Part shown: piece after piece, positions 1 to 64,000 of the stretch
Position numbering within the stretch: the first letter of the stretch is position 1
How the letters are laid out: the number at the start of each line of letters is the position of its first letter
Assembly: GCA_003510435.1 (NCBI GenBank)
Contig: DOMK01000010.1
Coordinates: forward strand, 41,487-105,486
Origin: Candidatus Magasanikiibacteriota bacterium
GTDB taxonomy: Bacteria > Patescibacteriota > Patescibacteriia > Magasanikbacterales > UBA922
Reading direction: 5' to 3'
Length of the DNA stretch: 64,000 bases
The notes under the pieces: generated by a model
Told to the model about the DNA's origin: nothing
What the model saw: only the letters and a program-made list of their open reading frames with translations
Databases searched by the model: none
Made by a program: the position numbers and the translations under genes

Positions 1-791
1 CTATTCACAAACTAGCTGAACGCACTCCTGGTTTTTCTGGTGCGGATTTGGAAAATTTGTTAAATGAAGCCGCGATCCTAACTGTGAGACGGGAGAAAAA
101 AATAATTGGTGAATCAGAAATTTTGGAAAGTATTGAAAAAGTTTTGCTTGGGCCAGAAAAAAGATCAAAAGTAATGACTGAGAAAGATAGAGAAATGACC
201 GCTTATCACGAAGCCGGCCATGCGATTGTGGGGCATTTTCTCAAGAACTGTGATCCAGTACGCAAGGTGTCAATTATTGGTCGAGGTATGGCTGGTGGTT
301 ATACTTTGTCTATGCCAGAAAAGGATGAGTACTACAAAACTCTGGCCAAGTTTAGAGATGATGTGGCCATGATTCTTGGTGGATATGCCACAGAAAAATT
401 AATCTATGGTGATGATCAATTATCAACCGGACCATCCAGTGATTTGAAAAAGGCGACCCAAATGGCGAGAGCCATGGTAGTGAAATATGGTATGAGTGAA
501 AAACTTGGGCCACGTCAATTTGGAGAAAACGAAGAAATGATTTTCTTAGCGCAAGAAATTCATGAAAAGAAAAATTATTCAGAAAAAGTGGCCGAAGTAA
601 TTGATGCGGAAATTGATAGAATATTGGATGAAGCTTTGCAAACTTCCGTGCGGATTATTAAAGAACATAGAAAACAAATGGATGAATTAGTTAAACATTT
701 GATGGAAAAAGAAACCATTGAACAAGAGGAATTTAGAAGGGTAATGAATGATGGTGTAGAGGAAAAAAAGGACGTGGTAGTAGAAGTGTAA
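1..791 (+). CDS. ftsH: ATP-dependent zinc metalloprotease FtsH, C-terminal part (5' end outside window)
   Basis: HEAGHAIVGH zinc-binding HEXXH motif; M41 peptidase domain architecture; ORF open to window start. Confidence 0.85.
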   Translation, partial: IHKLAERTPGFSGADLENLLNEAAILTVRREKKIIGESEILESIEKVLLGPEKRSKVMTEKDREMTAYHEAGHAIVGHFLKNCDPVRKVSIIGRGMAGGYTLSMPEKDEYYKTLAKFRDDVAMILGGYATEKLIYGDDQLSTGPSSDLKKATQMARAMVVKYGMSEKLGPRQFGENEEMIFLAQEIHEKKNYSEKVAEVIDAEIDRILDEALQTSVRIIKEHRKQMDELVKHLMEKETIEQEEFRRVMNDGVEEKKDVVVEV

Positions 792-856
792 AATGGAGAT
801 AGAAAACAAAAAAAGCTGACAAGACTTACAATGCTTGCAAGGCTTACAAAAATGAA

Positions 857-888
857 AACCACCCCGAGTACTCGGGGTGGGTTTTTGT
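857..888 (+). terminator. rho-independent terminator after ftsH
   Basis: AACCACCCCGAG-ta-CTCGGGGTGG hairpin followed by TTTTTGTTT. Confidence 0.7.
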
Positions 889-941
889 TTAGTTATTTTT
901 TGTTCAGTGAAATCTTTTAATAATCAGTGTAATCAGTGTAT

Positions 942-963
942 AAAAAAACACCTCTAAAAGGTG
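942..963 (-). terminator. rho-independent terminator for the minus-strand GC-rich cassette
   Basis: On the minus strand, CACCTTTTAGAGGTG hairpin followed by TTTTTTT; lies exactly at the GC-rich/AT-rich boundary. Confidence 0.5.
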
Positions 964-1313
964 AAATCCAAGGGAGGAGGGCAGTGAAACGATTATCACT
1001 GCCCAAGCCTCTGGCGGGGGACCTTCCCGCCCGTTGTCGTCAACTACCGCTCGCGCAATAGTCAACAAACGTTTGTCGCTTGTCTGCCCCGACAGGATGT
1101 CGAGGAGCGATGGGTCCGGTGTCTGACTCCGAGGAGGTCCACGGCAGCGCATCACCAGCCTGGCCTGGGCTTGGTGACACGCGTTGGTGTCTCGGAGTCT
1201 CTGAGTTGGAGAACTCTGTGAAGCGTGTCGTTGCCGATGTGCTTCAATACCTTGTGGTCCCCGCTCGGGTAGTGGCTTCGGTCCGTCTCTGGACCTGGCC
1301 TTACCCTTCTTCG

Positions 1314-1671
1314 CTACCGAGCGGGCTCGTCCGGGGGGTTGTCGCCCTCCACTTCGTCGACGTCGCTCCCGCCTGCGCCGTCTCCGGGGTTGTCCTCGGG
1401 GGTGACGAGGAACTCGGTTCCTTCCGGGAAGCAGTTCCCGGGGAAGAAGCGAGGCTCCATTCCCTTGCGCCCGATCGCGAAGTAGATACGTCCCCCGTCG
1501 ACTTCGACCCACGTGGTGCCACAGATGGCACCGAAGGCGGCCTTGGCCTTGCACGTGGCCGAGTACTTGAGGGACCAGTCCCCGTCGAGCAGGTTCAGGC
1601 GGAACCTACCCATCACACTTCCGACCTGGTCGAATTCCGTTTCCTCTTGGAGGACTTTCGCTCCGATCTCC
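1314..1671 (-). CDS. hypothetical protein (~119 aa) in GC-rich island; foreign-type codon usage
   Basis: ORF with very high GC3 (GAC/GTC/TTC/AAG codons); GAGGGAG SD 6 nt before the ATG at 1671 (track start GTG 1697 is also possible); own promoter upstream; no family recognised. Confidence 0.5.
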
Positions 1672-1723
1672 ATTCGGATCTCCCTCAATGCTACCACTTG
1701 TGAGTAGCGTTTCTATTGCACCA

Positions 1724-1752
1724 TTTTTATCATAAATACACAGGTTTGTCAA
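1724..1752 (-). promoter_or_regulatory. sigma70-like promoter for GC-island gene a
   Basis: Minus-sense TTGACA-N17-TAAAAA in the AT-rich flank immediately 5' of the island. Confidence 0.45.
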
Positions 1753-1908
1753 GTCTGGTTTAGTCAAGAATTTAAAAATGTGGTATAATGTAAAATGCTT
1801 GCAAGGCTTACAACGCCTACAAAGCTTACAAAGAAAATATTTAATTTATTGTCTTGTCAGCCTTGTTGGCTTTTTAAGCTTTTATTTTATACTTTTAACT
1901 TCTGTAAT

Positions 1909-2889
1909 ATGAAAACTCCACTCTATCGCGAGGCCATAACTCATAGTTGGCAACTCGTTTGGAAACATAAAATGTTATGGTTATTTGGTTTGTTTGCGGC
2001 TTTTTTGGGTCAGATGGGACTCATGGATTTATTAACCAAAGTAAGTTTTGCTTCGAGCAAATATACTTATCCTAGTTGGGTTTCCTGGCCACAAGTAATG
2101 CAGGATTTGGTTAGTGGTATGGGATTTTTTTCCTTATCTATTGATGGCTGGACTTGGCTAGTTTGGCTTATTCTTATTTTGCTCGGACTGTGTATTACCA
2201 CAGTAGTGGTGGCAGTAGTATCTCAAGGTGCTTTGATTGATGCTTGTGCTCAATCTGCCAAAGATAAAGGTTTGCCCAGTGTTAGTCAGGCTTGGCATGT
2301 GGGTGTAAAACATTTTTGGCCTTTATTTGTTTTGAACTTGTTGAAAAAAATAGTTATGGCGGGTTTGGCTGGAGCGGTTGGGTATTCAGTTTTAAATTTT
2401 GTCTTACAATCTTCTGGCTGGGGTTTTTTGTTATTCCTGGTTTTATTTTTACTCTCGGTTTTGGTTGGTCTAGTTTTATCATTTTTGGTAGTTTACGCAG
2501 CTGGTTATGTGGTAATTGAAAAATATAATTTTAAAGAGGCAGTTGAGGCGGCTTGGATGTTGTTTATTGAACACTGGCTAGTATCAATTGAAGTTGGTTT
2601 GCTAGTTTTATTTTTAAATATTTTATTGGGAATTGTAGTGTTTCTTGGTTTTTGGATATTATTTTTACCAGTAGCTGTGGTTTGGTTTATTTCTGTCTTT
2701 ACTGCCAACTCAGCCTTGTGGATATCTGGCCTACTCGCTGGTATATTAATTTTCTTAGTATTTGTGGTTTGGGTAGGATCAATTTTTTCTGCATTTGTTA
2801 CTTCAATTTGGACTTACTTATTTATGAAAATGCATAAACATGGTATCAAGAGTAGATTATTGCATTGGTCTGGTCATCATAGAATTTAA
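1909..2889 (+). CDS. polytopic membrane protein (DUF975/YciC-like?)
   Basis: Multiple hydrophobic helices; the track start 1795 runs through a repeat element, so an internal ATG at 1909 (MKTPLYREA) was chosen; promoter TAGTCAAG..TGTGGTATAAT at ~1760-1790. Confidence 0.5.
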   Translation: MKTPLYREAITHSWQLVWKHKMLWLFGLFAAFLGQMGLMDLLTKVSFASSKYTYPSWVSWPQVMQDLVSGMGFFSLSIDGWTWLVWLILILLGLCITTVVVAVVSQGALIDACAQSAKDKGLPSVSQAWHVGVKHFWPLFVLNLLKKIVMAGLAGAVGYSVLNFVLQSSGWGFLLFLVLFLLSVLVGLVLSFLVVYAAGYVVIEKYNFKEAVEAAWMLFIEHWLVSIEVGLLVLFLNILLGIVVFLGFWILFLPVAVVWFISVFTANSALWISGLLAGILIFLVFVVWVGSIFSAFVTSIWTYLFMKMHKHGIKSRLLHWSGHHRI

Positions 2890-2905
2890 TTTAGTTTTTT
2901 AAGTT

Positions 2906-4648
2906 ATGTCGGATTTGCCTTCAATCAGTAGTTTGCTTAAACCAAAAAAAGATGAAGAAATGGATGGACAAAATGTTCATCCTAGTTTACATATATCTTC
3001 ATCAGAAGTGGAAGAAAAATTTTCTAAGAAAATGACTCAAGTTGGTCTTAAACAAAAAGAAGAAGAAGCCCAAAGATTGGCTCAGTCTTTAGGTTATCCG
3101 CATATTGATTTGGCCAAGTTTCCTGTGAGTCACGAAGCCTTGCGTCAAGTGCCAAAAGAGGTGGCCGATGAATTGGGTGTAGTGTGTTTTTTTGCTACGT
3201 CAGATGAAGTCCGTCTTGGGGCTCTGGACCCCTCTATGTCAGAGGTACAGGAATTATTACATGAAGTTGAAGAAGATAATCATAGTAATGGGGCAATTTA
3301 TGTGATTTCAGAAAATAGTTTGGATAGTGTTTTAAAATTATATGCCAATTTGCCCGATGTAAAACCCATAAATAAAGATATAGAAGTCAAAGCCGAAGAT
3401 TTGGAAGCCGTACAATCTAATGTAAATGATTTTGCTTCTTTACAAGAGGCTTTAAATAAAAAATCAGCTAGTGATTTATTTATTTTGCTTTTAGGCGCGG
3501 CTCTAAAACTAGAAGCATCAGATCTTCATATTGAAGCTGAGGCAGACAACATTGCTGCTCGGTTACGTTTGGATGGAATGTTGCATGATGCCGCTAATTT
3601 GCCGAGAGAAGATTACAAAAAATTAATCAATCGGATAAAATTAGTTTCTGGTTTAAAGATTAATATAGTTGATAAACCACAAGATGGTCGGTTTACAATT
3701 AATTTGCCCGAAGGTGATGTAGACGTGCGTGTTTCTACCATGCCCACAGTTTATGGTGAAAGTGTTGTCATGCGTTTATTAAGGCAATCTTTATCAGGTT
3801 TGGATTTGGATAAACTAGGTTTGTCTGATGAAGACCGTGAAAAGTTGAAAATTCAAATTGTTCGTCCGACTGGGATGATTATAACCACTGGTCCGACTGG
3901 TTCTGGTAAGACAACAACCATGTATGCAATTTTGAAAATTTTAAATAAACCAGATGTAAAAATAATTACTTTGGAAGATCCAGTAGAATATAAAATGGAA
4001 GGGGTAAATCAAAGCCAAGTGGATGAAAAGAAAGGCTATACTTTTGCCAAGGGCTTAAAATCAATTTTGCGCCAGGATCCAGATATTGCCATGGTGGGAG
4101 AAATTCGTGATTTGGATACAGCTAGTACAGCTGTCCAAGGCGCTCTTACTGGCCATTTGATTTTATCCACTGTTCATACCAACAGTGCAGCTGGTTCGGT
4201 TTCTCGGTTTTTATCTTTTGGTGTAGAAACATTTTATTTAGCCCATGCACTCAATTGTGTAATTGGTCAGAGATTGGTGCGTAAAATTTGTCAGTCTTGT
4301 AAAAAAGTACATGAATTGACTGATAAAGAAAATCAAAGAGTAAAAGATATTATTGCCAATATGCCAGAAGACAAAAAGAAGATTGCGGAGAGTAAATCTT
4401 TTAATTTTTTTGAAAAAGTTGGTTGTGAAAAATGTAATGGTATTGGGTATAAGGGGCAGATAGGTATCTATGAAATTTTGCTTGTGACTCAAGATATAAA
4501 AGACAAAATTTTAGCGCGTAATGTTGCCGAGTATGAAATAGAAAAGACAGCTATCAGCCAGGGTATGAGTACTATGGTTCAGGATGGAGTTTTAAAAGCC
4601 TTGGATGGAATGACTTCTTTGGAAGAAATTTTTAGAGTGATTGAATAA
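2906..4648 (+). CDS. pilB: type IV pilus/type II secretion assembly ATPase (PilB/GspE family)
   Basis: Walker A GPTGSGKTT; T2SSE N-terminal domain; C-terminal CxxC..CxxC zinc motif; 580 aa. Confidence 0.85.
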   Translation: MSDLPSISSLLKPKKDEEMDGQNVHPSLHISSSEVEEKFSKKMTQVGLKQKEEEAQRLAQSLGYPHIDLAKFPVSHEALRQVPKEVADELGVVCFFATSDEVRLGALDPSMSEVQELLHEVEEDNHSNGAIYVISENSLDSVLKLYANLPDVKPINKDIEVKAEDLEAVQSNVNDFASLQEALNKKSASDLFILLLGAALKLEASDLHIEAEADNIAARLRLDGMLHDAANLPREDYKKLINRIKLVSGLKINIVDKPQDGRFTINLPEGDVDVRVSTMPTVYGESVVMRLLRQSLSGLDLDKLGLSDEDREKLKIQIVRPTGMIITTGPTGSGKTTTMYAILKILNKPDVKIITLEDPVEYKMEGVNQSQVDEKKGYTFAKGLKSILRQDPDIAMVGEIRDLDTASTAVQGALTGHLILSTVHTNSAAGSVSRFLSFGVETFYLAHALNCVIGQRLVRKICQSCKKVHELTDKENQRVKDIIANMPEDKKKIAESKSFNFFEKVGCEKCNGIGYKGQIGIYEILLVTQDIKDKILARNVAEYEIEKTAISQGMSTMVQDGVLKALDGMTSLEEIFRVIE

Positions 4649-4684
4649 AATAATTAATTTTTTAAATATTTATTTTTTTATAAT

Positions 4685-5821
4685 ATGACACCAATGAGAA
4701 AAGAAACAAATCTTGGTAATAATCAACCGGTTCGGCTTTATAAATTTATTGCTCTGACTTTTTTGTTGATTACAATTGCTCTGTTTTGTTTAATTGTCTT
4801 TATGTCTTCCAAAGAAGCTGTAATTACAATCACAACCAAGTCGGATCCAATTGATGCTAACAAGTATGTGGTGGTTGGTCCGAGGGGAGAATGGTCTGGG
4901 GTTGTAACTTCTACAATCGTAATGATGGAAAAAGATTTTAATCCAACTGGTAATCGAGAAGAACCAGCCGTGGCGACTGGAGTGGTGACTTTGTTAAATG
5001 AATCAAATGAAAATCAACCGTTGGTTGCTACCACCAGACTTTTGACTCCAGAAGGGATTTTATTTCGCTTAAAAGACAGAGTATTGGTACCAGCTGGTGG
5101 TACAGTGGAGGCCAATGTTTATGCTGACCAACCTGGAGCTGGTGGAAATATTGGTCCAGTGGAAAAATTTACTATCCCTGGGCTACGCGAAGATACTCAA
5201 AAAGTAATTTATGCTAAGAGTGTGTCGCCAATGTCTGGCGGGGTAAAGGTAATTGGAGTTTTGAGTGAGGTTGATGTAAAAAAATCTGAGGAAGTAATGC
5301 TTGCAACTTTGGAAGAACAAGGAAAAGCATTTTTATCAAAATTAAATATTAGTACTAATACAGTTTATAAAGTTATTGAGAGTAAATTTGAAAACAGTGC
5401 CACAGTCGGTACCGAAGTAGCAGGTTTTAAATTGAAGGGGCAAGCAACTGTTTTGGCAGTATTTTTTGATAATGCTAACGTGGAGACAGAAGCCACCACT
5501 TTACTCAGTAAACGTCTGGTGGATGAAGCAGAAAATTTATCTGAAGAAGGGGCTTCCCATTCAATTGTGTTGGATAGTTATGATCTGGCCAAAGGTACAG
5601 CGGTTTTACAGATTTTTTCCAATGGCAAGGTGAAATTAGATCCAGGTAGTAAACAATTAGATAAAATGGTTTTTTATGGTAAAACAAAAGATGAAGTCAG
5701 ACGCTATTTATTATCTTTAGATCATGTTCAGAGTGTGGATATCAGTTTCAAACCAGCGTGGATGAGGACTGTGCCCCATGTGGCTGACCATGTACAGGTA
5801 ATTGTGAAAGAGGTGGAGTAA
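4685..5821 (+). CDS. hypothetical membrane-anchored protein
   Basis: Single N-terminal TM helix, then a soluble domain; downstream of pilB, so possibly pilus-associated; no motif recognised. Confidence 0.45.
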   Translation: MTPMRKETNLGNNQPVRLYKFIALTFLLITIALFCLIVFMSSKEAVITITTKSDPIDANKYVVVGPRGEWSGVVTSTIVMMEKDFNPTGNREEPAVATGVVTLLNESNENQPLVATTRLLTPEGILFRLKDRVLVPAGGTVEANVYADQPGAGGNIGPVEKFTIPGLREDTQKVIYAKSVSPMSGGVKVIGVLSEVDVKKSEEVMLATLEEQGKAFLSKLNISTNTVYKVIESKFENSATVGTEVAGFKLKGQATVLAVFFDNANVETEATTLLSKRLVDEAENLSEEGASHSIVLDSYDLAKGTAVLQIFSNGKVKLDPGSKQLDKMVFYGKTKDEVRRYLLSLDHVQSVDISFKPAWMRTVPHVADHVQVIVKEVE

Positions 5822-5964
5822 TATCATTTAATTTCGAAGGAACATAGTGGCTGAGAAATCCCTTGTGTTAAATAAATGATTTATAAATTGAGATAAAATA
5901 GAGATATTGAAATATATAAAATATTGGTTATTGACAATTTTTTGATAATATAATACTATATAAA

Positions 5965-6168
5965 TAAGCGATTGATGTGGCTACCAACCATATTCTGCCT
6001 CTCCGGCAGATCCTGTTCAAAGGACTAAGCTTATAAATCGAGTTAAACTTTCGGGTGGAACCGTCCTAATAAAACACAGATGACGCGGATTTCTATGCGA
6101 ATGACGCAGATAACGCGAATTGTGATATTATTGAGACCCCGATACTACTAGTTAGTGTTGGGGTTTTT
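5965..6168 (+). ncRNA. candidate small transcript (promoter-to-terminator unit without long ORF)
   Basis: TTGACA-N17-TACTAT at 5931-5959, internal hairpin TCTGCCTCTCCGGCAGA, three ATGACGC(G/A)GAT-like direct repeats, strong terminator hairpin plus T-run at 6133-6168. Confidence 0.25.
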
Positions 6169-6172
6169 TAAT

Positions 6173-6291
6173 ACACTGATTTCACTGATTTTGTGAGCCT
6201 GCCTGTGGGCAGGGATTTCACAGATTATAATAATCAGTGAAATCAATTTATAAATCAGTGCCTGCCTGCGCAGGCAGGTAATCAATGTTAT
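6173..6291. repeat. MITE-like repeat family A (TIR AACATTGATTACACTGATT), two units with GCCTGCC hairpins; ends at the GNAT start codon
   Basis: CACTGATTTCACTGATT .. AATCAGTGAAATCAAT .. AATCAATGTTAT-ATG; copies at 905-941, 13416-13504, 24317-24384, 33034-33085, 39037-39152. Confidence 0.7.
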
Positions 6292-6837
6292 ATGAAAGGA
6301 CCAATTTTAAAAGGACCAAGAGTAACTTTGCGTCCAATGAAAGTTAGTGATGCGCCAAATTATGTGCGTTGGTTTAAGGATAAAGAAGTAATGAAATATT
6401 TTAATAATAACGTGTGGGGAATTAGTTTGGAAAAAGAAAAAAGCGCTATTAGATCTTTGCAAAGAAAAGTAAATAGTTTAAATTGGGCTGTAGAAGTGGA
6501 TGGATATCACATTGGTGGTACAGGAATAGTTTTGGATAAAAAGGCTGGTACAGGACGTTGGGGCATAGTGATTGGCGAAAAAAAAGAGTGGGGGAAAGGT
6601 TATGCTGTTGAAATTATTTATCTGTGTGCAGATTATTTTTTCAAAAAATTAAAAGGTGAAAGATTTGATTTAATGGTTGAAATGAAAAACGAAAAAGCTT
6701 TAAAAGCTTATAAAAAAGCTGGTTTTAAATTGGAAGGTGTAATGAGAAGTGCTGGTTATAATCCAAGGTTGAAAAAGAGAATAGATTCTGGTGTTATGAG
6801 TATTCTCCGTTCAGAATGGTTAAAATATAAAAAATAA
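6292..6837 (+). CDS. GNAT family N-acetyltransferase
   Basis: 181 aa; acetyl-CoA binding-like segment (GIVIGEKKEWGKGYA); RimL-like. Confidence 0.7.
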   Translation: MKGPILKGPRVTLRPMKVSDAPNYVRWFKDKEVMKYFNNNVWGISLEKEKSAIRSLQRKVNSLNWAVEVDGYHIGGTGIVLDKKAGTGRWGIVIGEKKEWGKGYAVEIIYLCADYFFKKLKGERFDLMVEMKNEKALKAYKKAGFKLEGVMRSAGYNPRLKKRIDSGVMSILRSEWLKYKK

Positions 6838-6841
6838 TTAT

Positions 6842-7387
6842 ATGAAAATAATTAAAGGTAAAAAAATATTATTGCGTCCACGTGAAATGAAGGACGTGTC
6901 GTATATTGTAAAGTGGTACGGAAATAAGGATCTTATGATGTATTATGGTCATGAAAAATATCGTGTAACAGAAGAACAAGAAAAGAAACATGTACTTGGT
7001 TTGAAGAAAAAAGATTGTGAGGAAGAAAGTTTTATGATTGTAACAGATGATGACCGTGTTATCGGGACGATTGGATTTGATAAAAATGAATGTAATCGGT
7101 ATGTTGGATTGTATATTATGATTGGTGATAAAAAATTTCAAGACAAAGGTTATGCACGCATGGCCATTAATCTAATGTTGGAATATATTTTTAAAGAGAA
7201 AACTTTTTTTAGGGTTGAATTGAATGTAAGCGAGCCTTATAAAAAAGCCCTTCATTTGTATGAGAGTATTGGATTTAAAAAAGAGGGTGTGCGCAGGAAA
7301 GCTGGGTGGAATAAAATTGCTAAAAATTATGAGAATGTTGTAGTTATGGGTATGTTGAAAGATGAATGGTTGAAGAACAAAAATTAA
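6842..7387 (+). CDS. GNAT family N-acetyltransferase (tandem paralog)
   Basis: 181 aa, same length and architecture as the upstream gene. Confidence 0.7.
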   Translation: MKIIKGKKILLRPREMKDVSYIVKWYGNKDLMMYYGHEKYRVTEEQEKKHVLGLKKKDCEEESFMIVTDDDRVIGTIGFDKNECNRYVGLYIMIGDKKFQDKGYARMAINLMLEYIFKEKTFFRVELNVSEPYKKALHLYESIGFKKEGVRRKAGWNKIAKNYENVVVMGMLKDEWLKNKN

Positions 7388-7489
7388 TTTTACATTTATA
7401 ATAAATAACACCCTCGAAAAGGGATCCACCCTTACGGGTATCTTCGACCTCACCGTCTCATCGGCGGGTTCGGGATTAAGTTAAAAAAT

Positions 7490-9268
7490 ATGGAAAAAGA
7501 ACAATTGGAGGCCATGCGTCATTCATGCGAACATGCCTTAACAATGGCCATGATGCGTTTGTGGCCGGGGAAAATTAAAGCCGCTATGGGTCCAGCCACG
7601 GATGATGGATTTTATTTTGATTTTGATTCAGAAGTAAAAATTTCTGAAGCGGATTTTGATAAAATAGAAAAAGAAATGGCCAAGATTATCAAAGATAATT
7701 TGCCAATGATAAAAGACGAAATGACAGTGGCAGAAGCGAGAGAATTTTTTAGTCGTAATACTTATGAGGGCAATGAATATAAACATGAATGGTTAGATGA
7801 GATAGAAGGTAGAGGAGAAAAAGTCAGTGTATACTGGATGGGAGAAAAGGGTGGAGATATGCCAAATACTTTTGTGGATATTTGTTCTGGTCCTCATGTA
7901 GAATCTACTGGTAAAATTGGCGCTTTCAAATTATTAAAAGTCGCGGGAGCTTATTGGCATGGTGATGAAAAAAATAAAATGTTACAAAGAGTTTATGGCA
8001 CAGCTTTTGCTACCCAAGAAGATTTGGACAAGTATTTAACAATGATGGAAGAAGCCAAAAATCGTGATCATCGTAAATTGGGAGTAGAATTAGATTTGTT
8101 TACTTTTTCAGATTTGGTTGGTCCGGGTTTGGCTTTGTGGACGCCAAAAGGAACATTACTGCGCAATACTTTGGATGAATATGTGTGGCAACTTCGTAAA
8201 GAACGTGGTTATACCAAAGTGACTATTCCTCATATTACCAAAAAAGCTCTTTATGAAAAGAGTGGTCATTGGGATAAGTTTGCGACCGAATTATTTCACA
8301 TCACTACTCGCGAAGGCCATGAGTTTGCCATGAAGCCAATGAATTGTCCACACCATACGCAAATTTATGATCATGTCCGTCGGAGTTATCGTGAATTGCC
8401 CCAACGTTATGCTGAGACTACCATGGTTTATCGTGATGAACAAACTGGAGAACTGTCTGGTTTATCTCGTGTGCGTTGTATTACTCAGGACGATGCCCAT
8501 GTATTTTTGCGTGAATCACAAGTAAAAGAAGAAATTTTTAAGATTTGGGATATTATTGAAATTTTTTATAAAGCGACTGGCTTTGGCAAGATGCGCGTGC
8601 GTTTGTCATTTCATGATCCAGATCATTTTGAAAAATATCTTGGTGAAAAAGAAGTTTGGGAACGAACAGAAAATCAATTGCGCGAACTGGCTCAAGAGCG
8701 CGGAGTAGAAGTGTTTGAAGCCAAGGGAGAAGCCGCTATGTATGGACCAAAAGTAGACTTTATTGCGGTTGATTCTATTGGTCGTGAATGGCAAGTAGCC
8801 ACAGTTCAGCTAGATCGCAATTTGCCAGAACGATTTGATCTAAATTGTATAAATGAAAAAGGTGAACAAGAAAGAATTGTGATGCTCCATGCTGCAATTA
8901 TGGGTTCGATTGAACGTTTTCTATCTATTTTAATAGAACATCACGCCGGAGCTTTTCCAGTTTGGATGGCGCCTGTACAAATACAATTGGTACCAGTCTC
9001 AGCTAAGCATGTTGAGGGGGCAAAAAATTTACTAACAGAATTGGTAGAGCTGGGAATTAGAGTAGATATAGATGAGGCGGACGAAACTGTAGGAAATAAA
9101 GTGCGTAAAGCTGTAGGACAAAAAATTCCTTACATTGTCGTAGTGGGGGATAAAGAATTGGCTGGTGAAGATTGGATGATTCGCGTGCGTGGGCAAGAGA
9201 ACCAAGAAAAAATGAAGAAAGAAGAATTTGTAGAAAAAGTTTTAGATGAAACAAGAGAGAGGAAGTAA
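7490..9268 (+). CDS. thrS: threonyl-tRNA synthetase
   Basis: Class II aaRS motifs, NRDHRKLG, C-terminal anticodon-binding domain; 592 aa. Confidence 0.9.
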   Translation: MEKEQLEAMRHSCEHALTMAMMRLWPGKIKAAMGPATDDGFYFDFDSEVKISEADFDKIEKEMAKIIKDNLPMIKDEMTVAEAREFFSRNTYEGNEYKHEWLDEIEGRGEKVSVYWMGEKGGDMPNTFVDICSGPHVESTGKIGAFKLLKVAGAYWHGDEKNKMLQRVYGTAFATQEDLDKYLTMMEEAKNRDHRKLGVELDLFTFSDLVGPGLALWTPKGTLLRNTLDEYVWQLRKERGYTKVTIPHITKKALYEKSGHWDKFATELFHITTREGHEFAMKPMNCPHHTQIYDHVRRSYRELPQRYAETTMVYRDEQTGELSGLSRVRCITQDDAHVFLRESQVKEEIFKIWDIIEIFYKATGFGKMRVRLSFHDPDHFEKYLGEKEVWERTENQLRELAQERGVEVFEAKGEAAMYGPKVDFIAVDSIGREWQVATVQLDRNLPERFDLNCINEKGEQERIVMLHAAIMGSIERFLSILIEHHAGAFPVWMAPVQIQLVPVSAKHVEGAKNLLTELVELGIRVDIDEADETVGNKVRKAVGQKIPYIVVVGDKELAGEDWMIRVRGQENQEKMKKEEFVEKVLDETRERK

Positions 9269-9404
9269 AAAAAGAGAAAATTAAAAATCCCCAACTTCGC
9301 TAAAGCTTCGCTGGGTAAACTAATCATAATATGTCTCAAAAATTATATTAGTTTGCCCTGCGTAGTCTGAAAGACGTAGCATGGGGATTTTTTTATCAAA
9401 TTAT

Positions 9405-11336
9405 TTAGTCACCCCTATCTGTTTCGCCTTCGGCAACTCGTGCATCATCGGAGTTGAAGAATTCCTTTTCTGCTGGTGTAGTTTCTAACCAGTTTTTTTT
9501 GTCAATATATTTACCAAGTTGTTTGTATACTTGTCCAAGTCGGTGTTCGTAAAATTGTTTTGGAAAACCAGCTTCGGTTATACCTAACATAGTTTTTGCT
9601 TCTCTGCTAGTTTTGTTTAGAACATCAAATATTTGACCATACCATTCCCTAGCATTTTCAATTGAAAGTGTTTGCTTGGCCATTTGCATAGCAATATCAT
9701 TTATATCAATAGCATTGGCTGTATAAACAGCTCGGTCAAGTAAAAGGTCAATTGCGATAGCTTGTTCGTCTGGCGTTAATTCAAGCGGTTGAGATTTAGT
9801 TTCGCCTTTTTTTGTTTTGCCGATTCTTTTGGTGGCGTCATAATTAAGAATTTTGCTTCTAACGCCTTCAATTTTTTGTTGGTCAATAATATGGCCACTG
9901 TCTTTAACTTTTTCTGGTTTTTCTACTTGGGTTGTGTCTTGGTCTCTTTCATCATCTTGTGTTACATCTCTATCAGGTTCATCAGTATTGTCGGATGTAG
10001 CTGTATGGTATAAAGGATTGTCTTTTTCTTCTACAAGGAATCCTTGTGGTAATTCTGCTGGTTTTGTTGGATGTTTTTGTGTTATTTCTGGTGTTGTACC
10101 AAGGTTTTTTCCAAACGTTTGTGGTTTACTGACATTGAAAGCTATTTGTTCTCCCCCATGTGTTGGTATTACATTTTTACCAGTTTGGGAATCAAAATAT
10201 CTTGGTTTGGGAGTTTGTTTTTGTGGAGTAGGTTCAGGGTTTGTTTTTCCTTCCAAAGTTGAAAGACCTAAATTTGTATCTAAATTTTCAAGAGAAACTT
10301 TATCGTGTTCTGGTGTAGCTTCTCCATTATGGTTTTCTGTTGGGTTGCCGTGTTTTTCAACAGTTCCGTCGTCATGAAAAAATAATTCTTCGCCAGAGTG
10401 TACTACAAGATCACTATATCTTCCCCAATATTTATTAATGGCATTTTGTTCAATACCATTTTTGTTATCAGCTGGGAATTTTTTTTGTAAAATACCCCAA
10501 AAAGTATCACCTGGTTGTACAGTGTAAGGTAATAAAGTTTCGTCTTCTGTATCTAAATTTGTATTTGTGTCAGCAATTTGTTTATTTTCAGTGTGTGTTT
10601 GTCTGGCTAGTTCCTTCACTTGTTGAATTGCTTGCTTAAATTCCTGATCACGTTGCTCTACTACTTGTAAATCTGGATTGTCAGCCAAGTCAGGTTGAGA
10701 TTGAACATTTTTTTGTTTTTCTGGTTCTGGAATTTCTGGAGCTTCGTGTTTTTTAAAGGCATTAAAGGCCGCCATAATAGCCAGGCCAGCTGCTACCCAT
10801 CTAGAAACCGACTTAACTTGTTTTTTTATGTCTGGTTTTTCACCTTTAGGTAGTTGAGTTTTTTCATCGATTTCCACGATCTGCTGTCTTAGTATTTCTG
10901 CTTTTCTGGCTTCTTCATCTAGTTTTTCTTTATAAGCCAATAAAGCATTGTCCAAGTCTGCTGGTTTTGGTCTAGCAACTTGTTGTAATTCATCATACTT
11001 TTTTATTTTTTCGTATATATAGTTTGTCAGATGTTTTTGGGGAATTTCGGTAGTATTACCTGTTGGGCTCTGCAGTCTTTTAATTACAGGTTCAAGATTA
11101 GAATCAACAATATAGCCCGATTCTGCTTCTTGTCCAATTTGTCTTTGTAGATCTTCAATAATAAAATTAATAACATTTTGTTTGTCTTTTCGTCTTTCTA
11201 CCAATGGATTATTGTTAATTGCATCGGCCAATGGAGAATACCACCTGGCCCAAAATTCTTGTCCACCCTCAATCTTCCTGAGTCCTCCTCTTCCCTTAGA
11301 TGTGGCAGAGTCAATTTTTGGCGCATTTTCTTTCAT
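9405..11336 (-). CDS. large hypothetical membrane-anchored protein with LysM-like segment
   Basis: 643 aa; one TM helix (AAGLAIMAAFNAF); coiled-coil-like charged region; YTVQPGDTFWGIL LysM-like motif. Confidence 0.5.
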   Translation of the reverse strand: MKENAPKIDSATSKGRGGLRKIEGGQEFWARWYSPLADAINNNPLVERRKDKQNVINFIIEDLQRQIGQEAESGYIVDSNLEPVIKRLQSPTGNTTEIPQKHLTNYIYEKIKKYDELQQVARPKPADLDNALLAYKEKLDEEARKAEILRQQIVEIDEKTQLPKGEKPDIKKQVKSVSRWVAAGLAIMAAFNAFKKHEAPEIPEPEKQKNVQSQPDLADNPDLQVVEQRDQEFKQAIQQVKELARQTHTENKQIADTNTNLDTEDETLLPYTVQPGDTFWGILQKKFPADNKNGIEQNAINKYWGRYSDLVVHSGEELFFHDDGTVEKHGNPTENHNGEATPEHDKVSLENLDTNLGLSTLEGKTNPEPTPQKQTPKPRYFDSQTGKNVIPTHGGEQIAFNVSKPQTFGKNLGTTPEITQKHPTKPAELPQGFLVEEKDNPLYHTATSDNTDEPDRDVTQDDERDQDTTQVEKPEKVKDSGHIIDQQKIEGVRSKILNYDATKRIGKTKKGETKSQPLELTPDEQAIAIDLLLDRAVYTANAIDINDIAMQMAKQTLSIENAREWYGQIFDVLNKTSREAKTMLGITEAGFPKQFYEHRLGQVYKQLGKYIDKKNWLETTPAEKEFFNSDDARVAEGETDRGD

Positions 11337-11361
11337 ATGTTTTAAATTAAAGAATAATTTG

Positions 11362-11883
11362 TTATAGCAAGAATTGTTTTAAATCAATACTGTGTTTTTT
11401 AGCAATCGCTTCTATCATATTTATGAGTATTTTGCTGGCAGTGGTAGCATCCCTACCTTCAAGAGCTCTTTTTTCGGCTTGAACATATAAATTTTCTATC
11501 ATATTAGCATCTGGAATTGCATTTATTTTTCGTAAAATGATAAGTAAAGGATCAATAACAGTTATTTTTATATCCACACTCAATCCTACAGAGTTTTCTA
11601 CACTAACTGTAACTCGTTTTTTTAATTCTGGTGGGGAATCTTTTTCTGGTTGTTGTGTGGTGCTAGGTAAATCAGGTACTGTATAGTGGTCAGGTTTTGT
11701 ATTAGCGTTTGGTACAGTAGCATTTGCTACTGTTTTATCTGGTCTTTCAGCCTCTACTATCTTTGTAGGCTCTTCAGCCTTAAGGTCTTCACATGTTGGC
11801 CATCTTACATTATCGTATCGGCTTTTTTCTGCTGAAGGTTTTTCACTACCAAAAATTGTTCTAAAAGAAAATGGCATAATCAA
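11362..11883 (-). CDS. hypothetical protein
   Basis: 173 aa ORF co-oriented and adjacent to the 643 aa gene. Confidence 0.4.
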   Translation of the reverse strand: MIMPFSFRTIFGSEKPSAEKSRYDNVRWPTCEDLKAEEPTKIVEAERPDKTVANATVPNANTKPDHYTVPDLPSTTQQPEKDSPPELKKRVTVSVENSVGLSVDIKITVIDPLLIILRKINAIPDANMIENLYVQAEKRALEGRDATTASKILINMIEAIAKKHSIDLKQFLL

Positions 11884-11936
11884 AATTAATTATAATAAAA
11901 TTATAGCATATTTTAGCGGAAAAGTCAAGTTTGGAA

Positions 11937-11965
11937 TTGACAAATTTGGCTTATTTTAGTACAAT
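11937..11965 (+). promoter_or_regulatory. sigma70-like promoter of miaB
   Basis: TTGACA-N17-TACAAT. Confidence 0.5.
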
Positions 11966-12089
11966 TCATGTCCAATATGATTCAATATTATTATCACATT
12001 ATCACTTTTGGCTGTCACCCCGTACATAAAATGGCAGACTCGTTATCACTTCGTCTGTCCATTTATTACGGGGCGGGAATGAATAAATT

Positions 12090-13412
12090 ATGCAATATAA
12101 GTATCACATAACAACTTATGGGTGTCAAATGAATAAGAATGATTCAGAACGGATAGAGGTGGTTTTGAATAAAATGGGTTTGCAGAGTACAGGTGATGTG
12201 GAGTCAGCTGATGTTGTTATCCTTAATACTTGTAGCGTTCGTGATTCAGCTGAAGCGAGAATTTTTGGCCAAGGGGCCAACTTTGCCAAGCTGAAACAAA
12301 AGAAGCCAAATTTAATTGTCGCGGTCACTGGTTGTATGCCTGGCAGAGACAAAACCAAGGAATTAAAAAAGCGTATACCGTGGGTAGATTTGTATTTTGC
12401 GAATGAAGAAATGATTCATTTACCCAAGTGGTTAGCAGAATTAAATCCAGATTTTCGTGTGATGGAAGATTTGGAAACTGATTATCTCAATATCCATCCT
12501 AATTATCATAGTAAATTTCAAGCCTTTGTTAGTATCCAGACAGGATGTAATCATTTTTGTACTTATTGTGTCGTACCCTTTGCCCGTGGTACTGAAGGTA
12601 ATCGATCATTAAAAAGTATTTTGGCTGAAATAGATGATTTGGATAATAAAGGTTATAAAGAAATAACTTTGTTGGGACAAATTGTGAATCATTATATTGC
12701 ACCCGATCCAGAATTTTTTTCTAAAGATAATATTTATAAGAAAAATGATTTTGCTAAGTTGCTGTGGGAAATAAACAAAATGAAAAGTATTGAACGCGTG
12801 CATTGGACTGCTCCGCATCCGATTTATATGGATGAAGAAATGATTGATGCTCTAACTTTACCAAAGCAGGTGAATTTTATTCATTTGCCAGTGCAATCTG
12901 GTAATGACGAAATTCTAAATAAAATGAATCGTCGGCATGATAGACAATTTTATCTGGATATAATTAAAAAGATTAGAGCCAAGCGTCCAGACATGGCAAT
13001 TGGTACAGATATTATTGTTGGTTTTTGTGGGGAAACAGAAGAACAATTTCAAGATACAGTTAGTCTGTTTAAAATTTGTGATTTTGATATTTCTTATCAT
13101 GCTAAATATTCCACTCGGTCAGGCACAGTCGCTGATAAAATGTTTAAAGATGATGTGTCAAAAACAGAAAAGAAAAGACGTTGGCAGATATTACAAGATT
13201 TAATGGAAGAAATTACTTATGCCAAAAATCAAAAATATGTTGGTCAAAAAGTCTCAGTCTTGGTAGAACGTTGCAATGATAGTTGGTGTGAGGGTAATTC
13301 TAATGAAATGAAATTGACTAGATTTAAAGGTAATGAATCAATGATCGGAACGATTCAGACACCAGAAATTTATAAAGCTGGTACCTGGCTTTTGTGGGGA
13401 CGTGTGGTATAA
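12090..13412 (+). CDS. miaB: tRNA methylthiotransferase (MiaB/RimO family radical SAM)
   Basis: N-terminal MTTase cysteines; CNHFCTYC radical-SAM motif; TRAM-like C-terminus. Confidence 0.8.
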   Translation: MQYKYHITTYGCQMNKNDSERIEVVLNKMGLQSTGDVESADVVILNTCSVRDSAEARIFGQGANFAKLKQKKPNLIVAVTGCMPGRDKTKELKKRIPWVDLYFANEEMIHLPKWLAELNPDFRVMEDLETDYLNIHPNYHSKFQAFVSIQTGCNHFCTYCVVPFARGTEGNRSLKSILAEIDDLDNKGYKEITLLGQIVNHYIAPDPEFFSKDNIYKKNDFAKLLWEINKMKSIERVHWTAPHPIYMDEEMIDALTLPKQVNFIHLPVQSGNDEILNKMNRRHDRQFYLDIIKKIRAKRPDMAIGTDIIVGFCGETEEQFQDTVSLFKICDFDISYHAKYSTRSGTVADKMFKDDVSKTEKKRRWQILQDLMEEITYAKNQKYVGQKVSVLVERCNDSWCEGNSNEMKLTRFKGNESMIGTIQTPEIYKAGTWLLWGRVV

Positions 13413-13415
13413 TAG

Positions 13416-13504
13416 ACATTGATTCCATTGATTATTTACTGATTTCGCTGAGTATATCAATTACAATCTGTGTAATCTTTAGTAATCAGTGAAATCAATG
13501 TTAT
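13416..13504. repeat. family A MITE-like element abutting the miaA start
   Basis: GACATTGATTCCATTGATT ... AATCAGTGAAATCAATGTTAT inverted termini; miaB stop TAA lies inside the upstream TGTGGTATAAT -10. Confidence 0.7.
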
Positions 13505-14446
13505 ATGAGAGAAGAAACAAAAAAATTACAAAAATTAATTGTGGTAGTTGGTCCAACTGCTAGTGGCAAGACTAACTGGGCTTTGCGTTTGGCCAAGAAA
13601 TTTAATGGCGATATTATTTCCGCTGATTCAAGGCAAATCTATAAAAAAATGGATATTGGCACAGCCAAAGAGCCTGGTGAATGGCGAAGAAATGGTTTGC
13701 GCAAAACTTACTATATCGAAGATATTCCCCATCATCTAGTTGATTTTCTGGATCCAGGCAAAGCTTTTACAGTGGCAGAATTTAGAGACAAGGCAGTAAA
13801 GTATGTAAAAATGGCGCATGAAGATGGTAAAATGCCGTTGATGGTAGGTGGAACAGGTTTGTATGTTCATTCTTTGGTAGAAAATTTGCAAATTCCTCGC
13901 GTACCGCCAAATAAAAAATTACGTGATAGTTTAGAAGAAAAAAATAATGAAGAATTGATGACTTGGATTACTAGTCTTGACCCAAAGACTGCCGAAACAG
14001 TTGATCCTAATAATAAACGTAGATTAATCCGAGCGCTTGAAGTGTGTATTCTTAGTGGGGTGCCTTTTTCTGAACAACAAATTAAAGGTGATCCATTGTT
14101 TGATATTTTAGAAATTGGGATTGAAGTGGAAAGAGAAACACTTTATGAAAGAATTGATAATCGTGTCCAGAAAATGTTTGATCTTGGTTTGGTAAAAGAA
14201 GTAGAAATTTTATTAAAACAAAAATATTCATGGGAATTACCTTCCATGAGCGGAATTGGTTATCGTCAGTTTAAAGAATATTTTGAAAAGAAAATTTCTT
14301 TGGACGAAGTGAAAGAAAATCTTAAACACGATACCAGAAGATATGCCAAACGACAATTGACTTGGTTTAGGCGAGATGAAAAAATAAAGTGGTGCAAGGA
14401 ATATGAAGAAGCAGAAAAATTGGTAGAAGATTTTTTAAAAAAATAG
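13505..14446 (+). CDS. miaA: tRNA dimethylallyltransferase
   Basis: VVVGPTASGKT P-loop; DSRQIYKKMDIGTAKP motif. Confidence 0.9.
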   Translation: MREETKKLQKLIVVVGPTASGKTNWALRLAKKFNGDIISADSRQIYKKMDIGTAKEPGEWRRNGLRKTYYIEDIPHHLVDFLDPGKAFTVAEFRDKAVKYVKMAHEDGKMPLMVGGTGLYVHSLVENLQIPRVPPNKKLRDSLEEKNNEELMTWITSLDPKTAETVDPNNKRRLIRALEVCILSGVPFSEQQIKGDPLFDILEIGIEVERETLYERIDNRVQKMFDLGLVKEVEILLKQKYSWELPSMSGIGYRQFKEYFEKKISLDEVKENLKHDTRRYAKRQLTWFRRDEKIKWCKEYEEAEKLVEDFLKK

Positions 14447-14447
14447 T

Positions 14448-15143
14448 ATGGCTTTAGATTTAGGAAAAAATTTGCCAATCGCCTCATCAGCCGGATTGGG
14501 GAGTAAAATAAGCAAGACACCCAGTTTGTATTCTAGTAGTTCTGATAATTTAAAAAAGAATAATGCTAAAACTTCTGTATTTAGTAATAAAAGTGAGGCA
14601 GTAATATCAGTTAGTCGTTTAAACAATGCGTTGTCAGCTCCGACTAGTTCAATTAGTCGGGTAAATAATAATGATAGTAGACCCACTACTTCAGTCAATC
14701 GGATGGCAGTAGCCCAAGTTGAGGCAGAAGATGTTTATAGTCAAGAAGCGGATGATAGACGTTATAATTATGTAAGACGACTGATAAAAGCGCGACAAGA
14801 AAAAGCGGTGGAGAAGGTTGTAAAAGAAGGTGGTTCGGCTTATGATTTTAGCGTCCACACTGGTAAGGGTTTCCGTCTTCATGGCCGGCATGGTTTGATG
14901 AGAAAAATTTATAAGATGAAAAAAGAAAATCCTTTGGCTTATAAACATTGGGGTGATACAGAAAAGAAATATTTGGCTGATATGCTTAAGAAACATGTGG
15001 AGGGGGTATCACGGGGTACAAGCATTGGCTATGCCATGCGAAGAAGAATGAAATATCAGATTGACCAAGATCGAAAAAGTCACAAAATTAATATTTATGC
15101 AGCCAAGGATATGAAAAAGATTGTGGATGAATTGCCAGGTTAA
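14448..15143 (+). CDS. hypothetical Ser-rich protein
   Basis: 231 aa ORF directly following miaA. Confidence 0.4.
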   Translation: MALDLGKNLPIASSAGLGSKISKTPSLYSSSSDNLKKNNAKTSVFSNKSEAVISVSRLNNALSAPTSSISRVNNNDSRPTTSVNRMAVAQVEAEDVYSQEADDRRYNYVRRLIKARQEKAVEKVVKEGGSAYDFSVHTGKGFRLHGRHGLMRKIYKMKKENPLAYKHWGDTEKKYLADMLKKHVEGVSRGTSIGYAMRRRMKYQIDQDRKSHKINIYAAKDMKKIVDELPG

Positions 15144-15176
15144 ATTAAGGAATAAGGAGTAAGGAATAAAGAATAA

Positions 15177-15201
15177 AAAAGAACACTGGCGTGTTCTTTT
15201 T
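15177..15201. terminator. bidirectional rho-independent terminator
   Basis: AAGAACAC-tggc-GTGTTCTT hairpin flanked by A-run/T-run between convergent genes. Confidence 0.7.
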
Positions 15202-15225
15202 AGTATAGTTTTTAGTTGTTATTGG

Positions 15226-15993
15226 TTATTTTATTTTTTCTTGATACGCTTGCCAACCAGCTTCGCGATATTTTTTAGCTTCGGTCAAAGGATTTTCGGC
15301 TTCATAAATTCCTCTGCCAACGATAATTACATCAGAATTATTTTTTTTGATAACTTTTTCAGGGGTATTGTATTGTTGTCCTAGGGTATCACCACCTTGA
15401 GCTAATTGTACACCTGGTGTCATGTTTACAAAACATGGGTTATCTAATAATTTTTTCATGGTGATAAAACCAATCACAAAATCCTTATTTTCTTCGGCCA
15501 TTTTTAGTGTTTCCTCAGTATACGTACCTTTGGCTAACGTACCTTTGGAACTCATTTCTGCCAAGAGTAATAAGCCTCGGCCTTTGGGTAAACCAATTTC
15601 TTTTAATCCTTGAATAATCCCAGGCCCTGGCACAGTGTGGGCATTGGTAATATGAGACCAATCAGCAATATTATAAATACCATTTTGATATTGATACTTT
15701 ACGGTGTTACCAATATCGGCAAATTTTCTATCTTCAAAAATTAAGAAATTATGTTCTTCTGCTAGTCTTTGTAATTGGATAATTAAATCAGCATCAAAAT
15801 CTTCGATAATATCAATATGGGTTTTTAATACGCAAATTTCTGGACCAAGTTCTTCTGCAATTTTTAATAATTTTTCTTTGGTGACTACATCCGCAGCAAT
15901 GGCCAAATTTGTTTGTTTGGTCTCCATTATTTTAAAAAGCTTTTTGGCGGTGGGATTGGTGCAAAGGTCAGCGCGTTGTTGGTATGTGAACAT
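15226..15993 (-). CDS. pyrF: orotidine 5'-phosphate decarboxylase
   Basis: KTHID and [12 protein letters not shown] motifs. Confidence 0.8.
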
Positions 15994-16003
15994 AATATTT
16001 TGT

Positions 16004-16130
16004 TAATCCCGACCCCGATTCGCATCGGGGAGGGATCCCTTTTAGTGTTTCTAACAAGGGTATTAAAAATACATTTGTTAGTGTGTTGAAAAGGGATTCC
16101 TCGTCGCCCTTTGGGCTCACTCGGAATGAC
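16004..16130. repeat. palindromic repeat family B (ATTCCGAG..GAGGAATCCCTTTT .. AAAAGGGATCCCTC..GGTTCGGGATTA)
   Basis: ~130 nt long imperfect palindrome; full copies at 30265-30392, 31887-32016, 39701-39847; half copies at 7411-7470, 26812-26900, 5832-5873, 51353-51400. Confidence 0.7.
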
Positions 16131-16135
16131 AAGAA

Positions 16136-16768
16136 TTAAACTTGCTTAGATTCAAGAAATTTTTTTCCGTGACCAATTTTGGTATTTATTGGTACATTGT
16201 TTTTGCAGAGAGGACACTCTTCAGCTGAATAATTGGGAATTGTCATTTCTGCTAGTGAAGAGAATGGAACGCCGTACATCTCTGTGTTTATGGTTTGTGG
16301 ATTTTTATTAACCATCACACTAGCCTGAACCACTTCGCCACCTGCTTCTTTTATGGCGTCGACTAATTTTTTTAATGATGACCCTGTTTGTGTAAGATCC
16401 TCAAGTGCCAAGACCTTTTTACCTCTTACGAGATTGTTGTAGTTGCGTCTGGTAAAAAAGGTCAATTTATCATCTTCTTTTTCAGCATAGACACCGAGAA
16501 TTTCTTTGCCTTTGATTTGAGAAAGATGGTAAGCTGTCCATTGAGATAATATTATACCACCCAAAGCCGGGCCAGCTACTACATCAATATCTAAATCTTT
16601 GTATTTCTCTGCAAAAAGTTTACAAACGGCCGATGTCTCTTCAGTGTGGGGGTAGAGAGCATCTTTGTTTACATAAGTATCAAAATGGCCACCAGAAGTT
16701 CCGACAAAATGATCATTATCCAACACAGCTCCAACTTTTTTTAAAATTTCCAAGATATTATTTTCCAT
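16136..16768 (-). CDS. pyrE: orotate phosphoribosyltransferase (type I PRTase) with C-terminal CxxC
   Basis: PRPP-binding motif VLALEDLTQTGSS; position in pyr cluster. Confidence 0.7.
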   Translation of the reverse strand: MENNILEILKKVGAVLDNDHFVGTSGGHFDTYVNKDALYPHTEETSAVCKLFAEKYKDLDIDVVAGPALGGIILSQWTAYHLSQIKGKEILGVYAEKEDDKLTFFTRRNYNNLVRGKKVLALEDLTQTGSSLKKLVDAIKEAGGEVVQASVMVNKNPQTINTEMYGVPFSSLAEMTIPNYSAEECPLCKNNVPINTKIGHGKKFLESKQV

Positions 16769-16819
16769 ATATTTTAAATTAAAAATTAATTATTTTTTTG
16801 AAGGGATTCTCCATTGCGT

Positions 16820-17602
16820 TCAGAATGATACGACAGCACCAGACTTATCTCTGTGATATTTTCCAAATTCAAAAATTTTATTAGCTAATTCACGATTAAC
16901 GACTGGTCCTTCTTTACACATACAAATTCCTAGGTCATCTACTACGCATTGGCCACAAATACCCACACCACATTTCATATAGCGTTCAATACTAACTTCG
17001 CAATCAACATTATATTCATTGCAAATATCTAAAACTTTTTTTTGCATTAGTTCTGGACCACAGGTTACCACTAATTTTTGACACGAATCTGCACTAATAA
17101 TACTTGGTATAAGGTCTGTGACATAACCTTTGTGTCCACGACTGCCATCATCAGTAGCAAGATGTAGAATTAGATTTGGTATTTTTGATAATTTTTCTTC
17201 AAATAATAAATTGTCTTTGGTACGACCGCCAGCGAGGAAATCTATTTTTGCACCGTTTGTCCTTTGAGCCAGTAGACTAAGAGGGGCGGCTCCATAACCA
17301 CCAGCGACCATAATGTAGTGTAAATTTTGGTCAACGGTAAAAGCTGTACCATAAGGTCCAGAAATACCCACGCGGTCGCCAATATTCATTTCAAATAATT
17401 TATTGGTTAATGGACCACGTTTGAAAATTGTTAAACCAAATGTTTGTCCATCGTCAGAAGAAATGGAAAATGGTTTTTGATCAATTCCAGGAATCCAGAG
17501 CATGACGAATTGACCAGGTTTACTTCCCAAATTGAAATTAAAGTAAAAGGTTTTTACAAAAGGATTTTCTTGTTCAATTTTTGAGATTTTTAGAAAGTTC
17601 AT
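16820..17602 (-). CDS. pyrK: dihydroorotate dehydrogenase electron-transfer subunit
   Basis: FAD/NAD-binding fold, C-terminal Cys cluster CGVGICGQC. Confidence 0.8.
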   Translation of the reverse strand: MNFLKISKIEQENPFVKTFYFNFNLGSKPGQFVMLWIPGIDQKPFSISSDDGQTFGLTIFKRGPLTNKLFEMNIGDRVGISGPYGTAFTVDQNLHYIMVAGGYGAAPLSLLAQRTNGAKIDFLAGGRTKDNLLFEEKLSKIPNLILHLATDDGSRGHKGYVTDLIPSIISADSCQKLVVTCGPELMQKKVLDICNEYNVDCEVSIERYMKCGVGICGQCVVDDLGICMCKEGPVVNRELANKIFEFGKYHRDKSGAVVSF

Positions 17603-17719
17603 AAAATTATATACAAATATACGAATTTACGAATTATACGGATGCTATACAAATGTGTATTGCCGAAGTATGTTCGTATAGCATTTGTATAATTCGTATT
17701 GTTAGTATATTCGTATATT

Positions 17720-18628
17720 TTATAAATGAGCAGATCCTCTAATTTCATCTAAATTTTTGATTCCTTCTTCTTTCATAATCACTTCCATTTCATCAGTAAT
17801 TTTTTTGAAAGCGTCAGCACCACGGAAATAGACAGCTGAACCAACACCGAGTAGGGTAGCACCGGCCATAATCATCGCGAGAGCATCTTCGCCAGTCGTG
17901 ATTCCTCCTGTGCCGATAATCGGAATTTTAACTGACTTGTAAATATCATAAACGCATTTAAGGGCAATGGGAAATAAAGCTGGACCAGAGACACCGCCTT
18001 GTTTATTATGAAGAATTGGCCGGCGCGCACGGACATCAATCATCATACCACTAACAGTGTTTACAGCCGTAATAGCATCGGCTCCGCTAGCTTCGGCTGC
18101 CTTGGCAATGGTATCAATATTCCAAGCATTGGGTGAAAGTTTTATAGAAATTGGTACGGTAGATTTCTCTTTTACCGCTTTGGTAATTTTTTCTACCGCT
18201 GAAATGGAATAAGCAAAGGGATCGCCGAATTCTTTACTAACATTGGGACAAGAAATATCAATTTCCAAAAAATCAATTGGCGCTTCACAAATCCGCTCGG
18301 CCATTTCGCCGAATTCTTCTGGTGTACCAGCAAAAATGCTCCCTAAAAGAGGAACATCAGATAATTCTTTAAATTTCTTTAATTCTTCAATGGCTTTATC
18401 AATTCCAGGATTAGATAGTCCGACAGCATTGATAAAAAAATGTTCATAGCCATTCATAGTTGGATTGGGGTGGCCAGTACGCGGTTCTTTGGAAATTGAT
18501 TTGACAGTCACGCCACCACAGCCATTTTTTATAGCATTATTAAGACTGGCACCAGTGACACCGAGAATGCCAGAGGCGACGACAATGGGGTTGGTGAATG
18601 ATTTGCCTAAAAAATTAGTTGTTAACAT
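17720..18628 (-). CDS. pyrD: dihydroorotate dehydrogenase catalytic subunit (class 1B)
   Basis: TIM-barrel DHOD motifs; adjacent to pyrK. Confidence 0.85.
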   Translation of the reverse strand: MLTTNFLGKSFTNPIVVASGILGVTGASLNNAIKNGCGGVTVKSISKEPRTGHPNPTMNGYEHFFINAVGLSNPGIDKAIEELKKFKELSDVPLLGSIFAGTPEEFGEMAERICEAPIDFLEIDISCPNVSKEFGDPFAYSISAVEKITKAVKEKSTVPISIKLSPNAWNIDTIAKAAEASGADAITAVNTVSGMMIDVRARRPILHNKQGGVSGPALFPIALKCVYDIYKSVKIPIIGTGGITTGEDALAMIMAGATLLGVGSAVYFRGADAFKKITDEMEVIMKEEGIKNLDEIRGSAHL

Positions 18629-18740
18629 AATTCCTAATTCACCTAATTTCTAATTCACCTAATAAAATTTCTAATACCCAATTAGTAATTTGATATTGGG
18701 ATTTTTATTAGAAATTAGGTGAATTAGATAATTAGAAATT
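18629..18740. repeat. palindromic repeat family C (CTAATTCACCTAATTTCTAAT) directly 5' of pyrD
   Basis: Inverted copies of TAATTCACCTAATTTCTAAT around an AT-rich centre; second copy at 30878-30986, directly 5' of folA. Confidence 0.65.
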
Positions 18741-18742
18741 TA

Positions 18743-19696
18743 TTATATTTTATTTTCCAGTTCTAATAGCCAAATAATAATCGCTTTTTGAATATGCATT
18801 CTATTTTCTGCTTGATCAAAGATTACAGAATTTTTGTGATCAATGGCTTCACGAGAAATTTCATAACCAATATGACAAGGCATGCAGTGCATAATACCAG
18901 CTTTTGGAGAATAGGTATCAACCAATTCAGCACTCAATTGAAATGGTTTGAAAGTAGCTAAGCGACGATCATATTCAGCCTGGTATTCTGGAATAACTTT
19001 ACCATCTTTGAAAAATTCCATATCAATCCAAGTGTCAGTGTGGACATAATCTGTGTTAGTCATAGCCTCGGCCAAATCAGTCGTGCGTTTTATAAGGCCT
19101 GTGGCATTAGCCAGGTCATTTAATTCTGTATCAACACTTGGTGGATTGGCTTCGGGAGCAGCGATAGCGACTTCAATTCCAAGTTTAGCACAAGCTAATT
19201 GCAAAGTATTGGAAACGTTATTTTCAATTCCTAACCAGGTAACTTTTTTAATATTTTCTAAACCATTAGAATGTTCCATCATAGTCAAGATGTCACCTAG
19301 AGCTTGGCAAGGATGATATTTTTCTGAGCAAGCATCAATTACTGGAATTTTATTTAAGCTAGCAGCAGTCATGACGTCTTCAGCTTTTAAGGCGCGGAAC
19401 ATAAGGACAGCTCCATAACGCATGACGGCTTGAATTTCATCTTTGAAAGCAGTGAGAGCAAATTGTGTATTGCGTGCGTCTAGATATATTCCGTGTCCAC
19501 CCAGTTCTGTCATGCCAGCTTCAAAAGATAGACGAGTACGAGTAGAAGTTTTTTGAAAAAGCATTATTAAAGTTTGATTGTGTAACACATCCACGCTTTC
19601 TCCGGCTTTTCTTTTGGCTTTTAATTTTTGAGCAATATTTAAAATGTCTAACAAATCCTGTTTGGATTGTTCTTTGAGTGAGATGAGGTGACGCAT
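18743..19696 (-). CDS. argF: ornithine (or putrescine) carbamoyltransferase
   Basis: STRTRLSFE carbamoyl-phosphate motif; HCMPC (HCLP-type) rather than the HPLP of ATCase. Confidence 0.75.
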   Translation of the reverse strand: MRHLISLKEQSKQDLLDILNIAQKLKAKRKAGESVDVLHNQTLIMLFQKTSTRTRLSFEAGMTELGGHGIYLDARNTQFALTAFKDEIQAVMRYGAVLMFRALKAEDVMTAASLNKIPVIDACSEKYHPCQALGDILTMMEHSNGLENIKKVTWLGIENNVSNTLQLACAKLGIEVAIAAPEANPPSVDTELNDLANATGLIKRTTDLAEAMTNTDYVHTDTWIDMEFFKDGKVIPEYQAEYDRRLATFKPFQLSAELVDTYSPKAGIMHCMPCHIGYEISREAIDHKNSVIFDQAENRMHIQKAIIIWLLELENKI

Positions 19697-19730
19697 AGGT
19701 TTTGATTTAAAGATTTAATAGATTTAAAAA

Positions 19731-20615
19731 TTAATTTGTCACTACCATTGTTGTTTGTCTTTGTTTAATTTCAGATATTATCATGGCTATAAAAATTAGC
19801 AGGCCACCAATCAAAGTGTGTGAGGTTATTTGTTCATTTAAATATAGATAAGCTACTAAAACTGCAAATAGTGGTTCAAAAGAAAAAATAATAGCGGTTT
19901 TGAGCTCGGTAATATAGCGTTGCATATAGGCTTGAGTAGTATACATATAAGCACTGGCAAAAATTGCACAAAATAAAATAGCTTTCCAAACATTCCAATC
20001 TCCAGAAATTGTTATTCTGTAGTTTGTTATTAGCCCTACTATACCGGTAATTATTCCTACAGTAAATAATTGTGTTATGACAAATAAAGAGGCATTGATG
20101 TTTTTAACTAATTTAGTTATCAAAATTAAATGGGTTGCTAAAGCAAAAGTTGCTAATAATACCCAGACATCACCAATGTTTATGGAAAATTTATTTTTTA
20201 AAGTTAATAAAGCCAAACCTCCTAATGCTAATACTATGGCTATAATCTGGTTTACTTTTGGTAATTTTTTATTGATTACAGAAATAATAATTGGAACTAA
20301 AATTACTACTAAGCCAGTAATAAAACCAGCGTTAGAAGCAGTAGTATATTTTATTCCAGTAGTCTGCAATATAAATCCAGCAGAGAGGATTGTGCCAAGT
20401 AAAATTCCTTTCCACAAAATTTCTTTTGTATATAATTTAAATTTATTTGCAAAGATGATAGCCAACAGAATTGAAGCAATAATAAATCTGATTGAGAGAA
20501 AAGAATAAACGTCAACAATACCCACCGCTTGTTTGGTAAATGAAAAAGTGGCACCCCAAAATAACACGCCCAAGAGTATCATCCAAGTTGCTAGTTTTGA
20601 CTTTTCTATCGTCAT
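19731..20615 (-). CDS. EamA/DMT family transporter
   Basis: ~10 TM helices in two EamA-like repeats; start at MTIEKS gives an ATGA overlap with pyrC. Confidence 0.6.
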   Translation of the reverse strand: MTIEKSKLATWMILLGVLFWGATFSFTKQAVGIVDVYSFLSIRFIIASILLAIIFANKFKLYTKEILWKGILLGTILSAGFILQTTGIKYTTASNAGFITGLVVILVPIIISVINKKLPKVNQIIAIVLALGGLALLTLKNKFSINIGDVWVLLATFALATHLILITKLVKNINASLFVITQLFTVGIITGIVGLITNYRITISGDWNVWKAILFCAIFASAYMYTTQAYMQRYITELKTAIIFSFEPLFAVLVAYLYLNEQITSHTLIGGLLIFIAMIISEIKQRQTTMVVTN

Positions 20616-21796
20616 AAAATAATTACTCTTTGATTTAAAATAGTGGCGATGGGCCAGCCGCGGAGTGATAATCCAACAAATGGACTCCAACCGCATTTAG
20701 TTTTTAAATTTTCATTGGTTACTTCTTTTTCTAGATCCAGATCAATTATAACCAAGTCGTTTGTCTCAGGAATGTTAAAGATTTTTTGGATGTTGAAATG
20801 CGTTAATTCAGTAATTTTTTCTAAGGTAATTTTACCGTTTTTAAACTCATTTAGCAAGAGGGGTAAAGTAGTTTCTAATCCTGGTACGCCTGATGGGGAA
20901 TTGGGATATGGCTTAGCTTTTTCTTCTAGGGTATGTGGGGCATGGTCTGTTCCAATAGTATCAATTGTACCGTCTAAAATGGCTTGCCAGAGGGCTTTTT
21001 GATCGTTTTTGGTACGAAGGGGCGGATTCATCTGCCCCAGGGTCCCTAGGTGATTATAATCATCTTCTGATAGAAATAAATGGTGAGGGGTGACTTCAGC
21101 ATAGATCTTAATACTCTCTAATTTGGCTTGTTTAATCAATTCAATTTCTTCTTTAGTACTGACATGACAGATATAGAGTTTGGTGTTGTATTTTTGAGCA
21201 AGTTTGATGGCTTGAGAAACGGCTGTAATAGCAGCATCTCGTGAGCGTATTTTCGAATGATCTTTTACATTGTTACATTGTCCCATTGTTACATTGTTGT
21301 TTTTAATGACAGCTTCGCTCTCTGCATGTACTGCCACAATCAAATTTAACTCTGCACAGGTTTTAAAAATATTTTCTTGATCTTCAATTTTATCAACTAA
21401 TAAATCACCAGTACTGGCACCCATGAAAAGTTTTACACCAATAATTTCGTTTTTACATTTGGCAAATTCAGTATAATTATTTGGCGTTGCTCCAAGATAT
21501 AAATAATAATTCAAAGGAATATTTATTTCGTCCAATTGTTTATCAATTATTTTTTTCTTGTGCTCAAGTGCTAAGGTGCTTATAGTGCTTGGTGAGTTAT
21601 TAGGCATGTCAAATACTGTAGTGTAACCACCTGCCATGGCAGCTTGCGCACCAGTCTGCCAATTTTCTTTGTGTTCAGATCCTGGAGTACGAAAGTGAAC
21701 GTGAGGATCAATTAAGGCTGGTAATGCTAAGAGATTGCCTTTGATTTCGGGTAAGTCTAATTCAAGAGTCTGATTGTTCCAGGTTTTGATTAACAT
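20612..21796 (-). CDS. pyrC: dihydroorotase
   Basis: DPHVHFR metal-binding motif, amidohydrolase fold. Confidence 0.8.
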   Translation of the reverse strand: MLIKTWNNQTLELDLPEIKGNLLALPALIDPHVHFRTPGSEHKENWQTGAQAAMAGGYTTVFDMPNNSPSTISTLALEHKKKIIDKQLDEINIPLNYYLYLGATPNNYTEFAKCKNEIIGVKLFMGASTGDLLVDKIEDQENIFKTCAELNLIVAVHAESEAVIKNNNVTMGQCNNVKDHSKIRSRDAAITAVSQAIKLAQKYNTKLYICHVSTKEEIELIKQAKLESIKIYAEVTPHHLFLSEDDYNHLGTLGQMNPPLRTKNDQKALWQAILDGTIDTIGTDHAPHTLEEKAKPYPNSPSGVPGLETTLPLLLNEFKNGKITLEKITELTHFNIQKIFNIPETNDLVIIDLDLEKEVTNENLKTKCGWSPFVGLSLRGWPIATILNQRVIIL

Positions 21797-21869
21797 TTTT
21801 CACATATCACGTATCACATATCACGTATCACAGTTGTTATGTGTTACGTGTTTTATGTTACGTGAAAAA
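21797..21869. repeat. palindromic repeat family D (ATCACGTATCACAT) directly 5' of pyrC
   Basis: TCACGTATCACATATCACGTATCAC // GTGTTACGTGTTTTATGTTACGTGA; related copy at 55606-55690, directly 5' of prfA. Confidence 0.6.
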
Positions 21870-22814
21870 TTAATTTGTAATTCGCGTTCCTGATTTACCT
21901 TCTAGTGCACTAGCAAGTTTATTCGGTGAAGTAATGATGGCTTCTTTCCCACCGTTTTCTAAAAAATTAATTACCGCCTGAATTTTTGGTAACATAGAAC
22001 CTTTGGCAAAATGATTTTGTTCAATGTACTTTTTTAATTCCTGAATATTTATTTTTTCTAATTTTTTCTGATCTGGTTTGCCAAAATTTATATAAACATT
22101 ATCCACGGCGGTGGCAATGACAAGAGTGTCGGCTTTTATTTGATTGGCAAGAAGGGCAGAAGCAAAATCTTTATCAATTACTGCTTCGACACCTTTTAAT
22201 TTTCCTCTTTCCTCTACAACTGGAATACCACCGCCACCGCAAGCAATAACAATGGTATTATTTTTTATTAATTCTTGCACAATATCTTTTTCAATTACAT
22301 CAATTGGTTTGGGAGAAGCCACAACTCGACGCCAGCCTCGACCAGCGTCTTCTTCTACTGCCCAGCCATATTTTTTGTACAAAGTTTTGGCTTGAGCTTT
22401 GGTATAAAAAGAGCCAATCGGTTTGGTTGGGTTGTTAAAAGCAGGATCATTTTTGTCCACCAAAACCTGGGTGACAACAGTCACGGCTTTTTTGTTCAAT
22501 TTTTTCTTGGTAATAATATTATCCAAGCTTTGTTGAAGATAAAAACCAATTGCACCTTGAGTTTCTGCATCAGCCGTGTCCAAAGGCACACGATGTAATT
22601 TTAATTGATTAAAACCCAATTCAGATCTTTGCATAATAAAACCAACCTGTGGTCCGTTGCCATGGGTAATAACAATTTCTAAATTTTTGCTGAATAGTGG
22701 AAGCAAAGCTTCGCAAGTTTTTTTTACTTGGAAATATTGGTCTTTTTCGGTTTGGTGTTCTTTATCTTTGATAAGAGCATTACCACCAACAGCGATGACG
22801 ATTCTTTTTGACAT
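21870..22814 (-). CDS. arcC: carbamate kinase
   Basis: N-terminal IVIAVGGNAL, amino-acid kinase fold, ~314 aa. Confidence 0.8.
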   Translation of the reverse strand: MSKRIVIAVGGNALIKDKEHQTEKDQYFQVKKTCEALLPLFSKNLEIVITHGNGPQVGFIMQRSELGFNQLKLHRVPLDTADAETQGAIGFYLQQSLDNIITKKKLNKKAVTVVTQVLVDKNDPAFNNPTKPIGSFYTKAQAKTLYKKYGWAVEEDAGRGWRRVVASPKPIDVIEKDIVQELIKNNTIVIACGGGGIPVVEERGKLKGVEAVIDKDFASALLANQIKADTLVIATAVDNVYINFGKPDQKKLEKINIQELKKYIEQNHFAKGSMLPKIQAVINFLENGGKEAIITSPNKLASALEGKSGTRITN

Positions 22815-22816
22815 AA

Positions 22817-23299
22817 TTAGTTATGTTTGTATTCTTTTATTTCTGTTTGATGAAAAGTTTTTTCACAATAATGGCATCTTAGTTTTATTTCTTCTTTGGA
22901 TTTTATGGTAAGAAATTTACTACTCATGGTTTCGTTATTAGTTATGCATTTTGGATTGGGGCAGACAACGACATATTCAATAATGTCTGGTAAAGTGACA
23001 TGAAATTTTTTGACCACTTCATAATTTTTGATAATATTAATTGTACCATCTGGCGCCAAAATTGCAATCCGATTAATTTGTTCCGGAGTTAGTTCCAAGT
23101 CTTCAACTTTTATTAAATCTTTGAACTTCATAGCCTTGCTGGGTAAGTTCAAACCAACAGTGACGAGCTTGTTGTGATCTGCTAAATTGAGCAAACGGAT
23201 AATTTTCAAGGCATGGCCAGCGGTAATGTGGTCAATGACTGTGCCGTCTTTGATGGCGGTGACCAGGAGCTGTTTGGAATTTTCAGTTTTTTGTGGCAT
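22817..23299 (-). CDS. pyrI: aspartate carbamoyltransferase regulatory subunit
   Basis: C-terminal zinc domain CPNPKC..CHYC. Confidence 0.85.
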   Translation of the reverse strand: MPQKTENSKQLLVTAIKDGTVIDHITAGHALKIIRLLNLADHNKLVTVGLNLPSKAMKFKDLIKVEDLELTPEQINRIAILAPDGTINIIKNYEVVKKFHVTLPDIIEYVVVCPNPKCITNNETMSSKFLTIKSKEEIKLRCHYCEKTFHQTEIKEYKHN

Positions 23300-23395
23300 A
23301 TAAAATAGGTTATTTATTTAAAGTAATTTTATTCGACCGATAACCCGTTTTTGTAATTGTTGTAGGTGTATGGTTATTGGCGTCAGGAGTCAGGA

Positions 23396-24316
23396 TTAAA
23401 GTTTTCCCAATACTAATCCAAGTAACGCTTGTCTCACATACAAACCATTTTCCGCTTGTTCAAAATAATAGGCATGTTTGGTCGCATCAACATCAGTCGT
23501 GATTTCATTGACGCGTGGCAAGGGATGCATGATGCGTAAATTTGGTTTGGCTTTGTCGAGCATTTTGGCTTTGAGAATAAAAACATTTTTTACCCGTTCA
23601 TATTCCATCGGGTCGGCAAATCTTTCACCTTGAATTCTGGTCATGTACAAAATATCTACTTTGTTAACTACTTCTTCTATTTTTTTGTGTAATGAAAATT
23701 TAACTTTTTTGGCTTTTAATTCATCACAAATATATTCTGGCATTTGTAAATTATCTGGAGCCACAAAATATAATTTAGCATTGAAATGAACTAGAGCTTG
23801 AGCTAGAGAATGAGTAGTCCGACCATATTTCAAATCGCCAACTAAGGCAATTTCCAAACCTTCAAGTTTTTTCTGACATTCTTGGATAGTAAATAAATCT
23901 AATAGAGTTTGCGTTGGATGTTGGTTGGCACCATCACCGCCATTTAAAATTGGTTTGTCGGTCGCTTCACTAGCGCGTCTAGCTGCACCCTCAATCGGAT
24001 GACGCATGGCAACTACATCTACATATTGGCCAATGATTTTAATGGCATCGTAAAGGGTTTCACCTTTTTTGGCCGAAGTGACGCCAGGATCTGCAAAGCC
24101 AACGACTTTTCCACCCAAGCGATTCATAGCGGTTTCAAAAGATAAGCGAGTTCTAGTAGATGGTTCAAAAAAACAACTGCCCATGACTTTGTTTTCCAAT
24201 AATTTTGGTTGAGGTTTTTGTTTTAGTTCGCGCGCGATTTTTAAAATATGCAACATTTCTGGTTTGGTTAACTCAGAAATGGAGATGATGTCCCTACCTT
24301 TGAAGTTTAATGCCAT
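23396..24316 (-). CDS. pyrB: aspartate carbamoyltransferase catalytic subunit
   Basis: STRTRLSFE and HPLPR motifs. Confidence 0.9.
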
Positions 24317-24515
24317 ATAACATTGATTACACTGATTTAATACTTGCCTGAGGGCAAGGATTTCACAGATTGTGATTGAATAAATTTTTTTAATATAATT
24401 CTGTTTTAATCCGTTTGTATCTGTTTAATCTGCTGTTTCTAATTCGTTTGGTTGTAATTGTTTACAGCAGATTGAACAGATTATAACAAATTATAATGGA
24501 GCAAAATAAATTAAT

Positions 24516-25439
24516 TTAAGTATAAATTTCATTAGTTAGACAGTGATATGAACCACCAGCAAAACGGAAATAGGTCAGGGGGGCAGAATAGCGTTTTATT
24601 TTCAAAGCTTTTAGTTTATTTTCTACACCAGGAGTAGAAAATTTACCACAGTTCATCATTAGTCCTGGGGCAGTAAAGGTATTTACCGTGTAATTACCTA
24701 GGATATTGCCATGACCCGACGAGTCCATAGAGTTTACATAGATTATTGTACCACCTAGCTTTTTTAAAGCCAAGAGGCTATTTTTACTAATCATATTTTT
24801 GGCCACTATAAAGGCTGTTAGATTATTATTTTTATCCACCACAGGGCTAAAAACCGTATCGAGGTGATAGCCATTAGATTTTATTAGACAATAATGATCA
24901 GGTTTTATAATGCTTCTAACAAAGTCATGACCTTTCTTATTTGATCTAGATAAACCGCCAAAATAATATGTACCATAATTAGTTTCTAAGAAAAAAGCTT
25001 CGCCAAATTCTATATACGCGTCTTTGGGTGGAGTAATGATTTGTTTTTTGAATTTTTTGGCAATAATCGGTGCCCAGACATCAGCTTCTGGTTGTCTGAC
25101 CCGTGCGCTAAAACTGGCTTTGATCCAATAATTCTTGTACATCATACCAACATCGCGAATAAAAATTCCATCATGGTGTAGGCTGTCAATTTGGTTAAGT
25201 TCATTTGGAAAAGGTAATAAATGAATTTTTAAACCAGCGGTTTTAAAATTAGAAATAAATTTGTTATATTCACGTCGCATTACTTTTTGATCAGGAATAA
25301 CATGATGATTATGGGCGTAGACAGTAGCGTAATTTAGACTGTTCTTCGTACGGCCTTTGTGGACAGGGTAGCCACTGTACCAAGCGCCAGTTATTTCTCC
25401 ATGAGCTTTTGGCAGATCAACTAGGATGATTTCGTTCAT
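24516..25439 (-). CDS. amidinotransferase-superfamily enzyme (agmatine/arginine deiminase or DDAH-like)
   Basis: C-terminal GGSYHCLTNE catalytic-Cys signature of guanidino-group modifying enzymes; sits beside carbamate kinase and OTC genes. Confidence 0.5.
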   Translation of the reverse strand: MNEIILVDLPKAHGEITGAWYSGYPVHKGRTKNSLNYATVYAHNHHVIPDQKVMRREYNKFISNFKTAGLKIHLLPFPNELNQIDSLHHDGIFIRDVGMMYKNYWIKASFSARVRQPEADVWAPIIAKKFKKQIITPPKDAYIEFGEAFFLETNYGTYYFGGLSRSNKKGHDFVRSIIKPDHYCLIKSNGYHLDTVFSPVVDKNNNLTAFIVAKNMISKNSLLALKKLGGTIIYVNSMDSSGHGNILGNYTVNTFTAPGLMMNCGKFSTPGVENKLKALKIKRYSAPLTYFRFAGGSYHCLTNEIYT

Positions 25440-25755
25440 AGTTTGTTGAAAGTAAATTTAAATTAAAAGTAAAAATATTTTCTGTTTATTTCTGTTCAAT
25501 TCCGTTTTCTCTGTTGTTAATTTTACAACAGAATAAACAGAACTAACGGAATAAAACAGAGGCTATCTTTAAAAAATAAATCACTACCTAATGGTAGTGA
25601 TAAAATTAATAATGAATTGAGAAACAAATGCCCCTGATTTTAGTTTGAACAAATCGTGGTTTGGGATAGGGGATTGGTGTTTCATATTGGCAATATTTTA
25701 TCATTTCTCGGTTATTTTTGCAAGAATCGGGGTTGGGGATATTTTTAAAGCTGGT

Positions 25756-26136
25756 TTAAAGTAATTTTTTAATTTTTAGAAAGAAATTTTTATCTTCATC
25801 ATAACTTAATATATCAGCTACTTTGTCAATTGGAATCCATTTTGCTTCAGGATTATCCGGGTCAGTTGCTTGTAGGTTTGTTTCAGTAGTTGTAAAATGT
25901 AACATGGTGATTTTTTTCTTAATATCCAAATCTTTTTTAGTTCCACGAGTATATAAACCTAACTCCTTAATAAAAATTAAGTCTTTAATTCCAGATTCTT
26001 CGTAGATTTCTCTTCTAGCCGTTTCCTCTACGGATTCATTATTATCAATATGTCCTTTTGGTAAAGTCCAAGTCTTAGTTTTATTTTGAAATACAATAAG
26101 AACATTACCATTGTTAATAATAACTCCCCCCCGCAC
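25756..26136 (-). CDS. NUDIX hydrolase
   Basis: Nudix box GHIDNNESVEETARREIYEESGI. Confidence 0.75.
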   Translation of the reverse strand: MRGGVIINNGNVLIVFQNKTKTWTLPKGHIDNNESVEETARREIYEESGIKDLIFIKELGLYTRGTKKDLDIKKKITMLHFTTTETNLQATDPDNPEAKWIPIDKVADILSYDEDKNFFLKIKKLL

Positions 26137-26176
26137 TTACTTCTTCGATCATAAGATAAAATTTTTAATTGTTCAT

Positions 26177-26446
26177 CTATTTTTTAACCACCACAACTGT
26201 CACTTTTGTGACTAAGGCGGCAAGAGCACCGACAGCGGCTAAAACCGGAGCCAAAATAATACTAGCTGTACCTATAGCAACACCAGCATTTAAAGGAATT
26301 TCTAAAAGCGTTTCGCCTTTATTATTATTTATAAGAATTTTTCTAGCCTTGCCTTTTTTTATAAGGTCTTTGACTTTGGCGAGTAATTCATCGCCACTAA
26401 TTTTGAATTCTTCATTTGATGGGGTTTTCATATGATTATTAATCAA
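26177..26446 (-). CDS. small membrane-associated protein (DUF4342-like)
   Basis: C-terminal GVAIGTASIILAPVLAAVGALAALV motif. Confidence 0.4.
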   Translation of the reverse strand: MINNHMKTPSNEEFKISGDELLAKVKDLIKKGKARKILINNNKGETLLEIPLNAGVAIGTASIILAPVLAAVGALAALVTKVTVVVVKK

Positions 26447-26798
26447 ATTTAAGTGTTATATAAAACATTCCCAATATTGACAAGATAATGGCTGAAGTAT
26501 TAATTATTTTAAGTATTTTTTTGTCTTCTGTTTTTTTGCCTAAAATTAGGGAAATAATTAAACCAATAATAATCCAAACGCCTAGATTAAGAAAAAAAGT
26601 TGGCCAAGTGTCAGTGGGTGGCCAATCGTTTCCCATTGGCGGAACTGGGTATTCAAAAATTTTAAGAGGAAATCCTCCGGTTGCGATTGGTTCGTTTATA
26701 TTTTCGTAAGCATTTGGTAGTTTTTTGTAAGAAAAAAATAAACTTAGCCAATGTAATATTGTGCCTATACTGATTATTGATAAAATTTTATTTTTCAT
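26439..26798 (-). CDS. small membrane protein
   Basis: 119 aa with 3 hydrophobic helices. Confidence 0.4.
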   Translation of the reverse strand: MKNKILSIISIGTILHWLSLFFSYKKLPNAYENINEPIATGGFPLKIFEYPVPPMGNDWPPTDTWPTFFLNLGVWIIIGLIISLILGKKTEDKKILKIINTSAIILSILGMFYITLKFD

Positions 26799-26895
26799 AT
26801 GTTTTGGTTACAAGGGATTCACCCTTTCAGGTATCTTCGGCCTCTCATCCTACGCTAACCTGCCTGCGCAGACAGGAGCTTCGGAGGATTCGGAA

Positions 26896-28518
26896 TTAAG
26901 AAAGTTTTTCTCTCAACAATTCTTCCGCCACTTTTGGATCAGCACTACCCTCAGAAGCTTTCATGACCATACCTTTGAGAAACTGTAAAACTGGTTCTTT
27001 GCCAGCTTTGTATTGGGCAACTTGCGCTGGATAGCTTTTGATAATCTCGTCAATAATTTCACCAAGTTTTCCCGTGTCACTCACTTGACCCCAGCCTTTT
27101 TCTTCCATAATATGAGTTGGGTCTTTATCCACATCAGAGCCAGCCATAATTAATAATATTTTATTAGCATTGGTAGAATTGACGCGGTCGTTGTAAATCA
27201 GAGCAATCAGTTCGGCAAAGTTTTCGGCACTAAATTTGACCTCGGAAATATCCAGATTTTTTTCTTTCAAGATTCCCATGAGTTTACTCGTAATCCAACC
27301 ACCAGCCAAACGAGCGACTTTTTGGGGAATATTTTCCGCTTTGTTTTTGCTCTCTGGCACAGAGTCTAGCCACTCAGTCAATTCGCTCATAACTTCTTCG
27401 GTAAATGTTGCCCAAGCTTTATCTTCACTTAGTAATTTGGCATCGTTATAAGAAAAATTATATTCTGCAAAAAATCTTTGCCGTTTACTCTGAGGTAATT
27501 CTGGTAAATGAATGGCACCAGCGATTTTCAAAGGATGAAATGGAGGAATATCGGGATCTGGAAAATAACGATAATCAGCGGCGTTTTCTTTTATCCGTTG
27601 TAAAACAGTTTCTTGTTTATTCTCATCCCAACCACGAGTTTGCTGAGGCCAGGGTTCATTTTTTTCTAATAATTCTGTCTGCCGTTTGATTTCAAATTCA
27701 ATGGCTTTTTCTACGGCTTTGAAAGAGTTAATATTTTTTACTTCCACTTTATTATTTAGTTTATAATCTCCCAGTGGTTTGACCACACCATCTACAATTT
27801 CAAATTTACCCGCTTCTTGCACTGATACATTGGCTTCACAGCGCATGTGGCCTTTTTCCATATCCGCATCACTCACTTCTAGAGCGCGCATAATACTACG
27901 CAATTCCTGACAATAAGTTTTGGCTTCTAAAGCAGATTTGAAATCTGGATCTGTCACAATTTCCACCAGGGGTGTACCACCACGATTAAAATCTACAAGG
28001 GTGTTTCCACCATTCTGAGGAGCCGTAGGTGACGAAGAATCTCGTTGTTTTTTGTGCGAACTAAGGGATCCTTCGACTCCCTCTGGTCGCTCAGGATTGG
28101 TGTCATGTAATAACTTAGCAGTGTCTTCTTCCAAATGGGCGCGAGTAATACCAATTTTGGCTTCGTCGCGAATATTATCTCCCAAAGGGAAAGTTAAAGT
28201 TAGACTGCCATGCTCGGCAATTGGTTCATCATATTGAGAAATCTGATAACCCTTTGGTAAATCTGGATAAAAGTAATGTTTGCGATCAAATTTGGAATAT
28301 TCGCGAATCGTACAACCAAGAGCTTTGCCAATTAAAACTGTCCAGACAATGGCTTTCTTGTTTGGTACTGGCAGAGTGCCAGGGTGGGCGAGGCAGATAG
28401 GACAGATATTAGTGTTTGGTTCAGCCAAATCAGGATCGTTTTTACACGAACAAAACATTTTGGACTTGGTTTTTAGTTCTACATGGACTTCCATGCCGAT
28501 TATTGGTGTATATTGCAT
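26896..28518 (-). CDS. gatB: Asp/Glu-tRNA amidotransferase subunit B
   Basis: N-terminal MEVHVELKTKSKMFCSC; GatB/YqeY C-terminal domain. Confidence 0.9.
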   Translation of the reverse strand: MQYTPIIGMEVHVELKTKSKMFCSCKNDPDLAEPNTNICPICLAHPGTLPVPNKKAIVWTVLIGKALGCTIREYSKFDRKHYFYPDLPKGYQISQYDEPIAEHGSLTLTFPLGDNIRDEAKIGITRAHLEEDTAKLLHDTNPERPEGVEGSLSSHKKQRDSSSPTAPQNGGNTLVDFNRGGTPLVEIVTDPDFKSALEAKTYCQELRSIMRALEVSDADMEKGHMRCEANVSVQEAGKFEIVDGVVKPLGDYKLNNKVEVKNINSFKAVEKAIEFEIKRQTELLEKNEPWPQQTRGWDENKQETVLQRIKENAADYRYFPDPDIPPFHPLKIAGAIHLPELPQSKRQRFFAEYNFSYNDAKLLSEDKAWATFTEEVMSELTEWLDSVPESKNKAENIPQKVARLAGGWITSKLMGILKEKNLDISEVKFSAENFAELIALIYNDRVNSTNANKILLIMAGSDVDKDPTHIMEEKGWGQVSDTGKLGEIIDEIIKSYPAQVAQYKAGKEPVLQFLKGMVMKASEGSADPKVAEELLREKLS

Positions 28519-28696
28519 AGTATTAATAGAAAATAAACAATAATTTGATAAAAGTTAAAATTTTTTCCTTACTCCTGACACCAATAACCAAGATTTAATA
28601 CTCACAGGGTCAGGTTATTGGAGTTTGGGGTTCGGAATCACAGGGATATTCTAGCATTTAATAGGGGATTTGAAAAGACTAATTTTAGAACAAAAA

Positions 28697-28728
28697 ATCC
28701 ACCTCTTCGGCGGATTTAGTTTTGTAAT
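28697..28728 (-). terminator. rho-independent terminator
   Basis: AATCCGCCGAAGAGGTGGATT hairpin followed by T-run on the minus strand. Confidence 0.55.
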
Positions 28729-28731
28729 TTT

Positions 28732-29517
28732 TTATTTCACTTCACTCGGCACATCAACTCTTTTTGTTATTGGGTTTTTCTTTAATTCTAGATAAAGAAT
28801 GGTTGGCGCTAGAGAAGATAGCGGAGTGATAATTAAACTAACAACTACATTAACTAGGGCAACTAGACCAACCAAAACTAAATATAGTGTGGTGGAATTT
28901 TCTGCAAGTTTTAGAATCATTCCTAATGGTAAATTTACTATCCATTGAATAATAATCATTACAAGACCAAATACAAAACCAGGAGCGAGTAAACGCCAGA
29001 AAGTGTCTCCCCAGCGTCCAGAAACCAATTGTTTGCTATGGCGCATGGCTTCTACACCACTAGTTTCTTCAATCGCTACACTATACAGAGAAAAAGTGAA
29101 CCAGATGGCGAATATTATTCCTGGCACAATTAATAATAATAAACCGCCGAAGACCGCTAATGAAGTAAGAATGGAAGCAATGATAGCGGGAATAATTAAT
29201 TTTTTGCTGTGTTCCAATTCTTCTTGATGAGTTTTTGTGGGTTGATTGTTGATAGTGTTAACCAGAGTTCTAATAAAAGCGATTGAGATCCAGATACTAA
29301 CTAATGAACTAGCGACGATGATTACAAAATATATAAGGGTGGTGGAACTAAATCCATAGACTTTTATAGCTTCTCTAAAAGAGCCGAGCATGGCTTCAGT
29401 TAAACCAAGAACACCGGCTGGTATAAAGAGTAAAATTAAATAAGGTATATAAACTTTATAATCTTTTTTATAAAGATCAATACTTTTTTGAATGATTTCT
29501 TTGGCAGAAATTAACAT
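28732..29517 (-). CDS. polytopic membrane protein (DUF975-like)
   Basis: 261 aa, 5-6 TM helices. Confidence 0.45.
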   Translation of the reverse strand: MLISAKEIIQKSIDLYKKDYKVYIPYLILLFIPAGVLGLTEAMLGSFREAIKVYGFSSTTLIYFVIIVASSLVSIWISIAFIRTLVNTINNQPTKTHQEELEHSKKLIIPAIIASILTSLAVFGGLLLLIVPGIIFAIWFTFSLYSVAIEETSGVEAMRHSKQLVSGRWGDTFWRLLAPGFVFGLVMIIIQWIVNLPLGMILKLAENSTTLYLVLVGLVALVNVVVSLIITPLSSLAPTILYLELKKNPITKRVDVPSEVK

Positions 29518-29578
29518 AGAGTTATGTAATTTAAAGATTTAAAATATTTAAGAGATTTAAAATATTGGTTATTTGTAA

Positions 29579-30259
29579 TTAGGTGGTTAGGTGTTGCTTC
29601 ACTTCACTCCAAATTATATCATGAATAGTATTTGGGGGCAATATTTTATCCTCTTTTATACATTCAATAAGTTTGAATTCATGATAGAGATTGGCAATTT
29701 GCAAATAAGCTTTTTCCGCGTCTTTCAAATGATTAATATCATCTTCGTGAATGTCACGTTTTTTTCCATGCAAATATTCACGATCGCCTTTTTTATCTAC
29801 CAATTGCTGGGAAATTTCTGGCGTGACATGTAAAATAAGATTTACATCTGGCTTAGGAATGCCAAGAATATTATATTCTAGATTATAATTCCAATCATAA
29901 TATTTTTTTCTCTCTTCATCGTCAGTAATTTTTCCACCTTGGTGGCCCATGTTGGAGGCGACATAGCGATTGGCAATCACAATTTTACCTTCATCTAGCC
30001 AAGCACGAATTTTTTTACTAGCCGAAAAACGATCCACGGCATAAAGAATTGAGGCGCGATAAGGTCCGACTTCATGGGCTGAGCCAAAACCGCCGTTTAA
30101 ATATTCTTCTACCAGAGAAGCACTGGGTTCGCCATATTGAGGAAAGCTAATTTGTTCAACTTGTTTACCCTCATTTTTTAAATGCTGAAGCAGAAGTTCG
30201 GTTTGCAAACTTTTTCCCGAGCCGTCTGTGCCTTCGAGCATTATAAATAGTCCTTTCAT
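29579..30259 (-). CDS. tmk: thymidylate kinase
   Basis: P-loop LEGTDGSGKS, DRF-like motif. Confidence 0.85.
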   Translation of the reverse strand: MKGLFIMLEGTDGSGKSLQTELLLQHLKNEGKQVEQISFPQYGEPSASLVEEYLNGGFGSAHEVGPYRASILYAVDRFSASKKIRAWLDEGKIVIANRYVASNMGHQGGKITDDEERKKYYDWNYNLEYNILGIPKPDVNLILHVTPEISQQLVDKKGDREYLHGKKRDIHEDDINHLKDAEKAYLQIANLYHEFKLIECIKEDKILPPNTIHDIIWSEVKQHLTT

Positions 30260-30367
30260 AGTGTCCGTAATTCCGAGCGTAGCGAGGAATCCCTTTCTAA
30301 CGCACGGAAAGTTGTTATAAATAAAATTAATTTCAATGCAAAGTTTAATGCATTAAAAAGGGATCCC

Positions 30368-30859
30368 TCACCCTGTGGGGTTCGGGATTACGCGAAGATA
30401 TTTAACAAACGTAAACCCTTCGTGTTCTTCTCTCCACACCTCTTGCCAAATTGCTGGGTTGATTTCCGGAAAAAAAGTATCACCATCGACTTCCATATCT
30501 ACATGAGTAATGTACAGAGTATCTACACGGTCAATGGTTTGTTTATAAATACTAGCGCCACCACAGACAAATGCGTCTTCATCTTTTAATTCATTAAAAG
30601 CTTTGTCCAAATCAGTATAGATTCTTACTCCTTCTGGTGCTTTAAAATTTGGATCTTTGGTCAGAACCACGGTTTTTCTACCTGGCAATGGTTTTCCCAA
30701 ATATCCTATGATTGATTCAAATGTAGTTTGTCCCATTAAACAAGTTTTTCCTAGAGTAGTGGTTTTGAAATACTGAAAATCTTCCGGTATATTCCACGGA
30801 ATTTTGTTCTTAATACCTATACAGTTATTTTTAGCAACGGCAGCAATTAAACTAAACAT
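30368..30859 (-). CDS. folA: dihydrofolate reductase
   Basis: N-terminal IAAVAKNNCIGIKNKIPWNIPEDFQYFK. Confidence 0.8.
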   Translation of the reverse strand: MFSLIAAVAKNNCIGIKNKIPWNIPEDFQYFKTTTLGKTCLMGQTTFESIIGYLGKPLPGRKTVVLTKDPNFKAPEGVRIYTDLDKAFNELKDEDAFVCGGASIYKQTIDRVDTLYITHVDMEVDGDTFFPEINPAIWQEVWREEHEGFTFVKYLRVIPNPTG

Positions 30860-31003
30860 AAAATTTTAAAATAATTGTTCAATTTCTAATTTTTAATTCA
30901 CCTAATTTCTAATAAAATGTCCAAATTGTTTATTTGGTATTGGAAATTTTTTAGGTGAATTAGTCATTAGGTCAATTAGAAATTTGCAATTTTTTGAAAT
31001 AAA

Positions 31004-31888
31004 TTAAATCGCTATTGAGAATTTGATACTAGGGTAACTCTGATAATTAACTAGTTGGGTGTCTCCTGCTTGCCAATCAAAAATTGATTTAAAATTATCA
31101 GTAGCAATTTGAGGTAATGGATAAATGTTCGGATCACGTGTTAGTTGTTCTTTTATTCCTTCCATATGATTAGAATAAATATGAGTATCACCCAAGAAAC
31201 CAACTAAGCGTCCTTCTTTATAACCAGTTTCTTTGCATAGTAAATGTAATAGTAGAGCATAACTAGAAATATTAAAGGGAAGTCCAAGAGCTACATCAAC
31301 AGAGCGTTGATTCCACATCAGGTTTAATTTGTCACCAGTAATCGTAATTTGAAAATTGTAATGACAAGGTGGTAGAGCCATTTCTTGGAGTTTGCTCGGA
31401 TTCCAGGCCATGACGAGCATGCGTCTGTCAGTTGGATTAGTTTTTAAGGTTTCAACTAACTTTTTTAATTGGTCTACACCTTGTCCGATATAATCAGTTT
31501 GGTAATCAATATAATCAGCTCCAAAATGTCGCCATTGAAAACCATAAATTGGCCCTAGGTCGCGTTCTTCAGCCATTTTCTTTTTGGTGTTTTCATCATG
31601 AGCATAAGGAACTTTGAGCGGTGAACACCATTCATCCCAAATATGACAGTTCCGGTCTTTGAGCCATTGCTTATCAGTAATGCCCTTGATAAAGAATTCC
31701 AATTCTGTGGCCATAACTTTGAAAGGCATTTTTTTGGTTGTAAGTAGAGGAAAGCCTTTACTCATGTCGTGTTCAAACATTACTCCTGCCACACTCAAAA
31801 TACCTGTGCCTGTGCGGTCAGCTTTTTCTACGCCGTTTTCTAAGATGTGTTTTATGATGTTGAGGTATGATTGCATAATTCGATTCAT
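31004..31888 (-). CDS. thyA: thymidylate synthase
   Basis: LPPCH active-site motif; 294 aa. Confidence 0.9.
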   Translation of the reverse strand: MNRIMQSYLNIIKHILENGVEKADRTGTGILSVAGVMFEHDMSKGFPLLTTKKMPFKVMATELEFFIKGITDKQWLKDRNCHIWDEWCSPLKVPYAHDENTKKKMAEERDLGPIYGFQWRHFGADYIDYQTDYIGQGVDQLKKLVETLKTNPTDRRMLVMAWNPSKLQEMALPPCHYNFQITITGDKLNLMWNQRSVDVALGLPFNISSYALLLHLLCKETGYKEGRLVGFLGDTHIYSNHMEGIKEQLTRDPNIYPLPQIATDNFKSIFDWQAGDTQLVNYQSYPSIKFSIAI

Positions 31889-32021
31889 TCCGAGCGAAGT
31901 CGATTCGCATCGACTGACGAGGAATCTTTTTTAAAATAAATTTTTTTAATCGAAATTTTATTGTATTAAAAAATATGTGGTAAAAAAGATCCTTCACCCC
32001 TACGGGGTTCAGGATGAATTA

Positions 32022-32453
32022 TTAAAATTCCCCTGTACTTCCATGTTGTCCAGTACCACGAGAGCTAGTATCATCCAACTCTACCACTTCTTCCAATTGA
32101 GCTATGGCCACAGGATAAATAATTAGTTGAGCAATTTTTTGTCCTTTTTTAATAATAGCAGTTTCTTGACTAAGATTTATTAATAATACATTGTATTCGC
32201 CACGAAAACCAGAATCAAACACTCCACCCATAGTGTGTAGACCATATTTCATAGGCGGACCGCCTTTATCTTTTACAATCGCAGCAAATCCTGGTTCAAA
32301 TTCTAAAGCAAATCCCAAAGCAAATAATTTTCTTTCGCCAGATTTAATTTCCGCATCTTCCAGAGAAAACAAATCTAAACCAGCGTCTTCACCTGGATGG
32401 CCATAGACTGGAAGTTTTGCTTCTGGATTTAATTTTTTAAATTTGACTCGCAT
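32022..32453 (-). CDS. dut: dUTP diphosphatase
   Basis: dUTPase motifs (GLDL, GVFDSGFRGE, C-terminal GSTG). Confidence 0.75.
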   Translation of the reverse strand: MRVKFKKLNPEAKLPVYGHPGEDAGLDLFSLEDAEIKSGERKLFALGFALEFEPGFAAIVKDKGGPPMKYGLHTMGGVFDSGFRGEYNVLLINLSQETAIIKKGQKIAQLIIYPVAIAQLEEVVELDDTSSRGTGQHGSTGEF

Positions 32454-32472
32454 AGCATTGATTTAGACAGAT

Positions 32473-33033
32473 TCAAACAGATTTGTATTTAGCAACTAAT
32501 CCATCTAATTGTTCATATAAGTCCTCTAAATTGCCATTATTATCAATATGTTCAGTGGCTTCTTTGACAATATCGTTAATTGTTAATTCTGTAGATCGTT
32601 GGTGATCAGCGAGAAATTGTTCAAAAGTTTTGTTATTATCATCGCTTTTTTCTCCGCGTTTAGTCAGTCGCTCATAACGGATTTTTGGATCAGCCGAGAT
32701 TTCTACCAAAACAAAACCAGGCAAATTTTTTAAATATTTCACATCATTAGGACGGCGGACATTGGAAATAGAAATAATTTGGTGGGTATCATTTTTTATA
32801 TCCTCGGCTAGAGTTTTTGACATAATGTCATCACCAAATTTCTCTCGAATTGATTCAGAAACTTTGACATAGTTATCCCGATTTAGTTCCAAATAAAATC
32901 TTTTTAAAATATCGGCTAACATAAAACTAAAGCTGTGGTTTTTACCACCGTATTTTTGTTCTAGGTAAGCCCCAGCCGTGTCTTTACCACTAGCCATTTG
33001 GCCAACGAAACCAAAGATGATTTTCATAAACAC
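32473..33033 (-). CDS. P-loop nucleotide/nucleoside kinase (dNMP kinase-like)
   Basis: Walker A GQMASGKDT; sits inside the thymidylate module. Confidence 0.5.
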   Translation of the reverse strand: MFMKIIFGFVGQMASGKDTAGAYLEQKYGGKNHSFSFMLADILKRFYLELNRDNYVKVSESIREKFGDDIMSKTLAEDIKNDTHQIISISNVRRPNDVKYLKNLPGFVLVEISADPKIRYERLTKRGEKSDDNNKTFEQFLADHQRSTELTINDIVKEATEHIDNNGNLEDLYEQLDGLVAKYKSV

Positions 33034-33077
33034 TGATTATACAGATTATTTGATGATTTCACAGATGATTAAAAGGA

Positions 33078-33596
33078 TTAATTTGGATTTTTACTATTGG
33101 TATAGTCTGAAATATATTGTCTATATTTTACACCAGCAGAATCCAAAATTTTACGTGAAGCGATCCAGACTTTGTCGTCATGATATTTATCATTTTCAAA
33201 AATTATTTCTTTTATACCATTTTGGACAATTGCTTTGGCGCATTCATTGCAAGGGAATAGAGTACAATAAATTTTACAGTCATGTGGTTGTTTGCTGGAA
33301 TTATAAATAGCATTTTCTTCAGCATGACAAACATAGGCGTATTTGGTATCCAAAAAATCTCCTTCTCTGTCCCAAGAAAAAGAAGAATCATCTGCACCGC
33401 GAGGAAAACCATTGTAACCTAGTCCAATAACAATATTATTTTTATCAGCGATTACTGCCCCAGCTTGGGTAGAAGGATCTTTTGATCTTTCGGCGATTAC
33501 ATGAGACATACGCATAAAGCATTCATCCCAAGAAATATAGTTTTCACGAGCTTTTTCCATATATTTATAATTGTTAAGTAAGTGGTATTTTAGCAA
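33078..33596 (-). CDS. dCMP deaminase (CMP/dCMP deaminase zinc-binding)
   Basis: HAEENAI and PCNECAKAI motifs. Confidence 0.8.
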   Translation of the reverse strand: MLKYHLLNNYKYMEKARENYISWDECFMRMSHVIAERSKDPSTQAGAVIADKNNIVIGLGYNGFPRGADDSSFSWDREGDFLDTKYAYVCHAEENAIYNSSKQPHDCKIYCTLFPCNECAKAIVQNGIKEIIFENDKYHDDKVWIASRKILDSAGVKYRQYISDYTNSKNPN

Positions 33597-33635
33597 ATAT
33601 TGTCTATTATCGCAAGTACAAAAAAATCGCTGTTT

Positions 33636-34724
33636 TTAGCGATTTTTTATGGTTATTTTACCAGTCATGGCATCCATTTCAATTTCATCACCATCTTTCA
33701 AATCAACTAATACATTTTTTACACCCACAATACAGGGTATTTTCATTTCTCGACTCACAATGGCCGCATGAGACAGAATATTTCCTTCTTCAGTAATAAT
33801 GCCACTAGCTTTTTTCATAAGTGGTACATAGTCAATCATAGTCATACGGCAGACTAGAATATCTTTATCTCCAAAAATAGTATTGGTTGGATCTAAAACA
33901 ATTTTTACTTTGCCACTAGCTATTCCAGGGCTAGCACAAATACCAGTTAATTTAATATTTTGTTCGGGAAGTTTATAATCAACATCACCAATCATGTCTG
34001 GGATCAGTCTGTTATAATCCACGAACATTTTTCTATTGCCTGGCCAGATAATATATTCAAAATAGCCTTGTAAATAATCCACGTTGGTAAATTTAGCATT
34101 AAGATTGGTTTTTAACAAATTTTGTTTGTCTTTTGGAATATGCAAAAAATCTAACATCGTTTTTATCATGTCAGCTACGGGTTCATCTGGTTTAGAAAGA
34201 ACTAGTTTATTCCAATCATACAAAAAAGAAATTGGTTCGGCCGAAAAAAAGCCTTGAGTCAATTGCCAGTGTCCGCCAGCGACAAATTCACCAATAATAC
34301 CTTTGTCTGAAATTATAAAAGTCGCTGAATATTTTGTTTCATCACTATGGGGTACAACCTCGACTTTATAATCATCCGGATTAATATCAAGAGTATTAAA
34401 CCAGTTGCCCAAATATTCATTTAGAGTTTTGCCTCGTTGACGTAATTTTGGTAAACCAGATTTGGTTGGGACTAATCTTAGGGCACAAAGTTCATTGCCT
34501 TTGCGATTGATAATGTCTTGAAATAGAGGAGTACAATCTACAATATCACGCGCTGTCATTCTCTCTGGACGATCATAAGGAATATTATAATTTTGAAATA
34601 AAAATTCCAAGCGGTCGCGCTTGGTATTATCTTCCTGTCTAAACTCATTAGTTTTGTTATAGCCAATTGCTTCAAACCATTCAGTAAAAGACGGCATGGT
34701 ATTGTTTATTTCTGTGATGGGCAT
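33636..34724 (-). CDS. PEP-utilising enzyme family protein (mobile phosphohistidine domain)
   Basis: C-terminal GIITEEGNILSHAAIVSREMKIPCIVG matches the PEP-utilisers signature. Confidence 0.6.
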   Translation of the reverse strand: MPITEINNTMPSFTEWFEAIGYNKTNEFRQEDNTKRDRLEFLFQNYNIPYDRPERMTARDIVDCTPLFQDIINRKGNELCALRLVPTKSGLPKLRQRGKTLNEYLGNWFNTLDINPDDYKVEVVPHSDETKYSATFIISDKGIIGEFVAGGHWQLTQGFFSAEPISFLYDWNKLVLSKPDEPVADMIKTMLDFLHIPKDKQNLLKTNLNAKFTNVDYLQGYFEYIIWPGNRKMFVDYNRLIPDMIGDVDYKLPEQNIKLTGICASPGIASGKVKIVLDPTNTIFGDKDILVCRMTMIDYVPLMKKASGIITEEGNILSHAAIVSREMKIPCIVGVKNVLVDLKDGDEIEMDAMTGKITIKNR

Positions 34725-34725
34725 T

Positions 34726-35742
34726 TTATTTATTTATTTTATATCTATTTTGTTTAACAGCGTTAATAATTTTTTTGGCCACGGAAATAGTATAAGCTGG
34801 ACGATTGCCCACGTCAGTTTCTTTACATAAGATTATACCATTGATACCATCCAAAACCATATTGGTCAAATCAAGTATTTCTGATTTGTGAGGAATAAAA
34901 TTATCAATTGTACTTTCTAAAATTTGCGTGGAAATAAAAACTTGTTTTTTATTTTCTCTAACTTTTTGGGTAATTAATTTTTGGGTAATACCAATTTGTT
35001 CAAATGGAGTATTAACCCCCAATTTACCTCGGTCAATTAGAATGGCATCAAAGATCGTTTCTTTGCATATTGTATCTATATCATCTATGGCTTCTTTGTT
35101 GCCAATTTTGAGCATGATTTTTTCTTTGAATTCATTTTCAGTTATTAATTTGTAAATTTTTTCTTGAGTTTTTTTATTTATATAAGGAAGAGCTAAATAA
35201 TCAATTTTTATTGTTTTAATTTTTTTAATTTCTTCTTCAATCGCTTTTAAATATTTATCCTCATTAACCATGAGATTGAAGCTACACATGGAGTAGATTG
35301 TTCCTTTGTTAAGGGCAATAGCTTTTATAGTCCCAGTGTCAATTATTTCAATGACTTCTACAGAAACTTCACCATTGGCAATAGTAATCATTTGGTTTAC
35401 TGTGACGTCCCCACCGAGTTTTTCAGCCACAACTGGGATGAAATTTTTACAAGATATAGAATTGGAAGCGGATTTGAATATTAGTTCTTCGCCTTCTTTT
35501 ACTTCAATTTTAAATTCATCAAAACTACCCAATCTAGTTTTATTACTGGGTAAATCAACTAAAATTTTGGTTGAAGAATTTAGACTGTCAATTATTTTTT
35601 GGGCTTCCAAAATATTTTTTATGTTTTCGTCAGTAATTTGATAGCCAAGATTGTATCTAATTATATCAGCTCCAGCCAAAATAATTTTTCTAACCTTATT
35701 TTCTGAAAAAGAATTTGGATTAACACTGGCAATGATTTTCAT
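34726..35742 (-). CDS. pyruvate kinase-like barrel domain protein (no C-terminal regulatory domain)
   Basis: Alignable to the PK barrel: KIIASVNP, ILAGADIIRYN, ILVDLPSNKTRLG, ATQILES...VLDGINGIIL. Confidence 0.5.
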   Translation of the reverse strand: MKIIASVNPNSFSENKVRKIILAGADIIRYNLGYQITDENIKNILEAQKIIDSLNSSTKILVDLPSNKTRLGSFDEFKIEVKEGEELIFKSASNSISCKNFIPVVAEKLGGDVTVNQMITIANGEVSVEVIEIIDTGTIKAIALNKGTIYSMCSFNLMVNEDKYLKAIEEEIKKIKTIKIDYLALPYINKKTQEKIYKLITENEFKEKIMLKIGNKEAIDDIDTICKETIFDAILIDRGKLGVNTPFEQIGITQKLITQKVRENKKQVFISTQILESTIDNFIPHKSEILDLTNMVLDGINGIILCKETDVGNRPAYTISVAKKIINAVKQNRYKINK

Positions 35743-35785
35743 ATTAAATAAAAAACACCACTCCTAAGAGAGTGGTGTTTTGAAG

Positions 35786-36463
35786 TTAAATTATTTCTAC
35801 TTTTACACTTGGGCCCATACTACTAGTCATAAAGATTGACTTGAGATAGGTGCCTTTGGCAGAATTTGGTTTGACTTTTTTTATGGCATCGAGTAAAGTT
35901 TCAAAATTTTCTTTTAATTTTTGATTATCAAAACTTACTTTGCCGATCACTTGGTGAACGATTGCACCATCATCAATTTTAAAAGTGGCTTTGCCTTTTT
36001 TGAGTTCGCCAATCATTTTTTTCAAATCAGTACTAACCGTATCAGTCTTTGGATTTGGCATCAAACCTTTTGGTCCCAAGACTTTAGCAGCAACGGCTAG
36101 CTTAGGCATCATTTCTGGGGTAGAGACGGCAATGTCAAATTCTATTTTGCCAGTATCTTTTATTTTTTTAATATCAGACTCACCATAAACGAAATCGGCG
36201 CCAGCTTCTTTGGCTGTCTTTTCATCATTGGCACCAACGAAAGCAGCTACAGTTTTGGTTTTGCCTGTGCCATGTGGTAGGACAACAGTGGAACGAATTT
36301 GTTGATCACCTTTTTTTGGATCAACACCTAGTTTAATGTGCAATTCAACCGAAGCGTCGAATTTTACATTGCTAGTTTGTTTGACCAAATTAATAGCTTC
36401 ATCCAAGCTGTAGACCTTGGTCTGGTCGATTTTTCCTTTTAGTTCTGTCATTCTTTTTGACAT
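35786..36463 (-). CDS. rplA: 50S ribosomal protein L1
   Basis: L1 family sequence throughout. Confidence 0.9.
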   Translation of the reverse strand: MSKRMTELKGKIDQTKVYSLDEAINLVKQTSNVKFDASVELHIKLGVDPKKGDQQIRSTVVLPHGTGKTKTVAAFVGANDEKTAKEAGADFVYGESDIKKIKDTGKIEFDIAVSTPEMMPKLAVAAKVLGPKGLMPNPKTDTVSTDLKKMIGELKKGKATFKIDDGAIVHQVIGKVSFDNQKLKENFETLLDAIKKVKPNSAKGTYLKSIFMTSSMGPSVKVEII

Positions 36464-36618
36464 AGATATTACTGATATCCAGATAATCCGGATCTACGGA
36501 TTATAAAGGATATAATGTGGTTCTTGCGCCTCAAGTGATTGGGGCTCCCACTTAATTATAAGTAAGTTCGAGAGTATTTATACCTGATTTTGAAAAAAAA
36601 GTCAAGAGGAGGCTGTTT

Positions 36619-37434
36619 TTAACGTCCGTCAGTCCAAATTCTAGTGCAGTTTCGACTTCTGTCTTTAGCATTGAAATAGTCTGGACATTTTTTGCTTAGA
36701 TTGTTATTAGGATAACAGACCACCTCACCATTTTGATTGTATAGGATACTAAAATAATCAGGGCTACCATTGGATTCATAATAAACCACGGTTTCACCAT
36801 ATTGGCACTGATCAATAAAGGTTTTTGGTGTTTTAGGAGATTCAGTTTGAATAAAGGAAGTTACCAATTCTAACCAATCAGGAATTTTTATTTTTTCTTT
36901 TATAAAGTTAGTTGGAGTTCCTGTTGAGGTGTTGTTAGTTACTGCGTCATTTGTAGCTTGGGTTTCTACGCACACACCTTTAAAAGCAACTTTTACTTTA
37001 TTTACACTGGCAATACAGTCATTGGAATAAGTAATTTTGTCTTCGCCACAAACTGGATCATAATTTTGGGCGCAAACTACTACAGCTTCAGTTTTTCCGT
37101 TTTCATTTTGAAAAGTTTTAGCACCATTTCCTGGGGCACATTTACCATTCATAAAATCTTCGGCCAGACATTCGGTCGTGTCAGAAAAACGACAATAGAT
37201 TTGTGAACTTTCTGTTGTTTCATCATAACGAACAATCACTTCATAATTTTTATTTTCACAAAAATCATAACTATCAGTTCTAGTATCGCGCATAACTGGT
37301 TGTTTTTTTATTAATTGTTTTGTACTGGTAGAGGAAGTTGATTGTTTTCCGGTTGGACTGGTTTGTCCGCAACCAGAAATTATTAAAACAAAAGTAATAA
37401 TAATTCCAGTAGTGAGTAGAGTAGATCTAGACAT
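36619..37434 (-). CDS. lipoprotein with Kazal-type inhibitor-like domain
   Basis: Lipobox ISGCG; CAQNYDPVCGEDKITYSNDCIA Kazal signature; Cys-rich. Confidence 0.55.
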   Translation of the reverse strand: MSRSTLLTTGIIITFVLIISGCGQTSPTGKQSTSSTSTKQLIKKQPVMRDTRTDSYDFCENKNYEVIVRYDETTESSQIYCRFSDTTECLAEDFMNGKCAPGNGAKTFQNENGKTEAVVVCAQNYDPVCGEDKITYSNDCIASVNKVKVAFKGVCVETQATNDAVTNNTSTGTPTNFIKEKIKIPDWLELVTSFIQTESPKTPKTFIDQCQYGETVVYYESNGSPDYFSILYNQNGEVVCYPNNNLSKKCPDYFNAKDRSRNCTRIWTDGR

Positions 37435-37436
37435 AA

Positions 37437-38453
37437 TTATTTTTTTCTTGGTTTAGTAACATCATTTTGCGTTTCGCCCTTAGAAAAAGCTTTTACATTG
37501 GCAATGCTGGTGTCAATAATTCTTTTGATGGCCTCAGTGGTGTTGAAGGCATTGTGCGGAGTGACGATTGTGTTTGGGTGATCAATAATAATATTTTCCA
37601 TCAAACTATCTTTAACATCTTGAGCCTGACAATTTTGTTCAAATAAAAATTCTGGATGACTTATATAGCGCTCTTCTTCCAGTACATCTATGCCGGCAGA
37701 AGCTATATGACCTGTCTCTAAACCCCAGACCAAGGCTTCTGGTTCAATCAATCCACCGCGTGAAGTATTAATAATAATTACACCGGGTTTCATTTTTTTA
37801 ATATTGCGTTTATTTATCATGTGAGTTGTTTGGGGAAGTAGAGGAACATGAAGGGAAACAATATCTGATTCGGCTAGTAGTTTATTCAAAGATACATATT
37901 TAAAATTTAATTCTTTAGCCAGTTTTGTGTTTGGAAAGGGATCATAGGCAATAATATTAACATCAAAACCAGATAACATCTTAATCATATAATAACCAAT
38001 ATGACCGGTGCCAACAATGCCAACCGTTTTATCTTTTAGATCAAAACCACATAAGCCGTGATAATCAAAATTTCCTTCCTTTACACGTTTTGTAGAAGCA
38101 AAGATTTTTTTTGATATAGCTAGTATCAATGCCATGGCATGTTGAGCCACAGTATTTTCCCCATAGGTTGGTACATTGCAAATCGGAATTTTTCTTTTTT
38201 TGGCTTCTTTTAAATCAACGTGGTCGTAGCCAGTAGAAAAAGTTGCAATCATTTTCAAATTTGGTAATTTTTGAAAGACTTTTTTATCAATTTTGGCTTC
38301 CACAAAAATTCCTAAAATTTCAGTTTTTGAATCAAGCTTTTCCAACTCAAAAGGTTTGTCAGAAATAGTCAGGTTAAAACCAGACATTTTGTTTCTGGTA
38401 TAGGTTTTTAGATCTGGCAGAATATTATAAAAAGCACAGTTTAGTTTTTTCAT
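37437..38453 (-). CDS. D-isomer-specific 2-hydroxyacid dehydrogenase
   Basis: NAD-binding GIVGTGHIGY; catalytic His region. Confidence 0.8.
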   Translation of the reverse strand: MKKLNCAFYNILPDLKTYTRNKMSGFNLTISDKPFELEKLDSKTEILGIFVEAKIDKKVFQKLPNLKMIATFSTGYDHVDLKEAKKRKIPICNVPTYGENTVAQHAMALILAISKKIFASTKRVKEGNFDYHGLCGFDLKDKTVGIVGTGHIGYYMIKMLSGFDVNIIAYDPFPNTKLAKELNFKYVSLNKLLAESDIVSLHVPLLPQTTHMINKRNIKKMKPGVIIINTSRGGLIEPEALVWGLETGHIASAGIDVLEEERYISHPEFLFEQNCQAQDVKDSLMENIIIDHPNTIVTPHNAFNTTEAIKRIIDTSIANVKAFSKGETQNDVTKPRKK

Positions 38454-38458
38454 AAAAA

Positions 38459-38546
38459 AGCTTACAATGCCAACAAGGCTTACTAGGGCTTACCAGGCTT
38501 TGTTAGCATTGTGAGCTTTGCAAGCCTTGTAAGCTTTGCAATTATA
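38459..38546. repeat. repeat family E (GCTTACAAGGCTTAC / AAGCCTTGTAAGC)
   Basis: Copies at 814-853, 1795-1832, 38459-38546, 40044-40113, each just upstream of a gene start. Confidence 0.6.
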
Positions 38547-38571
38547 TCAAATATTAGCCAATAAAAAAAGC

Positions 38572-38605
38572 CCTGAATATTTCAGAGCTTAATTTTTAGT
38601 TTTTA
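38572..38605 (-). terminator. rho-independent terminator after rplK
   Basis: Minus-sense AAGCTCTGAAATATTCAGGGCTT hairpin followed by TTTTTTT. Confidence 0.65.
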
Positions 38606-38610
38606 TTGTT

Positions 38611-39036
38611 TTAGCCTTCAATCGTAATTCCCATTTGTCTGGCTGTACCCTCAATAATCTTCATGGCACCTTCTATATCATTGGCATTCAAGTCTGGCAT
38701 TTTCTTTTCGGCAATTTCTCTAACTTGAGCTTTGGTCAATTTACCAACCTTGTCTTTCAAAGGGTTGCTTGAACCTTTGGCTAAGCCAGCGGCTTTTTTT
38801 ACCAAAGCGCTAGCGGGGGCAACCTTCATGATAAAACTAAATGTTCTATCTTCGTAAACATTGATAATGACAGGAACGATTTCGCCTTTTTTATCAGCTG
38901 TTTTAGCATTGAAGTCTGCACAAAAAGCTTGGATATTTAGACCATGTTGACCAAGAGCTGGACCGACTGGAGGAGCAGGGTTAGCAGCGCCACCAGGAAT
39001 TTGTAATTTGATTTGAGTAACTAATTTTTTTGCCAT
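38611..39036 (-). CDS. rplK: 50S ribosomal protein L11
   Basis: PPVGPALG motif. Confidence 0.9.
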
Positions 39037-39152
39037 ATTAACATTGATTACACTGATTAAAATTGATTACACTGATTTTAGACAGAAGCGTTTGATTATT
39101 ATTGGTTTCAATCTGTGAAATCTTTAATAATCAGTCTAAATCAATGTTATAT
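39037..39152. repeat. family A MITE-like element between rplK start and nusG end
   Basis: AACATTGATTACACTGATT (x2, tandem) ... AATCAGTCTAAATCAATGTT terminal inverted repeats. Confidence 0.7.
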
Positions 39153-39692
39153 TTTCTTTATTTGTAAGGCATCCAATTCGACTGGGGTCTCACGGCCAAA
39201 CATACTAACCAAGACTTTTACTTTACCACGAGCTTCGTCAACATTACTGACCTTGCCCTCAAAGTTTTTGAATGGACCATCAGTAATTCTAACTGTTTCA
39301 TCAATTTCTACATCAATTTTGTGAGTTGGCTCATCTACACCCATACGTTTTTGTAAAGCATCCATTTCTTTTGGATCAATTGGGGTTGGGGTAGTACCAG
39401 AACCAATAAAACCAGTGACGTTTGGAGTATTTCTAACCACATACCAAGAATCATCAGTTACGATCATCTCTACTAATACATAGCCAGGAAAAACTTTTTC
39501 TTCAATTGTAGTTCGTTTGCTGTTTTTAATTTTAATCTTTTTTTCTTTTGGCACCAGGACATTAAAAATTTTGTCTTGCATGTCAAAAGATTCTATCCGT
39601 TGTTCTAGATTGTGTTTTACATTTTCTTCATAGCCACTATAAGTATGAAGTACATACCAACGGCGACCAAGTTGTAACGTTTGTTTAGCCAT
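39147..39692 (-). CDS. nusG: transcription termination/antitermination factor NusG
   Basis: NGN domain (WYVLHTYSGYE) plus KOW. Confidence 0.9.
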   Translation of the reverse strand: MAKQTLQLGRRWYVLHTYSGYEENVKHNLEQRIESFDMQDKIFNVLVPKEKKIKIKNSKRTTIEEKVFPGYVLVEMIVTDDSWYVVRNTPNVTGFIGSGTTPTPIDPKEMDALQKRMGVDEPTHKIDVEIDETVRITDGPFKNFEGKVSNVDEARGKVKVLVSMFGRETPVELDALQIKKI

Positions 39693-39853
39693 AGTTTTTT
39701 ATTCCGAGCGAATGCGAGGAATCCCTTTTTAATGCACAGAAATTTGCATTAAATTAGATTAATTTTAAGCATTTTTATATGCTTGAAAAGGGATCCCTCA
39801 CTCACCTTCGTCCGTCAGCTGACGGACTACGGCGGGTTCGGGATTAAGTTGAA

Positions 39854-40039
39854 TTACTTAATAAAAATTCCTAAACCAAGATTAAAGATGTAGTCTAGAA
39901 CACCAAAAAAAACTGCAATACCAATACTCATACCAACAACAATTAAGCTGTAGGTGGTAGTTTGCTTTTTGGTTGGCCAGACGACTTTTTTCATTTCTGA
40001 AATAGAACCTTTAAAATAGTCTTTGATTTTTTCTAACAT
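39854..40039 (-). CDS. secE: preprotein translocase subunit SecE
   Basis: 61 aa single-TM protein immediately upstream of nusG. Confidence 0.7.
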   Translation of the reverse strand: MLEKIKDYFKGSISEMKKVVWPTKKQTTTYSLIVVGMSIGIAVFFGVLDYIFNLGLGIFIK

Positions 40040-40183
40040 ATAAAATGCTTATAATGCTTACGAGGCTCACTAGGCTTGGGTAAGCCTTGTCTGCCTTGTC
40101 GGCTTTGTTAGCCTTTATTTTGAAGTATCTAAAAACGGCCTTGAGCCGATTTAGTAATAATATACTAGATTAGCGTGATTTTG

Positions 40184-40966
40184 TCAAGTAATTGCAGTGG
40201 ATAAAACAGGGTCATATAATTTTGCTTGTCTCCATAATAATTCAAAATGTTCTAAATATCCTTTGGCAATGGCTTTATTTTGTATTTGAATGATGGTTAC
40301 ATCATTACTACCGGTGTATATCTCAATAGTTACCATTTCTGGAGTAATACGAGTGTAAGTAGGAGAGGATAGCCCCACTGTCATGGTTTTTAAAATATTG
40401 CCTTTTTCTTTAGCAAATTTATTTTTAAATTCTTCTGAATAATCAGCCGGTGAAATTAAATATTTAGATACCCGATTATCTTCTAAATACTTTACGTAGT
40501 TTTTATAAAGATTACCAATTACTCGATAAAAATCTATATCTTTGGCACCGCCAATAATACGCATAATGCCATCAGTTTTGGAAGCTGAACTAACCACATC
40601 TTTTAAATTATCAAAAAATCCTTTTTGTCCGTAAAAAGTTTTTACTTCAATTTTATCTATCGCTTCAATTTGTAATTTGACTAAATTTGGCAAAATTTTT
40701 CTAATTTGAGCCTCTTTATCTTCCAAAGTTTTTAGTAAAATTGAAGGTGAAGCTGCTTGAAAATATTTGCGATTGTTTTTGATTACATAAGAAACTAGAT
40801 TTTTATCTTCTAGCCTTTCTAGAGCTTCATAAACCAGCTGGCGATGAAGTTTAGTATTGGTAACAATTGGGCCCACATTTGTTGAGCCTAATTTAAGAAG
40901 TTCCAAGTATGTTTTAGCTTCGTTGGTATTTAATCCTATTTTCTCGAGGGTAGAAAGTATTTCCAT
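40184..40966 (-). CDS. TrmB-family transcriptional regulator
   Basis: N-terminal wHTH LSTLEKIGLNTNEAKTYLELLKLG. Confidence 0.6.
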   Translation of the reverse strand: MEILSTLEKIGLNTNEAKTYLELLKLGSTNVGPIVTNTKLHRQLVYEALERLEDKNLVSYVIKNNRKYFQAASPSILLKTLEDKEAQIRKILPNLVKLQIEAIDKIEVKTFYGQKGFFDNLKDVVSSASKTDGIMRIIGGAKDIDFYRVIGNLYKNYVKYLEDNRVSKYLISPADYSEEFKNKFAKEKGNILKTMTVGLSSPTYTRITPEMVTIEIYTGSNDVTIIQIQNKAIAKGYLEHFELLWRQAKLYDPVLSTAIT

Positions 40967-41042
40967 ATGTTCCTATTATAGCATAAAAGTTATATTTTGT
41001 CAAGATTTGATGACAATAATATTTTTCTGTCATCAAAAAAAC

Positions 41043-41071
41043 TTGACAATATTATAAATTTATGATATAGT
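41043..41071 (+). promoter_or_regulatory. sigma70-like promoter of the higher-GC methyltransferase gene
   Basis: TTGACA-N17-TATAGT; overlapped by a nested palindrome. Confidence 0.55.
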
Positions 41072-41154
41072 CATTTATTACACTAAGGATGAACAAGTTC
41101 ATCTAAAGTGTATAGGTGTTGCTGTTTACAATTCACAAAGAGAAGGAGAAGAAG

Positions 41155-41955
41155 ATGCTAGAGTCTACTCAGAGAACCTATTCGTGTATGAGGAGAGAAA
41201 TTATTCGCAACCCTAGTTTGATTTATTGGGCCTTGCAAATGATTTTGCAAGAACTCGAGTTGTCCTGGGAAGACAGAGTATTTGTCCATCAAGAATTTTT
41301 GAATATCCTGCAGCGTGAGGTGCTGGAGGAAAAGGCGGCGCGAGAAGTCTGGGACATTGTTTGTCCACACCAGGCAGTTTTGAAGGAAAAACTGCAGAAG
41401 AGAGCCTTGCTGATTTATTCCCAAGTAGAGTACTATCTCAGGAAGGGAAAAATTCTTGACTTTGGTTGTGGCGATGGACGCGTTGGTCAGCTAGTGGCTG
41501 ACAACACGGCTCAACAAGTCTGCTTGTATGATGTGGCAGACTACAGGAGAAGTTCTGTGCGTGATGCAAACCTGCCTTTCTTCTCAGATTGGCAAGAGGT
41601 TGGAGCCCAGCAGTTTGACACTGTCATGTCACTGTTGGTTTTCCACCATTCTGAAGACCCAGATCAGGAAGTATCCAGGTTGAGTAAGGTTTGTCAGAGA
41701 TTGGTGGTAATTGAATCGGTCATTGACGATTCAATTGTGCCCTGGTCAGCCCAAGCAACCATTGATTGGATTTATAATCGTGGTTTTCATCCTGGGGCCA
41801 TGGTTCCGGTGCCAGGGCAGTTCCGTACGTCACAAGATTGGTTAGAGACTTTCTGTCGTCATGGTTTTTCCCTAGTCGATAGTCAGGACCTTGGCATTGA
41901 TTTGCCAATTGTTCCTGAACATCATTGGCTGTTTGTTCTGGACCGTGAGGTTTAG
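41155..41955 (+). CDS. class I SAM-dependent methyltransferase (higher-GC gene)
   Basis: ILDFGCGDGRVG SAM-binding motif; GAAGGAG SD; about 47% GC versus about 30% in the flanks. Confidence 0.6.
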   Translation: MLESTQRTYSCMRREIIRNPSLIYWALQMILQELELSWEDRVFVHQEFLNILQREVLEEKAAREVWDIVCPHQAVLKEKLQKRALLIYSQVEYYLRKGKILDFGCGDGRVGQLVADNTAQQVCLYDVADYRRSSVRDANLPFFSDWQEVGAQQFDTVMSLLVFHHSEDPDQEVSRLSKVCQRLVVIESVIDDSIVPWSAQATIDWIYNRGFHPGAMVPVPGQFRTSQDWLETFCRHGFSLVDSQDLGIDLPIVPEHHWLFVLDREV

Positions 41956-42058
41956 AACAAGTCCTTTCATTTGGTTGGACAGTGGTTACAGCCACCATTG
42001 CCCAACCTCCATTCTAGTATTTTTAATTAAATTAAAAACAGTAGTGAGGAAAATTAAA

Positions 42059-42088
42059 ATATCCCGATTTTATCGGGATATTTTTTTG
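42059..42088. terminator. bidirectional terminator between methyltransferase and gyrB
   Basis: Perfect ATATCCCGAT-ttt-ATCGGGATAT hairpin with A-run/T-run. Confidence 0.8.
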
Positions 42089-42118
42089 TATCGTGTTGTG
42101 TGTATTTTGTATCTTATT

Positions 42119-44368
<2,250 letters not shown>

Positions 44369-44541
44369 TTAAATCATAAATTAAAAATCATAAATCCTAA
44401 ATAAATTAAGATTTATTGTTTTCTAGTTTAATTATGGCAATATTATAGCACGATTTATTATATTCTTACAAGGGTAAAAGATGTGGATAAAATTTGGCTA
44501 AAATAAGCGAAATAATAAAGATTAATAAAAGTGGAAAATTC

Positions 44542-44570
44542 TTGACAAAAGCATTTTTTTGTGGTATAAT
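44542..44570 (+). promoter_or_regulatory. sigma70 promoter of GC-island gene b
   Basis: TTGACA-N17-TATAAT with TGN extended -10. Confidence 0.6.
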
Positions 44571-44636
44571 ACTCGGTCCTGAAAATGGGCAATTGTTACA
44601 GAATGGAACGAACCTTACAACTCATTGGAGGGCGCT

Positions 44637-46187
44637 ATGAACTGGTTGAAGAAAGAGATCAACCGTATGGTGAGCGAAGGCGGCTGGAGCATTGGCGCTC
44701 TGGTAGTCGCTCTGGTGGCGTTCGCTGCCACCGTATTGTGCACCTCGCTCGTGGCAGGTGTGCAGATCGCTCGGGCCGTAGCCTATCTTGGCGGGCCCTT
44801 GCTCGTTCTCGCCTTTATGGCGGTGTACGTTGCCTTTAGGAAACTGCCTTGGAAAAAGGCTGTTCTCCTGCTGGTGTTGTACATCGCCGGACCTGTCGGC
44901 ACTCTGCTCGTGGCAGGTGCTGAGTTGGCAGAGATTGTGTCTCTGCTGACCCTGGGCACGGTCGTCGTCGTGGGGATCTTCCTCATGAGGAAACAACATC
45001 CTGTGATCGCCAAGGTCGTACTGTTTGGAACGGCGTGGGCGGTTGTAATGTGGAACGTCCCGCCGGAATATGAGGGCTGGGCTTGGTGGGTCACTCAGAT
45101 CCTCCTGGTCATCGTGGCTCACGGGTTGGCTCGGGCTTTCCTGTTGCCCTGGCTGGTCAAGTGGATTGAGATGGGTATCACCTGGTTCTTCGGAACCGAC
45201 AAGATGCTCAAGACTCGTCCGTATCTTCGGACGGTCCTCGATCTGATCCTACTCGCGATTGCTATCCTGTTTCTCAGCTGGGTCGTAGGGGGACGATTCC
45301 CCCAGGTCGCGACATGGATTGCTCGGGCTGCTCTAATTACCCTGGCCTATCCCATTAGGCTGGCATATAAGTGGGAGCCGGCGATCACTCGGCTCGTGGC
45401 TGGGTTTGCTGCCATCCTGGTCGCTACGTCGTATCTCGTGGACGACTCGTGGGCCACGAACCCAGTTGAGTCTTTGGTCATGGCCTTTGCGCTTTTCCTG
45501 TTCTGGTTGGAAGTGGTAAAACCGCGCCTCAAGGTGTGGGAGTACTACTCCCGGAACAACTGGGAGAAGCCTCTCTTGGTGGCTGGGATTATCATGGTGG
45601 TCGGCTGTGGAGTCAACTACATGGTAATTCATCTCTGGAACAACATGTGGTTCACCCAGGAGAATGGGTGGAGAATCCCAGAGTTGTTCTGGAAGGCCCC
45701 CGAGGTCGTAGAGATGATAGGGGAAAAGAAAGTGATGATCGTCCCGATGGGTTGGCTTAGAGCCACGCGGGTCGTCCCTATGCTCATCCTTGGCCTGGCT
45801 GTGGGTCTGGCCAACCACGGCAAACTTCCAAAGTACAAGAAAGAAGAGCGCACTGGCCTCGCGTTCTTCATCGGTCTTGGTTTGGGGGTGGCGTTCTTGC
45901 TACTCTTGAAGACCGAGATTCAACTCTCCGTTCTCCTTGGAGCGGGGTTGTTCATAGGTTTCGGCTTAGCTCTCATCGTGGGGCCGTGGCGGTGGCTCGT
46001 CTGCGTGGCCTGTTCTTGGGCCATGACAGTGGGGATGCTTTCGTCCCCGGCCTATGCCGTTCGCGCTTTGCTGTGGGCTCTGCTAACGGCTGGCATGTCG
46101 GCCTGGGCTGCCGCTTTTGTTCGGCTGATCTGGGAGAAATCCTGGGAAATGGCCGGCAAAACCAAGGCTAAGAAAAAAGGCCACTAA
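44637..46187 (+). CDS. polytopic membrane protein (~14 TM) in GC-rich island
   Basis: High GC3 codon usage; GGAGGG SD 4 nt before ATG; Trp/Leu-rich TM helices; no family recognised. Confidence 0.55.
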   Translation: MNWLKKEINRMVSEGGWSIGALVVALVAFAATVLCTSLVAGVQIARAVAYLGGPLLVLAFMAVYVAFRKLPWKKAVLLLVLYIAGPVGTLLVAGAELAEIVSLLTLGTVVVVGIFLMRKQHPVIAKVVLFGTAWAVVMWNVPPEYEGWAWWVTQILLVIVAHGLARAFLLPWLVKWIEMGITWFFGTDKMLKTRPYLRTVLDLILLAIAILFLSWVVGGRFPQVATWIARAALITLAYPIRLAYKWEPAITRLVAGFAAILVATSYLVDDSWATNPVESLVMAFALFLFWLEVVKPRLKVWEYYSRNNWEKPLLVAGIIMVVGCGVNYMVIHLWNNMWFTQENGWRIPELFWKAPEVVEMIGEKKVMIVPMGWLRATRVVPMLILGLAVGLANHGKLPKYKKEERTGLAFFIGLGLGVAFLLLLKTEIQLSVLLGAGLFIGFGLALIVGPWRWLVCVACSWAMTVGMLSSPAYAVRALLWALLTAGMSAWAAAFVRLIWEKSWEMAGKTKAKKKGH

Positions 46188-46444
46188 CCCGCTAGCCAGT
46201 CGGTAAACACTGGTCGGGTCTATGATTGGACCCTTTCGTCTCCAACCGGGAGGCGAGAAAAGAGCGCAAGCTCAGATTGATTTCGTTCCAGACAGTCAAA
46301 TGTCTGATGGACGATGAAGAAATGGCAGGCCGTTGGCTCGAAACCCAACGTACCTGCCCTCCGTTTACTTACTAAATATTATTTTGGTGGGTGAACAGAG
46401 AATATAACACGATACAAAATACACATAGCAAAATACAAGAACTT

Positions 46445-46476
46445 CACCTCTACCTGTGCAAGGTGGAGGTTTTTTA
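46445..46476 (+). terminator. rho-independent terminator after island b
   Basis: CACCTCTACC..GGTGGAGGT hairpin followed by TTTTTT. Confidence 0.6.
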
Positions 46477-46583
46477 TTTATCTTTCTGTAAGCGCGCCCT
46501 AGTGATTGTGGTGATTGATTAATTATTTTTTAATTTTGTGGTATAATAATATAAAGTATTTTTGATTAAATTATTTTGGATTT

Positions 46584-47489
46584 ATGTTTAGTAAAAGTGA
46601 AGAAGAAAAACAATTGAAACGTTATGAAGACCCAACTGGGCAATTTAGTAATCAGCAATTAAAATTGGCTGATTGGTATGTAAAACATAAAATATTGCTG
46701 AAAAAAATTGGCCTAGGTATTATTGCTGGTTGGTGTGTAATTTCAGTTGGTTATAGTTTAATTTATTTTGCTTATTATTTGGTTTTTGGTTATAATCAGG
46801 ATCAAAAGATGTATGCACGTCAAACAGTGGAATTTGAAAATTATGAAGCATTGCAACCTCTTTATAAACCACAAGAATTGGAAATAAAAGATGTGCGAAT
46901 TTTTAAAAGTGCCGAAAAGAAATATGATTTTGTCGCGCAGGTATTTAATCCCAATGAAAGATGGGTAGGAGAATTAAGTTATTATTTTTTTTATAAAGGT
47001 GGACAGACAGAAACCATGACCACAGTTTTGCTGCCGGGTGAACAAAGACCAGTAATTTATTTTGGAGAAGAATTAGAATATAACCCAGGTGAAACAGAAA
47101 TGGTTTTGGAAAATTTAAGTTGGCATCACATTAGTCCACATGCCATAGTTAATGTAGAGGATTTTGTGACAGCGAGAAAGAAATTTAATATTAGTGATTT
47201 TAAATTTACCAAAGCCAATAAGGTGGATGGTGCTTTATCCAATATAATTGAATTTGATTTGTATAATGAAAGTGCTTATAGTTTTTGGCAACCAGAGTTT
47301 TATATTGAATTGTATGATGGTAGAGCAGTGGGGTATTTGTATGTCGTAGAACAAAAATTTAAAAATGGAGAGAAACGTCATATGGAATTGAGATTTTTGC
47401 CAGATAATATTGATGTGAAAGATATAAAAGTTTATCCAGTGATTGATGTATTCAACTATGCTTTGTTTATGAAACCAGGAGAAGAATAA
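46584..47489 (+). CDS. hypothetical membrane-anchored protein
   Basis: 301 aa, N-terminal TM helix. Confidence 0.45.
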   Translation: MFSKSEEEKQLKRYEDPTGQFSNQQLKLADWYVKHKILLKKIGLGIIAGWCVISVGYSLIYFAYYLVFGYNQDQKMYARQTVEFENYEALQPLYKPQELEIKDVRIFKSAEKKYDFVAQVFNPNERWVGELSYYFFYKGGQTETMTTVLLPGEQRPVIYFGEELEYNPGETEMVLENLSWHHISPHAIVNVEDFVTARKKFNISDFKFTKANKVDGALSNIIEFDLYNESAYSFWQPEFYIELYDGRAVGYLYVVEQKFKNGEKRHMELRFLPDNIDVKDIKVYPVIDVFNYALFMKPGEE

Positions 47490-47626
47490 GAGACAAAATA
47501 TAATTTTTAAAAACCGCCTTTAAAAGGTGGTTTTTTATTTAAAGATAATGTTTTGGTTGTTTTTTTATGTTTTAGAAAAAGTTTGCTTTTTGCAATTAAA
47601 ATGGTAAACTAAGGTAAAGATTTTTT

Positions 47627-48721
47627 ATGAGTTTGTTAAGTTTAAATTTTCAAGGTTTTAAAAAAATTGACTGGTTCTTGGTTGTAATTGTTTTTGTTTT
47701 GGTGGCTTTTGGTTTGGCAGCGATTTATAGTGTAGATTTGTCACGCGGTGAAGATTTAAATTATTTTCCTACCCAAGTCATAGCTTTGATAATTGGTTTT
47801 GGCTTGATGTTATCAGCTTGTTTTTTGCATATAAGTTTTTATCGGGTTTCGGCTCGGGCGATTTATATTTTGGCATTAATATTATTAATTTTAGTTTTGT
47901 TTTTTGGTATTAGTGTTCGAGGAACGACGGGTTGGTTTAGATTAGTTGGTTTTTCTTTTCAACCGGCTGAATTTGCCAAAGTTGGTTTGGTATTATTATT
48001 AGCTTGGATAATCAGTCGTTATGGACGGAGATTTGATAAATGGAAATTTGTATTTGTGACTGGGGGAATTACGATGTTATTAGCTGGTATTATTATTTTG
48101 CAACCAGACCTGGGTTCAGCCTTGGTTTTGCTTGGGGTGTGGTTTGGAATGATGTTTTTGACTGGGACAAAAAAAAGATATATCGCTGGCTTAATAATAA
48201 TTTTTATAACAGTATTTTTAGTATCATGGTTGTTTATTTTTAAAGATTATCAAAAAGATAGAATTTTTACTTTTATTGATCCCGGTCGAGATCCTCTGGG
48301 AGCAGGATATAATGTGACCCAATCAATAATTGCTATTGGGTCGGGTGGATTTTTTGGTCGAGGTTTGGGATTTGGTTCTCAGAGTCAATTACATTTTTTA
48401 CCTGAGGCACAAACTGACTTTATTTTTTCTGTGATATGTGAAGAACTGGGTTTTGTGGGAGTGTTTATTTTGATAGTGGTATATTTTTTGTTGTTGTGGC
48501 GATTATTACAAATAACCAAAAAATCCAATGATGATTTTTCGGTTTATCTGATTTTGGGTATTTTGCTGTTGTTTTTTGTGCAAATGATCGTAAATATAGG
48601 TGGAGCAGTAGGGTTTTTGCCAGTTACTGGTGTTACTTTGCCCTTTGTTAGTTATGGTGGTTCATCTCTAATAATCAATTTTTTACTTATTGGTATGGCT
48701 TTGTCAGCGGCTAGGAGTTAA
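47627..48721 (+). CDS. SEDS family peptidoglycan polymerase (RodA/FtsW)
   Basis: 10-TM SEDS architecture; conserved FQPAEFAK and PVTGVTLPFVSYGGSS. Confidence 0.85.
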   Translation: MSLLSLNFQGFKKIDWFLVVIVFVLVAFGLAAIYSVDLSRGEDLNYFPTQVIALIIGFGLMLSACFLHISFYRVSARAIYILALILLILVLFFGISVRGTTGWFRLVGFSFQPAEFAKVGLVLLLAWIISRYGRRFDKWKFVFVTGGITMLLAGIIILQPDLGSALVLLGVWFGMMFLTGTKKRYIAGLIIIFITVFLVSWLFIFKDYQKDRIFTFIDPGRDPLGAGYNVTQSIIAIGSGGFFGRGLGFGSQSQLHFLPEAQTDFIFSVICEELGFVGVFILIVVYFLLLWRLLQITKKSNDDFSVYLILGILLLFFVQMIVNIGGAVGFLPVTGVTLPFVSYGGSSLIINFLLIGMALSAARS

Positions 48722-48771
48722 TTTGATAAAATGGTAGGCACAAATACTTGACATTGCGGTTTCATAATACC

Positions 48772-48800
48772 TTGACAAAAAATTTTAATAATGGTATATT
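48772..48800 (+). promoter_or_regulatory. sigma70-like promoter
   Basis: TTGACA-N17-TATATT with TGG upstream. Confidence 0.5.
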
Positions 48801-48809
48801 GTTGTCCAC

Positions 48810-49151
48810 TTGAATATGAATAATAATCAATCAAAAAATAACCCTATTCAAGAGCAGATTAAGCTTTTACAGCAGTGCCCAATTTGTAAAGGGCAGTATG
48901 ATGCTAAACAAGCAAAAGTAGTAGAAGAAAGAGGAGAAGCTAATCTAATACACATTACCTGTCCGCATTGTTCCAACTCGATTTTGGCAGTGGTCGTGAT
49001 TAGCCAGATTGGTATGAGCTCGGTGGGAATGATGACAGACTTGGGTGAAAATGATGTAAAAAGACTGCGAAACAAAAATTCAATTTCTGAAGATGAATTA
49101 TTGGATTTTCATAGTTTGCTCCAATCAAATCAATTAAATTTTTCAAAATAA
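48810..49151 (+). CDS. small zinc-ribbon protein
   Basis: CPICKG...CPHCSN. Confidence 0.45.
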   Translation: MNMNNNQSKNNPIQEQIKLLQQCPICKGQYDAKQAKVVEERGEANLIHITCPHCSNSILAVVVISQIGMSSVGMMTDLGENDVKRLRNKNSISEDELLDFHSLLQSNQLNFSK

Positions 49152-49188
49152 TCTTTAATTTAAACATTTTTTATAACATATTAAAAAT

Positions 49189-49875
49189 ATGACATTAATT
49201 TTATCGGCAAAGAAGCGCGAATCAGAAAAAGCTGATAGCGTAAGAGAACAAGGTTTAATTCCTGGTGTAGTATATGGACCAGAAATTGAACCAGTGTCTG
49301 TGGCTTTTCAATACAATGTTTTTGAAAAGTTGTACAAAGAAGCAGGTGAATCAACTCTGATTGATTTTTCTGTGGAAGGGGCAAAAGAACCGACAAAAGT
49401 TTTGATCCAAGCTGTACAATATGATCCAGTTTCTAGACGAGTGACTCATGTTGATTTACGTCAAATTAGAATGAATGAAGAAATGCATGCTACAGTAGAA
49501 TTGCATTTTGTTGGTGAAGCTCCAGCTGTTAAATCTTTGGGTGGTACTTTGGTCAAGGCTCACAATCATTTGAATATAAAATGTTTACCAAAAGATTCAG
49601 TTTCTTTTATCGAAGTTAGTTTGTCAGGACTAGAAACTTTTGAAAATATGATCCATGTAAAAGATTTACAAATGCCAGCTGGCGTGATTTCCACTGATTC
49701 TCCAGATATGGTGATTGTGAAAGTAAGTGCTCCTCTAACTGAAGAACAGTTGAAAGCGATGGAAGATCAAGGACCTAAGGGTGTTGAAGAAGTTAAGGTG
49801 GAAGAGAAAGCCAAAGAAGGTGAAGCAGAAAAAGGTGTAGCTGATGATGCTAAAGCAAAAGATGCAAAGAAATAA
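49189..49875 (+). CDS. rplY: 50S ribosomal protein L25/general stress protein Ctc
   Basis: L25 N-terminal barrel plus charged C-terminal tail. Confidence 0.8.
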   Translation: MTLILSAKKRESEKADSVREQGLIPGVVYGPEIEPVSVAFQYNVFEKLYKEAGESTLIDFSVEGAKEPTKVLIQAVQYDPVSRRVTHVDLRQIRMNEEMHATVELHFVGEAPAVKSLGGTLVKAHNHLNIKCLPKDSVSFIEVSLSGLETFENMIHVKDLQMPAGVISTDSPDMVIVKVSAPLTEEQLKAMEDQGPKGVEEVKVEEKAKEGEAEKGVADDAKAKDAKK

Positions 49876-49917
49876 TATAAAGGAATAATGTAAAGGAATA
49901 AGGAGTAAGGAATAATA

Positions 49918-49947
49918 AACCCCGCATTATCGTAATGTGGGGTTTTG
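49918..49947 (+). terminator. rho-independent terminator after rplY
   Basis: CCCCGCATTA-tcg-TAATGTGGGG followed by TTTT. Confidence 0.7.
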
Positions 49948-50230
49948 ATTTAAGATTTCTTTTTTTACAAATTTATTTTTAATAAACACAAAATTTTTCA
50001 AATTAACATTGTGATTGTTTTTACTTTTTGTAACCCGCCTGCCATGCCTGGCACTGGCGGGCAGGCCAAAAAGTAACAAAAAGTTCCGGGGGCGAAAAAC
50101 TCGTGTTTAATCCATAGATGTAAAATTAGGTTAGACAGCGAAGTACACTCAAACAGTTTCGCCCCCGGACCCCCCCATGATGTGTTTGTGTCATTTTTAA
50201 CAAGTAATTATTTTTGATTTAAAACATTTT

Positions 50231-51379
50231 TTGGTGTATTATATGGCTATGAAAATTAATTTTAAAAATTTTATAAATAAAATTAAACCAGGTGAGCCAG
50301 GGTTTGTTTATGCTTTGGCTAGTTTGGTATTTGTGGTTGGTTTGTCTTTAATAATTTTTTTTGGTTATCAATATTTTTCTCATAAAAATTTTGGTACAGC
50401 GATTATTAATCTAGATAATCAAACCACTACTTCTACTCCGGCCAATTGTAATTATAGAAGAATTCTGGATGGGGTGTGTGTGGCCATGCAAACTGATATT
50501 AATCCAAAATTAGTCGCGGTAATGATAGAAAATCATTCGGAAGCTCGACCTCAGTCTGGTTTGGTGGATGCGAGTATTGTTTATGAAGCGCCAGTCGAAG
50601 CTAACTATACTAGATTTTTGGCAATTTATCCGGCAGACATGATCGTGAAAAAGATTGGACCAGTCCGCAGTGCTCGGCCATATTATCTAGATTGGCTAGG
50701 GGAATATGGTACACCAATGTATATGCATGTAGGTGGTTCGCCAGAGGCTTTGGATATTATAAAAGCGAGAAATATTTTTGATCTAAATGAATTTTATCGT
50801 GGGTGGTATTATTGGCGGAGTGAAGATAGAAGTGCTCCACACAATGCTTATACTTCAAATGAATTGTGGGGGAAAGCCGTTGGAGTTTATGGCGAAGAAA
50901 ATTATTTGAATGACATATATGGTGGATGGAAATTTGGGACTACAATAGAACAACAGAACAACAGAACAACACAAGATTTGGTTGAAGAAATCACAGTGTC
51001 GTTTTTGCCACCAGTGTATGAAGCAGTGTGGAAATATAGTAGTACCACTAATCAGTACGAAAGATATCAGATGAACAAACCCCATGTGGACCAAGATGGT
51101 CGGCAGATCGTGGCAGATAATGTGATTGTCCAAAAAGTTCAAGCCAAAGTGTTGGATGAAATTGGTCGGCAAGAAATTACAACTGTGGGAAAAGGTGATT
51201 TGTTAGTCTTTAAAAATGGTGAAGTAATAACTGGTTATTGGCAAAAAAATAGTTCTAGTTCACGGACAAAGTTTTTTGATAATAATGGTGAAGAAATAAA
51301 ATTAAATTCTGGGAAGATTTGGGTGGAGGTGGTGAGTCAGATGAATTCACTGTCATTCCGAACGAACGATAGTGAGTGA
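50231..51379 (+). CDS. DUF3048-like (YerB-type) membrane-anchored protein
   Basis: N-terminal TM; ARPQSGLVDASIVYEAPVEANYTRFLAIY resembles the DUF3048 core. Confidence 0.45.
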   Translation: MVYYMAMKINFKNFINKIKPGEPGFVYALASLVFVVGLSLIIFFGYQYFSHKNFGTAIINLDNQTTTSTPANCNYRRILDGVCVAMQTDINPKLVAVMIENHSEARPQSGLVDASIVYEAPVEANYTRFLAIYPADMIVKKIGPVRSARPYYLDWLGEYGTPMYMHVGGSPEALDIIKARNIFDLNEFYRGWYYWRSEDRSAPHNAYTSNELWGKAVGVYGEENYLNDIYGGWKFGTTIEQQNNRTTQDLVEEITVSFLPPVYEAVWKYSSTTNQYERYQMNKPHVDQDGRQIVADNVIVQKVQAKVLDEIGRQEITTVGKGDLLVFKNGEVITGYWQKNSSSSRTKFFDNNGEEIKLNSGKIWVEVVSQMNSLSFRTNDSE

Positions 51380-51516
51380 GGAATCCCTTGTGTTAAAATA
51401 TAATTGTTGGTTTGAACATAAATTTGGACGGAAATTTAACAAAAATAAAACGAAAATTAAATTATTATAGTAAATAGAGATAAGATTGAGATAATTGGAG
51501 ATAAAAAACAACAAAT

Positions 51517-51548
51517 AAAAATCTGCCGAAGAGGCAGATTTTTATTTT
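51517..51548. terminator. bidirectional terminator
   Basis: ATCTGCC-gaaga-GGCAGAT hairpin flanked by A-run and T-run. Confidence 0.65.
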
Positions 51549-51695
51549 CTGAATTATTATAATAATTTTATAATCATTCGGAATTTGGGCACTGAAACGC
51601 ACCCAGTGGCTTCCGGCCTTGGCCACTGGTTAAGGGTGGTTACAGCACGAACTAGAAGAAAGAGCGCGGGGATGGAACGGGGAGGAAGTAGCCAC

Positions 51696-52079
51696 CTAGC
51701 CGAGCAGGAGCTGCGTGAGCGCCTCGATCATGGGGATAGGCTTCTCCATGGAGTAGCCCTTCTCCCGATCCCACGAGTGGAACCGATCCTCGACGGAGTG
51801 GTCCGGGCCGTTCGAGCACGGCACGAACATCCCCATCCCCACATCCTCGACCTTGAAGCCGAAGGACACGAGGAAGTCCTGGACGAGACGTCCCGTCTCG
51901 TAGTCGCCCCGGAGGAAGGGGCAACCACCAGTGATGTAGCCGAACAGCCACGCGCGACTGTCGGCCTCGCCTACGACGTCGGTCGGGGTCTCGACCAGGC
52001 TCTTGGCCCGGCCGGTCGACGTCGGCCGAATGGCCAGCGTCCCATTGTTCATGCACACGGTGAAATCGCACGGCCTCAT
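51696..52079 (-). CDS. hypothetical protein (~128 aa) in GC-rich island
   Basis: High GC3 ORF MRPCDFTVCMNNG...; AGGTGA SD 4 nt upstream; consensus promoter; no family recognised. Confidence 0.5.
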   Translation of the reverse strand: MRPCDFTVCMNNGTLAIRPTSTGRAKSLVETPTDVVGEADSRAWLFGYITGGCPFLRGDYETGRLVQDFLVSFGFKVEDVGMGMFVPCSNGPDHSVEDRFHSWDREKGYSMEKPIPMIEALTQLLLG

Positions 52080-52137
52080 CTGATCACCTGATGTGGTTCG
52101 ACGTCCAGTATGGTCCCCGACCATCTGGAACAATACT

Positions 52138-52165
52138 TTATACCATAAAAAAACCAGCCTGTCAA
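52138..52165 (-). promoter_or_regulatory. sigma70 promoter of GC-island gene c
   Basis: Minus-sense TTGACA-N17-TATAAA with TGG extended -10. Confidence 0.55.
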
Positions 52166-52195
52166 GAGGACGGTCTGTTTATTGGCTAAAATAAG

Positions 52196-53104
52196 CTAGA
52201 ATTTCATCTCTACTATTCTATCTAATCCAGCTAAATCTTTGTGAATAGTTGTTTTGGCTTGGGGAAGATATTTTTTTATAAGTTGTTTGATGGTTTTGGT
52301 TTGGCGAGGATCTATTTCAATAAAAAGGAGTAAGGAGTAAGGAGTAAGCCTGCCTGCGCAGGCAGGGAGTAATTGACGAATTTGTTTAAAAAGTTTTTCG
52401 TAGAGTTCGTGGCCGTTTTTGCCAGCAACGAGAGCTGATTTTGGTTCGTGCTGAATAGATGATTCAGATTTGAATTGTTGTGGTGTGAGGTAGGGGAGGT
52501 TGGCGGTGATAATGATTGATGAATAATGATTGATGAATGATGAATTAAGAATTGGTGAGAGAAGATCGCCGTGGAGGAATTTTATTTTTACGTTGTGTAA
52601 TTTTGCATTACGGCGAGCGACAGATAATGCTGGTTTGGAAATATCGATAGCGAATGATTTAAAGATTGAATGATTTAAAGATTGAATAATTGAAATTGGT
52701 ATACAACCAGTTCCAGTGCCAACGTCAATCATAATAATCTTCGAATCTTTCAATCTTTCAATTTCGTCGAGCACCAGCGAGACCATCAATTCCGTATCTG
52801 GTCTTGGTATGAGAGTATATTTATTTACAATAAAATCCAAACCATAAAATTCTTTATGACCAGTGAGATAGGCTAGAGGAATACCTTGAACGCGTTTTTT
52901 AATTAATTTATTAATTGTATTTTGTTGTGTGTATGTTGTATTTTGTTCGGGGTGGGCAAGTACAAACTCACGTGGTTTTTTTAACACGTGGGCAATAATT
53001 AATTCTGCATCTAAAATTGGCAGATTATTTTTTTGTGCTAATTGTAGAAGTTGTTGAATAGTTTGGAGCATGGAATTCAAATAAATATAAATCCACATAA
53101 CCAT
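52196..53104 (-). CDS. prmC: release factor glutamine N5-methyltransferase PrmC/HemK
   Basis: DVGTGTGCI SAM motif, NLPY (NPPY-type) motif; start may be the internal MLQTIQQ (53071); contains an in-frame repeat insertion. Confidence 0.8.
   Translation of the reverse strand: MVMWIYIYLNSMLQTIQQLLQLAQKNNLPILDAELIIAHVLKKPREFVLAHPEQNTTYTQQNTINKLIKKRVQGIPLAYLTGHKEFYGLDFIVNKYTLIPRPDTELMVSLVLDEIERLKDSKIIMIDVGTGTGCIPISIIQSLNHSIFKSFAIDISKPALSVARRNAKLHNVKIKFLHGDLLSPILNSSFINHYSSIIITANLPYLTPQQFKSESSIQHEPKSALVAGKNGHELYEKLFKQIRQLLPACAGRLTPYSLLLFIEIDPRQTKTIKQLIKKYLPQAKTTIHKDLAGLDRIVEMKF
52325..52372. repeat. GGAGTAAGG x3 plus GCCTGCCTGCGCAGGCAGG hairpin repeat inside prmC coding sequence
   Basis: The same GCCTGCCTGCGCAGGCAGG unit occurs at 6263-6284; related hairpins at 6196-6212, 24343-24360, 26849-26868, 50037-50066, 62417-62438; AAGGAGTAAGGAATAA copies at 15146-15175, 49885-49915, 62440-62470. 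Confidence 0.7.
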
Positions 53105-54566
53105 TGGCTCTCTGTTTATGTTCTAGAGTCCAGCCATGTTCAACAAAAATTTGGTGCATCCAATCAAAATTATCAGTATATTGGATATAAAAAATTTTGT
53201 CAGCGGTTTTTAAATATTGCTCTAGCCACTTGGTTAGTTCAGGTTTGTCAGTGATTTGTTGATTCCAGTTATAGCGGACAATTCTTTCTTCTAGACTAAA
53301 ATTATCTTCCCGTAAATATATACCAACAATTGGCCGTTGGCCATGATAATATTTTTGTAATGGTAAAACCTCGTTGAATGGTGTAATAATAGTAAAACTA
53401 TTTTTAGTTTCGTTTGTTTCTATATAATTGATTAATTTTGTCCAGGAAAAAATACCAGAATTTGACACGGTGTAAGCCCCAGGAGTAATTAATAATATTA
53501 TAAAGATGATAATGGCATAAAATATTTTTGTGTTTTTAACTGCTCGAGAAACACTATAACCAAGTATAATATACAAAGGAAGAGAAGATATTACATAAAA
53601 TTTGGTGACAAAGACTCCTATGATTGATCCGGAAAAAATAAGTAAAAAAGCCCAAAGCTGTAAAAAAATTAAAAGCCTTTTTTGTTTAAGATCTGTTTCG
53701 TTTTTGGTTTTTAAAATTGTAAAAACAATTGCGCCAATTAAAATTATTCCAAAAGTAGTAAAGACAAAAGGTGTTAAGTCTTCATTCATGAAAATACTTA
53801 CCAATAAGGTGAGAACATTGGCATAGGCCGTAGTGACTGGCCTAAAATACCAAGCACTAAGACTATTTTGGTTTAATTTTGAGAGTAGAGAGGGGACAAA
53901 CCAAATTAACCAGCTGGCACCAATTAAAACATGACCAAAAAACCAATATCTAAATTCTTTTTTTTCTACATTTAATAAAAATAATGATAAAAATTGCGTT
54001 ACAAAGATGGACAGAGCGGTGAGATGAGAATAGATTAGGAGTAAATTTATAAAAAAGTAAATTAACCAAACACTAAGTTTATTTTTTCCATTAAAAAAGA
54101 TTTGATAAAATAAGAAATAAGATAGAAGCGTTAAGAAAATCATTAAACTATAGACCCTAGCTTCACTGTTTATAAAAATGTGCACTCCAGAGAGAGTAAG
54201 AGTCAAACTACTTATAATGGCAGCTTTTTTATTAATTATTTTATAAGTAAAGTAATACAAGAGGACGATTGTGGCAAGACCTAAAATAGTAGACGGTAAT
54301 CTAATTAAAAGTTCATTATTAATTCCCACGATTGATGTCCAACCGCGTAAAAATAAAGTATAGAGTGGTGGATTGGTTTCTAGGGTCCAGTATTTTATGG
54401 CATCAGCCCAGGGTAAATTGGCAAAGTGGACACTAAACATTTCATCAAACCAAAAAGTGTCTCTAAGTAGTAAAAGATGAAGACGAAGAAATGAGGCAAA
54501 AATAAAAATTAGGTATAGAGGTAACCACTCTTTTAAATGAGTAATAATTTTATTCTGCTTCAGCAT
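53025..54566 (-). CDS. GT-C family glycosyltransferase (ArnT/PMT-like)
   Basis: 513 aa, ~12 TM; first-loop FDEMFS DE-type motif. Confidence 0.5.
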
Positions 54567-55605
54567 AATCTGCTTTTCTTAGAGCTTCAATTACATTTTC
54601 CAAATTGCCGTTTAAAATCGTATTGATATTATTCCAACTTTCATGAATGCGGTGGTCAGTAATTCTGTCTTGAGGAAAGTTGTATGTGCGGATTTTTTCA
54701 CTGCGATCAGCCGTACCAATTTGTTTTTTTCTTTTGGCATCAAGTGCGGCGGTTTGTTTGGCTCTTTCAATTTCATAAATTCTGGCTCTAAGAACATTCA
54801 TAGCTTTTTCTCGGTTTTGAATTTGGGATCTTTCATCTTGGGATTGAGCCACTACCCCAGTCGGGATATGAGTAATTCTCACCGCGCTATAAGTAGTGTT
54901 TACACTCTGGCCACCATGTCCGCCAGCACAAAAAGTATCAATTCTAAGATCATTGGCATTGATTTCCAATTCAGTCTCTTCAATTTCTGGTAAGACAGCT
55001 ACACTGGCAGTAGAAGTATGAATGCGACCAGATTTTTCTGTTTCGGGAATTCTCTGTACACGGTGCACGCCCATTTCATATTTCATATCTTTGTACACAT
55101 TTTTTCCGGTAATAGAAAAGATTACTTCTTTGTAGCCACCAATGCCAATTTTATTTTCATCAATTAGCGTGGTTTTCCATTTGTGGGTTTCGGCATACTT
55201 CATATACATGCGCATGAGATCACCAGCAAACAGAGCTGATTCATCACCACCAGCTCCAGCCCGGATTTCCACAATTACATCTTTACCATCGAGTGGGTCG
55301 GTTGGTAATGTTAAAACATTTAATTCGTTTTCTAATTCATTTTTTTTATCGCGCAGTTCTAATAATTCAATTTCTGCTAGTTCTTTGAATTCGCCATCAG
55401 CTTCGTTTGTAATAATAATTTCATTGTCTGTAATATTTTTTTCAATACTTTCTAGAATAATAATTTTTTCAGCCGTGGGTTTGAGATCGTCATATTCCTG
55501 AGCCGCGGCTTTTAATTTATTTTGGTCAGCAATAATTACTGGATTTTGTAGGTCCAATTCTAATTTGGAATATTTATTTTTAATATCTATATATTTTTGA
55601 AGCAT
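54550..55605 (-). CDS. prfA: peptide chain release factor 1
   Basis: GGQ motif ([12 protein letters not shown]), RITHIPTG. Confidence 0.9.
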
Positions 55606-55748
55606 AATTTTTCACGTATCATGAGACACATATCACGTAACAATTATTATACCACGTTTTTTGATATGTGGTATGTGATGTGTGTGGGTTAATTTATTTA
55701 AAATAAAAGACAGACTATAATCAAGTCTGCCTTTGAAATTGTGGACAG

Positions 55749-56030
55749 CTATTTTGCTTCTTCCTTGGCTTTTTTAGCTTTGGATTCTTTTTTAGCTTTT
55801 TTTCCTTTGCGGACAGCAGCCGTAGCGCTGACTTTTTCCATTTTCTTTTTAAATTTGTCTACTCGACCAGCCGTGTCAATAAATTTGGCCTTGCCAGTAT
55901 AAAAAGGATGGCAATTGCTACAAAGCTCTACCCGGATTTCGTTGTCAGTAGAACCAACTTGAAAAGTGTTACCACAAGCACAGCTTACAGTAGCAGTTTC
56001 ATTGTATTTTGGATGAATACTTTTTTTCAT
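55749..56030 (-). CDS. rpmE: 50S ribosomal protein L31 with Lys-rich C-terminal tail
   Basis: MKKSIHPKY...CxCG...[11 protein letters not shown]. Confidence 0.8.
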
Positions 56031-56145
56031 ATGATTTTTAGTTTAAGTGGGATGATTATAGCATGGTGGTGGATTTGTGTCAACCCCCTTGATTTATTTT
56101 CTGGTTTATAGTATAATCTTCTTATCTTAAATATAACCTTATACT

Positions 56146-56364
56146 ATGTTAAGTAAAATTTTGGACATTGCTCAGGTAGTTTTAGCCATTTTATTGATTA
56201 TTGCTATCCTTTTACAACAGCGTGGTTCTGGCTTAGGATCAGCTTTTGGTGGTTCTTCCAATGTTTATAGTACTAAACGGGGCGTGGATAAAATCCTATT
56301 TAATGCAACCATTGTAATCTTGGTTGTCTTTTTCCTTGTCTCTTTGGCCAATTTATTGGTATAA
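56146..56364 (+). CDS. secG: preprotein translocase subunit SecG
   Basis: Two TM helices flanking a Gly-rich LLQQRGSGLGSAFGGSS loop. Confidence 0.65.
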   Translation: MLSKILDIAQVVLAILLIIAILLQQRGSGLGSAFGGSSNVYSTKRGVDKILFNATIVILVVFFLVSLANLLV

Positions 56365-56429
56365 TAGCCAATAGTCTATTCTTCTATTACTTATTTCAGG
56401 CTTCTCTAAGAGAGTAGGGATTTTCTTCT

Positions 56430-58445
56430 ATGTTAAGTTTTGTAAAAAAAATTAGTAAATTTATTCAACGTCTGCGAATAAAACAAGTTGATTCTTTTGT
56501 TAGTAAAAAGCATGATTTGAAATTGATGCGTCGGGTCCATCAGAAAAAACTCCCTCATGTTAAGCAATTGTTTCATGTGGGTCATGTTTTATCTTCAAGA
56601 GAACGGCGGATTTTTAGACTTAGTTTTTTGGTTTTATTTATTGGACTGATTTGGTATGGAGTAGAATTTGTAGCCAATAATCGCATACCAGTGCCAGCTA
56701 GGGGTGGTAAATATGTAGAAGCCGTCGTGGGTTCACCCCAATTGATCAATCCAGTGTTTGCTAGTTCCAATGATGTAGATATGGATATTACTCGTTTGGT
56801 GTTTTCTGGTTTGCTTCGCTACAATGAAAAAAATGGTTTGATAAAAGACTTGGCGGCTAGTTATGAAGTAAGTGTTGATAAAAAAGTTTATACATTTGAA
56901 CTTAGAAAAGATGTAATATGGCATGATGGCGAACCATTGACCGCGCGTGATATTTTATTTACTTTTGATACAATCCAAAACATTTTGGTTGGCAGTCCTT
57001 TGGCTGTTAGTTTTCAAGGAGTAAAAGTTTCGGCCTTGGATGATTATACAGTGCGATTTGAATTAGCCGAGCCATTTGCGCCGTTTTTATCCAGCTTGAC
57101 TGTGGGAATTTTGCCAGAGCATGTTTGGTACAATGTGGCTCCCGAACAAATGCGTTTGGCCCAAATGAATATTGAACCGGTTGGCTCTGGACCTTTCCAA
57201 TTCAAAAGATTATCAAAAGATGGCACTGGACATATTTTTACTTATGAATTAAGCCGGTTTGAAAAATTTTATAGTGAAGTAGCTTTTTTGCAAGATTTTG
57301 TTTTTCAATTTTATCCTGAATATGAAAATGATACTGGGGCAGTGCAAGCTCTAAGAGCGCAAAAAGTGACTGGTCTAAATTTTGTGCCAAAAAATTTGCG
57401 CGACCGAGTGGACAGAAAGCATATTGTTTTACATACTATGCAATTGCCACAATATTCGGCTTTATTTTTTAATCAAAGTCGGAATGAAATTTTGAAAAAT
57501 GCAGAAGTGCGCGAAGCTCTAACTTATGCCATTGATAAAGATAGAGTATTGCGTGAAGCTGTGAAAGGCGAGGGAAAAGTTATAAACAGTCCGGTTTTAC
57601 CTGGTTTTCCTGGTTATAATGTTGATTTGGAAAAAATACAATTTTCTCTTGATAAAGCCAATGAAGTGTTGGATAAAAATTGGCCAAGAATCTCGGGTGA
57701 TGAATATAAAAAATTAAGAAGAGAAAATCTAATAAAAGAATGGGAAACAGGTAATCCAGAACTTGCTAAAGTCACCAGTACCCCAGCCAATACCGCAACT
57801 GGCACAGAAAATAATTTGGCAAATTCTACTTCTACCCCCAGATCATTGGCAGAAGTCGAGATTGATAAAAAATTAGATGAAGAATTTAATAATGCCCAAA
57901 CTTTTTATCGCAAAGACAAGAGTGGAAAAATTTTAGTTTTGGATTTGGTGACATCGGATAATGAAGAGAGCAAATGGGCCGCTGAATTGGTTGCTGGTTT
58001 TTGGCAAGAGATTGGGGTAAAAACAAATTTAAAATTTGTTGCACCTCGAGATATTTTACGTGATGTTCTCAAGAATCATGAATACGATGTATTGCTTTAT
58101 GGTGTAATTATCGGTAATGACCCAGACCAGTATGCTTTTTGGCATTCTAGCCAAATTGATTATCCAGGTTTGAATTTGTCTCGCTATGTAAATAGAAATG
58201 CCGATGCTCTACTTACCAAAATTAGAGAAACAACTGATGAGACTCAACTAGCTGATTTGTACAAAAAAATGCAAGAAACGATTTTGGCTGATCGACCAGC
58301 TATCTTCCTTTATATCCCAACTTATACTTATGCCACCACTGACCAAATAAAAGGGGTTGACGTGACTAATATTTCTCATCCTTCGGATCGATTGAATGAT
58401 GTGAATACTTGGTACATGAAAACAAAAGGGGAATGGAAATGGTAG
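56430..58445 (+). CDS. ABC transporter substrate-binding protein, family 5 (peptide/nickel type)
   Basis: N-terminal TM anchor; SBP_bac_5 core (LVFSGLLRY..LAASYEVS.DKKVYTFELRKDVIWHDGEPLTARDI). Confidence 0.65.
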   Translation: MLSFVKKISKFIQRLRIKQVDSFVSKKHDLKLMRRVHQKKLPHVKQLFHVGHVLSSRERRIFRLSFLVLFIGLIWYGVEFVANNRIPVPARGGKYVEAVVGSPQLINPVFASSNDVDMDITRLVFSGLLRYNEKNGLIKDLAASYEVSVDKKVYTFELRKDVIWHDGEPLTARDILFTFDTIQNILVGSPLAVSFQGVKVSALDDYTVRFELAEPFAPFLSSLTVGILPEHVWYNVAPEQMRLAQMNIEPVGSGPFQFKRLSKDGTGHIFTYELSRFEKFYSEVAFLQDFVFQFYPEYENDTGAVQALRAQKVTGLNFVPKNLRDRVDRKHIVLHTMQLPQYSALFFNQSRNEILKNAEVREALTYAIDKDRVLREAVKGEGKVINSPVLPGFPGYNVDLEKIQFSLDKANEVLDKNWPRISGDEYKKLRRENLIKEWETGNPELAKVTSTPANTATGTENNLANSTSTPRSLAEVEIDKKLDEEFNNAQTFYRKDKSGKILVLDLVTSDNEESKWAAELVAGFWQEIGVKTNLKFVAPRDILRDVLKNHEYDVLLYGVIIGNDPDQYAFWHSSQIDYPGLNLSRYVNRNADALLTKIRETTDETQLADLYKKMQETILADRPAIFLYIPTYTYATTDQIKGVDVTNISHPSDRLNDVNTWYMKTKGEWKW

Positions 58446-58565
58446 ACAACAAACACAAAAACAGCACAACAGAACAACACTTGGACAACCATCGTTTTTG
58501 TTTTTATTATTTTAAGTTTAAAAGATGTGTTGTGCTGTTGTTCTGTTAGAGTGTTTATAGTAAAC

Positions 58566-58649
58566 GCCCAGATGGCGAAATTGGCAGACGCACTAGCTTC
58601 AGGTGCTAGCGGGAGCAATCTCATGAGGGTTCAAGTCCCTCTCTGGGCA
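58566..58649 (+). tRNA. tRNA-Leu (anticodon CAG)
   Basis: Acceptor GCCCAGA/TCTGGGC; anticodon stem CTAGC/GCTAG with loop TTCAGGT; long variable arm; T-arm AGGGTTCAAGTCCCT; 3' CCA not encoded. Confidence 0.85.
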
Positions 58650-58741
58650 CAAATTTATTCTTCATTTTAAACTTTAACTTTTGATCAAACCCAGCTTCAT
58701 TATAGGCATTTGATCATCGGAGAATTTACAATTTTAATTTT

Positions 58742-60577
58742 ATGGAAGCAACAGTAAAAAGTAATAACAACCGTAGGCGACGGAGTTATCACACAAAAAG
58801 ATCATCTTCGCCTGTCGGCAGAAACAGCGGACGTGTTTTTGCGGCTCAGCCAGTTAACAAAAATCAGTCTGATAAAACGGAAACTAAGAGTTATCCTTTT
58901 AATCCCAATGGCAATGAAAAATTGCGTATTATTCCCTTGGGTGGACAAGAAGAAGTTGGGCGCAATATGACTGTGTTTGAATATGCGGGCGATATTGTCA
59001 TTCTTGACATGGGGATTCAATTTCCTGAAGAAGACATGCCTGGGATTGATTATATTATTCCCAATACCAAATATTTAATTGGTAAAGAAAAAAATATCAA
59101 AGGCGTAATTTTTAGTCATGGTCACCTTGATCACATTGGTGCCGCGCCAATCTTACTAGAAAAATTGGGCAACCCAGTGATTGCGGGACGAGATCTGACT
59201 TTGGCCATGATCAAACACAAAATGGAAGATTATAAAAAAGGTTCAGCTAGCACTTTGAAAATTGTGCAAATAAAAGGTATTCATGATGTGATCAGAATGG
59301 GCCGATTTACGATTAAGTTTTTTCAAGTGGAACACTCAATCATGGATGCCGTGGGCGTGATTATTGAAACGCCATCGGGAACAGTTGTCCACCCGGGTGA
59401 TTGGGCTTTGGAAAGAGACAAATCTGGTCGACCAACTTTGGATTATTCTCATTTGCAAAATTTGAAAAAGCCGACTGTCCTTATGCTCGAAAGTTTGGGT
59501 TCAATTCATTTTCAACGCAGTGGTAATTATGAAGACATGCACAATAATTTGTTTAATATTTTGCAAGGTGCTGCCGGTCGGGTAATTATTGGCACTTTTT
59601 CTTCACAAATTGAAAGAATAAAGTGGATTTTGGAAGCAGCGGACAAGCTTGGCAAAAAAGTCGCTCTTGACGGCTATAGCATGAAAATGAATATTGATTT
59701 GGCAAAAGAATTGGGTTATATCAAAGTTAAAAAAGGTTTGTTAATTGAATCGAGAAAGATTGATAATTACCCTGATAATGAAATCGTGGTTATTTGTACA
59801 GGAGCGCAAGGAGAAGAGAATGCCGTTCTCACGAGAATTGTTAATCGTGAACATCGGTCAATAAAACTAAAAAAACAAGACACAGTAATTTTTTCTTCCT
59901 CAATTATCCCGGGCAATGAACGATCAATTCAACGTTTAAAAGACAATATGTATCGCCAATGTGATAATGTGATTCATGGTGAACTAATGGATGTACACGT
60001 GTCTGGCCATGCGACGAGAGACGACATTGTTGAAATGATTCGCATGATTCGGCCGACATATTTTATGCCAGTGTATGGCAATCATTATTTCCTCAAAGAA
60101 GCGGAAAAATTAGTGATTCAAAATGGTTTTGATAAAAATAAAATTTTTGTGGCAGACAATGGCAGTGTGATAGAGATTAATATCAAAGAAGGAAAGATAT
60201 TAGAAAAAAAAGTACCAAGTGATTATGTGTTTGTGGATGGTCTGGGGATTTCTGATAGCCAACATATAGTCTTGCGTGATCGCCAAGTTTTGGCCGAGGA
60301 TGGTATGGTGGTCGTGATTGTGACAGTAGATTCTCACACGGGAAAATTAATTCAAAATCCAGATATTATTTCTCGCGGGTTTGTATTTTTGAAAGATAAT
60401 AAGGAATTGATAGAAGATCTACGTCACAAAGTACGTAAGTGGGTGACAGATTCCAATCCATTATCTTGGGTTGATTCTAATGAAATTAGAAATACAGTGC
60501 GAGATAAGGTGGGGCAGTTTTTGTTTACGAAGACGGAGAAGAGACCGATGGTGTTGCCAGTGGTGATTGAAGTGTAG
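58742..60577 (+). CDS. rnj: ribonuclease J with basic N-terminal extension
   Basis: Metallo-beta-lactamase motif FSHGHLDHIGA; beta-CASP and C-terminal domain; 611 aa. Confidence 0.85.
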   Translation: MEATVKSNNNRRRRSYHTKRSSSPVGRNSGRVFAAQPVNKNQSDKTETKSYPFNPNGNEKLRIIPLGGQEEVGRNMTVFEYAGDIVILDMGIQFPEEDMPGIDYIIPNTKYLIGKEKNIKGVIFSHGHLDHIGAAPILLEKLGNPVIAGRDLTLAMIKHKMEDYKKGSASTLKIVQIKGIHDVIRMGRFTIKFFQVEHSIMDAVGVIIETPSGTVVHPGDWALERDKSGRPTLDYSHLQNLKKPTVLMLESLGSIHFQRSGNYEDMHNNLFNILQGAAGRVIIGTFSSQIERIKWILEAADKLGKKVALDGYSMKMNIDLAKELGYIKVKKGLLIESRKIDNYPDNEIVVICTGAQGEENAVLTRIVNREHRSIKLKKQDTVIFSSSIIPGNERSIQRLKDNMYRQCDNVIHGELMDVHVSGHATRDDIVEMIRMIRPTYFMPVYGNHYFLKEAEKLVIQNGFDKNKIFVADNGSVIEINIKEGKILEKKVPSDYVFVDGLGISDSQHIVLRDRQVLAEDGMVVVIVTVDSHTGKLIQNPDIISRGFVFLKDNKELIEDLRHKVRKWVTDSNPLSWVDSNEIRNTVRDKVGQFLFTKTEKRPMVLPVVIEV

Positions 60578-60677
60578 TTAGGTTTTAGGTGATAGATTTT
60601 AGGTTAAAAAAAAGAAGAGACACTCTTGTTATAGGTGCCTCTTTTGTTTTATACAAGCAGTATCAAACCAATAAAGG

Positions 60678-61682
60678 TTATGGCAAGTTCATTGGGATTG
60701 TGTCCCCATATTTAGGAGAAGCTTTGTTTAATAATTTTTGAAAATCATTCCAAGAACTGCATGCTTTCATTAGAAAAATTATATTATCAAGATGTTTTTT
60801 TAATTCTGGACTACCAAATTTAGGTGTTAGATACTGGTGATGTTTTCTTGCCCTTCGGCCTGATGGTAACACAATATTTATTTCTTTAAGTTTTTTAAGT
60901 ACGCCAGGTGCTAGACGTCTATATACTATATCATTTGTCCAATGCCCTATGTAACTAGGTTTATTCTTTGTGGCAAGTGGATAAGTCATTCCTTTTAATC
61001 TAAATAAATGTTTATAGAAATCGTCAGGAAAAGTTTTTGTCCATTTAGCCCACTCATCAGTGATATACTTTTCTAAGATTGCTTGTAAAGCTTCACGATC
61101 GCGTATATCTTGATAGCCTGTTGCTTCGTCTACCAATGCAATAATACCTACTCGAGCAAAACCGCGAACCAAAATTTCTGCTTTTTTTGCAATTTCTAAA
61201 TCTTTTTCATTATTTAAAACTTTAGCTTCGCGTGCCTTTAACCAAACGTCACAGATTTCTGGCAACAGTGTTGCTGGTACTCCATATGCTGTACGTCCAC
61301 CGTGAAGCGGTTTAAATTCAATTGGAGAAAAACCTTCTGTAGACATTTTTGATGGAATATAAGGTTTTAATGTTTTTTTAGATAAAAAAGGTGGTAAATT
61401 AGAGGTACTGTCGGAATTCCATTTTTGACTCTTTCCAAGAGCTTTGCTAACCCCACGATATGATAACACACGAGTTCCGTCTTCAAGTACTGAAGCTTCA
61501 ATAGTTAATTCACCAATATTTATTGAACCATCATGTGTGGCACGAAGAATTTTTTTCCATCGCACATTAGCTGCATCTTGTGCAATTTGTTTTCTTTTTT
61601 GTGGAGTTAATATTTGTGCTCTAGCATAACCACCCTGTGCTTTGTTTTCGTCGTATTCTTGTTTTTTTTCCTTTGTACTCAT
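60678..61682 (-). CDS. P63C domain protein (phage-derived)
   Basis: GFARVGIIALVDEATGYQDIRDREALQAILEKY ... FPDDFY core typical of P63C. Confidence 0.6.
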   Translation of the reverse strand: MSTKEKKQEYDENKAQGGYARAQILTPQKRKQIAQDAANVRWKKILRATHDGSINIGELTIEASVLEDGTRVLSYRGVSKALGKSQKWNSDSTSNLPPFLSKKTLKPYIPSKMSTEGFSPIEFKPLHGGRTAYGVPATLLPEICDVWLKAREAKVLNNEKDLEIAKKAEILVRGFARVGIIALVDEATGYQDIRDREALQAILEKYITDEWAKWTKTFPDDFYKHLFRLKGMTYPLATKNKPSYIGHWTNDIVYRRLAPGVLKKLKEINIVLPSGRRARKHHQYLTPKFGSPELKKHLDNIIFLMKACSSWNDFQKLLNKASPKYGDTIPMNLP

Positions 61683-61702
61683 ATTATTATAATTTAAACA
61701 TT

Positions 61703-61728
61703 ATGCTTGCATAATATCATGCAAGCAT
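61703..61728. promoter_or_regulatory. palindromic operator candidate overlapping P63C promoter
   Basis: Perfect ATGCTTGCAT-aatatc-ATGCAAGCAT inverted repeat inside the spacer of a minus-sense TTGACA-N16/17 promoter. Confidence 0.45.
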
Positions 61729-61783
61729 GTTATTTGTCAAGTTTTTTTGGCTATATTTTTTTAAACTTATCCACACCCACTAT

Positions 61784-61824
61784 TTGACACTTTATCCAAC
61801 ATAGTGTACTATTGTACTAGTACA
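61784..61824 (+). promoter_or_regulatory. promoter plus TrpR-type operator (GTACTAGTAC) of the TrpR-like gene
   Basis: TTGACA-N17-TACTAT, then TGTACTAttgTACTAGTACA; GTACTAGTAC is a perfect palindrome that matches the E. coli trp operator half-site. Confidence 0.5.
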
Positions 61825-61826
61825 AT

Positions 61827-62111
61827 ATGAATAAATTAGACACTTACAAAAAAGAACTAGTCAAAGTTCTAGCTAGTATAAAGGACGAGGCGACCATGAA
61901 TGATTTTTTGGTTGATTTATTGACTGGGGCGGAGATAGAGGAATTACCAAAACGGTTGCAAATTATAAAACAACTAGACAAAGGTGTGTCACAAAGAGAA
62001 GTGGCGAAGAATCTGGGAGTAGGGATTGCGACCGTCACTCGTGGCGCCAAAGAATTAAAAAATAAAAAAGGGGGATTCAGAAAGGTTCTAGATATAATGT
62101 TTGGAAGATAA
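61827..62111 (+). CDS. TrpR/YerC/YecD-family DNA-binding protein
   Basis: LLTGAEIEELPKRLQIIKQLDKGVSQREVAKNLGVGIATVTRG matches the Trp-repressor-like HTH family. Confidence 0.6.
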   Translation: MNKLDTYKKELVKVLASIKDEATMNDFLVDLLTGAEIEELPKRLQIIKQLDKGVSQREVAKNLGVGIATVTRGAKELKNKKGGFRKVLDIMFGR

Positions 62112-62469
62112 CGTTTTTATCATTATAAAAGATAAAAATAATATAAATTGTTTAAAAATTACAAATTAAAAAATCCAAATTACAAATAAATTACAAAAAA
62201 CAAAACAAAAAAATAAAATTGTAATTTGGAATTTGAGTTTTGTTTGTCATTTGGTATTTAGATTTTGGAATTTTAATTCTATGTTATTAAATAAAACAAT
62301 TTTAAAAAATCGTTGGTGGCACTACTCCTGGCGTTGAGTAGTAGTTTTGTTTACCCTGAGTGAACCGAAGGGTTTACCCATTACATACTGCTCGACCTGG
62401 GCAGTTTTTTTTACTCCCCGCCTGTGCAGACAGGTTTACTCCTTACTCCTTATTCTTTATTCCTTATTT

Positions 62470-63855
62470 ATGATTTTACCAAAAATAAATATTCCCCAAA
62501 AACCAATATATATAAATGTAGCGACTGACATTGATTTTTTGGAATTATTTAGAAAAATTGAAAAAGAGTATGACAATTGTTTTATGTTTGAATCGCTTGG
62601 GGAGAAGAGTCGATCTTCACGTTATTCTGTAATTGGTTTTGCACCTGAGCATATTATACGAGCAAAAAATAATGATTTGTACTTTGATGAACAAAAATTT
62701 ACAGTGAAAAATCCTTATGAATCTTTGCGTGAAATAGTACCCCAAGACATTATTAGCCGGCGTTATGCTGGTGGGCTGGTTGGTTATCTTAGTTATGAAG
62801 CAGTAAATTATTTTGAACCAAATCTTAATGTAAAAATTCATGACAAGTTTGACCAGTTTATGTTTGGAGTTTATACCGATGGTTTGGTTTTTGATAACGT
62901 GACAAATCAATTGTTTTATTTTTATTATTTTACCAATCGTTTGCCCGAGATAGAAATACTGATGAATAAAGAGATAAAAGATAAAGAACTTTTTGTTCAA
63001 TTTAGATCAGATTCTTTGTCAGAAACAGAACATTGCGCCCAGGTGGAAATAGTAAAAGAATATATTCGCGGGGGTTATACTTTTCAATGTGAAGTAGGTT
63101 TTAAAAGTGAATATGAGATAAGCGGAGATGCTTTTAAGATTTATGATAAACTTAGAAAAGTAAATCCGTCGCCTTATATGTATTATGTGAAATTTGGCGA
63201 CCCCGTAAAAAAGGACGGGGCAGGCATAAAATTGATTGGTGCTAGTCCAGAATTATTATTTAGTTTGACTCAGGGTGAAGTTGAGACACACCCTTTGGCT
63301 GGTACTATTAAACGGGGAAAAACTGATTTGGAAGACAGACAATTGGCTAGAAAATTATTAAATGATCCAAAAGAAATGGCTGAACACAATATGCTAGTGG
63401 ATATGCATCGTAATGATATTGGTAAAGTATCACAATTTGGCACAGTCAAAATTCGGTCTCTGATGGATATAAAAAAATTTAGCCATGTTCAGCATATTGG
63501 TAGTGAGATTAGTGGCATTATTGATTCACAACAAGATATGTTTTCTGGATTGGCCAGTTTGTTACCAGGCGGAGTATTGTGTGGTGCGCCAAAAATAGAA
63601 ACTATAAAAATTATTGATAGTATGGAAAAGCAGGCGCGCGGGCCATATGGTGGTGGGGTTGGTTTGTTTGGGTTTAATGGTGATGCGACTTTTGCTATCC
63701 CGATTCGCACTTTATTTATTGCGGACAAGTATGCCTATACCCAGACTTGTAGTGGGATAGTGTATGATTCTATTCCTTATAGAGAATATGATGAAATCCA
63801 GCGTAAACTGGCAGCGATGAAACAGACCTTAGGACAGTTTTGTTATTACATGTAA
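62470..63855 (+). CDS. anthranilate/aminodeoxychorismate synthase component I (TrpE/PabB family)
   Basis: Chorismate-binding motifs: LAGTIKRGKT, GAPK, GPYGG; track start 62347 runs through repeats, so the internal ATG at 62470 is preferred. Confidence 0.75.
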   Translation: MILPKINIPQKPIYINVATDIDFLELFRKIEKEYDNCFMFESLGEKSRSSRYSVIGFAPEHIIRAKNNDLYFDEQKFTVKNPYESLREIVPQDIISRRYAGGLVGYLSYEAVNYFEPNLNVKIHDKFDQFMFGVYTDGLVFDNVTNQLFYFYYFTNRLPEIEILMNKEIKDKELFVQFRSDSLSETEHCAQVEIVKEYIRGGYTFQCEVGFKSEYEISGDAFKIYDKLRKVNPSPYMYYVKFGDPVKKDGAGIKLIGASPELLFSLTQGEVETHPLAGTIKRGKTDLEDRQLARKLLNDPKEMAEHNMLVDMHRNDIGKVSQFGTVKIRSLMDIKKFSHVQHIGSEISGIIDSQQDMFSGLASLLPGGVLCGAPKIETIKIIDSMEKQARGPYGGGVGLFGFNGDATFAIPIRTLFIADKYAYTQTCSGIVYDSIPYREYDEIQRKLAAMKQTLGQFCYYM

Positions 63856-63859
63856 ATAT

Positions 63860-64000
63860 ATGAAAATATTAATAATAGACAATTTTGATTCTTTTACTTA
63901 CAACCTTTATCAATATGTGGGTGAATTGTTGCAGGCTAGAAAGATTAATTTTCAATTGGATGTAAAAAGAAATAATGAAATAAGTTTGGTTGAAATAAAA
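63860..64000 (+). CDS. glutamine amidotransferase component II (TrpG/PabA), N-terminal part; runs off window
   Basis: MKILIIDNFDSFTYNLYQYVGEL class-I GATase N-terminus, 4 nt after the component-I stop. Confidence 0.6.
   Translation, partial: MKILIIDNFDSFTYNLYQYVGELLQARKINFQLDVKRNNEISLVEIK

Follow-up and report, generated by a model that had tools for sequence, protein, structure and literature searches.

The long palindromes that lie between tandem genes in the stretch of DNA analysed here (64 kb, hereafter the window) are not single long palindromes. Each of them, about 130 bases in length, is a convergent pair of a short hairpin DNA repeat arranged around an AT-rich spacer. The repeat belongs to a hairpin family that extends across bacterial phyla and is linked to the gene of a GIY-YIG nuclease. 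Its copies work at the DNA level, and they are gained and lost over short evolutionary time. In this compact genome they persist only where they are tolerated, i.e. in the few bases between genes, at the 3' ends of open reading frames (ORFs) and at one surface-loop-like position in GatB, and the changes in gene termini that they cause are by-products of insertion. Judging from the homology of the units and from the nuclease that accompanies them in other genomes, which is what the family assignment rests on, the elements in the window are probably gene-less doublets of the Ssn-related-motif (NTS/dRS3) family, i.e. non-autonomous derivatives of a unit-ssn-unit cassette.

Four full palindromic elements, two solo halves and one compact in-frame copy in gatB were found in the window (Table 1). 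An earlier first-pass annotation had placed palindromes between pyrF and pyrE, tmk and folA, thyA and dut, and nusG and secE, and half-copies 5' of thrS and 3' of the DUF3048 gene. All of these were recovered at, or within a few bases of, the places where it had put them, while the compact gatB copy is a fifth doublet absent from its list. The neighboring genes were identified by Pfam as OMP decarboxylase and PRTase, thymidylate kinase and DHFR, thymidylate synthase and dUTPase, NusG and SecE, and ThrRS. Each full copy sits between two co-oriented genes, and the intergenic doublets leave at most 12 nt (5-12) between element and gene on each side. The solo unit upstream of thrS is slightly decayed, with the 3' half of its base stem short by one base. 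The source is a groundwater genome of Candidatus Magasanikbacteria (Patescibacteria/CPR). Its FolA product is identical to DEB09_02855, and the region is present in five independent assemblies at 99.97-100% identity.

Table 1. Hairpin repeat elements in the window, with their units and neighboring genes.
Feature	Position	Strand	Units and spacer	Context
pyrF/pyrE full doublet, opposite orientation	16003-16130		units 16006-16036 (+) and 16096-16127 (-)	between pyrF (15226-15993, -) and pyrE-like PRTase (16136-16768, -)
tmk/folA full doublet	30266-30392		left unit 30270-30290 (hairpin strand +); spacer 30291-30362, 29% GC; right unit 30363-30388 (hairpin strand -)	between tmk (29579-30259, -) and folA (30368-30859, -); CGTA/TACG flanks
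thyA/dut full doublet	31884-32018		left unit 31887-31925, extra inner hairpin GTCGATTCGCATCGAC; right unit 31989-32015, covarying stem ATCCT/AGGAT	between thyA (31004-31876/31888, -) and dut (32022-32453, -)
nusG/secE full doublet	39698-39847		left unit 39701-39722; right unit 39793-39844	occupies gap between nusG (39147-39692, -) and secE (39854-40039, -)
gatB compact doublet	28015-28101		units 28012-40 and 28068-97; 27-nt spacer	in frame within gatB (26896-28518, -)
thrS-upstream solo right-type unit	7417-7479	-		between GNAT gene and thrS (7490-9268, +)
DUF3048 solo left-type unit	51355-51389	+		3' end of DUF3048 gene (50231-51379, +)
folA tail	30368-30391	-		last 7 codons V-I-P-N-P-T-G and TGA stop, from right unit and flank

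Read on the hairpin strand, the unit has the consensus (t)GTC-ATYCY-GA-[GC mini-hairpin]-GA-RGRAT-CCCTT(TT). It thus consists of a 5-bp base stem (ATYCY/RGRAT), an internal loop with GA opposite GA, a GC-rich distal mini-hairpin and a CCCTT(TT) tail. The distal part has the minimal form GCGNAGC, e.g. GCGTAGC at 30277-30283, and additional hairpins often extend it. Among DNA mini-hairpins, d(GCGNAGC) is a classic example of very high stability. The 11 units in the elements that conform strictly to this description are 21-52 nt long. Their base stem covaries, and the variants ATTCC/GGAAT, ATCCC/GGGAT, ATCCT/AGGAT and ATTCT/AGAAT are all present in the window. Left units carry the first of these and right units the second, with the third or fourth found in the right thyA/dut unit and in both gatB units. 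Since such double changes preserve pairing within a unit and weaken pairing between the two arms, the conserved structure is that of the local hairpins. The predicted energies of a long-hairpin and a three-hairpin fold are close.

The GC content of the units is 48-65% (50-65% in the intergenic doublets), compared to 36% in the whole window. Spacers range from 27 to 72 nt overall, those of the four intergenic doublets being 59-72 nt long with 13-32% GC, and the one in gatB 27 nt with 44% GC. The spacers of the copies at 30266 (tmk/folA) and 39698 (nusG/secE) are homologous (z 9.2), which indicates that whole doublets have been copied. A GTC flank is present in two of the 11 strict element units of the window (at 16127 and 51355), the others having GTA, TTA, TTC, TTT and similar. 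The T-run begins 3 nt past the stem, i.e. after CCC, and lies outside the family consensus except in AT-rich genomes.

A strict search for the unit in the window gave 12 matches, against about one (at most three) in shuffles preserving mononucleotide content, and 11 of the 12 fell within elements. The twelfth, at 17901-17926, is without the CCCTT tail and looks like a chance match, while the degenerate half upstream of thrS was missed by this search. Motif searches, in which the shuffles preserved dinucleotides, yielded 11 matches where 2.4 were expected and 17 where 5.3 were expected, in both cases above every shuffle. When folded as DNA or RNA, on either strand, the elements were more stable than shuffles, with z between -3.6 and -9, except that the predicted structure of the gatB copy is mostly gone (z about -1). 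In the window, no Rfam family reached its gathering threshold, and matches over the elements were at chance level only.

By scanning a genome collection, with one genome per species, for the pattern AAAAGGGATYCCTC-N(6-36)-TCGGRAT, in which two stem positions were left free, we obtained matches at no fewer than 115 loci. Tallied by record title, the matches listed include about 49 from CPR bacteria, about 23 from Acidobacteriota, about 16 from Gammaproteobacteria and a few from Bacteroidota and others. The CPR lineages among them are of Magasanik-, Gracili-, Sacchari-, Peregrini- and Parcubacteria-type. In the matches listed, the free Y and R stem positions are complementary in 119 out of 125 units, and 99 of the 125 have a 5' GTC. 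As neither property was required by the pattern, the two show the scan matches to be homologous. A minimal, GCGNAGC-like distal part of 7-8 nt was seen in 39 of the same 125 units. Among the 234 units in the listed loci we counted 63 convergent, 14 divergent and 11 tandem pairs along with 81 singles, and the divergent pairs mostly fall between adjacent doublets of arrays (e.g. at L116). This excess of convergent pairs makes the convergent doublet the normal form, with a spacer usually of 20-45 nt. Literature searches with the literal repeat sequences returned cloning primers only, and those combining Patescibacteria and palindromic repeats found nothing relevant.

The gene content around the units points to a nuclease. 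Clustering of 855 ORFs located within 400 nt of units, at the 115 listed loci, left a single recurrent real protein among the matches listed, a GIY-YIG protein (PF01541) of about 95 aa found at four loci from four lineages. The other recurrent clusters are spurious ORFs running through the repeats. Units of this type flank the GIY-YIG gene in L020, L068, L137, L172 and L204. L068 and L020, the latter a CPR genome, carry complete unit-gene-unit cassettes, in which the nuclease gene lies between two inward-facing units. The layout is the same as in the doublets of the window, with the gene replacing the spacer. In a reverse search, where an alignment of the nuclease was compared to metagenomes (80 loci), strict units were found within 150 nt of the gene at 24 of the 80 loci and on both sides at 14, against a chance expectation of about 0.4 loci. 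At most of the inspected nuclease loci without strict units, the hairpins are variants that share the GTCAT...ATGAC ends.

A nuclease and repeat system of this kind was described as recently as 2025, from reference genomes, by Chenal et al. (PMC11893778). In Neisseria its repeat is the NTS, CGTCATTCCCGCGMAVGCGGGAATCYRG, which contains dRS3, and the authors generalised it to Ssn-related motifs (SRM) flanking ssnA (cd10448). In vitro, SsnA binds the folded hairpin on one ssDNA strand and cuts just upstream of it, and is inactive on dsDNA and RNA. The NTS-ssnA-NTS arrangement was said to resemble an insertion sequence and was compared with REP/BIME/RAYT. The function reported for Neisseria is control of transformation, with that outside Neisseria left open, and NTS are reported to occur rarely within genes. 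Rickettsia is among the genomes with more than 300 SRMs, and the main text contains no mention of CPR bacteria (PMC11893778). The GIY-YIG proteins beside our units were assigned by their PF01541 match, the published Ssn class being cd10448, and no NCBIfam model matches the nuclease. Neither the window nor the adjoining 8.2 kb on its left contains a GIY-YIG gene (72 kb covered). A protein search for Ssn-like proteins gave CPR matches (Parcubacteria and Uhrbacteria), none of which was labelled Magasanikbacteria.

The published SRM string, HGTCWYN(0-2)YYVSBRHN(0-5)WNVSBRGN(0-2)RNCYNB, had no matches in the window, while it did match a canonical NTS used as control. It misses the window units because their GA/GA loop breaks the match; the string is an operational rather than a biological definition. 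What is added here is a unit variant invisible to that string. It is common among CPR bacteria and also in several further phyla, occurs mainly as gene-less inverted doublets and turns over between close relatives.

Among the genes bordering the elements, folA has a product that ends in ...KYLRVIPNPTG, with the codons for I-P-N-P-T-G and the TGA stop inside the right unit and that for V in the flank. The first-pass annotation, which let the right arm encode the C-terminus of folA, was accordingly correct, the last 7-8 codons and the stop coming from the unit and its flank. The best 120 FolA homologues are mostly 156-158 aa long and end in ...KY.K(K/I/N), making the window FolA 5-6 residues longer. 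Only three of these 120 have the (V/I)I(P/S)NP.G tail, i.e. the window protein and two others. The tail-bearer with readable DNA (L006, FolA 72% identical) has a doublet at the same folA codon, and in the nearest relative (FolA 87%) the element is absent and FolA ends differently. The same C-terminus in relatives without the repeat, which would have spoken against an origin in the repeat, was therefore not encountered.

A similar change is seen in the DUF3048 gene, whose ORF ends in ...SLSFRTNDSE. The first 25 nt of the solo unit encode (S)FRTNDSE and the stop, in agreement with the first-pass reading of this copy. Homologues end in ...S(V/L)SY, and one homologue with the unit (58% identical) ends in ...(S/L)FRTNDSE. 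The idea that the elements have remodelled gene termini is thereby supported. At such ORF 3' ends, it is the unit's own GGTGAGGGAT or GAGTGAGGAAT that provides the stop. At thyA, the unit had been thought to start exactly at the ATG. It does overlap an ATG at 31888, which begins the longest ORF only, but the conserved start is the ATG at 31876 (MQSYL...). Orthologues and the JGI gene call begin four codons (12 nt) later than the longest ORF, and the unit therefore borders on the start but does not provide it; what it creates is an in-frame ATG upstream of the conserved one. The gatB copy, lastly, is entirely coding. Apart from an exact 87-nt in-frame insertion that corresponds to the compact doublet and encodes 29 aa (TNPERPEGVEGSLSSHKKQRDSSSPTAPQ), the GatB protein is 96% identical to its orthologue, and GatB orthologues are 511 and 513 aa long. 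No duplication is evident at the insertion junctions when compared to the orthologue. With the C-termini and stops of DHFR and the DUF3048 protein and the 29-aa GatB insert, repeats of this family are seen to become coding sequence, which also has a bearing on annotation: in genomes of this kind, unusual C-terminal tails and ORFs labelled "hypothetical" derive from these repeats.

The elements differ between close relatives. Across a 12.8-kb syntenic stretch, the window has six units and the closest relative none, while a sister assembly of that relative has one unit at a different place. The gap between secE and nusG is 2 nt in a relative. At the intergenic copies, the corresponding spacers of relatives hold unrelated repeats and are not empty sites; a clean empty site was found only at gatB, and no target-site duplication was seen. 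In other relatives, the slot between folA and tmk contains a cassette with a PF05635 gene that is unrelated to the doublets. There, too, the last codons of folA come from a repeat, namely the word repeat at the flank of the cassette, and the slot thus appears to be at least permissive. The notion that our units are themselves the ends of PF05635 (23S rRNA IVS protein) cassettes was ruled out, as in both L008 and L206 such cassettes have other word repeats at their flanks.

Two copies recur in other lineages. The DUF3048 unit is identical over 35 of 35 positions in a genome that shares about 68% identity with the window in the neighboring coding DNA; the 25 nt or so that follow the unit are almost identical as well. 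In lineages that are not sisters, the folA doublet is found again at the same codon. There are three readings of this recurrence, namely constraint, repeated insertion in the same slot and local recombination between lineages. At orthologous sites, adjacent coding DNA is less conserved than the units, which speaks against the explanation we prefer and fits a maintained function no less well than a selfish repeat.

Two kinds of maintained function can be considered. One is punctuation at the RNA level, close to the first-pass suggestion that the elements are intercistronic terminators or RNA-processing hairpins: as selected terminators, RNase targets or mRNA-stabilising hairpins, they would tune the expression of operon neighbors. 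Every full copy does fill a gap between co-oriented genes, RNA structure is predicted to be strong on both strands (z -4.2 to -9.2), and either transcribed strand meets a hairpin and then CCCUUUU. REP elements, furthermore, stabilise upstream mRNA. Conservation of copies at orthologous sites and a weak orientation bias of solo units (19 co-oriented behind the 3' end of the upstream gene, against 10) lean the same way. A consensus terminator scan made no call at any element, however, the U-run being 3 nt off the stem, and the elements occur in both orientations (the copy at 16003 against the others). One copy is part of the ORF of gatB, an essential gene in which termination would be lethal, and the nearest relative has the same operon without elements. 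Among the matches listed, the exceptions to stem pairing show no G-U strand bias (2 vs 4). The unpaired 5' GTC is kept across phyla, and the nuclease to which the units are tied is reported to be inactive on RNA. We therefore regard terminators or processing hairpins as a quite unlikely primary role, while a secondary effect of the elements on mRNA is possible. The other kind of function is that of domesticated repeats, no longer mobile and kept by the host as ssDNA protein-binding sites that limit or direct the recombination of incoming DNA near core genes, a role already proposed for the NTS of Neisseria. Such sites would account for the identity of the DUF3048 unit and its next 25 nt or so, and for a folA unit whose codon position is unchanged in a lineage where FolA is 72% identical. 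They would also be in line with the published role in Neisseria transformation and with the nucleotide-metabolism and translation genes bracketed by units. Set against this, the closest relative does without all six units in the same 12.8 kb, the gatB copy has largely lost its structure, as expected of a decaying insertion, and the folA-tmk slot with its unrelated cassette looks permissive rather than functional. Domestication thus seems unlikely.

If the elements are instead mobile, the enzyme need not be the nuclease. They could be REPIN- or MITE-type elements driven by a Y1 transposase of the RAYT/IS200 type or by a DDE transposase, with an incidental GIY-YIG association. The doublet architecture is that of REPINs, as outlined in PMC3116915, and a gatB junction without duplication is what insertion of the IS200/IS605 type would leave. 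No recurrent transposase was found, though, among the 855 ORFs within 400 nt of units at the 115 listed loci; the units have no GTAG head, and a search that started from the nuclease recovered them. This makes another enzyme highly improbable. An identity of the units with REP/RAYT was in any case ruled out, as no Y1 transposase is found near them at the listed loci. For gene-less doublets of the Ssn-related family, a route can be proposed. According to the literature, Ssn recognises the folded repeat on ssDNA; gene-less doublets might then spread via single-strand nicks made by Ssn, or via single-strand intermediates, in the manner of IS200/IS605 and REPIN/RAYT, and it is by Ssn that we infer the doublets of the window to be mobilised. 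Ssn is not known to transpose any member of the family. The idea that the doublets are transposable but non-autonomous, and that an Ssn-type GIY-YIG nuclease moves them in trans by way of single-stranded hairpins, is put forward with more doubt than belief. Should it be true, Ssn/SRM would be a genuine GIY-YIG-based class of bacterial transposons with MITE-like derivatives, active even in CPR genomes of about 1 Mb. It could home repeatedly to the same gene-end slots, creating new C-termini and stops as well as in-frame insertions in essential genes, and the identical DUF3048 copy and the folA tail in non-sister lineages would represent site-directed insertion. For testing whether Ssn mobilises its repeats, the units of the window can serve as substrates and the L020 cassette can provide the CPR nuclease.

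The likeness to SRM/NTS includes a hairpin repeat of 20-50 nt whose stem is of the ATTCC...GGAAT type and is followed by a CC tail and, in the family though mostly not in the window, preceded by a GTCAT head. It further includes many copies per genome and a unit type that brackets a single-domain GIY-YIG gene of about 95 aa in other genomes, one of them CPR. Like SRMs, the window units are short hairpin-forming inverted repeats, enriched and in many copies. They differ in that the stem is interrupted by the GA/GA loop, the distal part is often enlarged by hairpins and the GTC head has mostly drifted. Moreover, the host is a CPR bacterium with no ssn gene in 72 kb, and copies overlap ORF ends, one of them even lying inside an ORF, whereas NTS are reported to be rare inside genes. 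In the Neisseria NIME (dRS3-RS-dRS3; PMC1797815), described as specific to that genus, inverted hairpin repeats enclose a spacer of 19-214 bp with lower GC content. The doublets of the window similarly have GC-richer inverted hairpin repeats around an AT-richer spacer, and arrays exist in other phyla (L116). NIME arrays, however, adjoin genes for variable surface proteins, while the window doublets are isolated between housekeeping genes.

With REP, BIME and REPIN, the elements share imperfect palindromes arranged as inverted doublets, an intergenic location, the occurrence of both singlets and doublets, and a proposed mobilisation through single-stranded hairpins. The sequences are unrelated, the GTAG head is missing, and the partner gene is a GIY-YIG nuclease rather than a Y1 (HUH) transposase. 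A GC-rich hairpin followed by a nearby T-run after genes is reminiscent of intrinsic terminators, but the T-run is displaced by CCC beyond the 0-2 nt such terminators allow, both orientations occur, copies are found within operons and in gatB, and the family conserves sequence, not shape alone, across phyla. By mode of insertion, the gatB copy resembles the Rickettsia palindromic elements, i.e. a palindromic repeat in frame in an essential gene with the ORF intact, although most copies in the window are intergenic or at ORF ends.

Further units of the hairpin repeat family were found to the left of the window: an 8.2-kb stretch of the same genome (L210) carries two additional copies, on either side of rpsA, and no GIY-YIG nuclease gene was found in this stretch. 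Within the window, the gap between gatB and the next gene contains GGGGTTCGGAATCACA (28600-28645), possibly a decayed half unit. The solo unit at the end of the DUF3048 gene is followed on its 3' side by approximately 25 nt (51390-51416) that are near-identical to positions 1335-1361 of L205, a locus from another genome, and the conserved core of this flank, TTAAAATATAATTGTTGGTTTGAA, includes a TATAAT-like box. The coding DNA beside the unit is only ~68% identical between the window and the L205 genome. In other genomes, namely an Acidobacteriota MAG (L116, 3728-4730) and also the genome represented by L012 (7259-7680), unit doublets are arrayed, up to seven of them, with a period of ~160 nt; these arrays are similar to the NIME arrays of Neisseria, but occur outside that genus.

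In relatives, the folA-tmk and pyrB-pyrI slots are occupied by small gene cassettes (L206, L008) encoding PF05635, a family of 23S rRNA IVS / bAvd-like four-helix-bundle proteins. Short word repeats in inverted orientation (GTTCATAGTTC... and CAGCCAATAGTTCA...) flank the cassettes, and the folA tail RVHSS-stop in L206 comes from such a flanking repeat. The intergenic DNA of the window is rich in short tandem word repeats, common to distant sites and present in both orientations, which constitute a repeat class distinct from the hairpin units. Each of the three window copies of a GC palindrome adjoins word repeats.

Features of the window and of the compared loci
Feature	Sequence	Positions	Remarks
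Hairpin unit	L210	5308-5339	Lactamase_B_3 gene/rpsA; family of window units
Hairpin unit	L210	7102-7123	rpsA/ftsH; family of window units
PF05635 cassette	L206	1890-2340	
PF05635 cassette	L008	9150-9580	
AATCAGTG words	window	904-948, 6160-6254, 13462-13506, 33021-33065, 39039-39080	
TAAGGAG words	window	15141-15177, 49887-49915, 52319-52347, 62435-62469	
CACGTATCACATATCAC repeat	window	21781-21872, 55605-55652	
TTCACCTAAT words	window	18612-18726, 30894-31007	
GC palindrome CCTGCCTGCGCAGGCAGG	window	6261-6278, 52349-52366, ~62418-62435	perfect
Terminator-like hairpins	window	28690-28716, 51519-51546	
GC-rich islands	window	960-1700, 44400-46200	~46-60% GC vs 36% genome

Two other hairpins, of near-same sequence in opposite orientation (ATCCACCTCTTCGGCGGAT and ATCTGCCGAAGAGGCAGAT) and each followed by a T-run, look like true terminators of their gene clusters. 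Lastly, both GC-rich islands are possibly foreign DNA. The sole ORF of the first, on the minus strand, matched nothing in Pfam, and the island gave no hit to an Rfam family. The product of the second is a multi-pass membrane protein of 520 aa, rich in W, A and L, also without a Pfam match.

Follow-up and report, generated by a model that had tools for sequence, protein, structure and literature searches.

The window, by which we mean the whole stretch of 64,000 nucleotides analysed here, comes from a Candidatus Magasanikbacteria (Patescibacteria/CPR) genome and carries a two-gene module in which a regulator and a methyltransferase lie back to back. The gene for the TrmB-family regulator (40184-40966, minus strand, 260 aa) and the divergent methyltransferase gene (41155-41955, plus strand, 266 aa) have one control region in common, and the genes neighbouring the module are housekeeping genes. 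The locus is an ordinary pair of regulator and enzyme, but by its composition the enzyme gene looks like a foreign one. What is described below on sequence features, folds of the two proteins, pairing of the genes, conservation of the operator, compositional anomaly and slot turnover was computed directly.

CPR bacteria and DPANN archaea have few transcription factors, and hardly any of their regulatory circuits have been characterised; literature searches on TrmB with Patescibacteria or CPR returned no match. The locus offers a concrete, testable circuit: one target gene, a defined regulator, two promoters of textbook form and a candidate operator kept in eight loci.

The regulator and the methyltransferase

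The regulator matched the Pfam TrmB family (PF01978) with 49.6 bits (cut-off 25.6), so that the family named in the initial annotation stands, while the label had to be refined to a TrmBL2-type protein without sugar-binding subdomain. The AF2 model (pLDDT 93.3) consists of a winged helix-turn-helix (wHTH), a long helix or coiled coil and a PLD-like domain, the last of which resembles Nuc (1byr, TMt 0.68 in Foldseek). The top Foldseek matches were TrmBL2 (5bqt/5bpd, E 1e-12, ~270 columns) and TrmB (3qph, E 6.5e-9), and a profile search also recovered 3qph at E 3.4e-10. An invariant Y46, followed by E47, aligns to VY50D51 of 3qph; Y50-D51 are the DNA-contact and recognition residues of Pyrococcus furiosus TrmB (PMC4158304).

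The sugar-binding subdomain, ~70 extra C-terminal residues, was not found, as the model stops after the PLD-like domain, and no effector-binding domain was recognisable in the regulator. Given that the best match is TrmBL2, the protein should not be filed as a sugar-sensing TrmB; it also scored far under the cut-offs of the NCBIfam TrmB and TrmBL1 models. As modelled, its architecture is that of TrmBL2 (PF0496/TK0471, Thermococcales), which likewise comprises ~260 aa with a wHTH, a long helix and a PLD-like domain and lacks the sugar-binding subdomain, although sequence identity is only ~17%.

For the methyltransferase, gene callers place the start at 41188 (255 aa), whereas the conserved N-terminus of the homologs (xSTQxxYxxMR) favours the ATG at 41155. 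The resulting protein has a four-helix N-terminal domain (residues 1-95) and a Rossmann-type core, and matched Pfam Methyltransf_23 with 34.2 bits (cut-off 27). In class I methyltransferases, motif I (E/DxGxGxG) binds SAM and an acidic residue of strand 2 contacts the ribose hydroxyls. Here, motif I reads LDFGCGDG (residues 101-108), with G104 and G106 invariant in 29 sequences and present also in the ABC fusion proteins described below. The acidic residue is the invariant D126 (YDVADY), which ends strand 2 (E121-125 in the model). With motif I, the acidic strand-2 residue and the core fold all found in an AF2 model of high confidence (pLDDT 95.9), the protein is by prediction a class I Rossmann-fold enzyme.

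Foldseek returned 809 PDB matches at E<=1e-3, and the best 50 of these were all of the methyltransferase fold. The structure and homology searches thus agree with the earlier reading of the gene as a SAM methyltransferase. The nearest solved folds are the small-molecule O-methyltransferases DnrK, MitM and RebM as well as BioC (Foldseek probability 1.0, E ~5e-9), which likewise combine a Rossmann core with helical additions. However, the TM-score to these proteins is only ~0.5 and identity 11-19%, and the window protein carries motifs of its own family; a profile search of PDB sequences found nothing better than E 2e-5.

The family comprises 258 cluster representatives at E<1e-30 from both domains of life. 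Its alignment has 23 invariant columns, among them R83, H164, H165, E187-S188, D204, W205, Y207-N208-R209, D249, E255 and H257, and two signature motifs, DWxYNRGxH and GIDxPxVPEHH, are peculiar to it. A conserved His or Glu could serve as catalytic base. Relatives with all signature residues (P0175, P0189, P0194, P0205, P0216 and P0280) are fused to importer-type ABC ATPases in operons with SBP_bac_1 and BPD_transp_1 genes. ABC ATPases of the MalK/UgpC type have C-terminal regulatory domains, and in the fused relatives the methyltransferase domain takes that position; the window methyltransferase, in contrast, stands alone and has no adjoining transporter genes. The fusions hint at an imported solute as substrate. 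The hint is weak, because the transporter superfamily of the fusion partners spans sugars, polyamines, thiamine, iron and phosphonates and the fused proteins are only ~30% identical to the window methyltransferase. The enzyme probably methylates a small molecule. These observations flag an uncharacterised methyltransferase family that gene fusion ties to solute importers.

Three other functions were considered and rejected. The conserved columns contain neither motif IV ((D/N/S)PP(Y/F/W)) nor the PC motif of a DNA methyltransferase or restriction-modification enzyme. The cysteine triad of ArsM is absent, the sole near-invariant Cys sitting in motif I. As for anti-phage defence, PADLOC gave only marginal and generic matches (mad2 at E 8e-4).

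The common control region

Two promoters lie back to back between the genes. The TrmB promoter (40975-41003, minus strand) has a -35 TTGACA at 41003-40998, a spacer of 17 nt and an extended -10 (TG-n-TATAAT, hexamer at 40980-40975), and agrees with the consensus at 12 of 12 positions. Since only 8 nt separate this -10 from the ATG at 40966, the TrmB mRNA is expected to be leaderless or nearly so; the TATTATAGCA block and the short distance to the start codon are kept in six of eight aligned loci. The methyltransferase promoter named in the initial annotation is present on the plus strand (41043-41071; TTGACA at 41043-41048, N17, TATAGT at 41066-41071) and matches the consensus at 11 of 12 positions, with an extended -10 TG in addition. 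Its ACTTGACA is invariant in eight loci. With 11-12 of 12 consensus positions and extended -10 elements, neither promoter should need an activator.

The region had been described as a nested palindrome (40997-41049) over the methyltransferase promoter. The palindrome is there, with four TGWCA pentamers at 40999, 41011, 41028 and 41044: TTGTCAAG (40997-41004), a, TTTGATGACA (41006-41015), N12, TGTCATCAAA (41028-41037), aaaa and CTTGACAA (41042-41049). The outer two pentamers, however, lie inside the -35 hexamers, and the outer arms are the -35 boxes of the two consensus promoters. As candidate operator there are just the inner arms. This inner inverted repeat, TTTGATGACA-N12-TGTCATCAAA (41006-41037), has arms that are complementary at 10 of 10 positions and is centred at about -55 relative to both predicted transcription starts. 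From its sequence and conservation, TGATGACA-N12-TGTCATCA is a probable operator for the TrmB-like protein.

In a single sequence the palindrome is only mildly significant, as nine perfect inverted repeats with arms of at least 10 nt and spacers of at most 20 nt occur in the window, where 2.6 would be expected. The strong evidence is its conservation at other loci. The promoter-operator block is near-invariant in eight loci with TrmB proteins of 62-81% identity to that of the window, including two loci with another gene in place of the methyltransferase. Within the inner repeat, TGACA and TGTCATCA are invariant in these eight loci and the spacer and flanks vary. The offsets of the pentamers from the TrmB ATG (31, 44, 61 and 77) are alike in the window, L003, L060, L062, L056 and L057, with a shift of +1 in L003 and L062. 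Over 14 intergenic regions, TGWCA occurs 56 times against 6.8 expected, an enrichment of ~8-fold. Elsewhere in the 64-kb window TGATGACA occurs twice, each time as a single copy, and never paired. The arms are separated by N12 in most loci and by N20 in L006 and L064.

Distant loci carry palindromes at other promoter positions. In L007, L008, L009, L012 and L022, TGTCRTCA-N6-TGAYGACA follows directly after the -10, which is the classical position of a repressor site, and in the archaeal loci a C5-N3-G5 palindrome adjoins the TATA box.

The TrmB gene stands next to the methyltransferase gene, in divergent orientation, at 12 of the 14 distinct bacterial loci (window, L003, L004, L006-L009, L012, L022, L027/L060, L062 and L064) and at five loci of DPANN archaea (L020, L030, L035, L039 and L044). 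Across pairs of loci, the identity values of regulator and methyltransferase co-vary (Mantel r 0.75, p 2e-4). The proposal that the methyltransferase is regulated is, at the level of sequence comparison, well supported by this conserved pairing, the co-varying identities and the promoter-palindrome block in eight loci.

Composition of the methyltransferase gene and turnover of the slot

A high-GC methyltransferase gene had been noted here, and the coding sequence indeed has an overall GC of 0.462 and a GC3 of 0.472, compared with a median GC3 of 0.270 (range 0.184-0.360) in 54 native genes (robust z 4.3). The anomaly survived a simulation in which the protein was back-translated with native codons: the expected GC3 was 0.292 +/- 0.026, and the 2000 simulated genes all stayed at or below 0.370 (z 7.0). 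The TrmB gene of the window is of native composition.

The Shine-Dalgarno (SD) sequence GAAGGAG (41142-41148, plus strand), 6 nt before the ATG, had been called foreign to native genes. Consistent with this, a properly placed AGGAG or GGAGG occurs in only two of ~56 window ORFs, the methyltransferase gene and a high-GC ORF at 44637-46187. Across related genomes an SD is associated with high GC3 (10/22 versus 2/127 ORFs, p 3e-8), and the cargo genes of L003-L012, L022, L056, L057 and L062 have SD-like sites in front of them. SD sites in this lineage mark GC-rich accessory genes and not core genes, which aids gene calling and the spotting of foreign genes. Three other high-GC islands lie in the same window. 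Two ORFs in other islands, 904-1554 (minus strand) and 51585-52091 (plus strand), have Arg-rich nonsense translations and are probably wrong-frame calls.

The GC3 excess is not confined to the window: the methyltransferase exceeds TrmB and the neighbouring genes also in L003, L004, L006, L007, L010, L011 and L012. As the excess recurs in most CPR loci despite the co-variation with an AT-rich TrmB, a simple foreign legacy is not the full explanation. The GC-rich codons and the SD might instead be maintained, whether through selection acting on expression or on mRNA properties, or because the site is a recombination hot spot with GC-biased gene conversion. In favour of this, the loci just named show the excess despite long co-inheritance and despite a protein identity of 62% between the window and L003, a level at which synonymous sites should be saturated. 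Against it, the methyltransferase of L027/L060 is intact at the same locus with a native-like GC3 of 0.26 and no SD, so that neither feature is required for function, and the archaeal pairs show no GC excess. We regard maintenance as unlikely.

In at least five related genomes the module is found in one and the same slot, linked to secE-nusG-rplK, and the contents of this slot turn over. L056 and L057 keep TrmB and the operator, and unrelated genes replace the methyltransferase. The cargo of L056 is an orphan with no relative among 5.8 billion proteins, and a six-frame profile search of L056 and L057 gave no match to a decayed methyltransferase. L011, equally close by NusG, L11 and GyrB, carries a xenologous methyltransferase (37% identical) and no TrmB; both promoters are retained there, and the operator is deleted together with TrmB. 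With the native-GC allele of L060, the synteny comparison thus places the module in a common slot whose cargo differs between relatives.

The initial annotation took the gene to be horizontally acquired. In its strictest form this would be a self-contained, recently acquired cassette running from promoter to terminator, to which TrmB is a chance neighbour or was later co-opted. The GC3 and codon anomaly, an SD not seen in native genes, the tendency of SDs in related genomes to accompany high GC3 and the three further islands would all fit such a cassette. However, the pair has co-varying sequences in 12 bacterial and five archaeal loci, the promoter belongs to a conserved TrmB control region that is present also with different cargo, and the slot is syntenic with secE-nusG in related genomes. 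Close relative L003 carries the same anomaly, which means that any acquisition predates the split from the window. A mobile or integron-type cassette was likewise rejected: the four high-GC islands of the window have no boundary repeats in common, the neighbours are housekeeping genes, and no homologs were found in collections of phages, plasmids or viral contigs (IMG/VR). The strict form is rather improbable. The module has long been resident in the slot between secE and gyrB, and "horizontally acquired" is true only in a qualified sense. The anomalies in codons and SD and the turnover of the slot bear it out; the common slot, the native TrmB and the missing mobile-element signature are at odds with it. 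The best reading is a replacement of allele or cargo inside a resident, regulated slot.

Mode of regulation and transcript features

Together, we favour an autoregulated repressor-enzyme pair in the slot between secE and gyrB, whose enzyme gene owes its codons and SD to xenologous allele replacement (probability about 0.55). In such a pair, the TrmBL2-type winged-helix regulator would be translated from a leaderless mRNA and would bind all four TGWCA pentamers, which are spread over the -35 hexamers of the two back-to-back consensus promoters and the stretch between them. By doing so it would keep both the divergent methyltransferase gene and its own gene repressed until a signal frees the promoters. 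The methyltransferase mRNA, which may begin with a stabilising 5' stem-loop, would be translated from a strong SD, which native genes lack. The predicted product is an active SAM-dependent methyltransferase of class I, from an uncharacterised family. Its substrate would most likely be a small molecule, possibly a solute imported from outside, and the GC-rich codons and SD would be the legacy of xenologous replacement in the resident slot. In this scheme, the inferred elements are the binding of the regulator, the direction of its effect, the inducing signal and the substrate.

Known systems offer partial parallels. TrmBL2 represses when bound at promoters (PMC4158304, PMC3031468), but it is an abundant chromatin protein with little sequence specificity, whereas the regulator here goes with a single target gene and with a palindrome that is conserved and specific. 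Because TrmBL2 itself is largely non-specific, sequence-specific control at this locus is an extrapolation; the comparative sequence data point to a specific local operator rather than to TrmBL2-like chromatin binding. TrmB and TrmBL1 (Tgr) belong to the same PF01978 family, and the Tyr-Asp/Glu pair that contacts DNA is conserved in the regulator. These proteins use palindromic promoter operators (TGM, TATCAC-N5-GTGATA), and the genes under their control are linked to ABC sugar importers. The module differs from them in having no sugar-binding effector domain, another operator sequence, sigma-70 promoters and a methyltransferase target. In systems of the ArsR-ArsM type, a small winged-helix repressor is encoded beside, and divergently from, a detoxifying class I SAM methyltransferase and autoregulates a common control region. 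By comparison, the regulator here is of another family and the methyltransferase is without the ArsM cysteine triad.

The slot could also be read as a landing pad, in which a leaderless TrmBL2-like gatekeeper and its bidirectional consensus promoter-operator are fixed, GC-rich, SD-bearing genes from outside are swapped in downstream under repression, and the methyltransferase would modify a solute scavenged from a host. We consider this speculative and doubtful. The cargo is most often the methyltransferase; orphan genes take that place in L056 and L057, and one lies beside the second of the TrmB paralogs in L064. The setting is one of SD-less, AT-rich CPR genomes and a methyltransferase family that is common to DPANN archaea and elsewhere fused to importer ATPases.

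The sign of regulation in the favoured repressor-enzyme pair deserves separate consideration. Members of the TrmB family can act as repressor, activator or both (PMC4158304), and the TrmB-like protein might activate one or both promoters through the inner repeat, as a class I activator, or act dually. The inner repeat sits on the upstream side of each -35 hexamer, and -55 is a typical activator position too. Yet both promoters already reach 11-12 of 12 consensus positions with extended -10 elements, the outer pentamers overlap the -35 boxes, and the palindrome of distant loci covers the start of transcription. Furthermore, L011 keeps both promoters without operator and TrmB, which suggests that they work without the regulator. 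Activation is a poor prospect next to the repression proposed above. Least probable of all is that the palindrome reflects mere back-to-back promoters, with the inner repeat an UP element, spacer or trace of ancestry and the methyltransferase constitutive: the -35 hexamers fully explain the outer arms and perfect 10-nt inverted repeats are not rare in the window (9 versus 2.6 expected), but TGTCATCA and TGACA are invariant while spacer and flanks vary in eight loci at saturated neutral divergence, the same half-site family recurs at other promoter positions in distant loci, gene adjacency is kept across two domains of life, and the motif contains G/C, unlike A-tract UP elements.

The predicted methyltransferase mRNA has a 77-nt 5' UTR with a stem-loop at 41079-41112 (plus strand; TACACTAAGGATGAAC/GTTCATCTAAAGTGTA), probably an RNA hairpin and possibly a second operator. 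The fold is predicted in both the window and L003, where G-U pairs are kept, and this terminal hairpin is the sole UTR structure common to the two. In the window, the fold energy of the UTR was no better than that of shuffled sequences (z-score -0.23). A riboswitch or known leader was rejected, as Rfam gave chance-level matches only, at the gathering threshold and at E<=1. Downstream, a GC-rich imperfect hairpin without T-run (41973-42007, plus strand) lies directly past the stop codon, and a bidirectional intrinsic terminator with a 13-bp stem (42056-42084) is common to the methyltransferase gene and the convergent gyrB.

Divergent promoters around a candidate operator

In the window (about 36% GC), rplA, a Kazal-domain gene, a 2-hydroxyacid dehydrogenase gene, rplK, nusG, secE and a TrmB-like gene (40184-40966) follow one another on the minus strand, succeeded by the methyltransferase gene (41155-41955) on the plus strand and gyrB on the minus strand. 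The TrmB-like protein is identical to one annotated from a Candidatus Magasanikbacteria MAG, and the same contig is present in JGI 3300009031 and ENA ERZ5996431. An extra near-consensus promoter (TTGACA-N17-TATATT, 11/12; 40159-40187, minus strand) overlaps the TrmB stop codon and is directed into secE; therefore, secE-nusG probably have their own promoter, independent of TrmB.

All elements described in the initial annotation were located at the coordinates given there, including the methyltransferase promoter TTGACA-N17-TATAGT (41043-41071, plus strand; 11/12, with an extended -10 TG). A promoter scan revealed a second, perfect promoter on the minus strand, with TTGACA at 41003-40998, N17 and TG-n-TATAAT at 40980-40975 (12/12). 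It ends 8 nt from the TrmB ATG (40966), which predicts a TrmB mRNA with little or no leader. The nested palindrome (40997-41049) that had been proposed to overlap the methyltransferase promoter is therefore only partly what it seemed: all arms are present, but the outer arms (TTGTCAAG and CTTGACAA) correspond to the -35 hexamers of the two promoters, which stand back to back, so that just the inner arms (TTTGATGACA and TGTCATCAAA; perfectly complementary, 12-nt spacer) remain as a candidate operator. The palindrome can also be written as four TGWCA pentamers in a row (TGTCA-N8-TGACA-N12-TGTCA-N11-TGACA), of which the first and last fall within the -35 boxes.

Conservation of the control region lies far above neutral expectation. 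Eight loci keep TTTGTCAA, TGACA, TGTCATCA, ACTTGACA and the extended -10 elements invariant amid varying spacers, although their TrmB proteins share only 62-81% identity with that of the window. In six loci, the distances of the four pentamers from the TrmB ATG agree to within 1 nt, and TGWCA is enriched 8-fold across 14 intergenic regions (56 observed vs 6.8 expected). More distant bacterial loci carry a related palindrome, TGTCRTCA-N6-TGAYGACA, directly after the -10 and overlapping the transcription start, and archaeal loci a different one, C5-N3-G5, abutting the TATA box. Elsewhere in the 64-kb window, no pair of the operator word TGATGACA is found, which argues for a local rather than a global regulator.

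In the mechanism that we propose, regulator dimers on the TGWCA array would occlude both -35 hexamers and thereby shut off both the regulator's own leaderless gene and the methyltransferase gene, until a ligand or partner frees the DNA. Since both promoters are near-perfect consensus, neither should need an activator. Locus L011, from a close relative, is in effect a natural variant without the regulator: it has lost TrmB and the inner repeat and retains both promoters (5880-6000), with their outer arms, the -35 boxes, abutting (TGTCAAGCTTGACA). This is consistent with promoters working unaided.

The methyltransferase transcript is predicted to start at about 41078, so that its 5' end would be a stem-loop (41079-41112) found with an identical fold and preserved G-U pairs in locus L003. 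We read it as a 5'-terminal stabiliser. Possibly it is a second operator instead, as its core (GGATGAAC/GTTCATC) is similar to the operator half-site; the spacer here is shorter by 10 bp. On the 3' side of the gene, a GC-rich hairpin after the stop codon is followed by a bidirectional terminator common to gyrB.

A TrmBL2-type regulator and its methyltransferase partner

The AlphaFold model of the regulator (pLDDT 93.3) comprises a winged helix-turn-helix, a 27-residue helix and an alpha/beta domain. Foldseek ranked TrmBL2 first (E 1e-12) and TrmB second (E 6.5e-9); the C-terminal domain alone matched the PLD-family nuclease Nuc, and the regulator's conserved columns contain no HKD-type catalytic motif. 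Its invariant Tyr46-Glu47 align with Tyr50-Asp51 of TrmB, which are listed as DNA-contact residues (PMC4158304). The sugar-binding domain, made up of ~70 C-terminal residues, is absent from TrmBL2, which represses when promoter-bound (PMC4158304). The regulator has the features of the TrmB family and the TrmBL2 architecture but not those of the sugar-sensing subgroup, and should therefore be labelled TrmBL2-type rather than sugar-sensing TrmB.

In the methyltransferase model (pLDDT 95.9), residues 1-95 form an N-terminal four-helix domain that precedes a class I Rossmann core, and the protein displays every testable feature of a class I SAM methyltransferase. Motif I (LDFGCGDG) is invariant, as is D126, the acidic residue of strand 2. 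All 29 aligned members also share polar residues specific to the family: R83, H164, H165, E187, D204 (near-invariant), W205, Y207, N208, R209, D249, E255 and H257. The closest solved structures are the small-molecule O-methyltransferases DnrK, MitM and RebM together with BioC, at a TM-score of only ~0.5; the best profile match among PDB sequences reached only E 2e-5, and no NCBIfam score came near a cut-off. Signatures of DNA methyltransferases and of ArsM are absent. The predicted enzyme belongs to none of the characterised methyltransferase families.

About one-tenth of the top 150 representatives from an exhaustive search are 430-690 aa long. In six of ten long representatives tested, plus cluster representative P0280, an importer-type ABC ATPase (best matches UgpC, MalK, PotA, GlcV and ThiQ) makes up the N-terminal half, and the C-terminal half retains every signature residue of the methyltransferase family. 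The two fusion genes that were located are each last in an operon encoding an SBP_bac_1/8 solute-binding protein and BPD_transp_1 permeases. These fusions and operons provide a functional hint that ties the family to solute import, without naming the solute.

A word-indexed search returned 32 methyltransferase relatives; the exhaustive profile search returned 258 cluster representatives at E<1e-30 and 1497 at E<1e-10. Of the 67 loci fetched, 14 distinct bacterial ones have a full-length homolog; 12 of these (window, L003, L004, L006, L007, L008, L009, L012, L022, L027/L060, L062 and L064; exceptions L010 and L011) carry a divergent TrmB homolog upstream of the methyltransferase, as do five loci that best match DPANN archaea genomes (L020/L049, L030, L035, L039 and L044). 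Pairwise identities of the two proteins co-vary across the 12 bacterial loci (Pearson 0.75, Mantel p 2e-4), which indicates co-inheritance at least over short and medium distances.

Functionally, the system is an ordinary autoregulated divergent repressor-enzyme pair. In the library searched, no paper was found that connects TrmB with Patescibacteria or CPR. What is new is a putative sequence-specific, locally acting TrmBL2-type regulator in bacteria, the operator-promoter architecture of such a regulator (with a candidate operator), a regulator-methyltransferase pair conserved across CPR bacteria and DPANN archaea, the link of the methyltransferase family to ABC importers, and SD sites as markers of GC-rich accessory genes in an otherwise SD-less genome.

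Several loci hold observations of their own. L064 carries a second TrmB paralog on the same contig (1-1341); the ORF divergent from it (234 aa, GC3 0.74) has an SD-like site, and its promoter bears a TGTCAA-N5-TTGACA palindrome. This is a further TrmB-like gene paired with GC-rich cargo. The publicly called 290-aa ORF of L064 (3013-3885, plus strand) is a wrong-strand call: tblastn places the GC-rich methyltransferase gene at 3762-2986 (minus strand). High-GC accessory genes are prone to miscalls in these AT-rich genomes. In one assembly (L061 = L027; 2922-3813), two ORFs of 159 and 151 aa take the place of the methyltransferase, which is intact (303 aa called) in the near-identical L060, so the split is either a frameshift pseudogene or an assembly error.

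Atypical composition and turnover of the slot next to secE

Public gene callers begin the methyltransferase at 41188 (255 aa); the start at 41155 (266 aa) is favoured because the N-terminal xSTQxxYxxMR is kept in most homologs. Its SD site, GAAGGAG (41142-41148, plus strand), lies 6 nt 5' of the ATG. As the initial annotation held, composition and SD are both exceptional. The gene's GC3 of 0.472 lies above both the median (0.270) and the maximum (0.360) of 54 native genes, and none of 2000 back-translations with native codon usage exceeded 0.370 (z = 7.0); the anomaly therefore resides in synonymous codon choice, and amino-acid composition does not account for it. Native genes are A/T-rich upstream and essentially devoid of SD motifs: a correctly spaced AGGAG/GGAGG precedes only two of ~56 window ORFs, the methyltransferase and the high-GC ORF 44637-46187. 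In ten related loci, nearly all SD-like motifs belong to high-GC3 accessory ORFs (10/22 vs 2/127 ordinary ORFs; Fisher p 3e-8). Inside the methyltransferase coding region, a perfect 10-nt inverted repeat (AATTGAATCG/CGATTCAATT, 8-nt spacer; 41709-41736) over the conserved IESV motif is probably chance, as 2.6 such repeats are expected per window.

Relatives hold different cargo at this position. By NusG (84-87%) and L11 (84-85%), L003, L011 and L056 stand at roughly the same distance from the window organism, and their slots contain, respectively, TrmB (81%) with a methyltransferase (62%), a methyltransferase of another subclade (37%) without TrmB, and TrmB (68%) with an unrelated 146-aa orphan gene (GC3 0.57, own SD). 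In L057, TrmB (67%) is accompanied by an unrelated 198-aa gene downstream of the same operator. The slot next to secE thus clearly turns over, and the most economical reading is that cargo was replaced xenologously inside a resident regulated slot. The codon and SD anomalies and the SD bias across related loci favour foreign ancestry of the coding sequence. A GC3 excess nevertheless recurs in most CPR loci although the methyltransferase is co-inherited with TrmB, which a simple foreign legacy does not fully explain. Selection or GC-biased gene conversion is a live alternative for the excess. Whatever its source, the unusual composition is dispensable for function, as shown by L060, whose methyltransferase is intact at a native-like GC3 (0.26) and without SD.

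On the proposed horizontal acquisition as a whole, the picture is mixed. Its strict form, a recent and self-contained cassette, holds less well: apart from the anomalous codons and SD, the module adjoins secE-nusG-rplK in the window, L003, L056, L060 and L062 alike, TrmB is native and even AT-rich in composition, the methyltransferase promoter belongs to the conserved TrmB control region, boundary repeats and mobile-element genes are lacking, and phage, plasmid and viral-contig collections yielded no homologs.

Other GC-rich islands and repeats

ORF 44637-46187 (plus strand; island ~44600-46350) encodes a 516-aa multi-pass membrane protein (GC 0.57, GC3 0.71, z ~9; GGAGG SD) with no Pfam, NCBIfam or PADLOC match. 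It is missing from L011 and L056, where gyrB directly abuts the homolog of a 301-aa gene, and is therefore a lineage-specific insertion. Two further islands (~950-1700 and ~51580-52130) have 55-75% GC against 36% for the genome, show no protein-family or Rfam matches and share no repeats with other islands. Their longest ORFs (904-1554, minus strand; 51585-52091, plus strand) translate into Arg-rich nonsense; 1314-1697 (minus strand, 127 aa) and 51696-52133 (minus strand, 145 aa) are more plausible candidates.

Tandem octamers AATCAGTG/AATCAATG form a 20-nt pattern at eight sites in the window (0.06 expected): 922, 6171(-), 6232, 13414(-), 13484, 24318(-), 39039(-) and 39058(-). Several lie directly 5' of start codons, including that of rplK (at least four copies, 39039-39077); in this SD-less genome, they could act as signals for translation or transcription.

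Follow-up and report, generated by a model that had tools for sequence, protein, structure and literature searches.

In the genome of a groundwater Magasanikbacteria bacterium (CPR/Patescibacteria), the gene gyrB (42119-44365, minus strand) and p301, a gene for a 301-aa protein, are separated by a unit that we call cassette b and that comprises, in this order, a promoter, a 5' UTR with Shine-Dalgarno (SD) sequence, a single ORF, a GC-rich tail on its 3' side and a terminator. The window, by which we mean the whole stretch of 64,000 nucleotides that was analysed, holds three further units of atypical composition, cassettes a (~945-1760), c (41116-41955) and d (~51560-52180), so that the four GC-rich units counted in an earlier note on this DNA are all present. 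The features of cassette b and its edges are as follows:

~44476-46505, plus strand: segment inserted by comparison with the closest relative (L007), where the gyrB/p301 site is empty
44482-44490, minus strand: perfect DnaA box TTATCCACA in the left AT-rich module
44496-44508, minus strand: near-palindromic operator-like motif GCTTATTTTAGCC, 24 nt 5' of the gyrB -35 element and 37 nt 5' of the cassette b -35 element
44542-44570, plus strand: sigma-70 promoter TTGACA-N17-TATAAT with TG-extended -10 element, score 12/12
44557-44571, plus strand: 15-nt sequence TTTTGTGGTATAATA, repeated exactly at 46534-46548 in the -10 region of the p301 promoter
44577-44636, plus strand: 5' UTR of ~60 nt, 45% GC, unstructured (z = +1.5)
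44627-44632, plus strand: SD sequence GGAGGG, 4 nt 5' of the ATG at 44637
44637-46187, plus strand: coding sequence of 516 aa plus stop, ORFan integral membrane protein with 14-16 predicted transmembrane (TM) segments, predicted N-in/C-in
46188-46400, plus strand: structured 3' UTR with six or seven near-perfect hairpins
46195-46214, 46216-46233, 46234-46258, 46262-46273, 46283-46314, 46324-46358 and 46359-46400, plus strand: the individual 3' UTR hairpins
46402-46441, plus strand: AT-rich 40-nt element, a host-type pre-terminator module, 80% complementary to 42083-42122
46446-46476, plus strand: intrinsic terminator with 10-bp stem, 5-nt loop (hairpin 46446-46470) and T-run

The earlier note had described a discrete, compositionally foreign single-gene unit beside gyrB with its own promoter, SD sequence and terminator, and each of these elements, including the perfect promoter and the high-GC3 ORF, was found where it had been placed. 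Its measurements needed some adjustment: the ORF is real and encodes 516 rather than 517 aa; the island is GC-rich, its quoted 58% being slightly high against 0.56 measured across 44572-46362; and the GC-rich tail extends over ~175 nt (46188-46362) instead of 140 nt, with four or five hairpins besides the two that had been named. It had overlooked that the promoter and 3' modules are AT-rich and of host type, that the structure of the 3' tail goes far beyond two hairpins, and that such cassettes recur in Magasanikbacteria genomes.

The difference in composition between cassette b and its surroundings is large. Compared with the GC content of 0.56 in the island, the two flanks have 0.20 and 0.29 and the window as a whole has 0.36. 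The GC content of the ORF by codon position is 0.58/0.42/0.71, and the last of these values (GC3) compares with 0.21-0.30 in gyrB, ftsW, L25 and p301. The probability of an equally long open frame arising by chance at 57% GC is ~5e-9.

At its AT-rich ends, the insert resembles host regulatory modules in sequence. The motif GCTTATTTTAGCC recurs as an exact copy at 52184-52196, ahead of the cassette d promoter; it is also found upstream of cassette promoters in two related loci (L023 and L017), and a variant is present in L007. The window further encodes a TrmB-like protein (40184-40966), a candidate for binding this motif. More broadly, the 5' module of cassette b is 72-97% similar to blocks upstream of cassettes in L017, L018, L023, L028, L034, L035 and L043; one further match in these loci was seen at 12982-13009 of L028. 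The two copies of TTTTGTGGTATAATA form a direct repeat around the insert, its sole candidate flanking repeat. As TGTGGTATAAT is further found at 1779 and 13403, the 15-nt repeat may have arisen by duplication on the spot or may simply be a promoter core that is common in this host. On the 3' side, the sequence to which the 40-nt element is complementary lies directly downstream of the gyrB stop codon; L007 carries an orthologous version of this motif downstream of its own gyrB, and related 33-nt copies are found in L007, L010 and L011. Matches of cassette b in 1.7 Mb of related loci were limited to these AT-rich end modules, with no similarity to its body and no copies of its hairpin tail. An origin of replication at the gyrB/p301 divergence was also considered and rejected: one perfect DnaA box lies there, but the window as a whole shows no enrichment of such boxes (24 versus 21.6 expected).

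The genes p301 and gyrB are direct divergent neighbours in ~40 Magasanikbacteria relatives. In L007, whose GyrB is 93% identical, the gap between them measures 190 bp and cassettes b, c and d are all missing. Judged by this conserved gene order, cassette b is a lineage-specific insertion of ~2 kb. Its limits were set by eye in an alignment of the window with positions 5810-6001 of L007, where homology ends on the left at "caagggt" and resumes on the right at "gattgatt" and the p301 promoter; these boundaries are approximate to roughly +/-20 nt. The surrounding genes include gyrB, ftsW, nusG, secE and genes for ribosomal proteins. No phage gene, integrase or recombinase was found within +/-10 kb and no tRNA gene nearby, and cassette b shows neither a mobility gene nor inverted terminal repeats nor a clear duplication of its target site.

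The encoded protein is predicted from hydropathy to cross the membrane 14-16 times with short loops and both termini inside. K/R-rich inside loops alternate with acidic or neutral outside loops in keeping with the positive-inside rule, and the topology leaves no room for a large periplasmic or soluble domain: the biggest outside loop has 42 aa (residues 332-373) and is Trp-rich, and the first one (residues 40-46, GVQIARA) contains neither D nor E. No relative was detected among ~15 billion public proteins. A search of 5.8 billion clusters and an exhaustive phmmer search of 1.84 billion representatives each returned the protein itself alone, Pfam and NCBIfam profiles gave zero families even at E<=10, and nothing matched in PHROGs, PADLOC or PDB sequences or, including tblastn, in IMG/VR, phages and plasmids. 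Profiles of secondary transporter superfamilies (MFS, APC, MOP etc.) did not match either, which agrees with the earlier view that the protein has no recognisable transporter motif and belongs to no known family; it may still be a novel transporter, one of the options that the earlier note had offered. DNA repeats of 18-21 nt spaced 159 nt apart had hinted at an internal duplication of a TM hairpin; this was rejected at the protein level, where the best repeat score of 47 did not differ significantly from the maximum of 44 +/- 4 reached by shuffled sequences. By all these searches the protein is a true ORFan. Having no homologs at all, it does not belong to the conserved membrane proteins of the CPR core, clear homology to which the earlier note had named as speaking against a foreign island. 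Our best guess, a low-confidence one, is that it serves an accessory function in the envelope, for example as a permease- or channel-like protein or as a surface, phage-exclusion or host-interaction factor, which would agree with the envelope-biased cargo of the sister cassettes described below.

The 3' tail folds much more stably than shuffled versions of itself. The minimum free energy of 46188-46480 is -115.1 kcal/mol compared with -71.7 +/- 4.9 for shuffled sequences (z = -8.8), and the first 170 nt past the stop codon (46188-46357) reach z = -4.6. Rfam contains no family that matches at the gathering threshold or at E<=5, and a structured RNA gene was discarded as an interpretation on these grounds. 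A 3'-end motif "YTGCCC..CTCC" that seemed common to cassettes a-d and L087 was not upheld, as it is reversed in L007 and has no statistics behind it. Like REP/BIME stem-loops, cassette b has several stable extragenic hairpins between stop codon and terminator, but each of them is unique in sequence and they do not form a dispersed repeat family.

We consider it fairly probable that cassette b is a lineage-specific, laterally acquired and self-contained accessory expression unit of ~2 kb that resembles a phage moron and was placed into the divergent gyrB/p301 promoter region. A foreign GC-rich segment comprising 5' UTR with SD sequence, ORF and hairpin 3' UTR would thus be flanked by host-type promoter and 3'/terminator modules. 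Cassette b would be transcribed independently, from its consensus promoter and starting near 44577; translation from the ATG would yield a protein of the inner membrane whose loops are very short; the stem-loops lined up in the 3' UTR would probably protect the mRNA from 3' exonucleases or act as a processing barrier; and the transcript would end at the intrinsic terminator. Most likely, the DNA would have been taken up by the cell and recombined into an intergenic hot spot, with host promoter and terminator sequences either recruited via local duplication or already present as a reusable "chassis". As no donor or homolog was found, we infer lateral acquisition only from the composition of the segment and its absence in relatives.

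Phage morons of HK97 and lambdoid phages are autonomous promoter-ORF-terminator units of atypical base composition that sit between conserved genes. Cassette b shares with them a sigma-70 promoter and intrinsic terminator around a single ORF, a GC content and GC3 sharply unlike its surroundings, a position between genes that are adjacent in relatives, and a membrane protein as cargo, which is common among morons. Unlike them, it lies in a cellular CPR chromosome and not in a (pro)phage, has no PHROG or IMG/VR relative, and carries an unusually long, multi-hairpin 3' UTR. Integron cassettes with attC sites likewise have a single ORF followed by hairpin or imperfectly palindromic DNA, and cargo turnover within conserved flanks is also seen at loci of sister cassettes. 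In contrast to integron cassettes, however, cassette b is solitary and not arrayed, has its own promoter and has no intI or attI nearby, and none of its hairpins has the R''/L''-L'/R' order with a GTTRRRY where the cassette ends. In the hairpin at 46324-46358, GTTRRRY-like and RYYYAAC-like strings adjoin the loop in reversed order, away from both the base of the stem and the cassette boundary. Interpreting the hairpins as attC sites was rejected on this inspection and on the absence of an integrase.

Aquifer Patescibacteria are documented recipients of horizontal gene transfer, for which competence, conjugation and transduction have been put forward as routes, and the published transfers are mostly among Patescibacteria and have recognisable homologs (PMC12455944). 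Cassette b resembles these islands and transferred genes in being compositionally atypical, missing from the syntenic site in close relatives and located in a groundwater CPR genome, and the same uptake routes are plausible for it. It differs from them as a 2-kb single-gene ORFan that is far GC-richer than its recipient and has no identifiable donor, since the cluster, phmmer, IMG/VR, phage and plasmid searches for homologs elsewhere gave self-matches alone.

Cassette b might also be one product of a broader, undescribed cargo-exchange system of Magasanikbacteria, an idea that we regard as tentative. Conserved AT-rich chassis at hot spots, each made of an operator-like motif and consensus promoter upstream and a hairpin tail and terminator downstream, would receive or swap GC-rich ORFs, mostly for ORFan envelope proteins, and selection would maintain their GC content and RNA structure. 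GC-rich, high-GC3, single-ORF cassettes running from promoter to terminator are found in many relatives at intergenic hot spots across the phylum, in support of the moron-like reading as well; their cargo is mostly ORFan or envelope-type, with no Pfam domain in 7 of 10 proteins tested, and their 3' tails usually reach z values of -3 to -7. Loci L028 and L043 contain unrelated cargo ORFs, both with a GC3 of 0.96, between conserved flanks of which the 3' tail is 91% identical over 429 nt and the upstream block 81% identical. The DUF3048/prmC slot is occupied by cassette d in the window and by a different cassette in opposite orientation in L007, and the similarity between the cassette b 5' module and the blocks that precede seven cassettes in relatives points in the same direction. 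For cassette a and its L087 homolog at the same locus, four-fold sites have reached saturation (identity 0.32 versus 0.30 expected) and GC4 is nevertheless high (0.83 and 0.56, compared with ~0.2-0.3 in the flanks), a comparison drawn from a small sample of 41 sites; their non-coding tails are 62-64% identical, and compensatory changes (8 pairs) preserve the hairpins. Against such a system, the combination of GCTTATTTTAGCC, N16-17 and TTGACA occurs 106 times in metagenome contigs in front of diverse and mostly non-GC-rich genes, with GC-rich downstream sequence in only ~12% of the matches, and a module this widespread may be an ordinary regulon operator. Moreover, neither a recombinase nor a common recombination site was found, no sequence is common to the tails of different cassette families, cassette b itself has no sister cassette, and no further members of the cassette a family turned up in metagenome contigs. 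The more general claim of an undescribed class of transcript-delimited GC-rich cassettes, in which host-type chassis capture or swap foreign or fast-evolving ORFs and in which GC content and RNA structure are selected instead of being a transient signature of transfer, appears rather doubtful to us.

It is unlikely that the ORF is recently captured foreign DNA or a decaying gene that is functionless in this host. Such a reading would fit a singleton with no homologs whose recovered copies show no polymorphism on which selection could be assessed, but it sits poorly with a perfect host-type promoter, good SD sequence and terminator around an intact frame of 516 codons, with the clean topology signal, with the identical sequence obtained from several sequencing runs, and with the streamlining of CPR genomes. 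Quite improbable, too, is the earlier proposal of a glycan polymerase, ligase or flippase of GT-C-fold or Wzy/O-antigen-ligase type. GT-C/PMT_2, Wzy_C/O-antigen ligase, SEDS and MFS/MOP proteins resemble the cassette b product in having ~500 aa and 14-16 TM helices, extreme sequence divergence is typical of Wzy proteins, and the 42-aa Trp-rich outside loop also speaks for the proposal. Yet the product shares no similarity or diagnostic motifs with these families and has no significant internal repeat, no profile matched, the window's own PMT_2 (GT-C) and FtsW proteins are dissimilar, and the lack of an acidic residue in the first outside loop and of a large periplasmic domain does not fit; glycan-synthesis genes are also absent from the neighbourhood, as cassette b is a solitary insert. 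An assembly chimera joining DNA of a high-GC organism to a CPR contig is extremely improbable and largely refuted: a few short contigs start exactly at 44569 (two), end at 46281 (three) or start at 46289 (one), which could reflect population heterogeneity, but contrary to the breakpoints that the earlier note had asked about, JGI, ENA and Logan contigs from different assemblers and runs agree with the window with 0 mismatches and cross both the 5' junction (L001-L004, L194) and the 3' junction (L001, L002, L005, L194), a functional-looking promoter and terminator frame the GC-rich DNA precisely, and many independent MAGs hold analogous units.

CPR bacteria are tiny, streamlined episymbionts, and all their contact with hosts and phages passes through the envelope. 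A laterally acquired ORFan with 14-16 TM segments that, by its signals, looks strongly expressed would suggest that these genomes acquire genes from an unsampled pool and "domesticate" them. The operator motif and the tail hairpins are concrete, experimentally testable elements. The repeated architecture of host promoter module, GC-rich transcript, putatively selected hairpin tail and terminator may prove more useful than any single ORFan, and, taken with the turnover of cargo in relatives, hints that CPR genomes may have a general way of installing accessory envelope genes.

All elements that the earlier note had listed for cassette b, the GC-rich single-gene unit adjoining gyrB (promoter, SD, ORF, tail hairpins, terminator, and the gyrB neighbour), were found:

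42119-44365, minus strand: gyrB, the divergent neighbour
44542-44570, plus strand: promoter TTGACA-N17-TATAAT (promoter scan, 12/12 match, TG extended -10)
44627-44632, plus strand: SD GGAGGG, 4 nt 5' of the ATG at 44637
44637-46187, plus strand: ORF of 516 aa
46195-46214, 46216-46233, 46234-46258, 46262-46273, 46283-46314, 46324-46358, 46359-46400, plus strand: 3' hairpins (folding), followed by the terminator
46446-46470, plus strand: terminator, then a T-run (terminator scan)

The ORF is foreign in composition, with GC contents of 0.58/0.42/0.71 by codon position compared to third-position GC (GC3) of 0.21-0.30 in gyrB, ftsW, L25, and the 301-aa neighbour gene p301. The GC-rich block (44572-46362) has 56% GC between flanks of 20% and 29% in a window of 36%, and an open frame as long as this ORF has a chance probability of ~5e-9 (at 57% GC). 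The ~60-nt 5' UTR is unstructured (z = +1.5 relative to shuffled sequences), and the 3' region (46188-46480) folds at -115.1 kcal/mol versus -71.7 +/- 4.9 for dinucleotide shuffles (z = -8.8). Sense-strand 150-nt windows of the ORF have a mean z of -2.0, compared to averages of about 0 for three host genes and -0.9 for a fourth. No Rfam family matches the region.

The encoded protein is an ORFan: It has no Pfam or NCBIfam match even at E<=10, PHROGs, PADLOC, and PDB sequences likewise gave no match, and it retrieved only itself both from 5.8 billion clusters (word-indexed search) and from 1.84 billion representatives (exhaustive phmmer search). Nothing related to the protein was found in IMG/VR, GenBank phages, or PLSDB plasmids. 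Hydropathy analysis revealed 14-16 TM segments joined by short loops that are K/R-rich in turn with acidic or neutral, and this charge alternation fits the predicted N-in/C-in topology with a Lys-rich C-terminus inside. The largest outside loop (residues 332-373, 42 aa) is Trp-rich, a soluble domain is absent, and there is no significant internal repeat. The GT-C/Wzy reading proposed earlier is without support, given that no profile matches and that the protein does not resemble the GT-C (PMT_2) or SEDS (FtsW) protein encoded in the window itself. We conclude that the product is a real membrane protein, from a family without known members.

The protein is 100% identical to NCBI [quoted passage not shown]. 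Exact-sequence look-up recovered contigs with this region from JGI 3300009031, ENA assemblies of SRR2177986 and SRR2177953, and Logan assemblies of SRR6487867, SRR2177986, and SRR5855242, which match the window with 0 mismatches except for a single SNP at 46538. Since such JGI, ENA, and Logan contigs span both junctions (5', L001-L004 and L194; 3', L001, L002, L005, and L194), an assembly chimera is very unlikely. Two short contigs from different runs (one MEGAHIT, one Logan assembly) begin exactly at 44569, and inside the 3' tail three Logan contigs stop at 46281 and another begins at 46289; longer contigs cross both places, and these ends could stem from bias (GC or coverage) or from a heterogeneous population.

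Cassette b is an insertion beside gyrB. A GyrB-based scan with one genome per species yielded 80 CPR loci, and the order DUF3048 - L25 - p113 (a further gene) - ftsW - p301 <-> gyrB is kept in ~40 Magasanikbacteria with p301 and gyrB as direct divergent neighbours. In the closest relative, L007 (GyrB 93% identical), only 190 bp separate p301 from gyrB, and neither cassette b nor two other atypical units of the window, cassette c (together with the TrmB-like gene) and cassette d, are present. Alignment by eye to this empty site places the insert at ~44476-46505, and the AT-rich promoter and terminator modules beyond the GC-rich core were therefore inserted too. Unrelated genes occupy the slot in two further relatives (L030 and L034). 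At the gyrB/p301 divergence (~44400), gene orientation flips from minus to plus strand, GC skew is strongly positive rightward, and one perfect DnaA box lies nearby (44482-44490); because DnaA boxes show no overall enrichment in the window, proximity to a replication origin is only a possibility.

Judged by their sequence, both AT-rich ends look host-derived. The promoter 15-mer TTTTGTGGTATAATA recurs unchanged as the -10 region of the p301 promoter (46534-46548), and its core TGTGGTATAAT has two other occurrences within the window. On the 3' side, the segment 46402-46441 is 80% complementary to a motif just downstream of gyrB (42083-42122) that has an orthologous copy in L007; L007, L010, and L011 also carry related 33-nt copies. 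Nothing similar to the GC-rich body and tail was found in 1.7 Mb of related loci. Several Magasanikbacteria loci have an AT-rich 33-40 nt element, (A)CACGATACAAAATACACA..., immediately 5' of their terminators, which may represent a conserved pre-terminator or 3'-UTR module:

Window: 42083-42122, 46402-46441
L007: 8246-8272, 12170-12202
L010: 8870-8903
L011: 12327-12358

Blocks resembling the 5' module of cassette b lie upstream of cassettes in L017, L018, L023, L028, L034, L035, and L043; the module contains the near-palindromic motif GCTTATTTTAGCC, present in exactly two copies in the window (44496-44508 by b/gyrB and 52184-52196 by d). Consensus TTGACAAA-N17-TATAAT promoters follow GCTTATTTTAGCC(AA) at a distance of 16-17 nt, and a scan of metagenome contigs for the motif, N10-40, and TTGACA in succession found 106 exact matches (L088-L193) with a spacing peak at 16-17 nt. 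Six of the 106 lie upstream of TrmB-like regulators, distant homologs of the window's own, and nine upstream of one secreted-protein family (candidate 3D domain, judged by eye). Because the downstream genes are diverse and markedly GC-rich in only ~12% of cases, the motif is probably a widespread general CPR operator and not a cassette-specific site. Intergenic regions of the window are also full of short tandem 7-9-mer motifs common to unrelated loci (e.g., GCTTACAA, ATCACGTATCAC, and AGGAGTAAGG), and several start codons are directly abutted by a leader AATCA(A/G)TGTTAT instead of an SD site. A 19-nt direct repeat, atgcttgcaaggcttacaa, lies on either side of cassette a (831-849 and 1796-1814). 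Repeat/leader sites are as follows:

Set i: 801-858, 1774-1831, 38455-38494, 40042-40081
Set ii: 915-944, 6225-6295, 13477-13506, 24314-24343, 39039-39083
Set iii: 21781-21872 / 55605-55652
Set iv: 15141, 49887, 52319-52372 / 62411-62461

The three further atypical units of the window each have a TTGACA-type promoter and a terminator, and L007 carries a comparable cassette:

945-1760, minus strand: cassette a, ORFan-like protein of 119 aa, GC3 0.80, with a ~350-nt GC-rich non-coding tail 3' of the ORF
Within 40184-42118: cassette c, methyltransferase, GC3 0.48
51560-52180, minus strand: cassette d, ORFan of 127 aa, GC3 0.84, in the intergenic slot between DUF3048 and prmC
L007 60-1040: GC-rich cassette in the same slot, orientation opposite to cassette d, 188-aa secreted protein

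The different cassettes in opposite orientations indicate that the DUF3048/prmC slot is a hot spot with cassette turnover. The gyrB-secE interval, which holds the TrmB-like regulator gene and cassette c (40184-42118), is hypervariable among Magasanikbacteria (0.2-5.4 kb), and the GC-rich cargo often present there includes PBP1A-like, SLT, Cys-rich repeat lipoprotein, and FGE-sulfatase genes. The loci of relatives frequently contain GC-rich islands whose ORFs are high in GC3; by inspection, most of these ORFs encode a signal peptide, a lipobox, or TM segments, no Pfam domain was found in 7 of 10 tested, and the GC-rich 3' tails usually fold well below shuffles (z -3 to -7).

We consider it reasonably probable that cassette b was acquired laterally as a self-contained, moron-like accessory expression unit, was inserted at an intergenic hot spot, and encodes a novel polytopic inner-membrane protein. 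It would have entered by DNA uptake and recombination and be transcribed from ~44577; the hairpin tail may stabilise the mRNA, an analogy drawn from cassette a, whose hairpins are selected, and the product may play an accessory envelope role. HGT islands are already known in Patescibacteria, and for those of aquifers HGT via competence, conjugation, or transduction has been proposed (PMC12455944). Apart from not residing in a phage, cassette b shows all the features that define a phage moron. It does not qualify as an integron gene cassette, and it agrees with a horizontally acquired islet in composition and phyletic pattern but has no identifiable donor and no clear mobility signatures. New are its strict single-gene promoter-to-terminator design, the multi-hairpin tail, host-type end modules, and zero homologs.

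A more far-reaching reading, which we hold to be rather unlikely, is that cassette b is one instance of a cargo-swapping cassette system with GC-rich structured transcripts under selection. This is favoured by the relatives' loci L028 (7386-8766) and L043 (8056-9465), where unrelated cargo ORFs (219 and 257 aa, both GC3 0.96) lie between an upstream block of 81% identity and a 3' tail and terminator that, at 91% over 429 nt, are more similar than gyrB itself (85%; GyrB protein, 91%). It is also favoured by the one homolog of the cassette a protein, P0004 (59% identical), encoded on a diverged low-GC contig (L087, 650-1460) with the same architecture and FtsH / membrane-protein flanks. Promoter, tail hairpins, and terminator are conserved between the two although four-fold sites are saturated (identity 0.32 versus expected 0.30), at which GC is still 0.83 (cassette a) and 0.56 (L087); the tails are 62-64% identical, with hairpins maintained via eight compensatory pair changes. 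Against a cargo-swapping system stand the few examples and the lack of a mechanism (no recombinase, no shared site). If confirmed, such a system would be considerably more interesting than cassette b on its own.

Follow-up and report, generated by a model that had tools for sequence, protein, structure and literature searches.

A GC-rich single-gene cassette, probably a moron-like accessory islet, in a strain-variable locus of Candidatus Magasanikbacteria

Cassette c is a GC-rich block of about 540 bases (51586..52123, minus strand; ~63% GC, a GC excess of +27 points) in the window, by which we mean the whole 64 kb stretch of DNA analysed here, which is 36% GC overall. We hold with moderate confidence that it is a single-gene accessory islet of foreign composition, moron-like in kind, located in the strain-variable, recombination-prone DUF3048-prfA locus on the core chromosome of a groundwater Candidatus Magasanikbacteria (CPR) bacterium. 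On this explanation the cassette would be a self-contained unit, made up of a host-type extended -10 promoter abutting the GC-rich block, a 51-nt leader, a 127-aa ORF, a 121-nt tail and a terminator held in common with a neighbouring gene. The sigma-70-type polymerase of the host would transcribe the gene from ~52130, and read-through from prmC may add to this transcription. The product would be a small, acidic, cytoplasmic protein. For most of its evolution the gene would have been subject to a GC-rich regime, in some unsampled donor or reservoir. Its entry into the locus would have been through illegitimate recombination, or through homologous exchange of the flanks, in the course of flexible-island turnover among Magasanikbacteria. 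As to function, a strain-specific, single-protein accessory role such as immunity, defence or host interaction might be tentatively suggested.

The islet, its expression signals and its locus

Composition profiles place change-points at ~51586 and ~52123, and the block between them takes in the 5' UTR, the coding sequence and the 3' tail, reaching from approximately the predicted transcription start to just short of the terminator. A sequence-only reading of this DNA had described a block of about 62% GC containing an ORF with near-exclusive G/C third positions, and measurement bears out both statements: the GC content is 62.8% across 51588-52100, with 1 kb flanks at 37% and 35%, and the ORF has GC1/2/3 values of 0.59/0.45/0.89, compared with GC3 values of 0.21-0.30 for host genes and 0.29 for the adjoining prmC. 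Exactly three high-GC3 ORFs are found in the window, and they define cassettes a (1314-1673, minus strand), b (44637-46187, plus strand) and c (51696-52079, minus strand). The core genes of the window comprise ftsH, a type IV pilus ATPase gene, thrS, miaA/miaB, pyrimidine biosynthesis genes, gatB, thyA, gyrB, ftsW, the L25 gene, prmC, prfA and an RNase J gene. The surroundings of cassette c are themselves core, with L25, FtsW, gyrB, prfA, L31 and secG alongside DUF3048 and prmC.

The same reading had claimed a TTGACA-N17-TATAAA promoter with a TGG extended -10, and this is present on the minus strand. Its -35 hexamer TTGACA (52160..52165) lies inside the loop and 3' arm of the prmC terminator hairpin, and a 17-nt spacer separates it from the extended -10 element (52137..52145), with TGG at 52145-52143 and TATAAA at 52142-52137. 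A census of near-consensus promoter sites (at least 11 of 12 matches) returned ten in the 64 kb window, the c site among them, against 3.6 +/- 2.3 in shuffles. The spacer is 17 nt long in nine of the ten and the TG extension occurs in eight, so the c promoter follows the host's own promoter grammar. A standard promoter scan missed the site, since it demands that the -10 element end in T, and here the element ends in A. The hairpin that overlaps the -35 hexamer (52147..52177, minus strand; predicted fold -14.6 kcal/mol) is terminator-like, with a U7 tract, and stands 3' of the prmC stop codon. As prmC and c lie on the same strand, prmC read-through could also transcribe c.

The predicted 5' UTR is a 51-nt leader (52080..52130, minus strand) that is predicted to form a hairpin, CCAGAUGGUC...GACCAUACUGG, at 52129-52104. 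It also contains the AGGTGA Shine-Dalgarno sequence that had been reported, at 52089-52084, 4 nt before the ATG. An alternative upstream ATG (52124-52122) gives a 142-aa product (P0001), as in some annotations. Behind the ORF lies a non-coding 3' tail of 121 nt and 57% GC (51575..51695, minus strand) with a hairpin, CCAGTGGC-N11-GCCACTGG, at 51603-51629; no conservation was found between this tail and that of the homologous cassette described below. The last element is a perfect 15-bp bidirectional intrinsic terminator (51513..51547), detected by terminator scan and as an inverted repeat, which is common to the convergent DUF3048 gene on the plus strand and to c on the minus strand. It is orthologous to positions 11424-11452 of a related locus (L010) and is thus part of the host flank. 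Viewed as an independent unit, cassette c has a near-consensus promoter and a strong terminator, but the terminator is shared with the DUF3048 gene and read-through from prmC is possible.

Scanning GTDB genomes with the neighbouring DUF3048 protein yielded three syntenic loci (L010, L011 and L012), and the nearest GTDB loci are labelled Magasanikbacteria or Magasanikiibacteriota. Comparison with these three loci delimits a variable chromosomal segment at 51507..54544, and c is at the edge of this ~3 kb flexible segment. In L011, whose syntenic blocks are ~72% identical, the site is empty: just 83 nt, containing a single hairpin, lie between DUF3048 and prmC, compared with ~0.8 kb in the window. 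In L012, ~7 kb of other genes fill the DUF3048-prmC site. The closest relative, L010 (syntenic blocks ~87% identical, four-fold sites 60-69%), has at the c site a different GC-rich cassette on the opposite strand, which encodes a 188-aa protein whose N-terminus resembles a signal peptide and which has a GC-rich tail and its own terminator. The PMT_2 glycosyltransferase of the window is also replaced in L010, by a 196-aa protein that is class I methyltransferase-like by inspection. Cassette c shows two features of a horizontally acquired genomic islet, namely atypical composition and presence/absence polymorphism among relatives.

The PrmC of L010 is 63% identical to that of the window at the protein level, and the neighbouring DUF3048 and GyrB proteins are 86-95% identical. 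Since the prmC allele beside c is unusually divergent, the cassette may have come in with a larger stretch of flanking DNA, through homologous recombination from another Magasanikbacteria lineage. Horizontal gene transfer and genomic islands have been documented in groundwater Patescibacteria, mostly between Patescibacteria (PMC12455944). A search for reports of GC-rich islands in Magasanikbacteria, Parcubacteria or CPR bacteria returned general surveys of horizontal transfer and no specific report.

Turnover of this kind is seen elsewhere in the window. Cassette b is missing in L010, where an empty intergenic region of 225 bp contains one promoter, that of the downstream gene alone. In the window, where the site is filled, there are two promoters, and the extra one therefore appears to have arrived with the insert; the intergenic DNA in this filled-versus-empty alignment is too diverged for base-level junctions. 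A TrmB-like regulator and methyltransferase pair, probably the fourth cassette (d) of the sequence-only reading, is missing in L010 too. A Candidatus Magasanikbacteria MAG encodes a protein, HBU07015.1, with exactly the sequence of the b protein. That reading had proposed that single foreign genes were captured repeatedly and then fitted with host promoters. Repeated capture is supported in part, in that there are several single-gene units of foreign composition with a host-type promoter (a, b and c, and others in L010 and L011) and in that they turn over, b being missing from a genome ~87% identical and the c site being empty in L011 and swapped in L010. The later fitting of promoters finds no such support: besides the extra promoter that seems to have come with b, the promoter and terminator of cassette a are conserved with the cassette in a distant syntenic relative.

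Signs of an insertion mechanism were sought at several levels. At the c junctions no direct repeat was found, and a search for terminal inverted repeats or a target-site duplication gave weak AT-rich matches only (75% over 20 nt). The cassettes have no sequence in common at their ends. Genes for an integrase, a transposase or a reverse transcriptase were likewise missing from the 20 long window ORFs that were scanned and from the precomputed annotations of the neighbourhood. A transposable element or MITE passenger was considered and rejected, as terminal repeats and a target-site duplication are absent.

Phage morons are defined by a GC content unlike that of their neighbours, a promoter and terminator of their own and insertion relative to related genomes (PMC3594210). 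Like c, morons such as HK97 gene 15 (Cumby, Davidson and Maxwell 2012, PMC3594210) are single genes placed between genes that are adjacent in relatives, with a deviating GC content. They have a sigma-70-type promoter of their own, as is predicted for c, and end at a factor-independent terminator, as c also seems to do, and they often encode small proteins whose function is accessory or unknown. Cassette c is inserted between adjacent genes and deviates in composition. Unlike a moron, it resides in a core cellular chromosome (L25, DUF3048, prmC, prfA) rather than in a phage or prophage, and its terminator is common to a neighbouring host gene. No phage or viral relatives of the c cargo were found in PHROGs, phage records or viral contigs.

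The islets and flexible islands described for Patescibacteria/CPR bacteria (PMC12455944) resemble c in having strain-variable content between core genes and an atypical composition. Cassette c differs from them in its size, since one gene of ~0.54 kb is smaller than the islands of the usual predictors, in its extreme GC excess, and in belonging to orphan cargo families without a Pfam domain, whose relatives occur solely in equivalent GC-rich islets. Integron cassettes share with c a single-ORF modular build, a structured non-coding 3' region and the occupation of one site by different cassettes among relatives. In contrast to them, c has its own predicted promoter, and such cassettes occur singly and in either orientation rather than in arrays. 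An integron gene cassette was rejected on inspection of the 3' tail, which has no attC-like RYYYAAC/GTTRRRY core, and because there are no common cassette ends and no integrase gene among the 20 long ORFs and the annotated neighbourhood. Finally, variable islands harbour orphan immunity and defence genes, a general concept that c resembles: such genes stand singly, are small, evolve fast, show poor conservation, differ between strains and are expressed constitutively. Cassette c has no cognate toxin or PADLOC match, and a comparable function might tentatively be proposed for it.

Related GC-rich islets and the origin of their composition

The single homolog of c lies in a similar islet on L003/L004, of ~580 bp and 65% GC in a 35-42% GC genome. 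It is at a different locus from that in the window, upstream of ftsK. This islet has a TTGAAA-N17-TG-n-TATGGT promoter, a leader hairpin and a GGAGG Shine-Dalgarno sequence, and its 3' part consists of a 110-nt GC-rich tail followed by a host terminator. No donor of matching composition was identifiable among JGI metagenome contigs, viral contigs, phages and plasmids, and the sole c homolog is in an AT-rich genome, in an equivalent GC-rich islet.

Cassette a also has a single homolog (59% identity), on L005, in a GC-rich islet with ~31% GC flanks. The two copies are syntenic, between ftsH and the same membrane-protein gene, and cassette and flanks are equally diverged, at ~65% nucleotide identity. 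Identity at four-fold sites is 0.44 in the flank (0.38 expected) and 0.31 in the cassette (0.28 expected), which amounts to saturation, and the GC3 of the a cassettes is 0.82 in one genome and 0.63 in the other. Decay toward the host GC3 of ~0.27 alone would leave a four-fold identity of ~0.6, not 0.3, and on this rough relaxation argument most of the divergence between the a copies appears to have happened in a GC-rich regime. The non-coding tail of a is conserved as well, with eight compensatory base pairs.

The cassettes have a common format. Every island encloses exactly one complete ORF; leaders measure 28-90 nt and tails ~50-340 nt, and in c, a and b the end of the tail is close to a hairpin. 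In most cassettes the GC-rich block starts no more than ~10 nt from the -10 element and stops close to the terminator. Their GC3 ranges from 0.63 to 0.91. None of the seven proteins in the five cassette families matched Pfam at E up to 1; of 20 long host proteins, 17 did so at E values of 1e-5 or less.

Several of these observations count against a moron-like islet of foreign origin. No GC-rich donor was found, and the homologs of c and a are both GC-rich islets in AT-rich genomes. The a copies are syntenic and saturated at synonymous sites, yet retain GC3 values of 0.82 and 0.63, which does not fit a recent transfer followed by amelioration. The complete lack of Pfam matches in five families would be unusual for ordinary cellular donors, and there are no target-site duplications, terminal repeats, common ends, integrase genes or transposase genes to explain the insertion.

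The main rival, which we regard as possible though unlikely, is that c belongs to a long-resident class of accessory genes circulating among CPR bacteria, in which the GC-richness of the whole unit is actively maintained and is not a fading mark of import. The cause could be selection on the RNA or the DNA, or a GC-biased process. It is favoured by the synteny of a with its L005 counterpart, where flanks as diverged as the cassette and saturated four-fold sites accompany a persistently high GC3, and by a misannotation argument: antisense calls in four of six assemblies mean that CPR-resident copies are under-represented in protein databases, whereas copies in GC-rich genomes would be callable and none was seen. 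The confinement of the only homologs of c and a to GC-rich islets of other AT-rich genomes, the compensatory changes in the a tail and the way that block edges track the -10 element and the terminator in most cassettes all point in the same direction.

Set against this, we know of no mechanism that would hold GC3 at ~0.9 in one gene of a 36% GC genome, and the flanking genes in the same hot spot, such as prmC, are free of GC enrichment. Cassette turnover between genomes that are ~87% identical fits a recent gain, and the spread of GC3 across cassettes is what differing stages of amelioration would be expected to give. The order GC3 > GC1 > GC2, which c displays, is the product of long residence in a GC-rich genome. 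The argument for maintained GC is, in addition, drawn from two sequence pairs. We keep to a moron-like islet as the preferred explanation.

A more general proposal, which we think rather improbable, is that Magasanikbacteria, and perhaps other CPR bacteria, carry orphan single-gene units at ~1 per 20 kb that are GC-rich exactly over the transcribed region, persist for a long time and are exchanged only among AT-rich genomes. If this were true, there would be a force that keeps whole transcripts GC-rich, or else a capture mechanism (e.g. RNA-mediated, from a GC-rich host) that databases have missed through wrong-strand calls.

One form of such capture can be stated explicitly, and we consider it very improbable for c: the monocistronic mRNA of a GC-rich host or neighbour would have been reverse-transcribed and integrated downstream of an AT-rich promoter, in which case the GC-rich DNA would correspond to a 5' UTR, a coding sequence and a 3' UTR. 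In c, in b and in the L003 cassette, the predicted transcription start and the switch in composition do lie only a few nucleotides apart, and the format of one complete ORF with leader and hairpin-ended tail is what a captured transcript would leave. However, no reverse transcriptase is present among the 20 long window ORFs or the precomputed Pfam neighbourhood hits, a poly-A-like or template-jump scar is absent, and the promoter of the L010 cassette lies ~100 nt upstream, in AT-rich leader DNA. A simpler account is available for the coincidence of promoter and block edge. A sigma-70 promoter forms only in AT-rich DNA, and the nearest such DNA is at the edge of the island.

The encoded protein, the companion cassettes and the assembly

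The coding sequence of c (51696..52079, minus strand) specifies 127 aa, beginning MRPCDFTVCMNNG..., and ends in a stop codon at 51696-51698. The predicted protein is acidic (pI 4.9) and contains four Cys; neither a signal peptide nor a transmembrane segment is evident by inspection. A full HMMER scan of 1.8 billion representative proteins returned one true relative, P0002 (126 aa, 46% identity, E 3e-26), whose alignment with c is gapless from end to end over 125 residues and conserves Cys53 in a GCP motif and Cys88 in a VPCSNGP motif. By codon position, the nucleotide identity of the pair is 0.60/0.58/0.49, and at identical residues the third positions agree at chance level. With third positions at chance and positions 1 and 2 more conserved, the protein is under purifying selection and its synonymous sites are saturated. 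P0002 aligns from the 127-aa start, which favours this start over the 142-aa call.

An antisense ORF of 168 aa is annotated in four of the six assemblies that have a gene call over the island. This ORF is closed at the homologous locus on L003, and the c frame alone is open in both; a Shine-Dalgarno sequence and a start codon are present in c and in its homolog. Judged by GC3, the homolog and codon-position conservation, the c ORF is coding, and the comparison with P0002 shows a two-member orphan family under purifying selection.

The family was searched for widely, and the count stands at a single homolog among about 15 billion proteins. A word-index search of 5.8 billion clusters returned c itself and nothing else. 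A scan of metagenome contigs with the c/P0002 alignment gave no match, and no relatives of c were found in viral contigs, phage records, plasmids or JGI contigs. Two other candidates were discarded: a second HMMER match, to a PPR repeat, is spurious, and a degenerate GEADSRxWxFG pattern gave two chance motif matches in unrelated 54% GC contigs. The profile and structure search that had been recommended for the c protein matched no family, neither c nor P0002 having a match in Pfam, NCBIfam, PHROGs, PADLOC or the PDB at E up to 1-10. PDB, profile and family searches with four other cassette families, by single sequence and by profile, were equally without a match. AlphaFold2 runs on two-sequence alignments of c and of a reached a pLDDT of 35, too low for a fold comparison to carry meaning.

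Structured RNAs are often what GC-rich islands in AT-rich genomes are, and the block could in principle be a structured ncRNA whose ORF is a by-product of GC-rich, stop-poor sequence. The block contains three overlapping ORFs of at least 139 aa, its 3' region folds well (z = -5.2) and the tail of cassette a shows covariation. We nevertheless give this reading hardly any weight. The three-base periodicity is strong (GC3 0.89 against GC2 0.45), and the conservation between c and its homolog is at the protein level, in the one frame that is open in both. The fold z-score is due to the terminator hairpin, and the non-coding tails of the two cassettes are unconserved. Rfam's one match in the window at the gathering threshold is a tRNA that lies elsewhere; with the limit relaxed to E 10, matches fall on the terminator, besides one weak, chance-level match in the coding sequence (E 0.96).

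It had also been asked whether a, b and c act together, as one functional system of two soluble proteins and one membrane protein. An unusual composition and strong promoters are indeed common to all three in one genome. The genes, however, are scattered over as much as 50 kb, and the closest relative lacks both b and c. Aligning the profiles of c and a with hhalign gave a probability of 0.1%, so that these proteins appear unrelated. The homologs of c (on L003) and of a (on L005) are each solitary on their own contig. The suggested check for co-occurrence was made by tblastn across the fetched loci, where no further homologs of a, b or c were found and none co-occur. A shared system is, on these grounds, extremely improbable.

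A chimeric assembly or contamination, in which the fragment of a GC-rich organism was mis-joined into a CPR contig, can be set aside despite the abrupt switch in composition within a metagenome-assembled genome: the island sequence is identical wherever it was assembled, by several assemblers, host DNA collinear with related genomes lies on both sides, a host-type promoter and terminator adjoin the block, and similar islets occur in unrelated projects (L003, L005, L010 and L011). The insert is real and not an artefact of one assembly. prmC is joined to the island in contigs of six read sets (JGI 3300009031 and SRR2177951, -53, -54, -56 and -86), and four contigs that include the island sequence match the window at 100% identity over one junction or both. 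Two long contigs and L001 span both junctions, and several groundwater assemblies of PRJNA292723, as well as JGI 3300009031, carry the identical sequence. No strain polymorphism was seen in the source population, as every contig with the exact PrmC that runs past prmC has the island. The sequence-only reading had said that it would be undone by homologs absent everywhere together with evidence of a chimeric assembly. The search for homologs came close to the former, with one homolog that shows purifying selection, and of a chimera there was no sign.

Significance for CPR bacteria

CPR bacteria rely on other cells and have very small genomes, so the few genes that vary between their strains probably mark dealings with hosts, phages and competitors. 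Cassette c indicates that such variable genes can take the form of solitary orphan units equipped with a promoter, which standard gene callers annotate wrongly, as the antisense calls over the island illustrate. Misannotation of this sort would leave such units largely invisible in protein databases. If the GC-richness does persist in AT-rich genomes, or if the donor is the physical host of the symbiont, these units may provide a handle on whom CPR bacteria live on, and also on how DNA taken up for its nucleotides becomes genes.

Further GC-rich genes and variable loci

Island b, a GC-rich single-gene islet in the window (44542-46475), carries a perfect consensus promoter (TTGACA-N17-TGn-TATAAT) ahead of a gene with a GC3 of 0.71. 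The encoded 516-aa protein is an orphan, with no homolog among the 5.8 billion clusters searched, and is hydrophobic (GRAVY 0.82) and probably membrane-spanning. On its 3' side lies a GC-rich tail of 180 nt with a hairpin at its end, followed by a terminator. The island is missing from L010, the closest relative locus, and two other syntenic loci, L011 and L012, leave no room for it.

L011, which comes from a different Magasanikbacteria genome, carries another islet of this single-gene, GC-rich form immediately downstream of tsf (L011 19566-20375). The gene in this islet (GC3 0.82) encodes a hydrophobic product of 235-252 aa, probably a membrane protein, that had no match in Pfam.

L010 also lacks an entire gene pair present at 40184-41955 of the window, in which a TrmB-like regulator (minus strand) and a class I methyltransferase (plus strand, 47% GC) diverge from a back-to-back pair of consensus promoters (41003 and 41043). 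Elsewhere, Pfam annotation identifies a P63C-domain protein gene (60678-61682, minus strand) surrounded by core genes; the P63C domain is phage-associated.

Non-coding tail and repeat elements

The GC-rich non-coding tail of cassette a, 330 nt in length (975-1313, minus strand), is conserved with the tail of its homolog on L005 (1085-1410), the locus holding the only homolog of this cassette. When folded, the tail forms a series of hairpins with eight compensatory base-pair changes. The tail had no match in Rfam and may be a structured 3' UTR or a small RNA.

Cassette a is bracketed by arrays of GCTTACAAR with a 9-bp period (18 matches observed against 0.5 expected). These lie at 815-849, 1797-1879, 38460-38543 and 40047-40112 of the window and at 6498-6530 and 11360-11395 of L010, where they adjoin the empty b site and the cassette at the c site. 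The arrays are intergenic and frequently form inverted pairs; they could be small mobile repeats or an array of protein-binding sites.

Within prmC, an in-frame insert (52322-52370) combines three copies of GGAGTAA with a palindrome, CCTGCCTGCGCAGGCAGG. A CATCTGA repeat occupies the equivalent position in L010 (12575-12610), and the arms of the prmC palindrome recur in an intergenic region of L003 (1650-1700), the locus with the sole homolog of cassette c. The insert resembles a repetitive or palindromic element that integrates within coding sequence.

Wrong-strand gene calls

In four public assemblies, island c is annotated with an antisense ORF of 168 or 139 aa (51585-52091, plus strand in the window), and the real gene is not annotated. 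GC-rich islets within AT-rich genomes are systematically mis-annotated in this way, and the wrong-strand calls keep the families of these islets hidden from protein databases.
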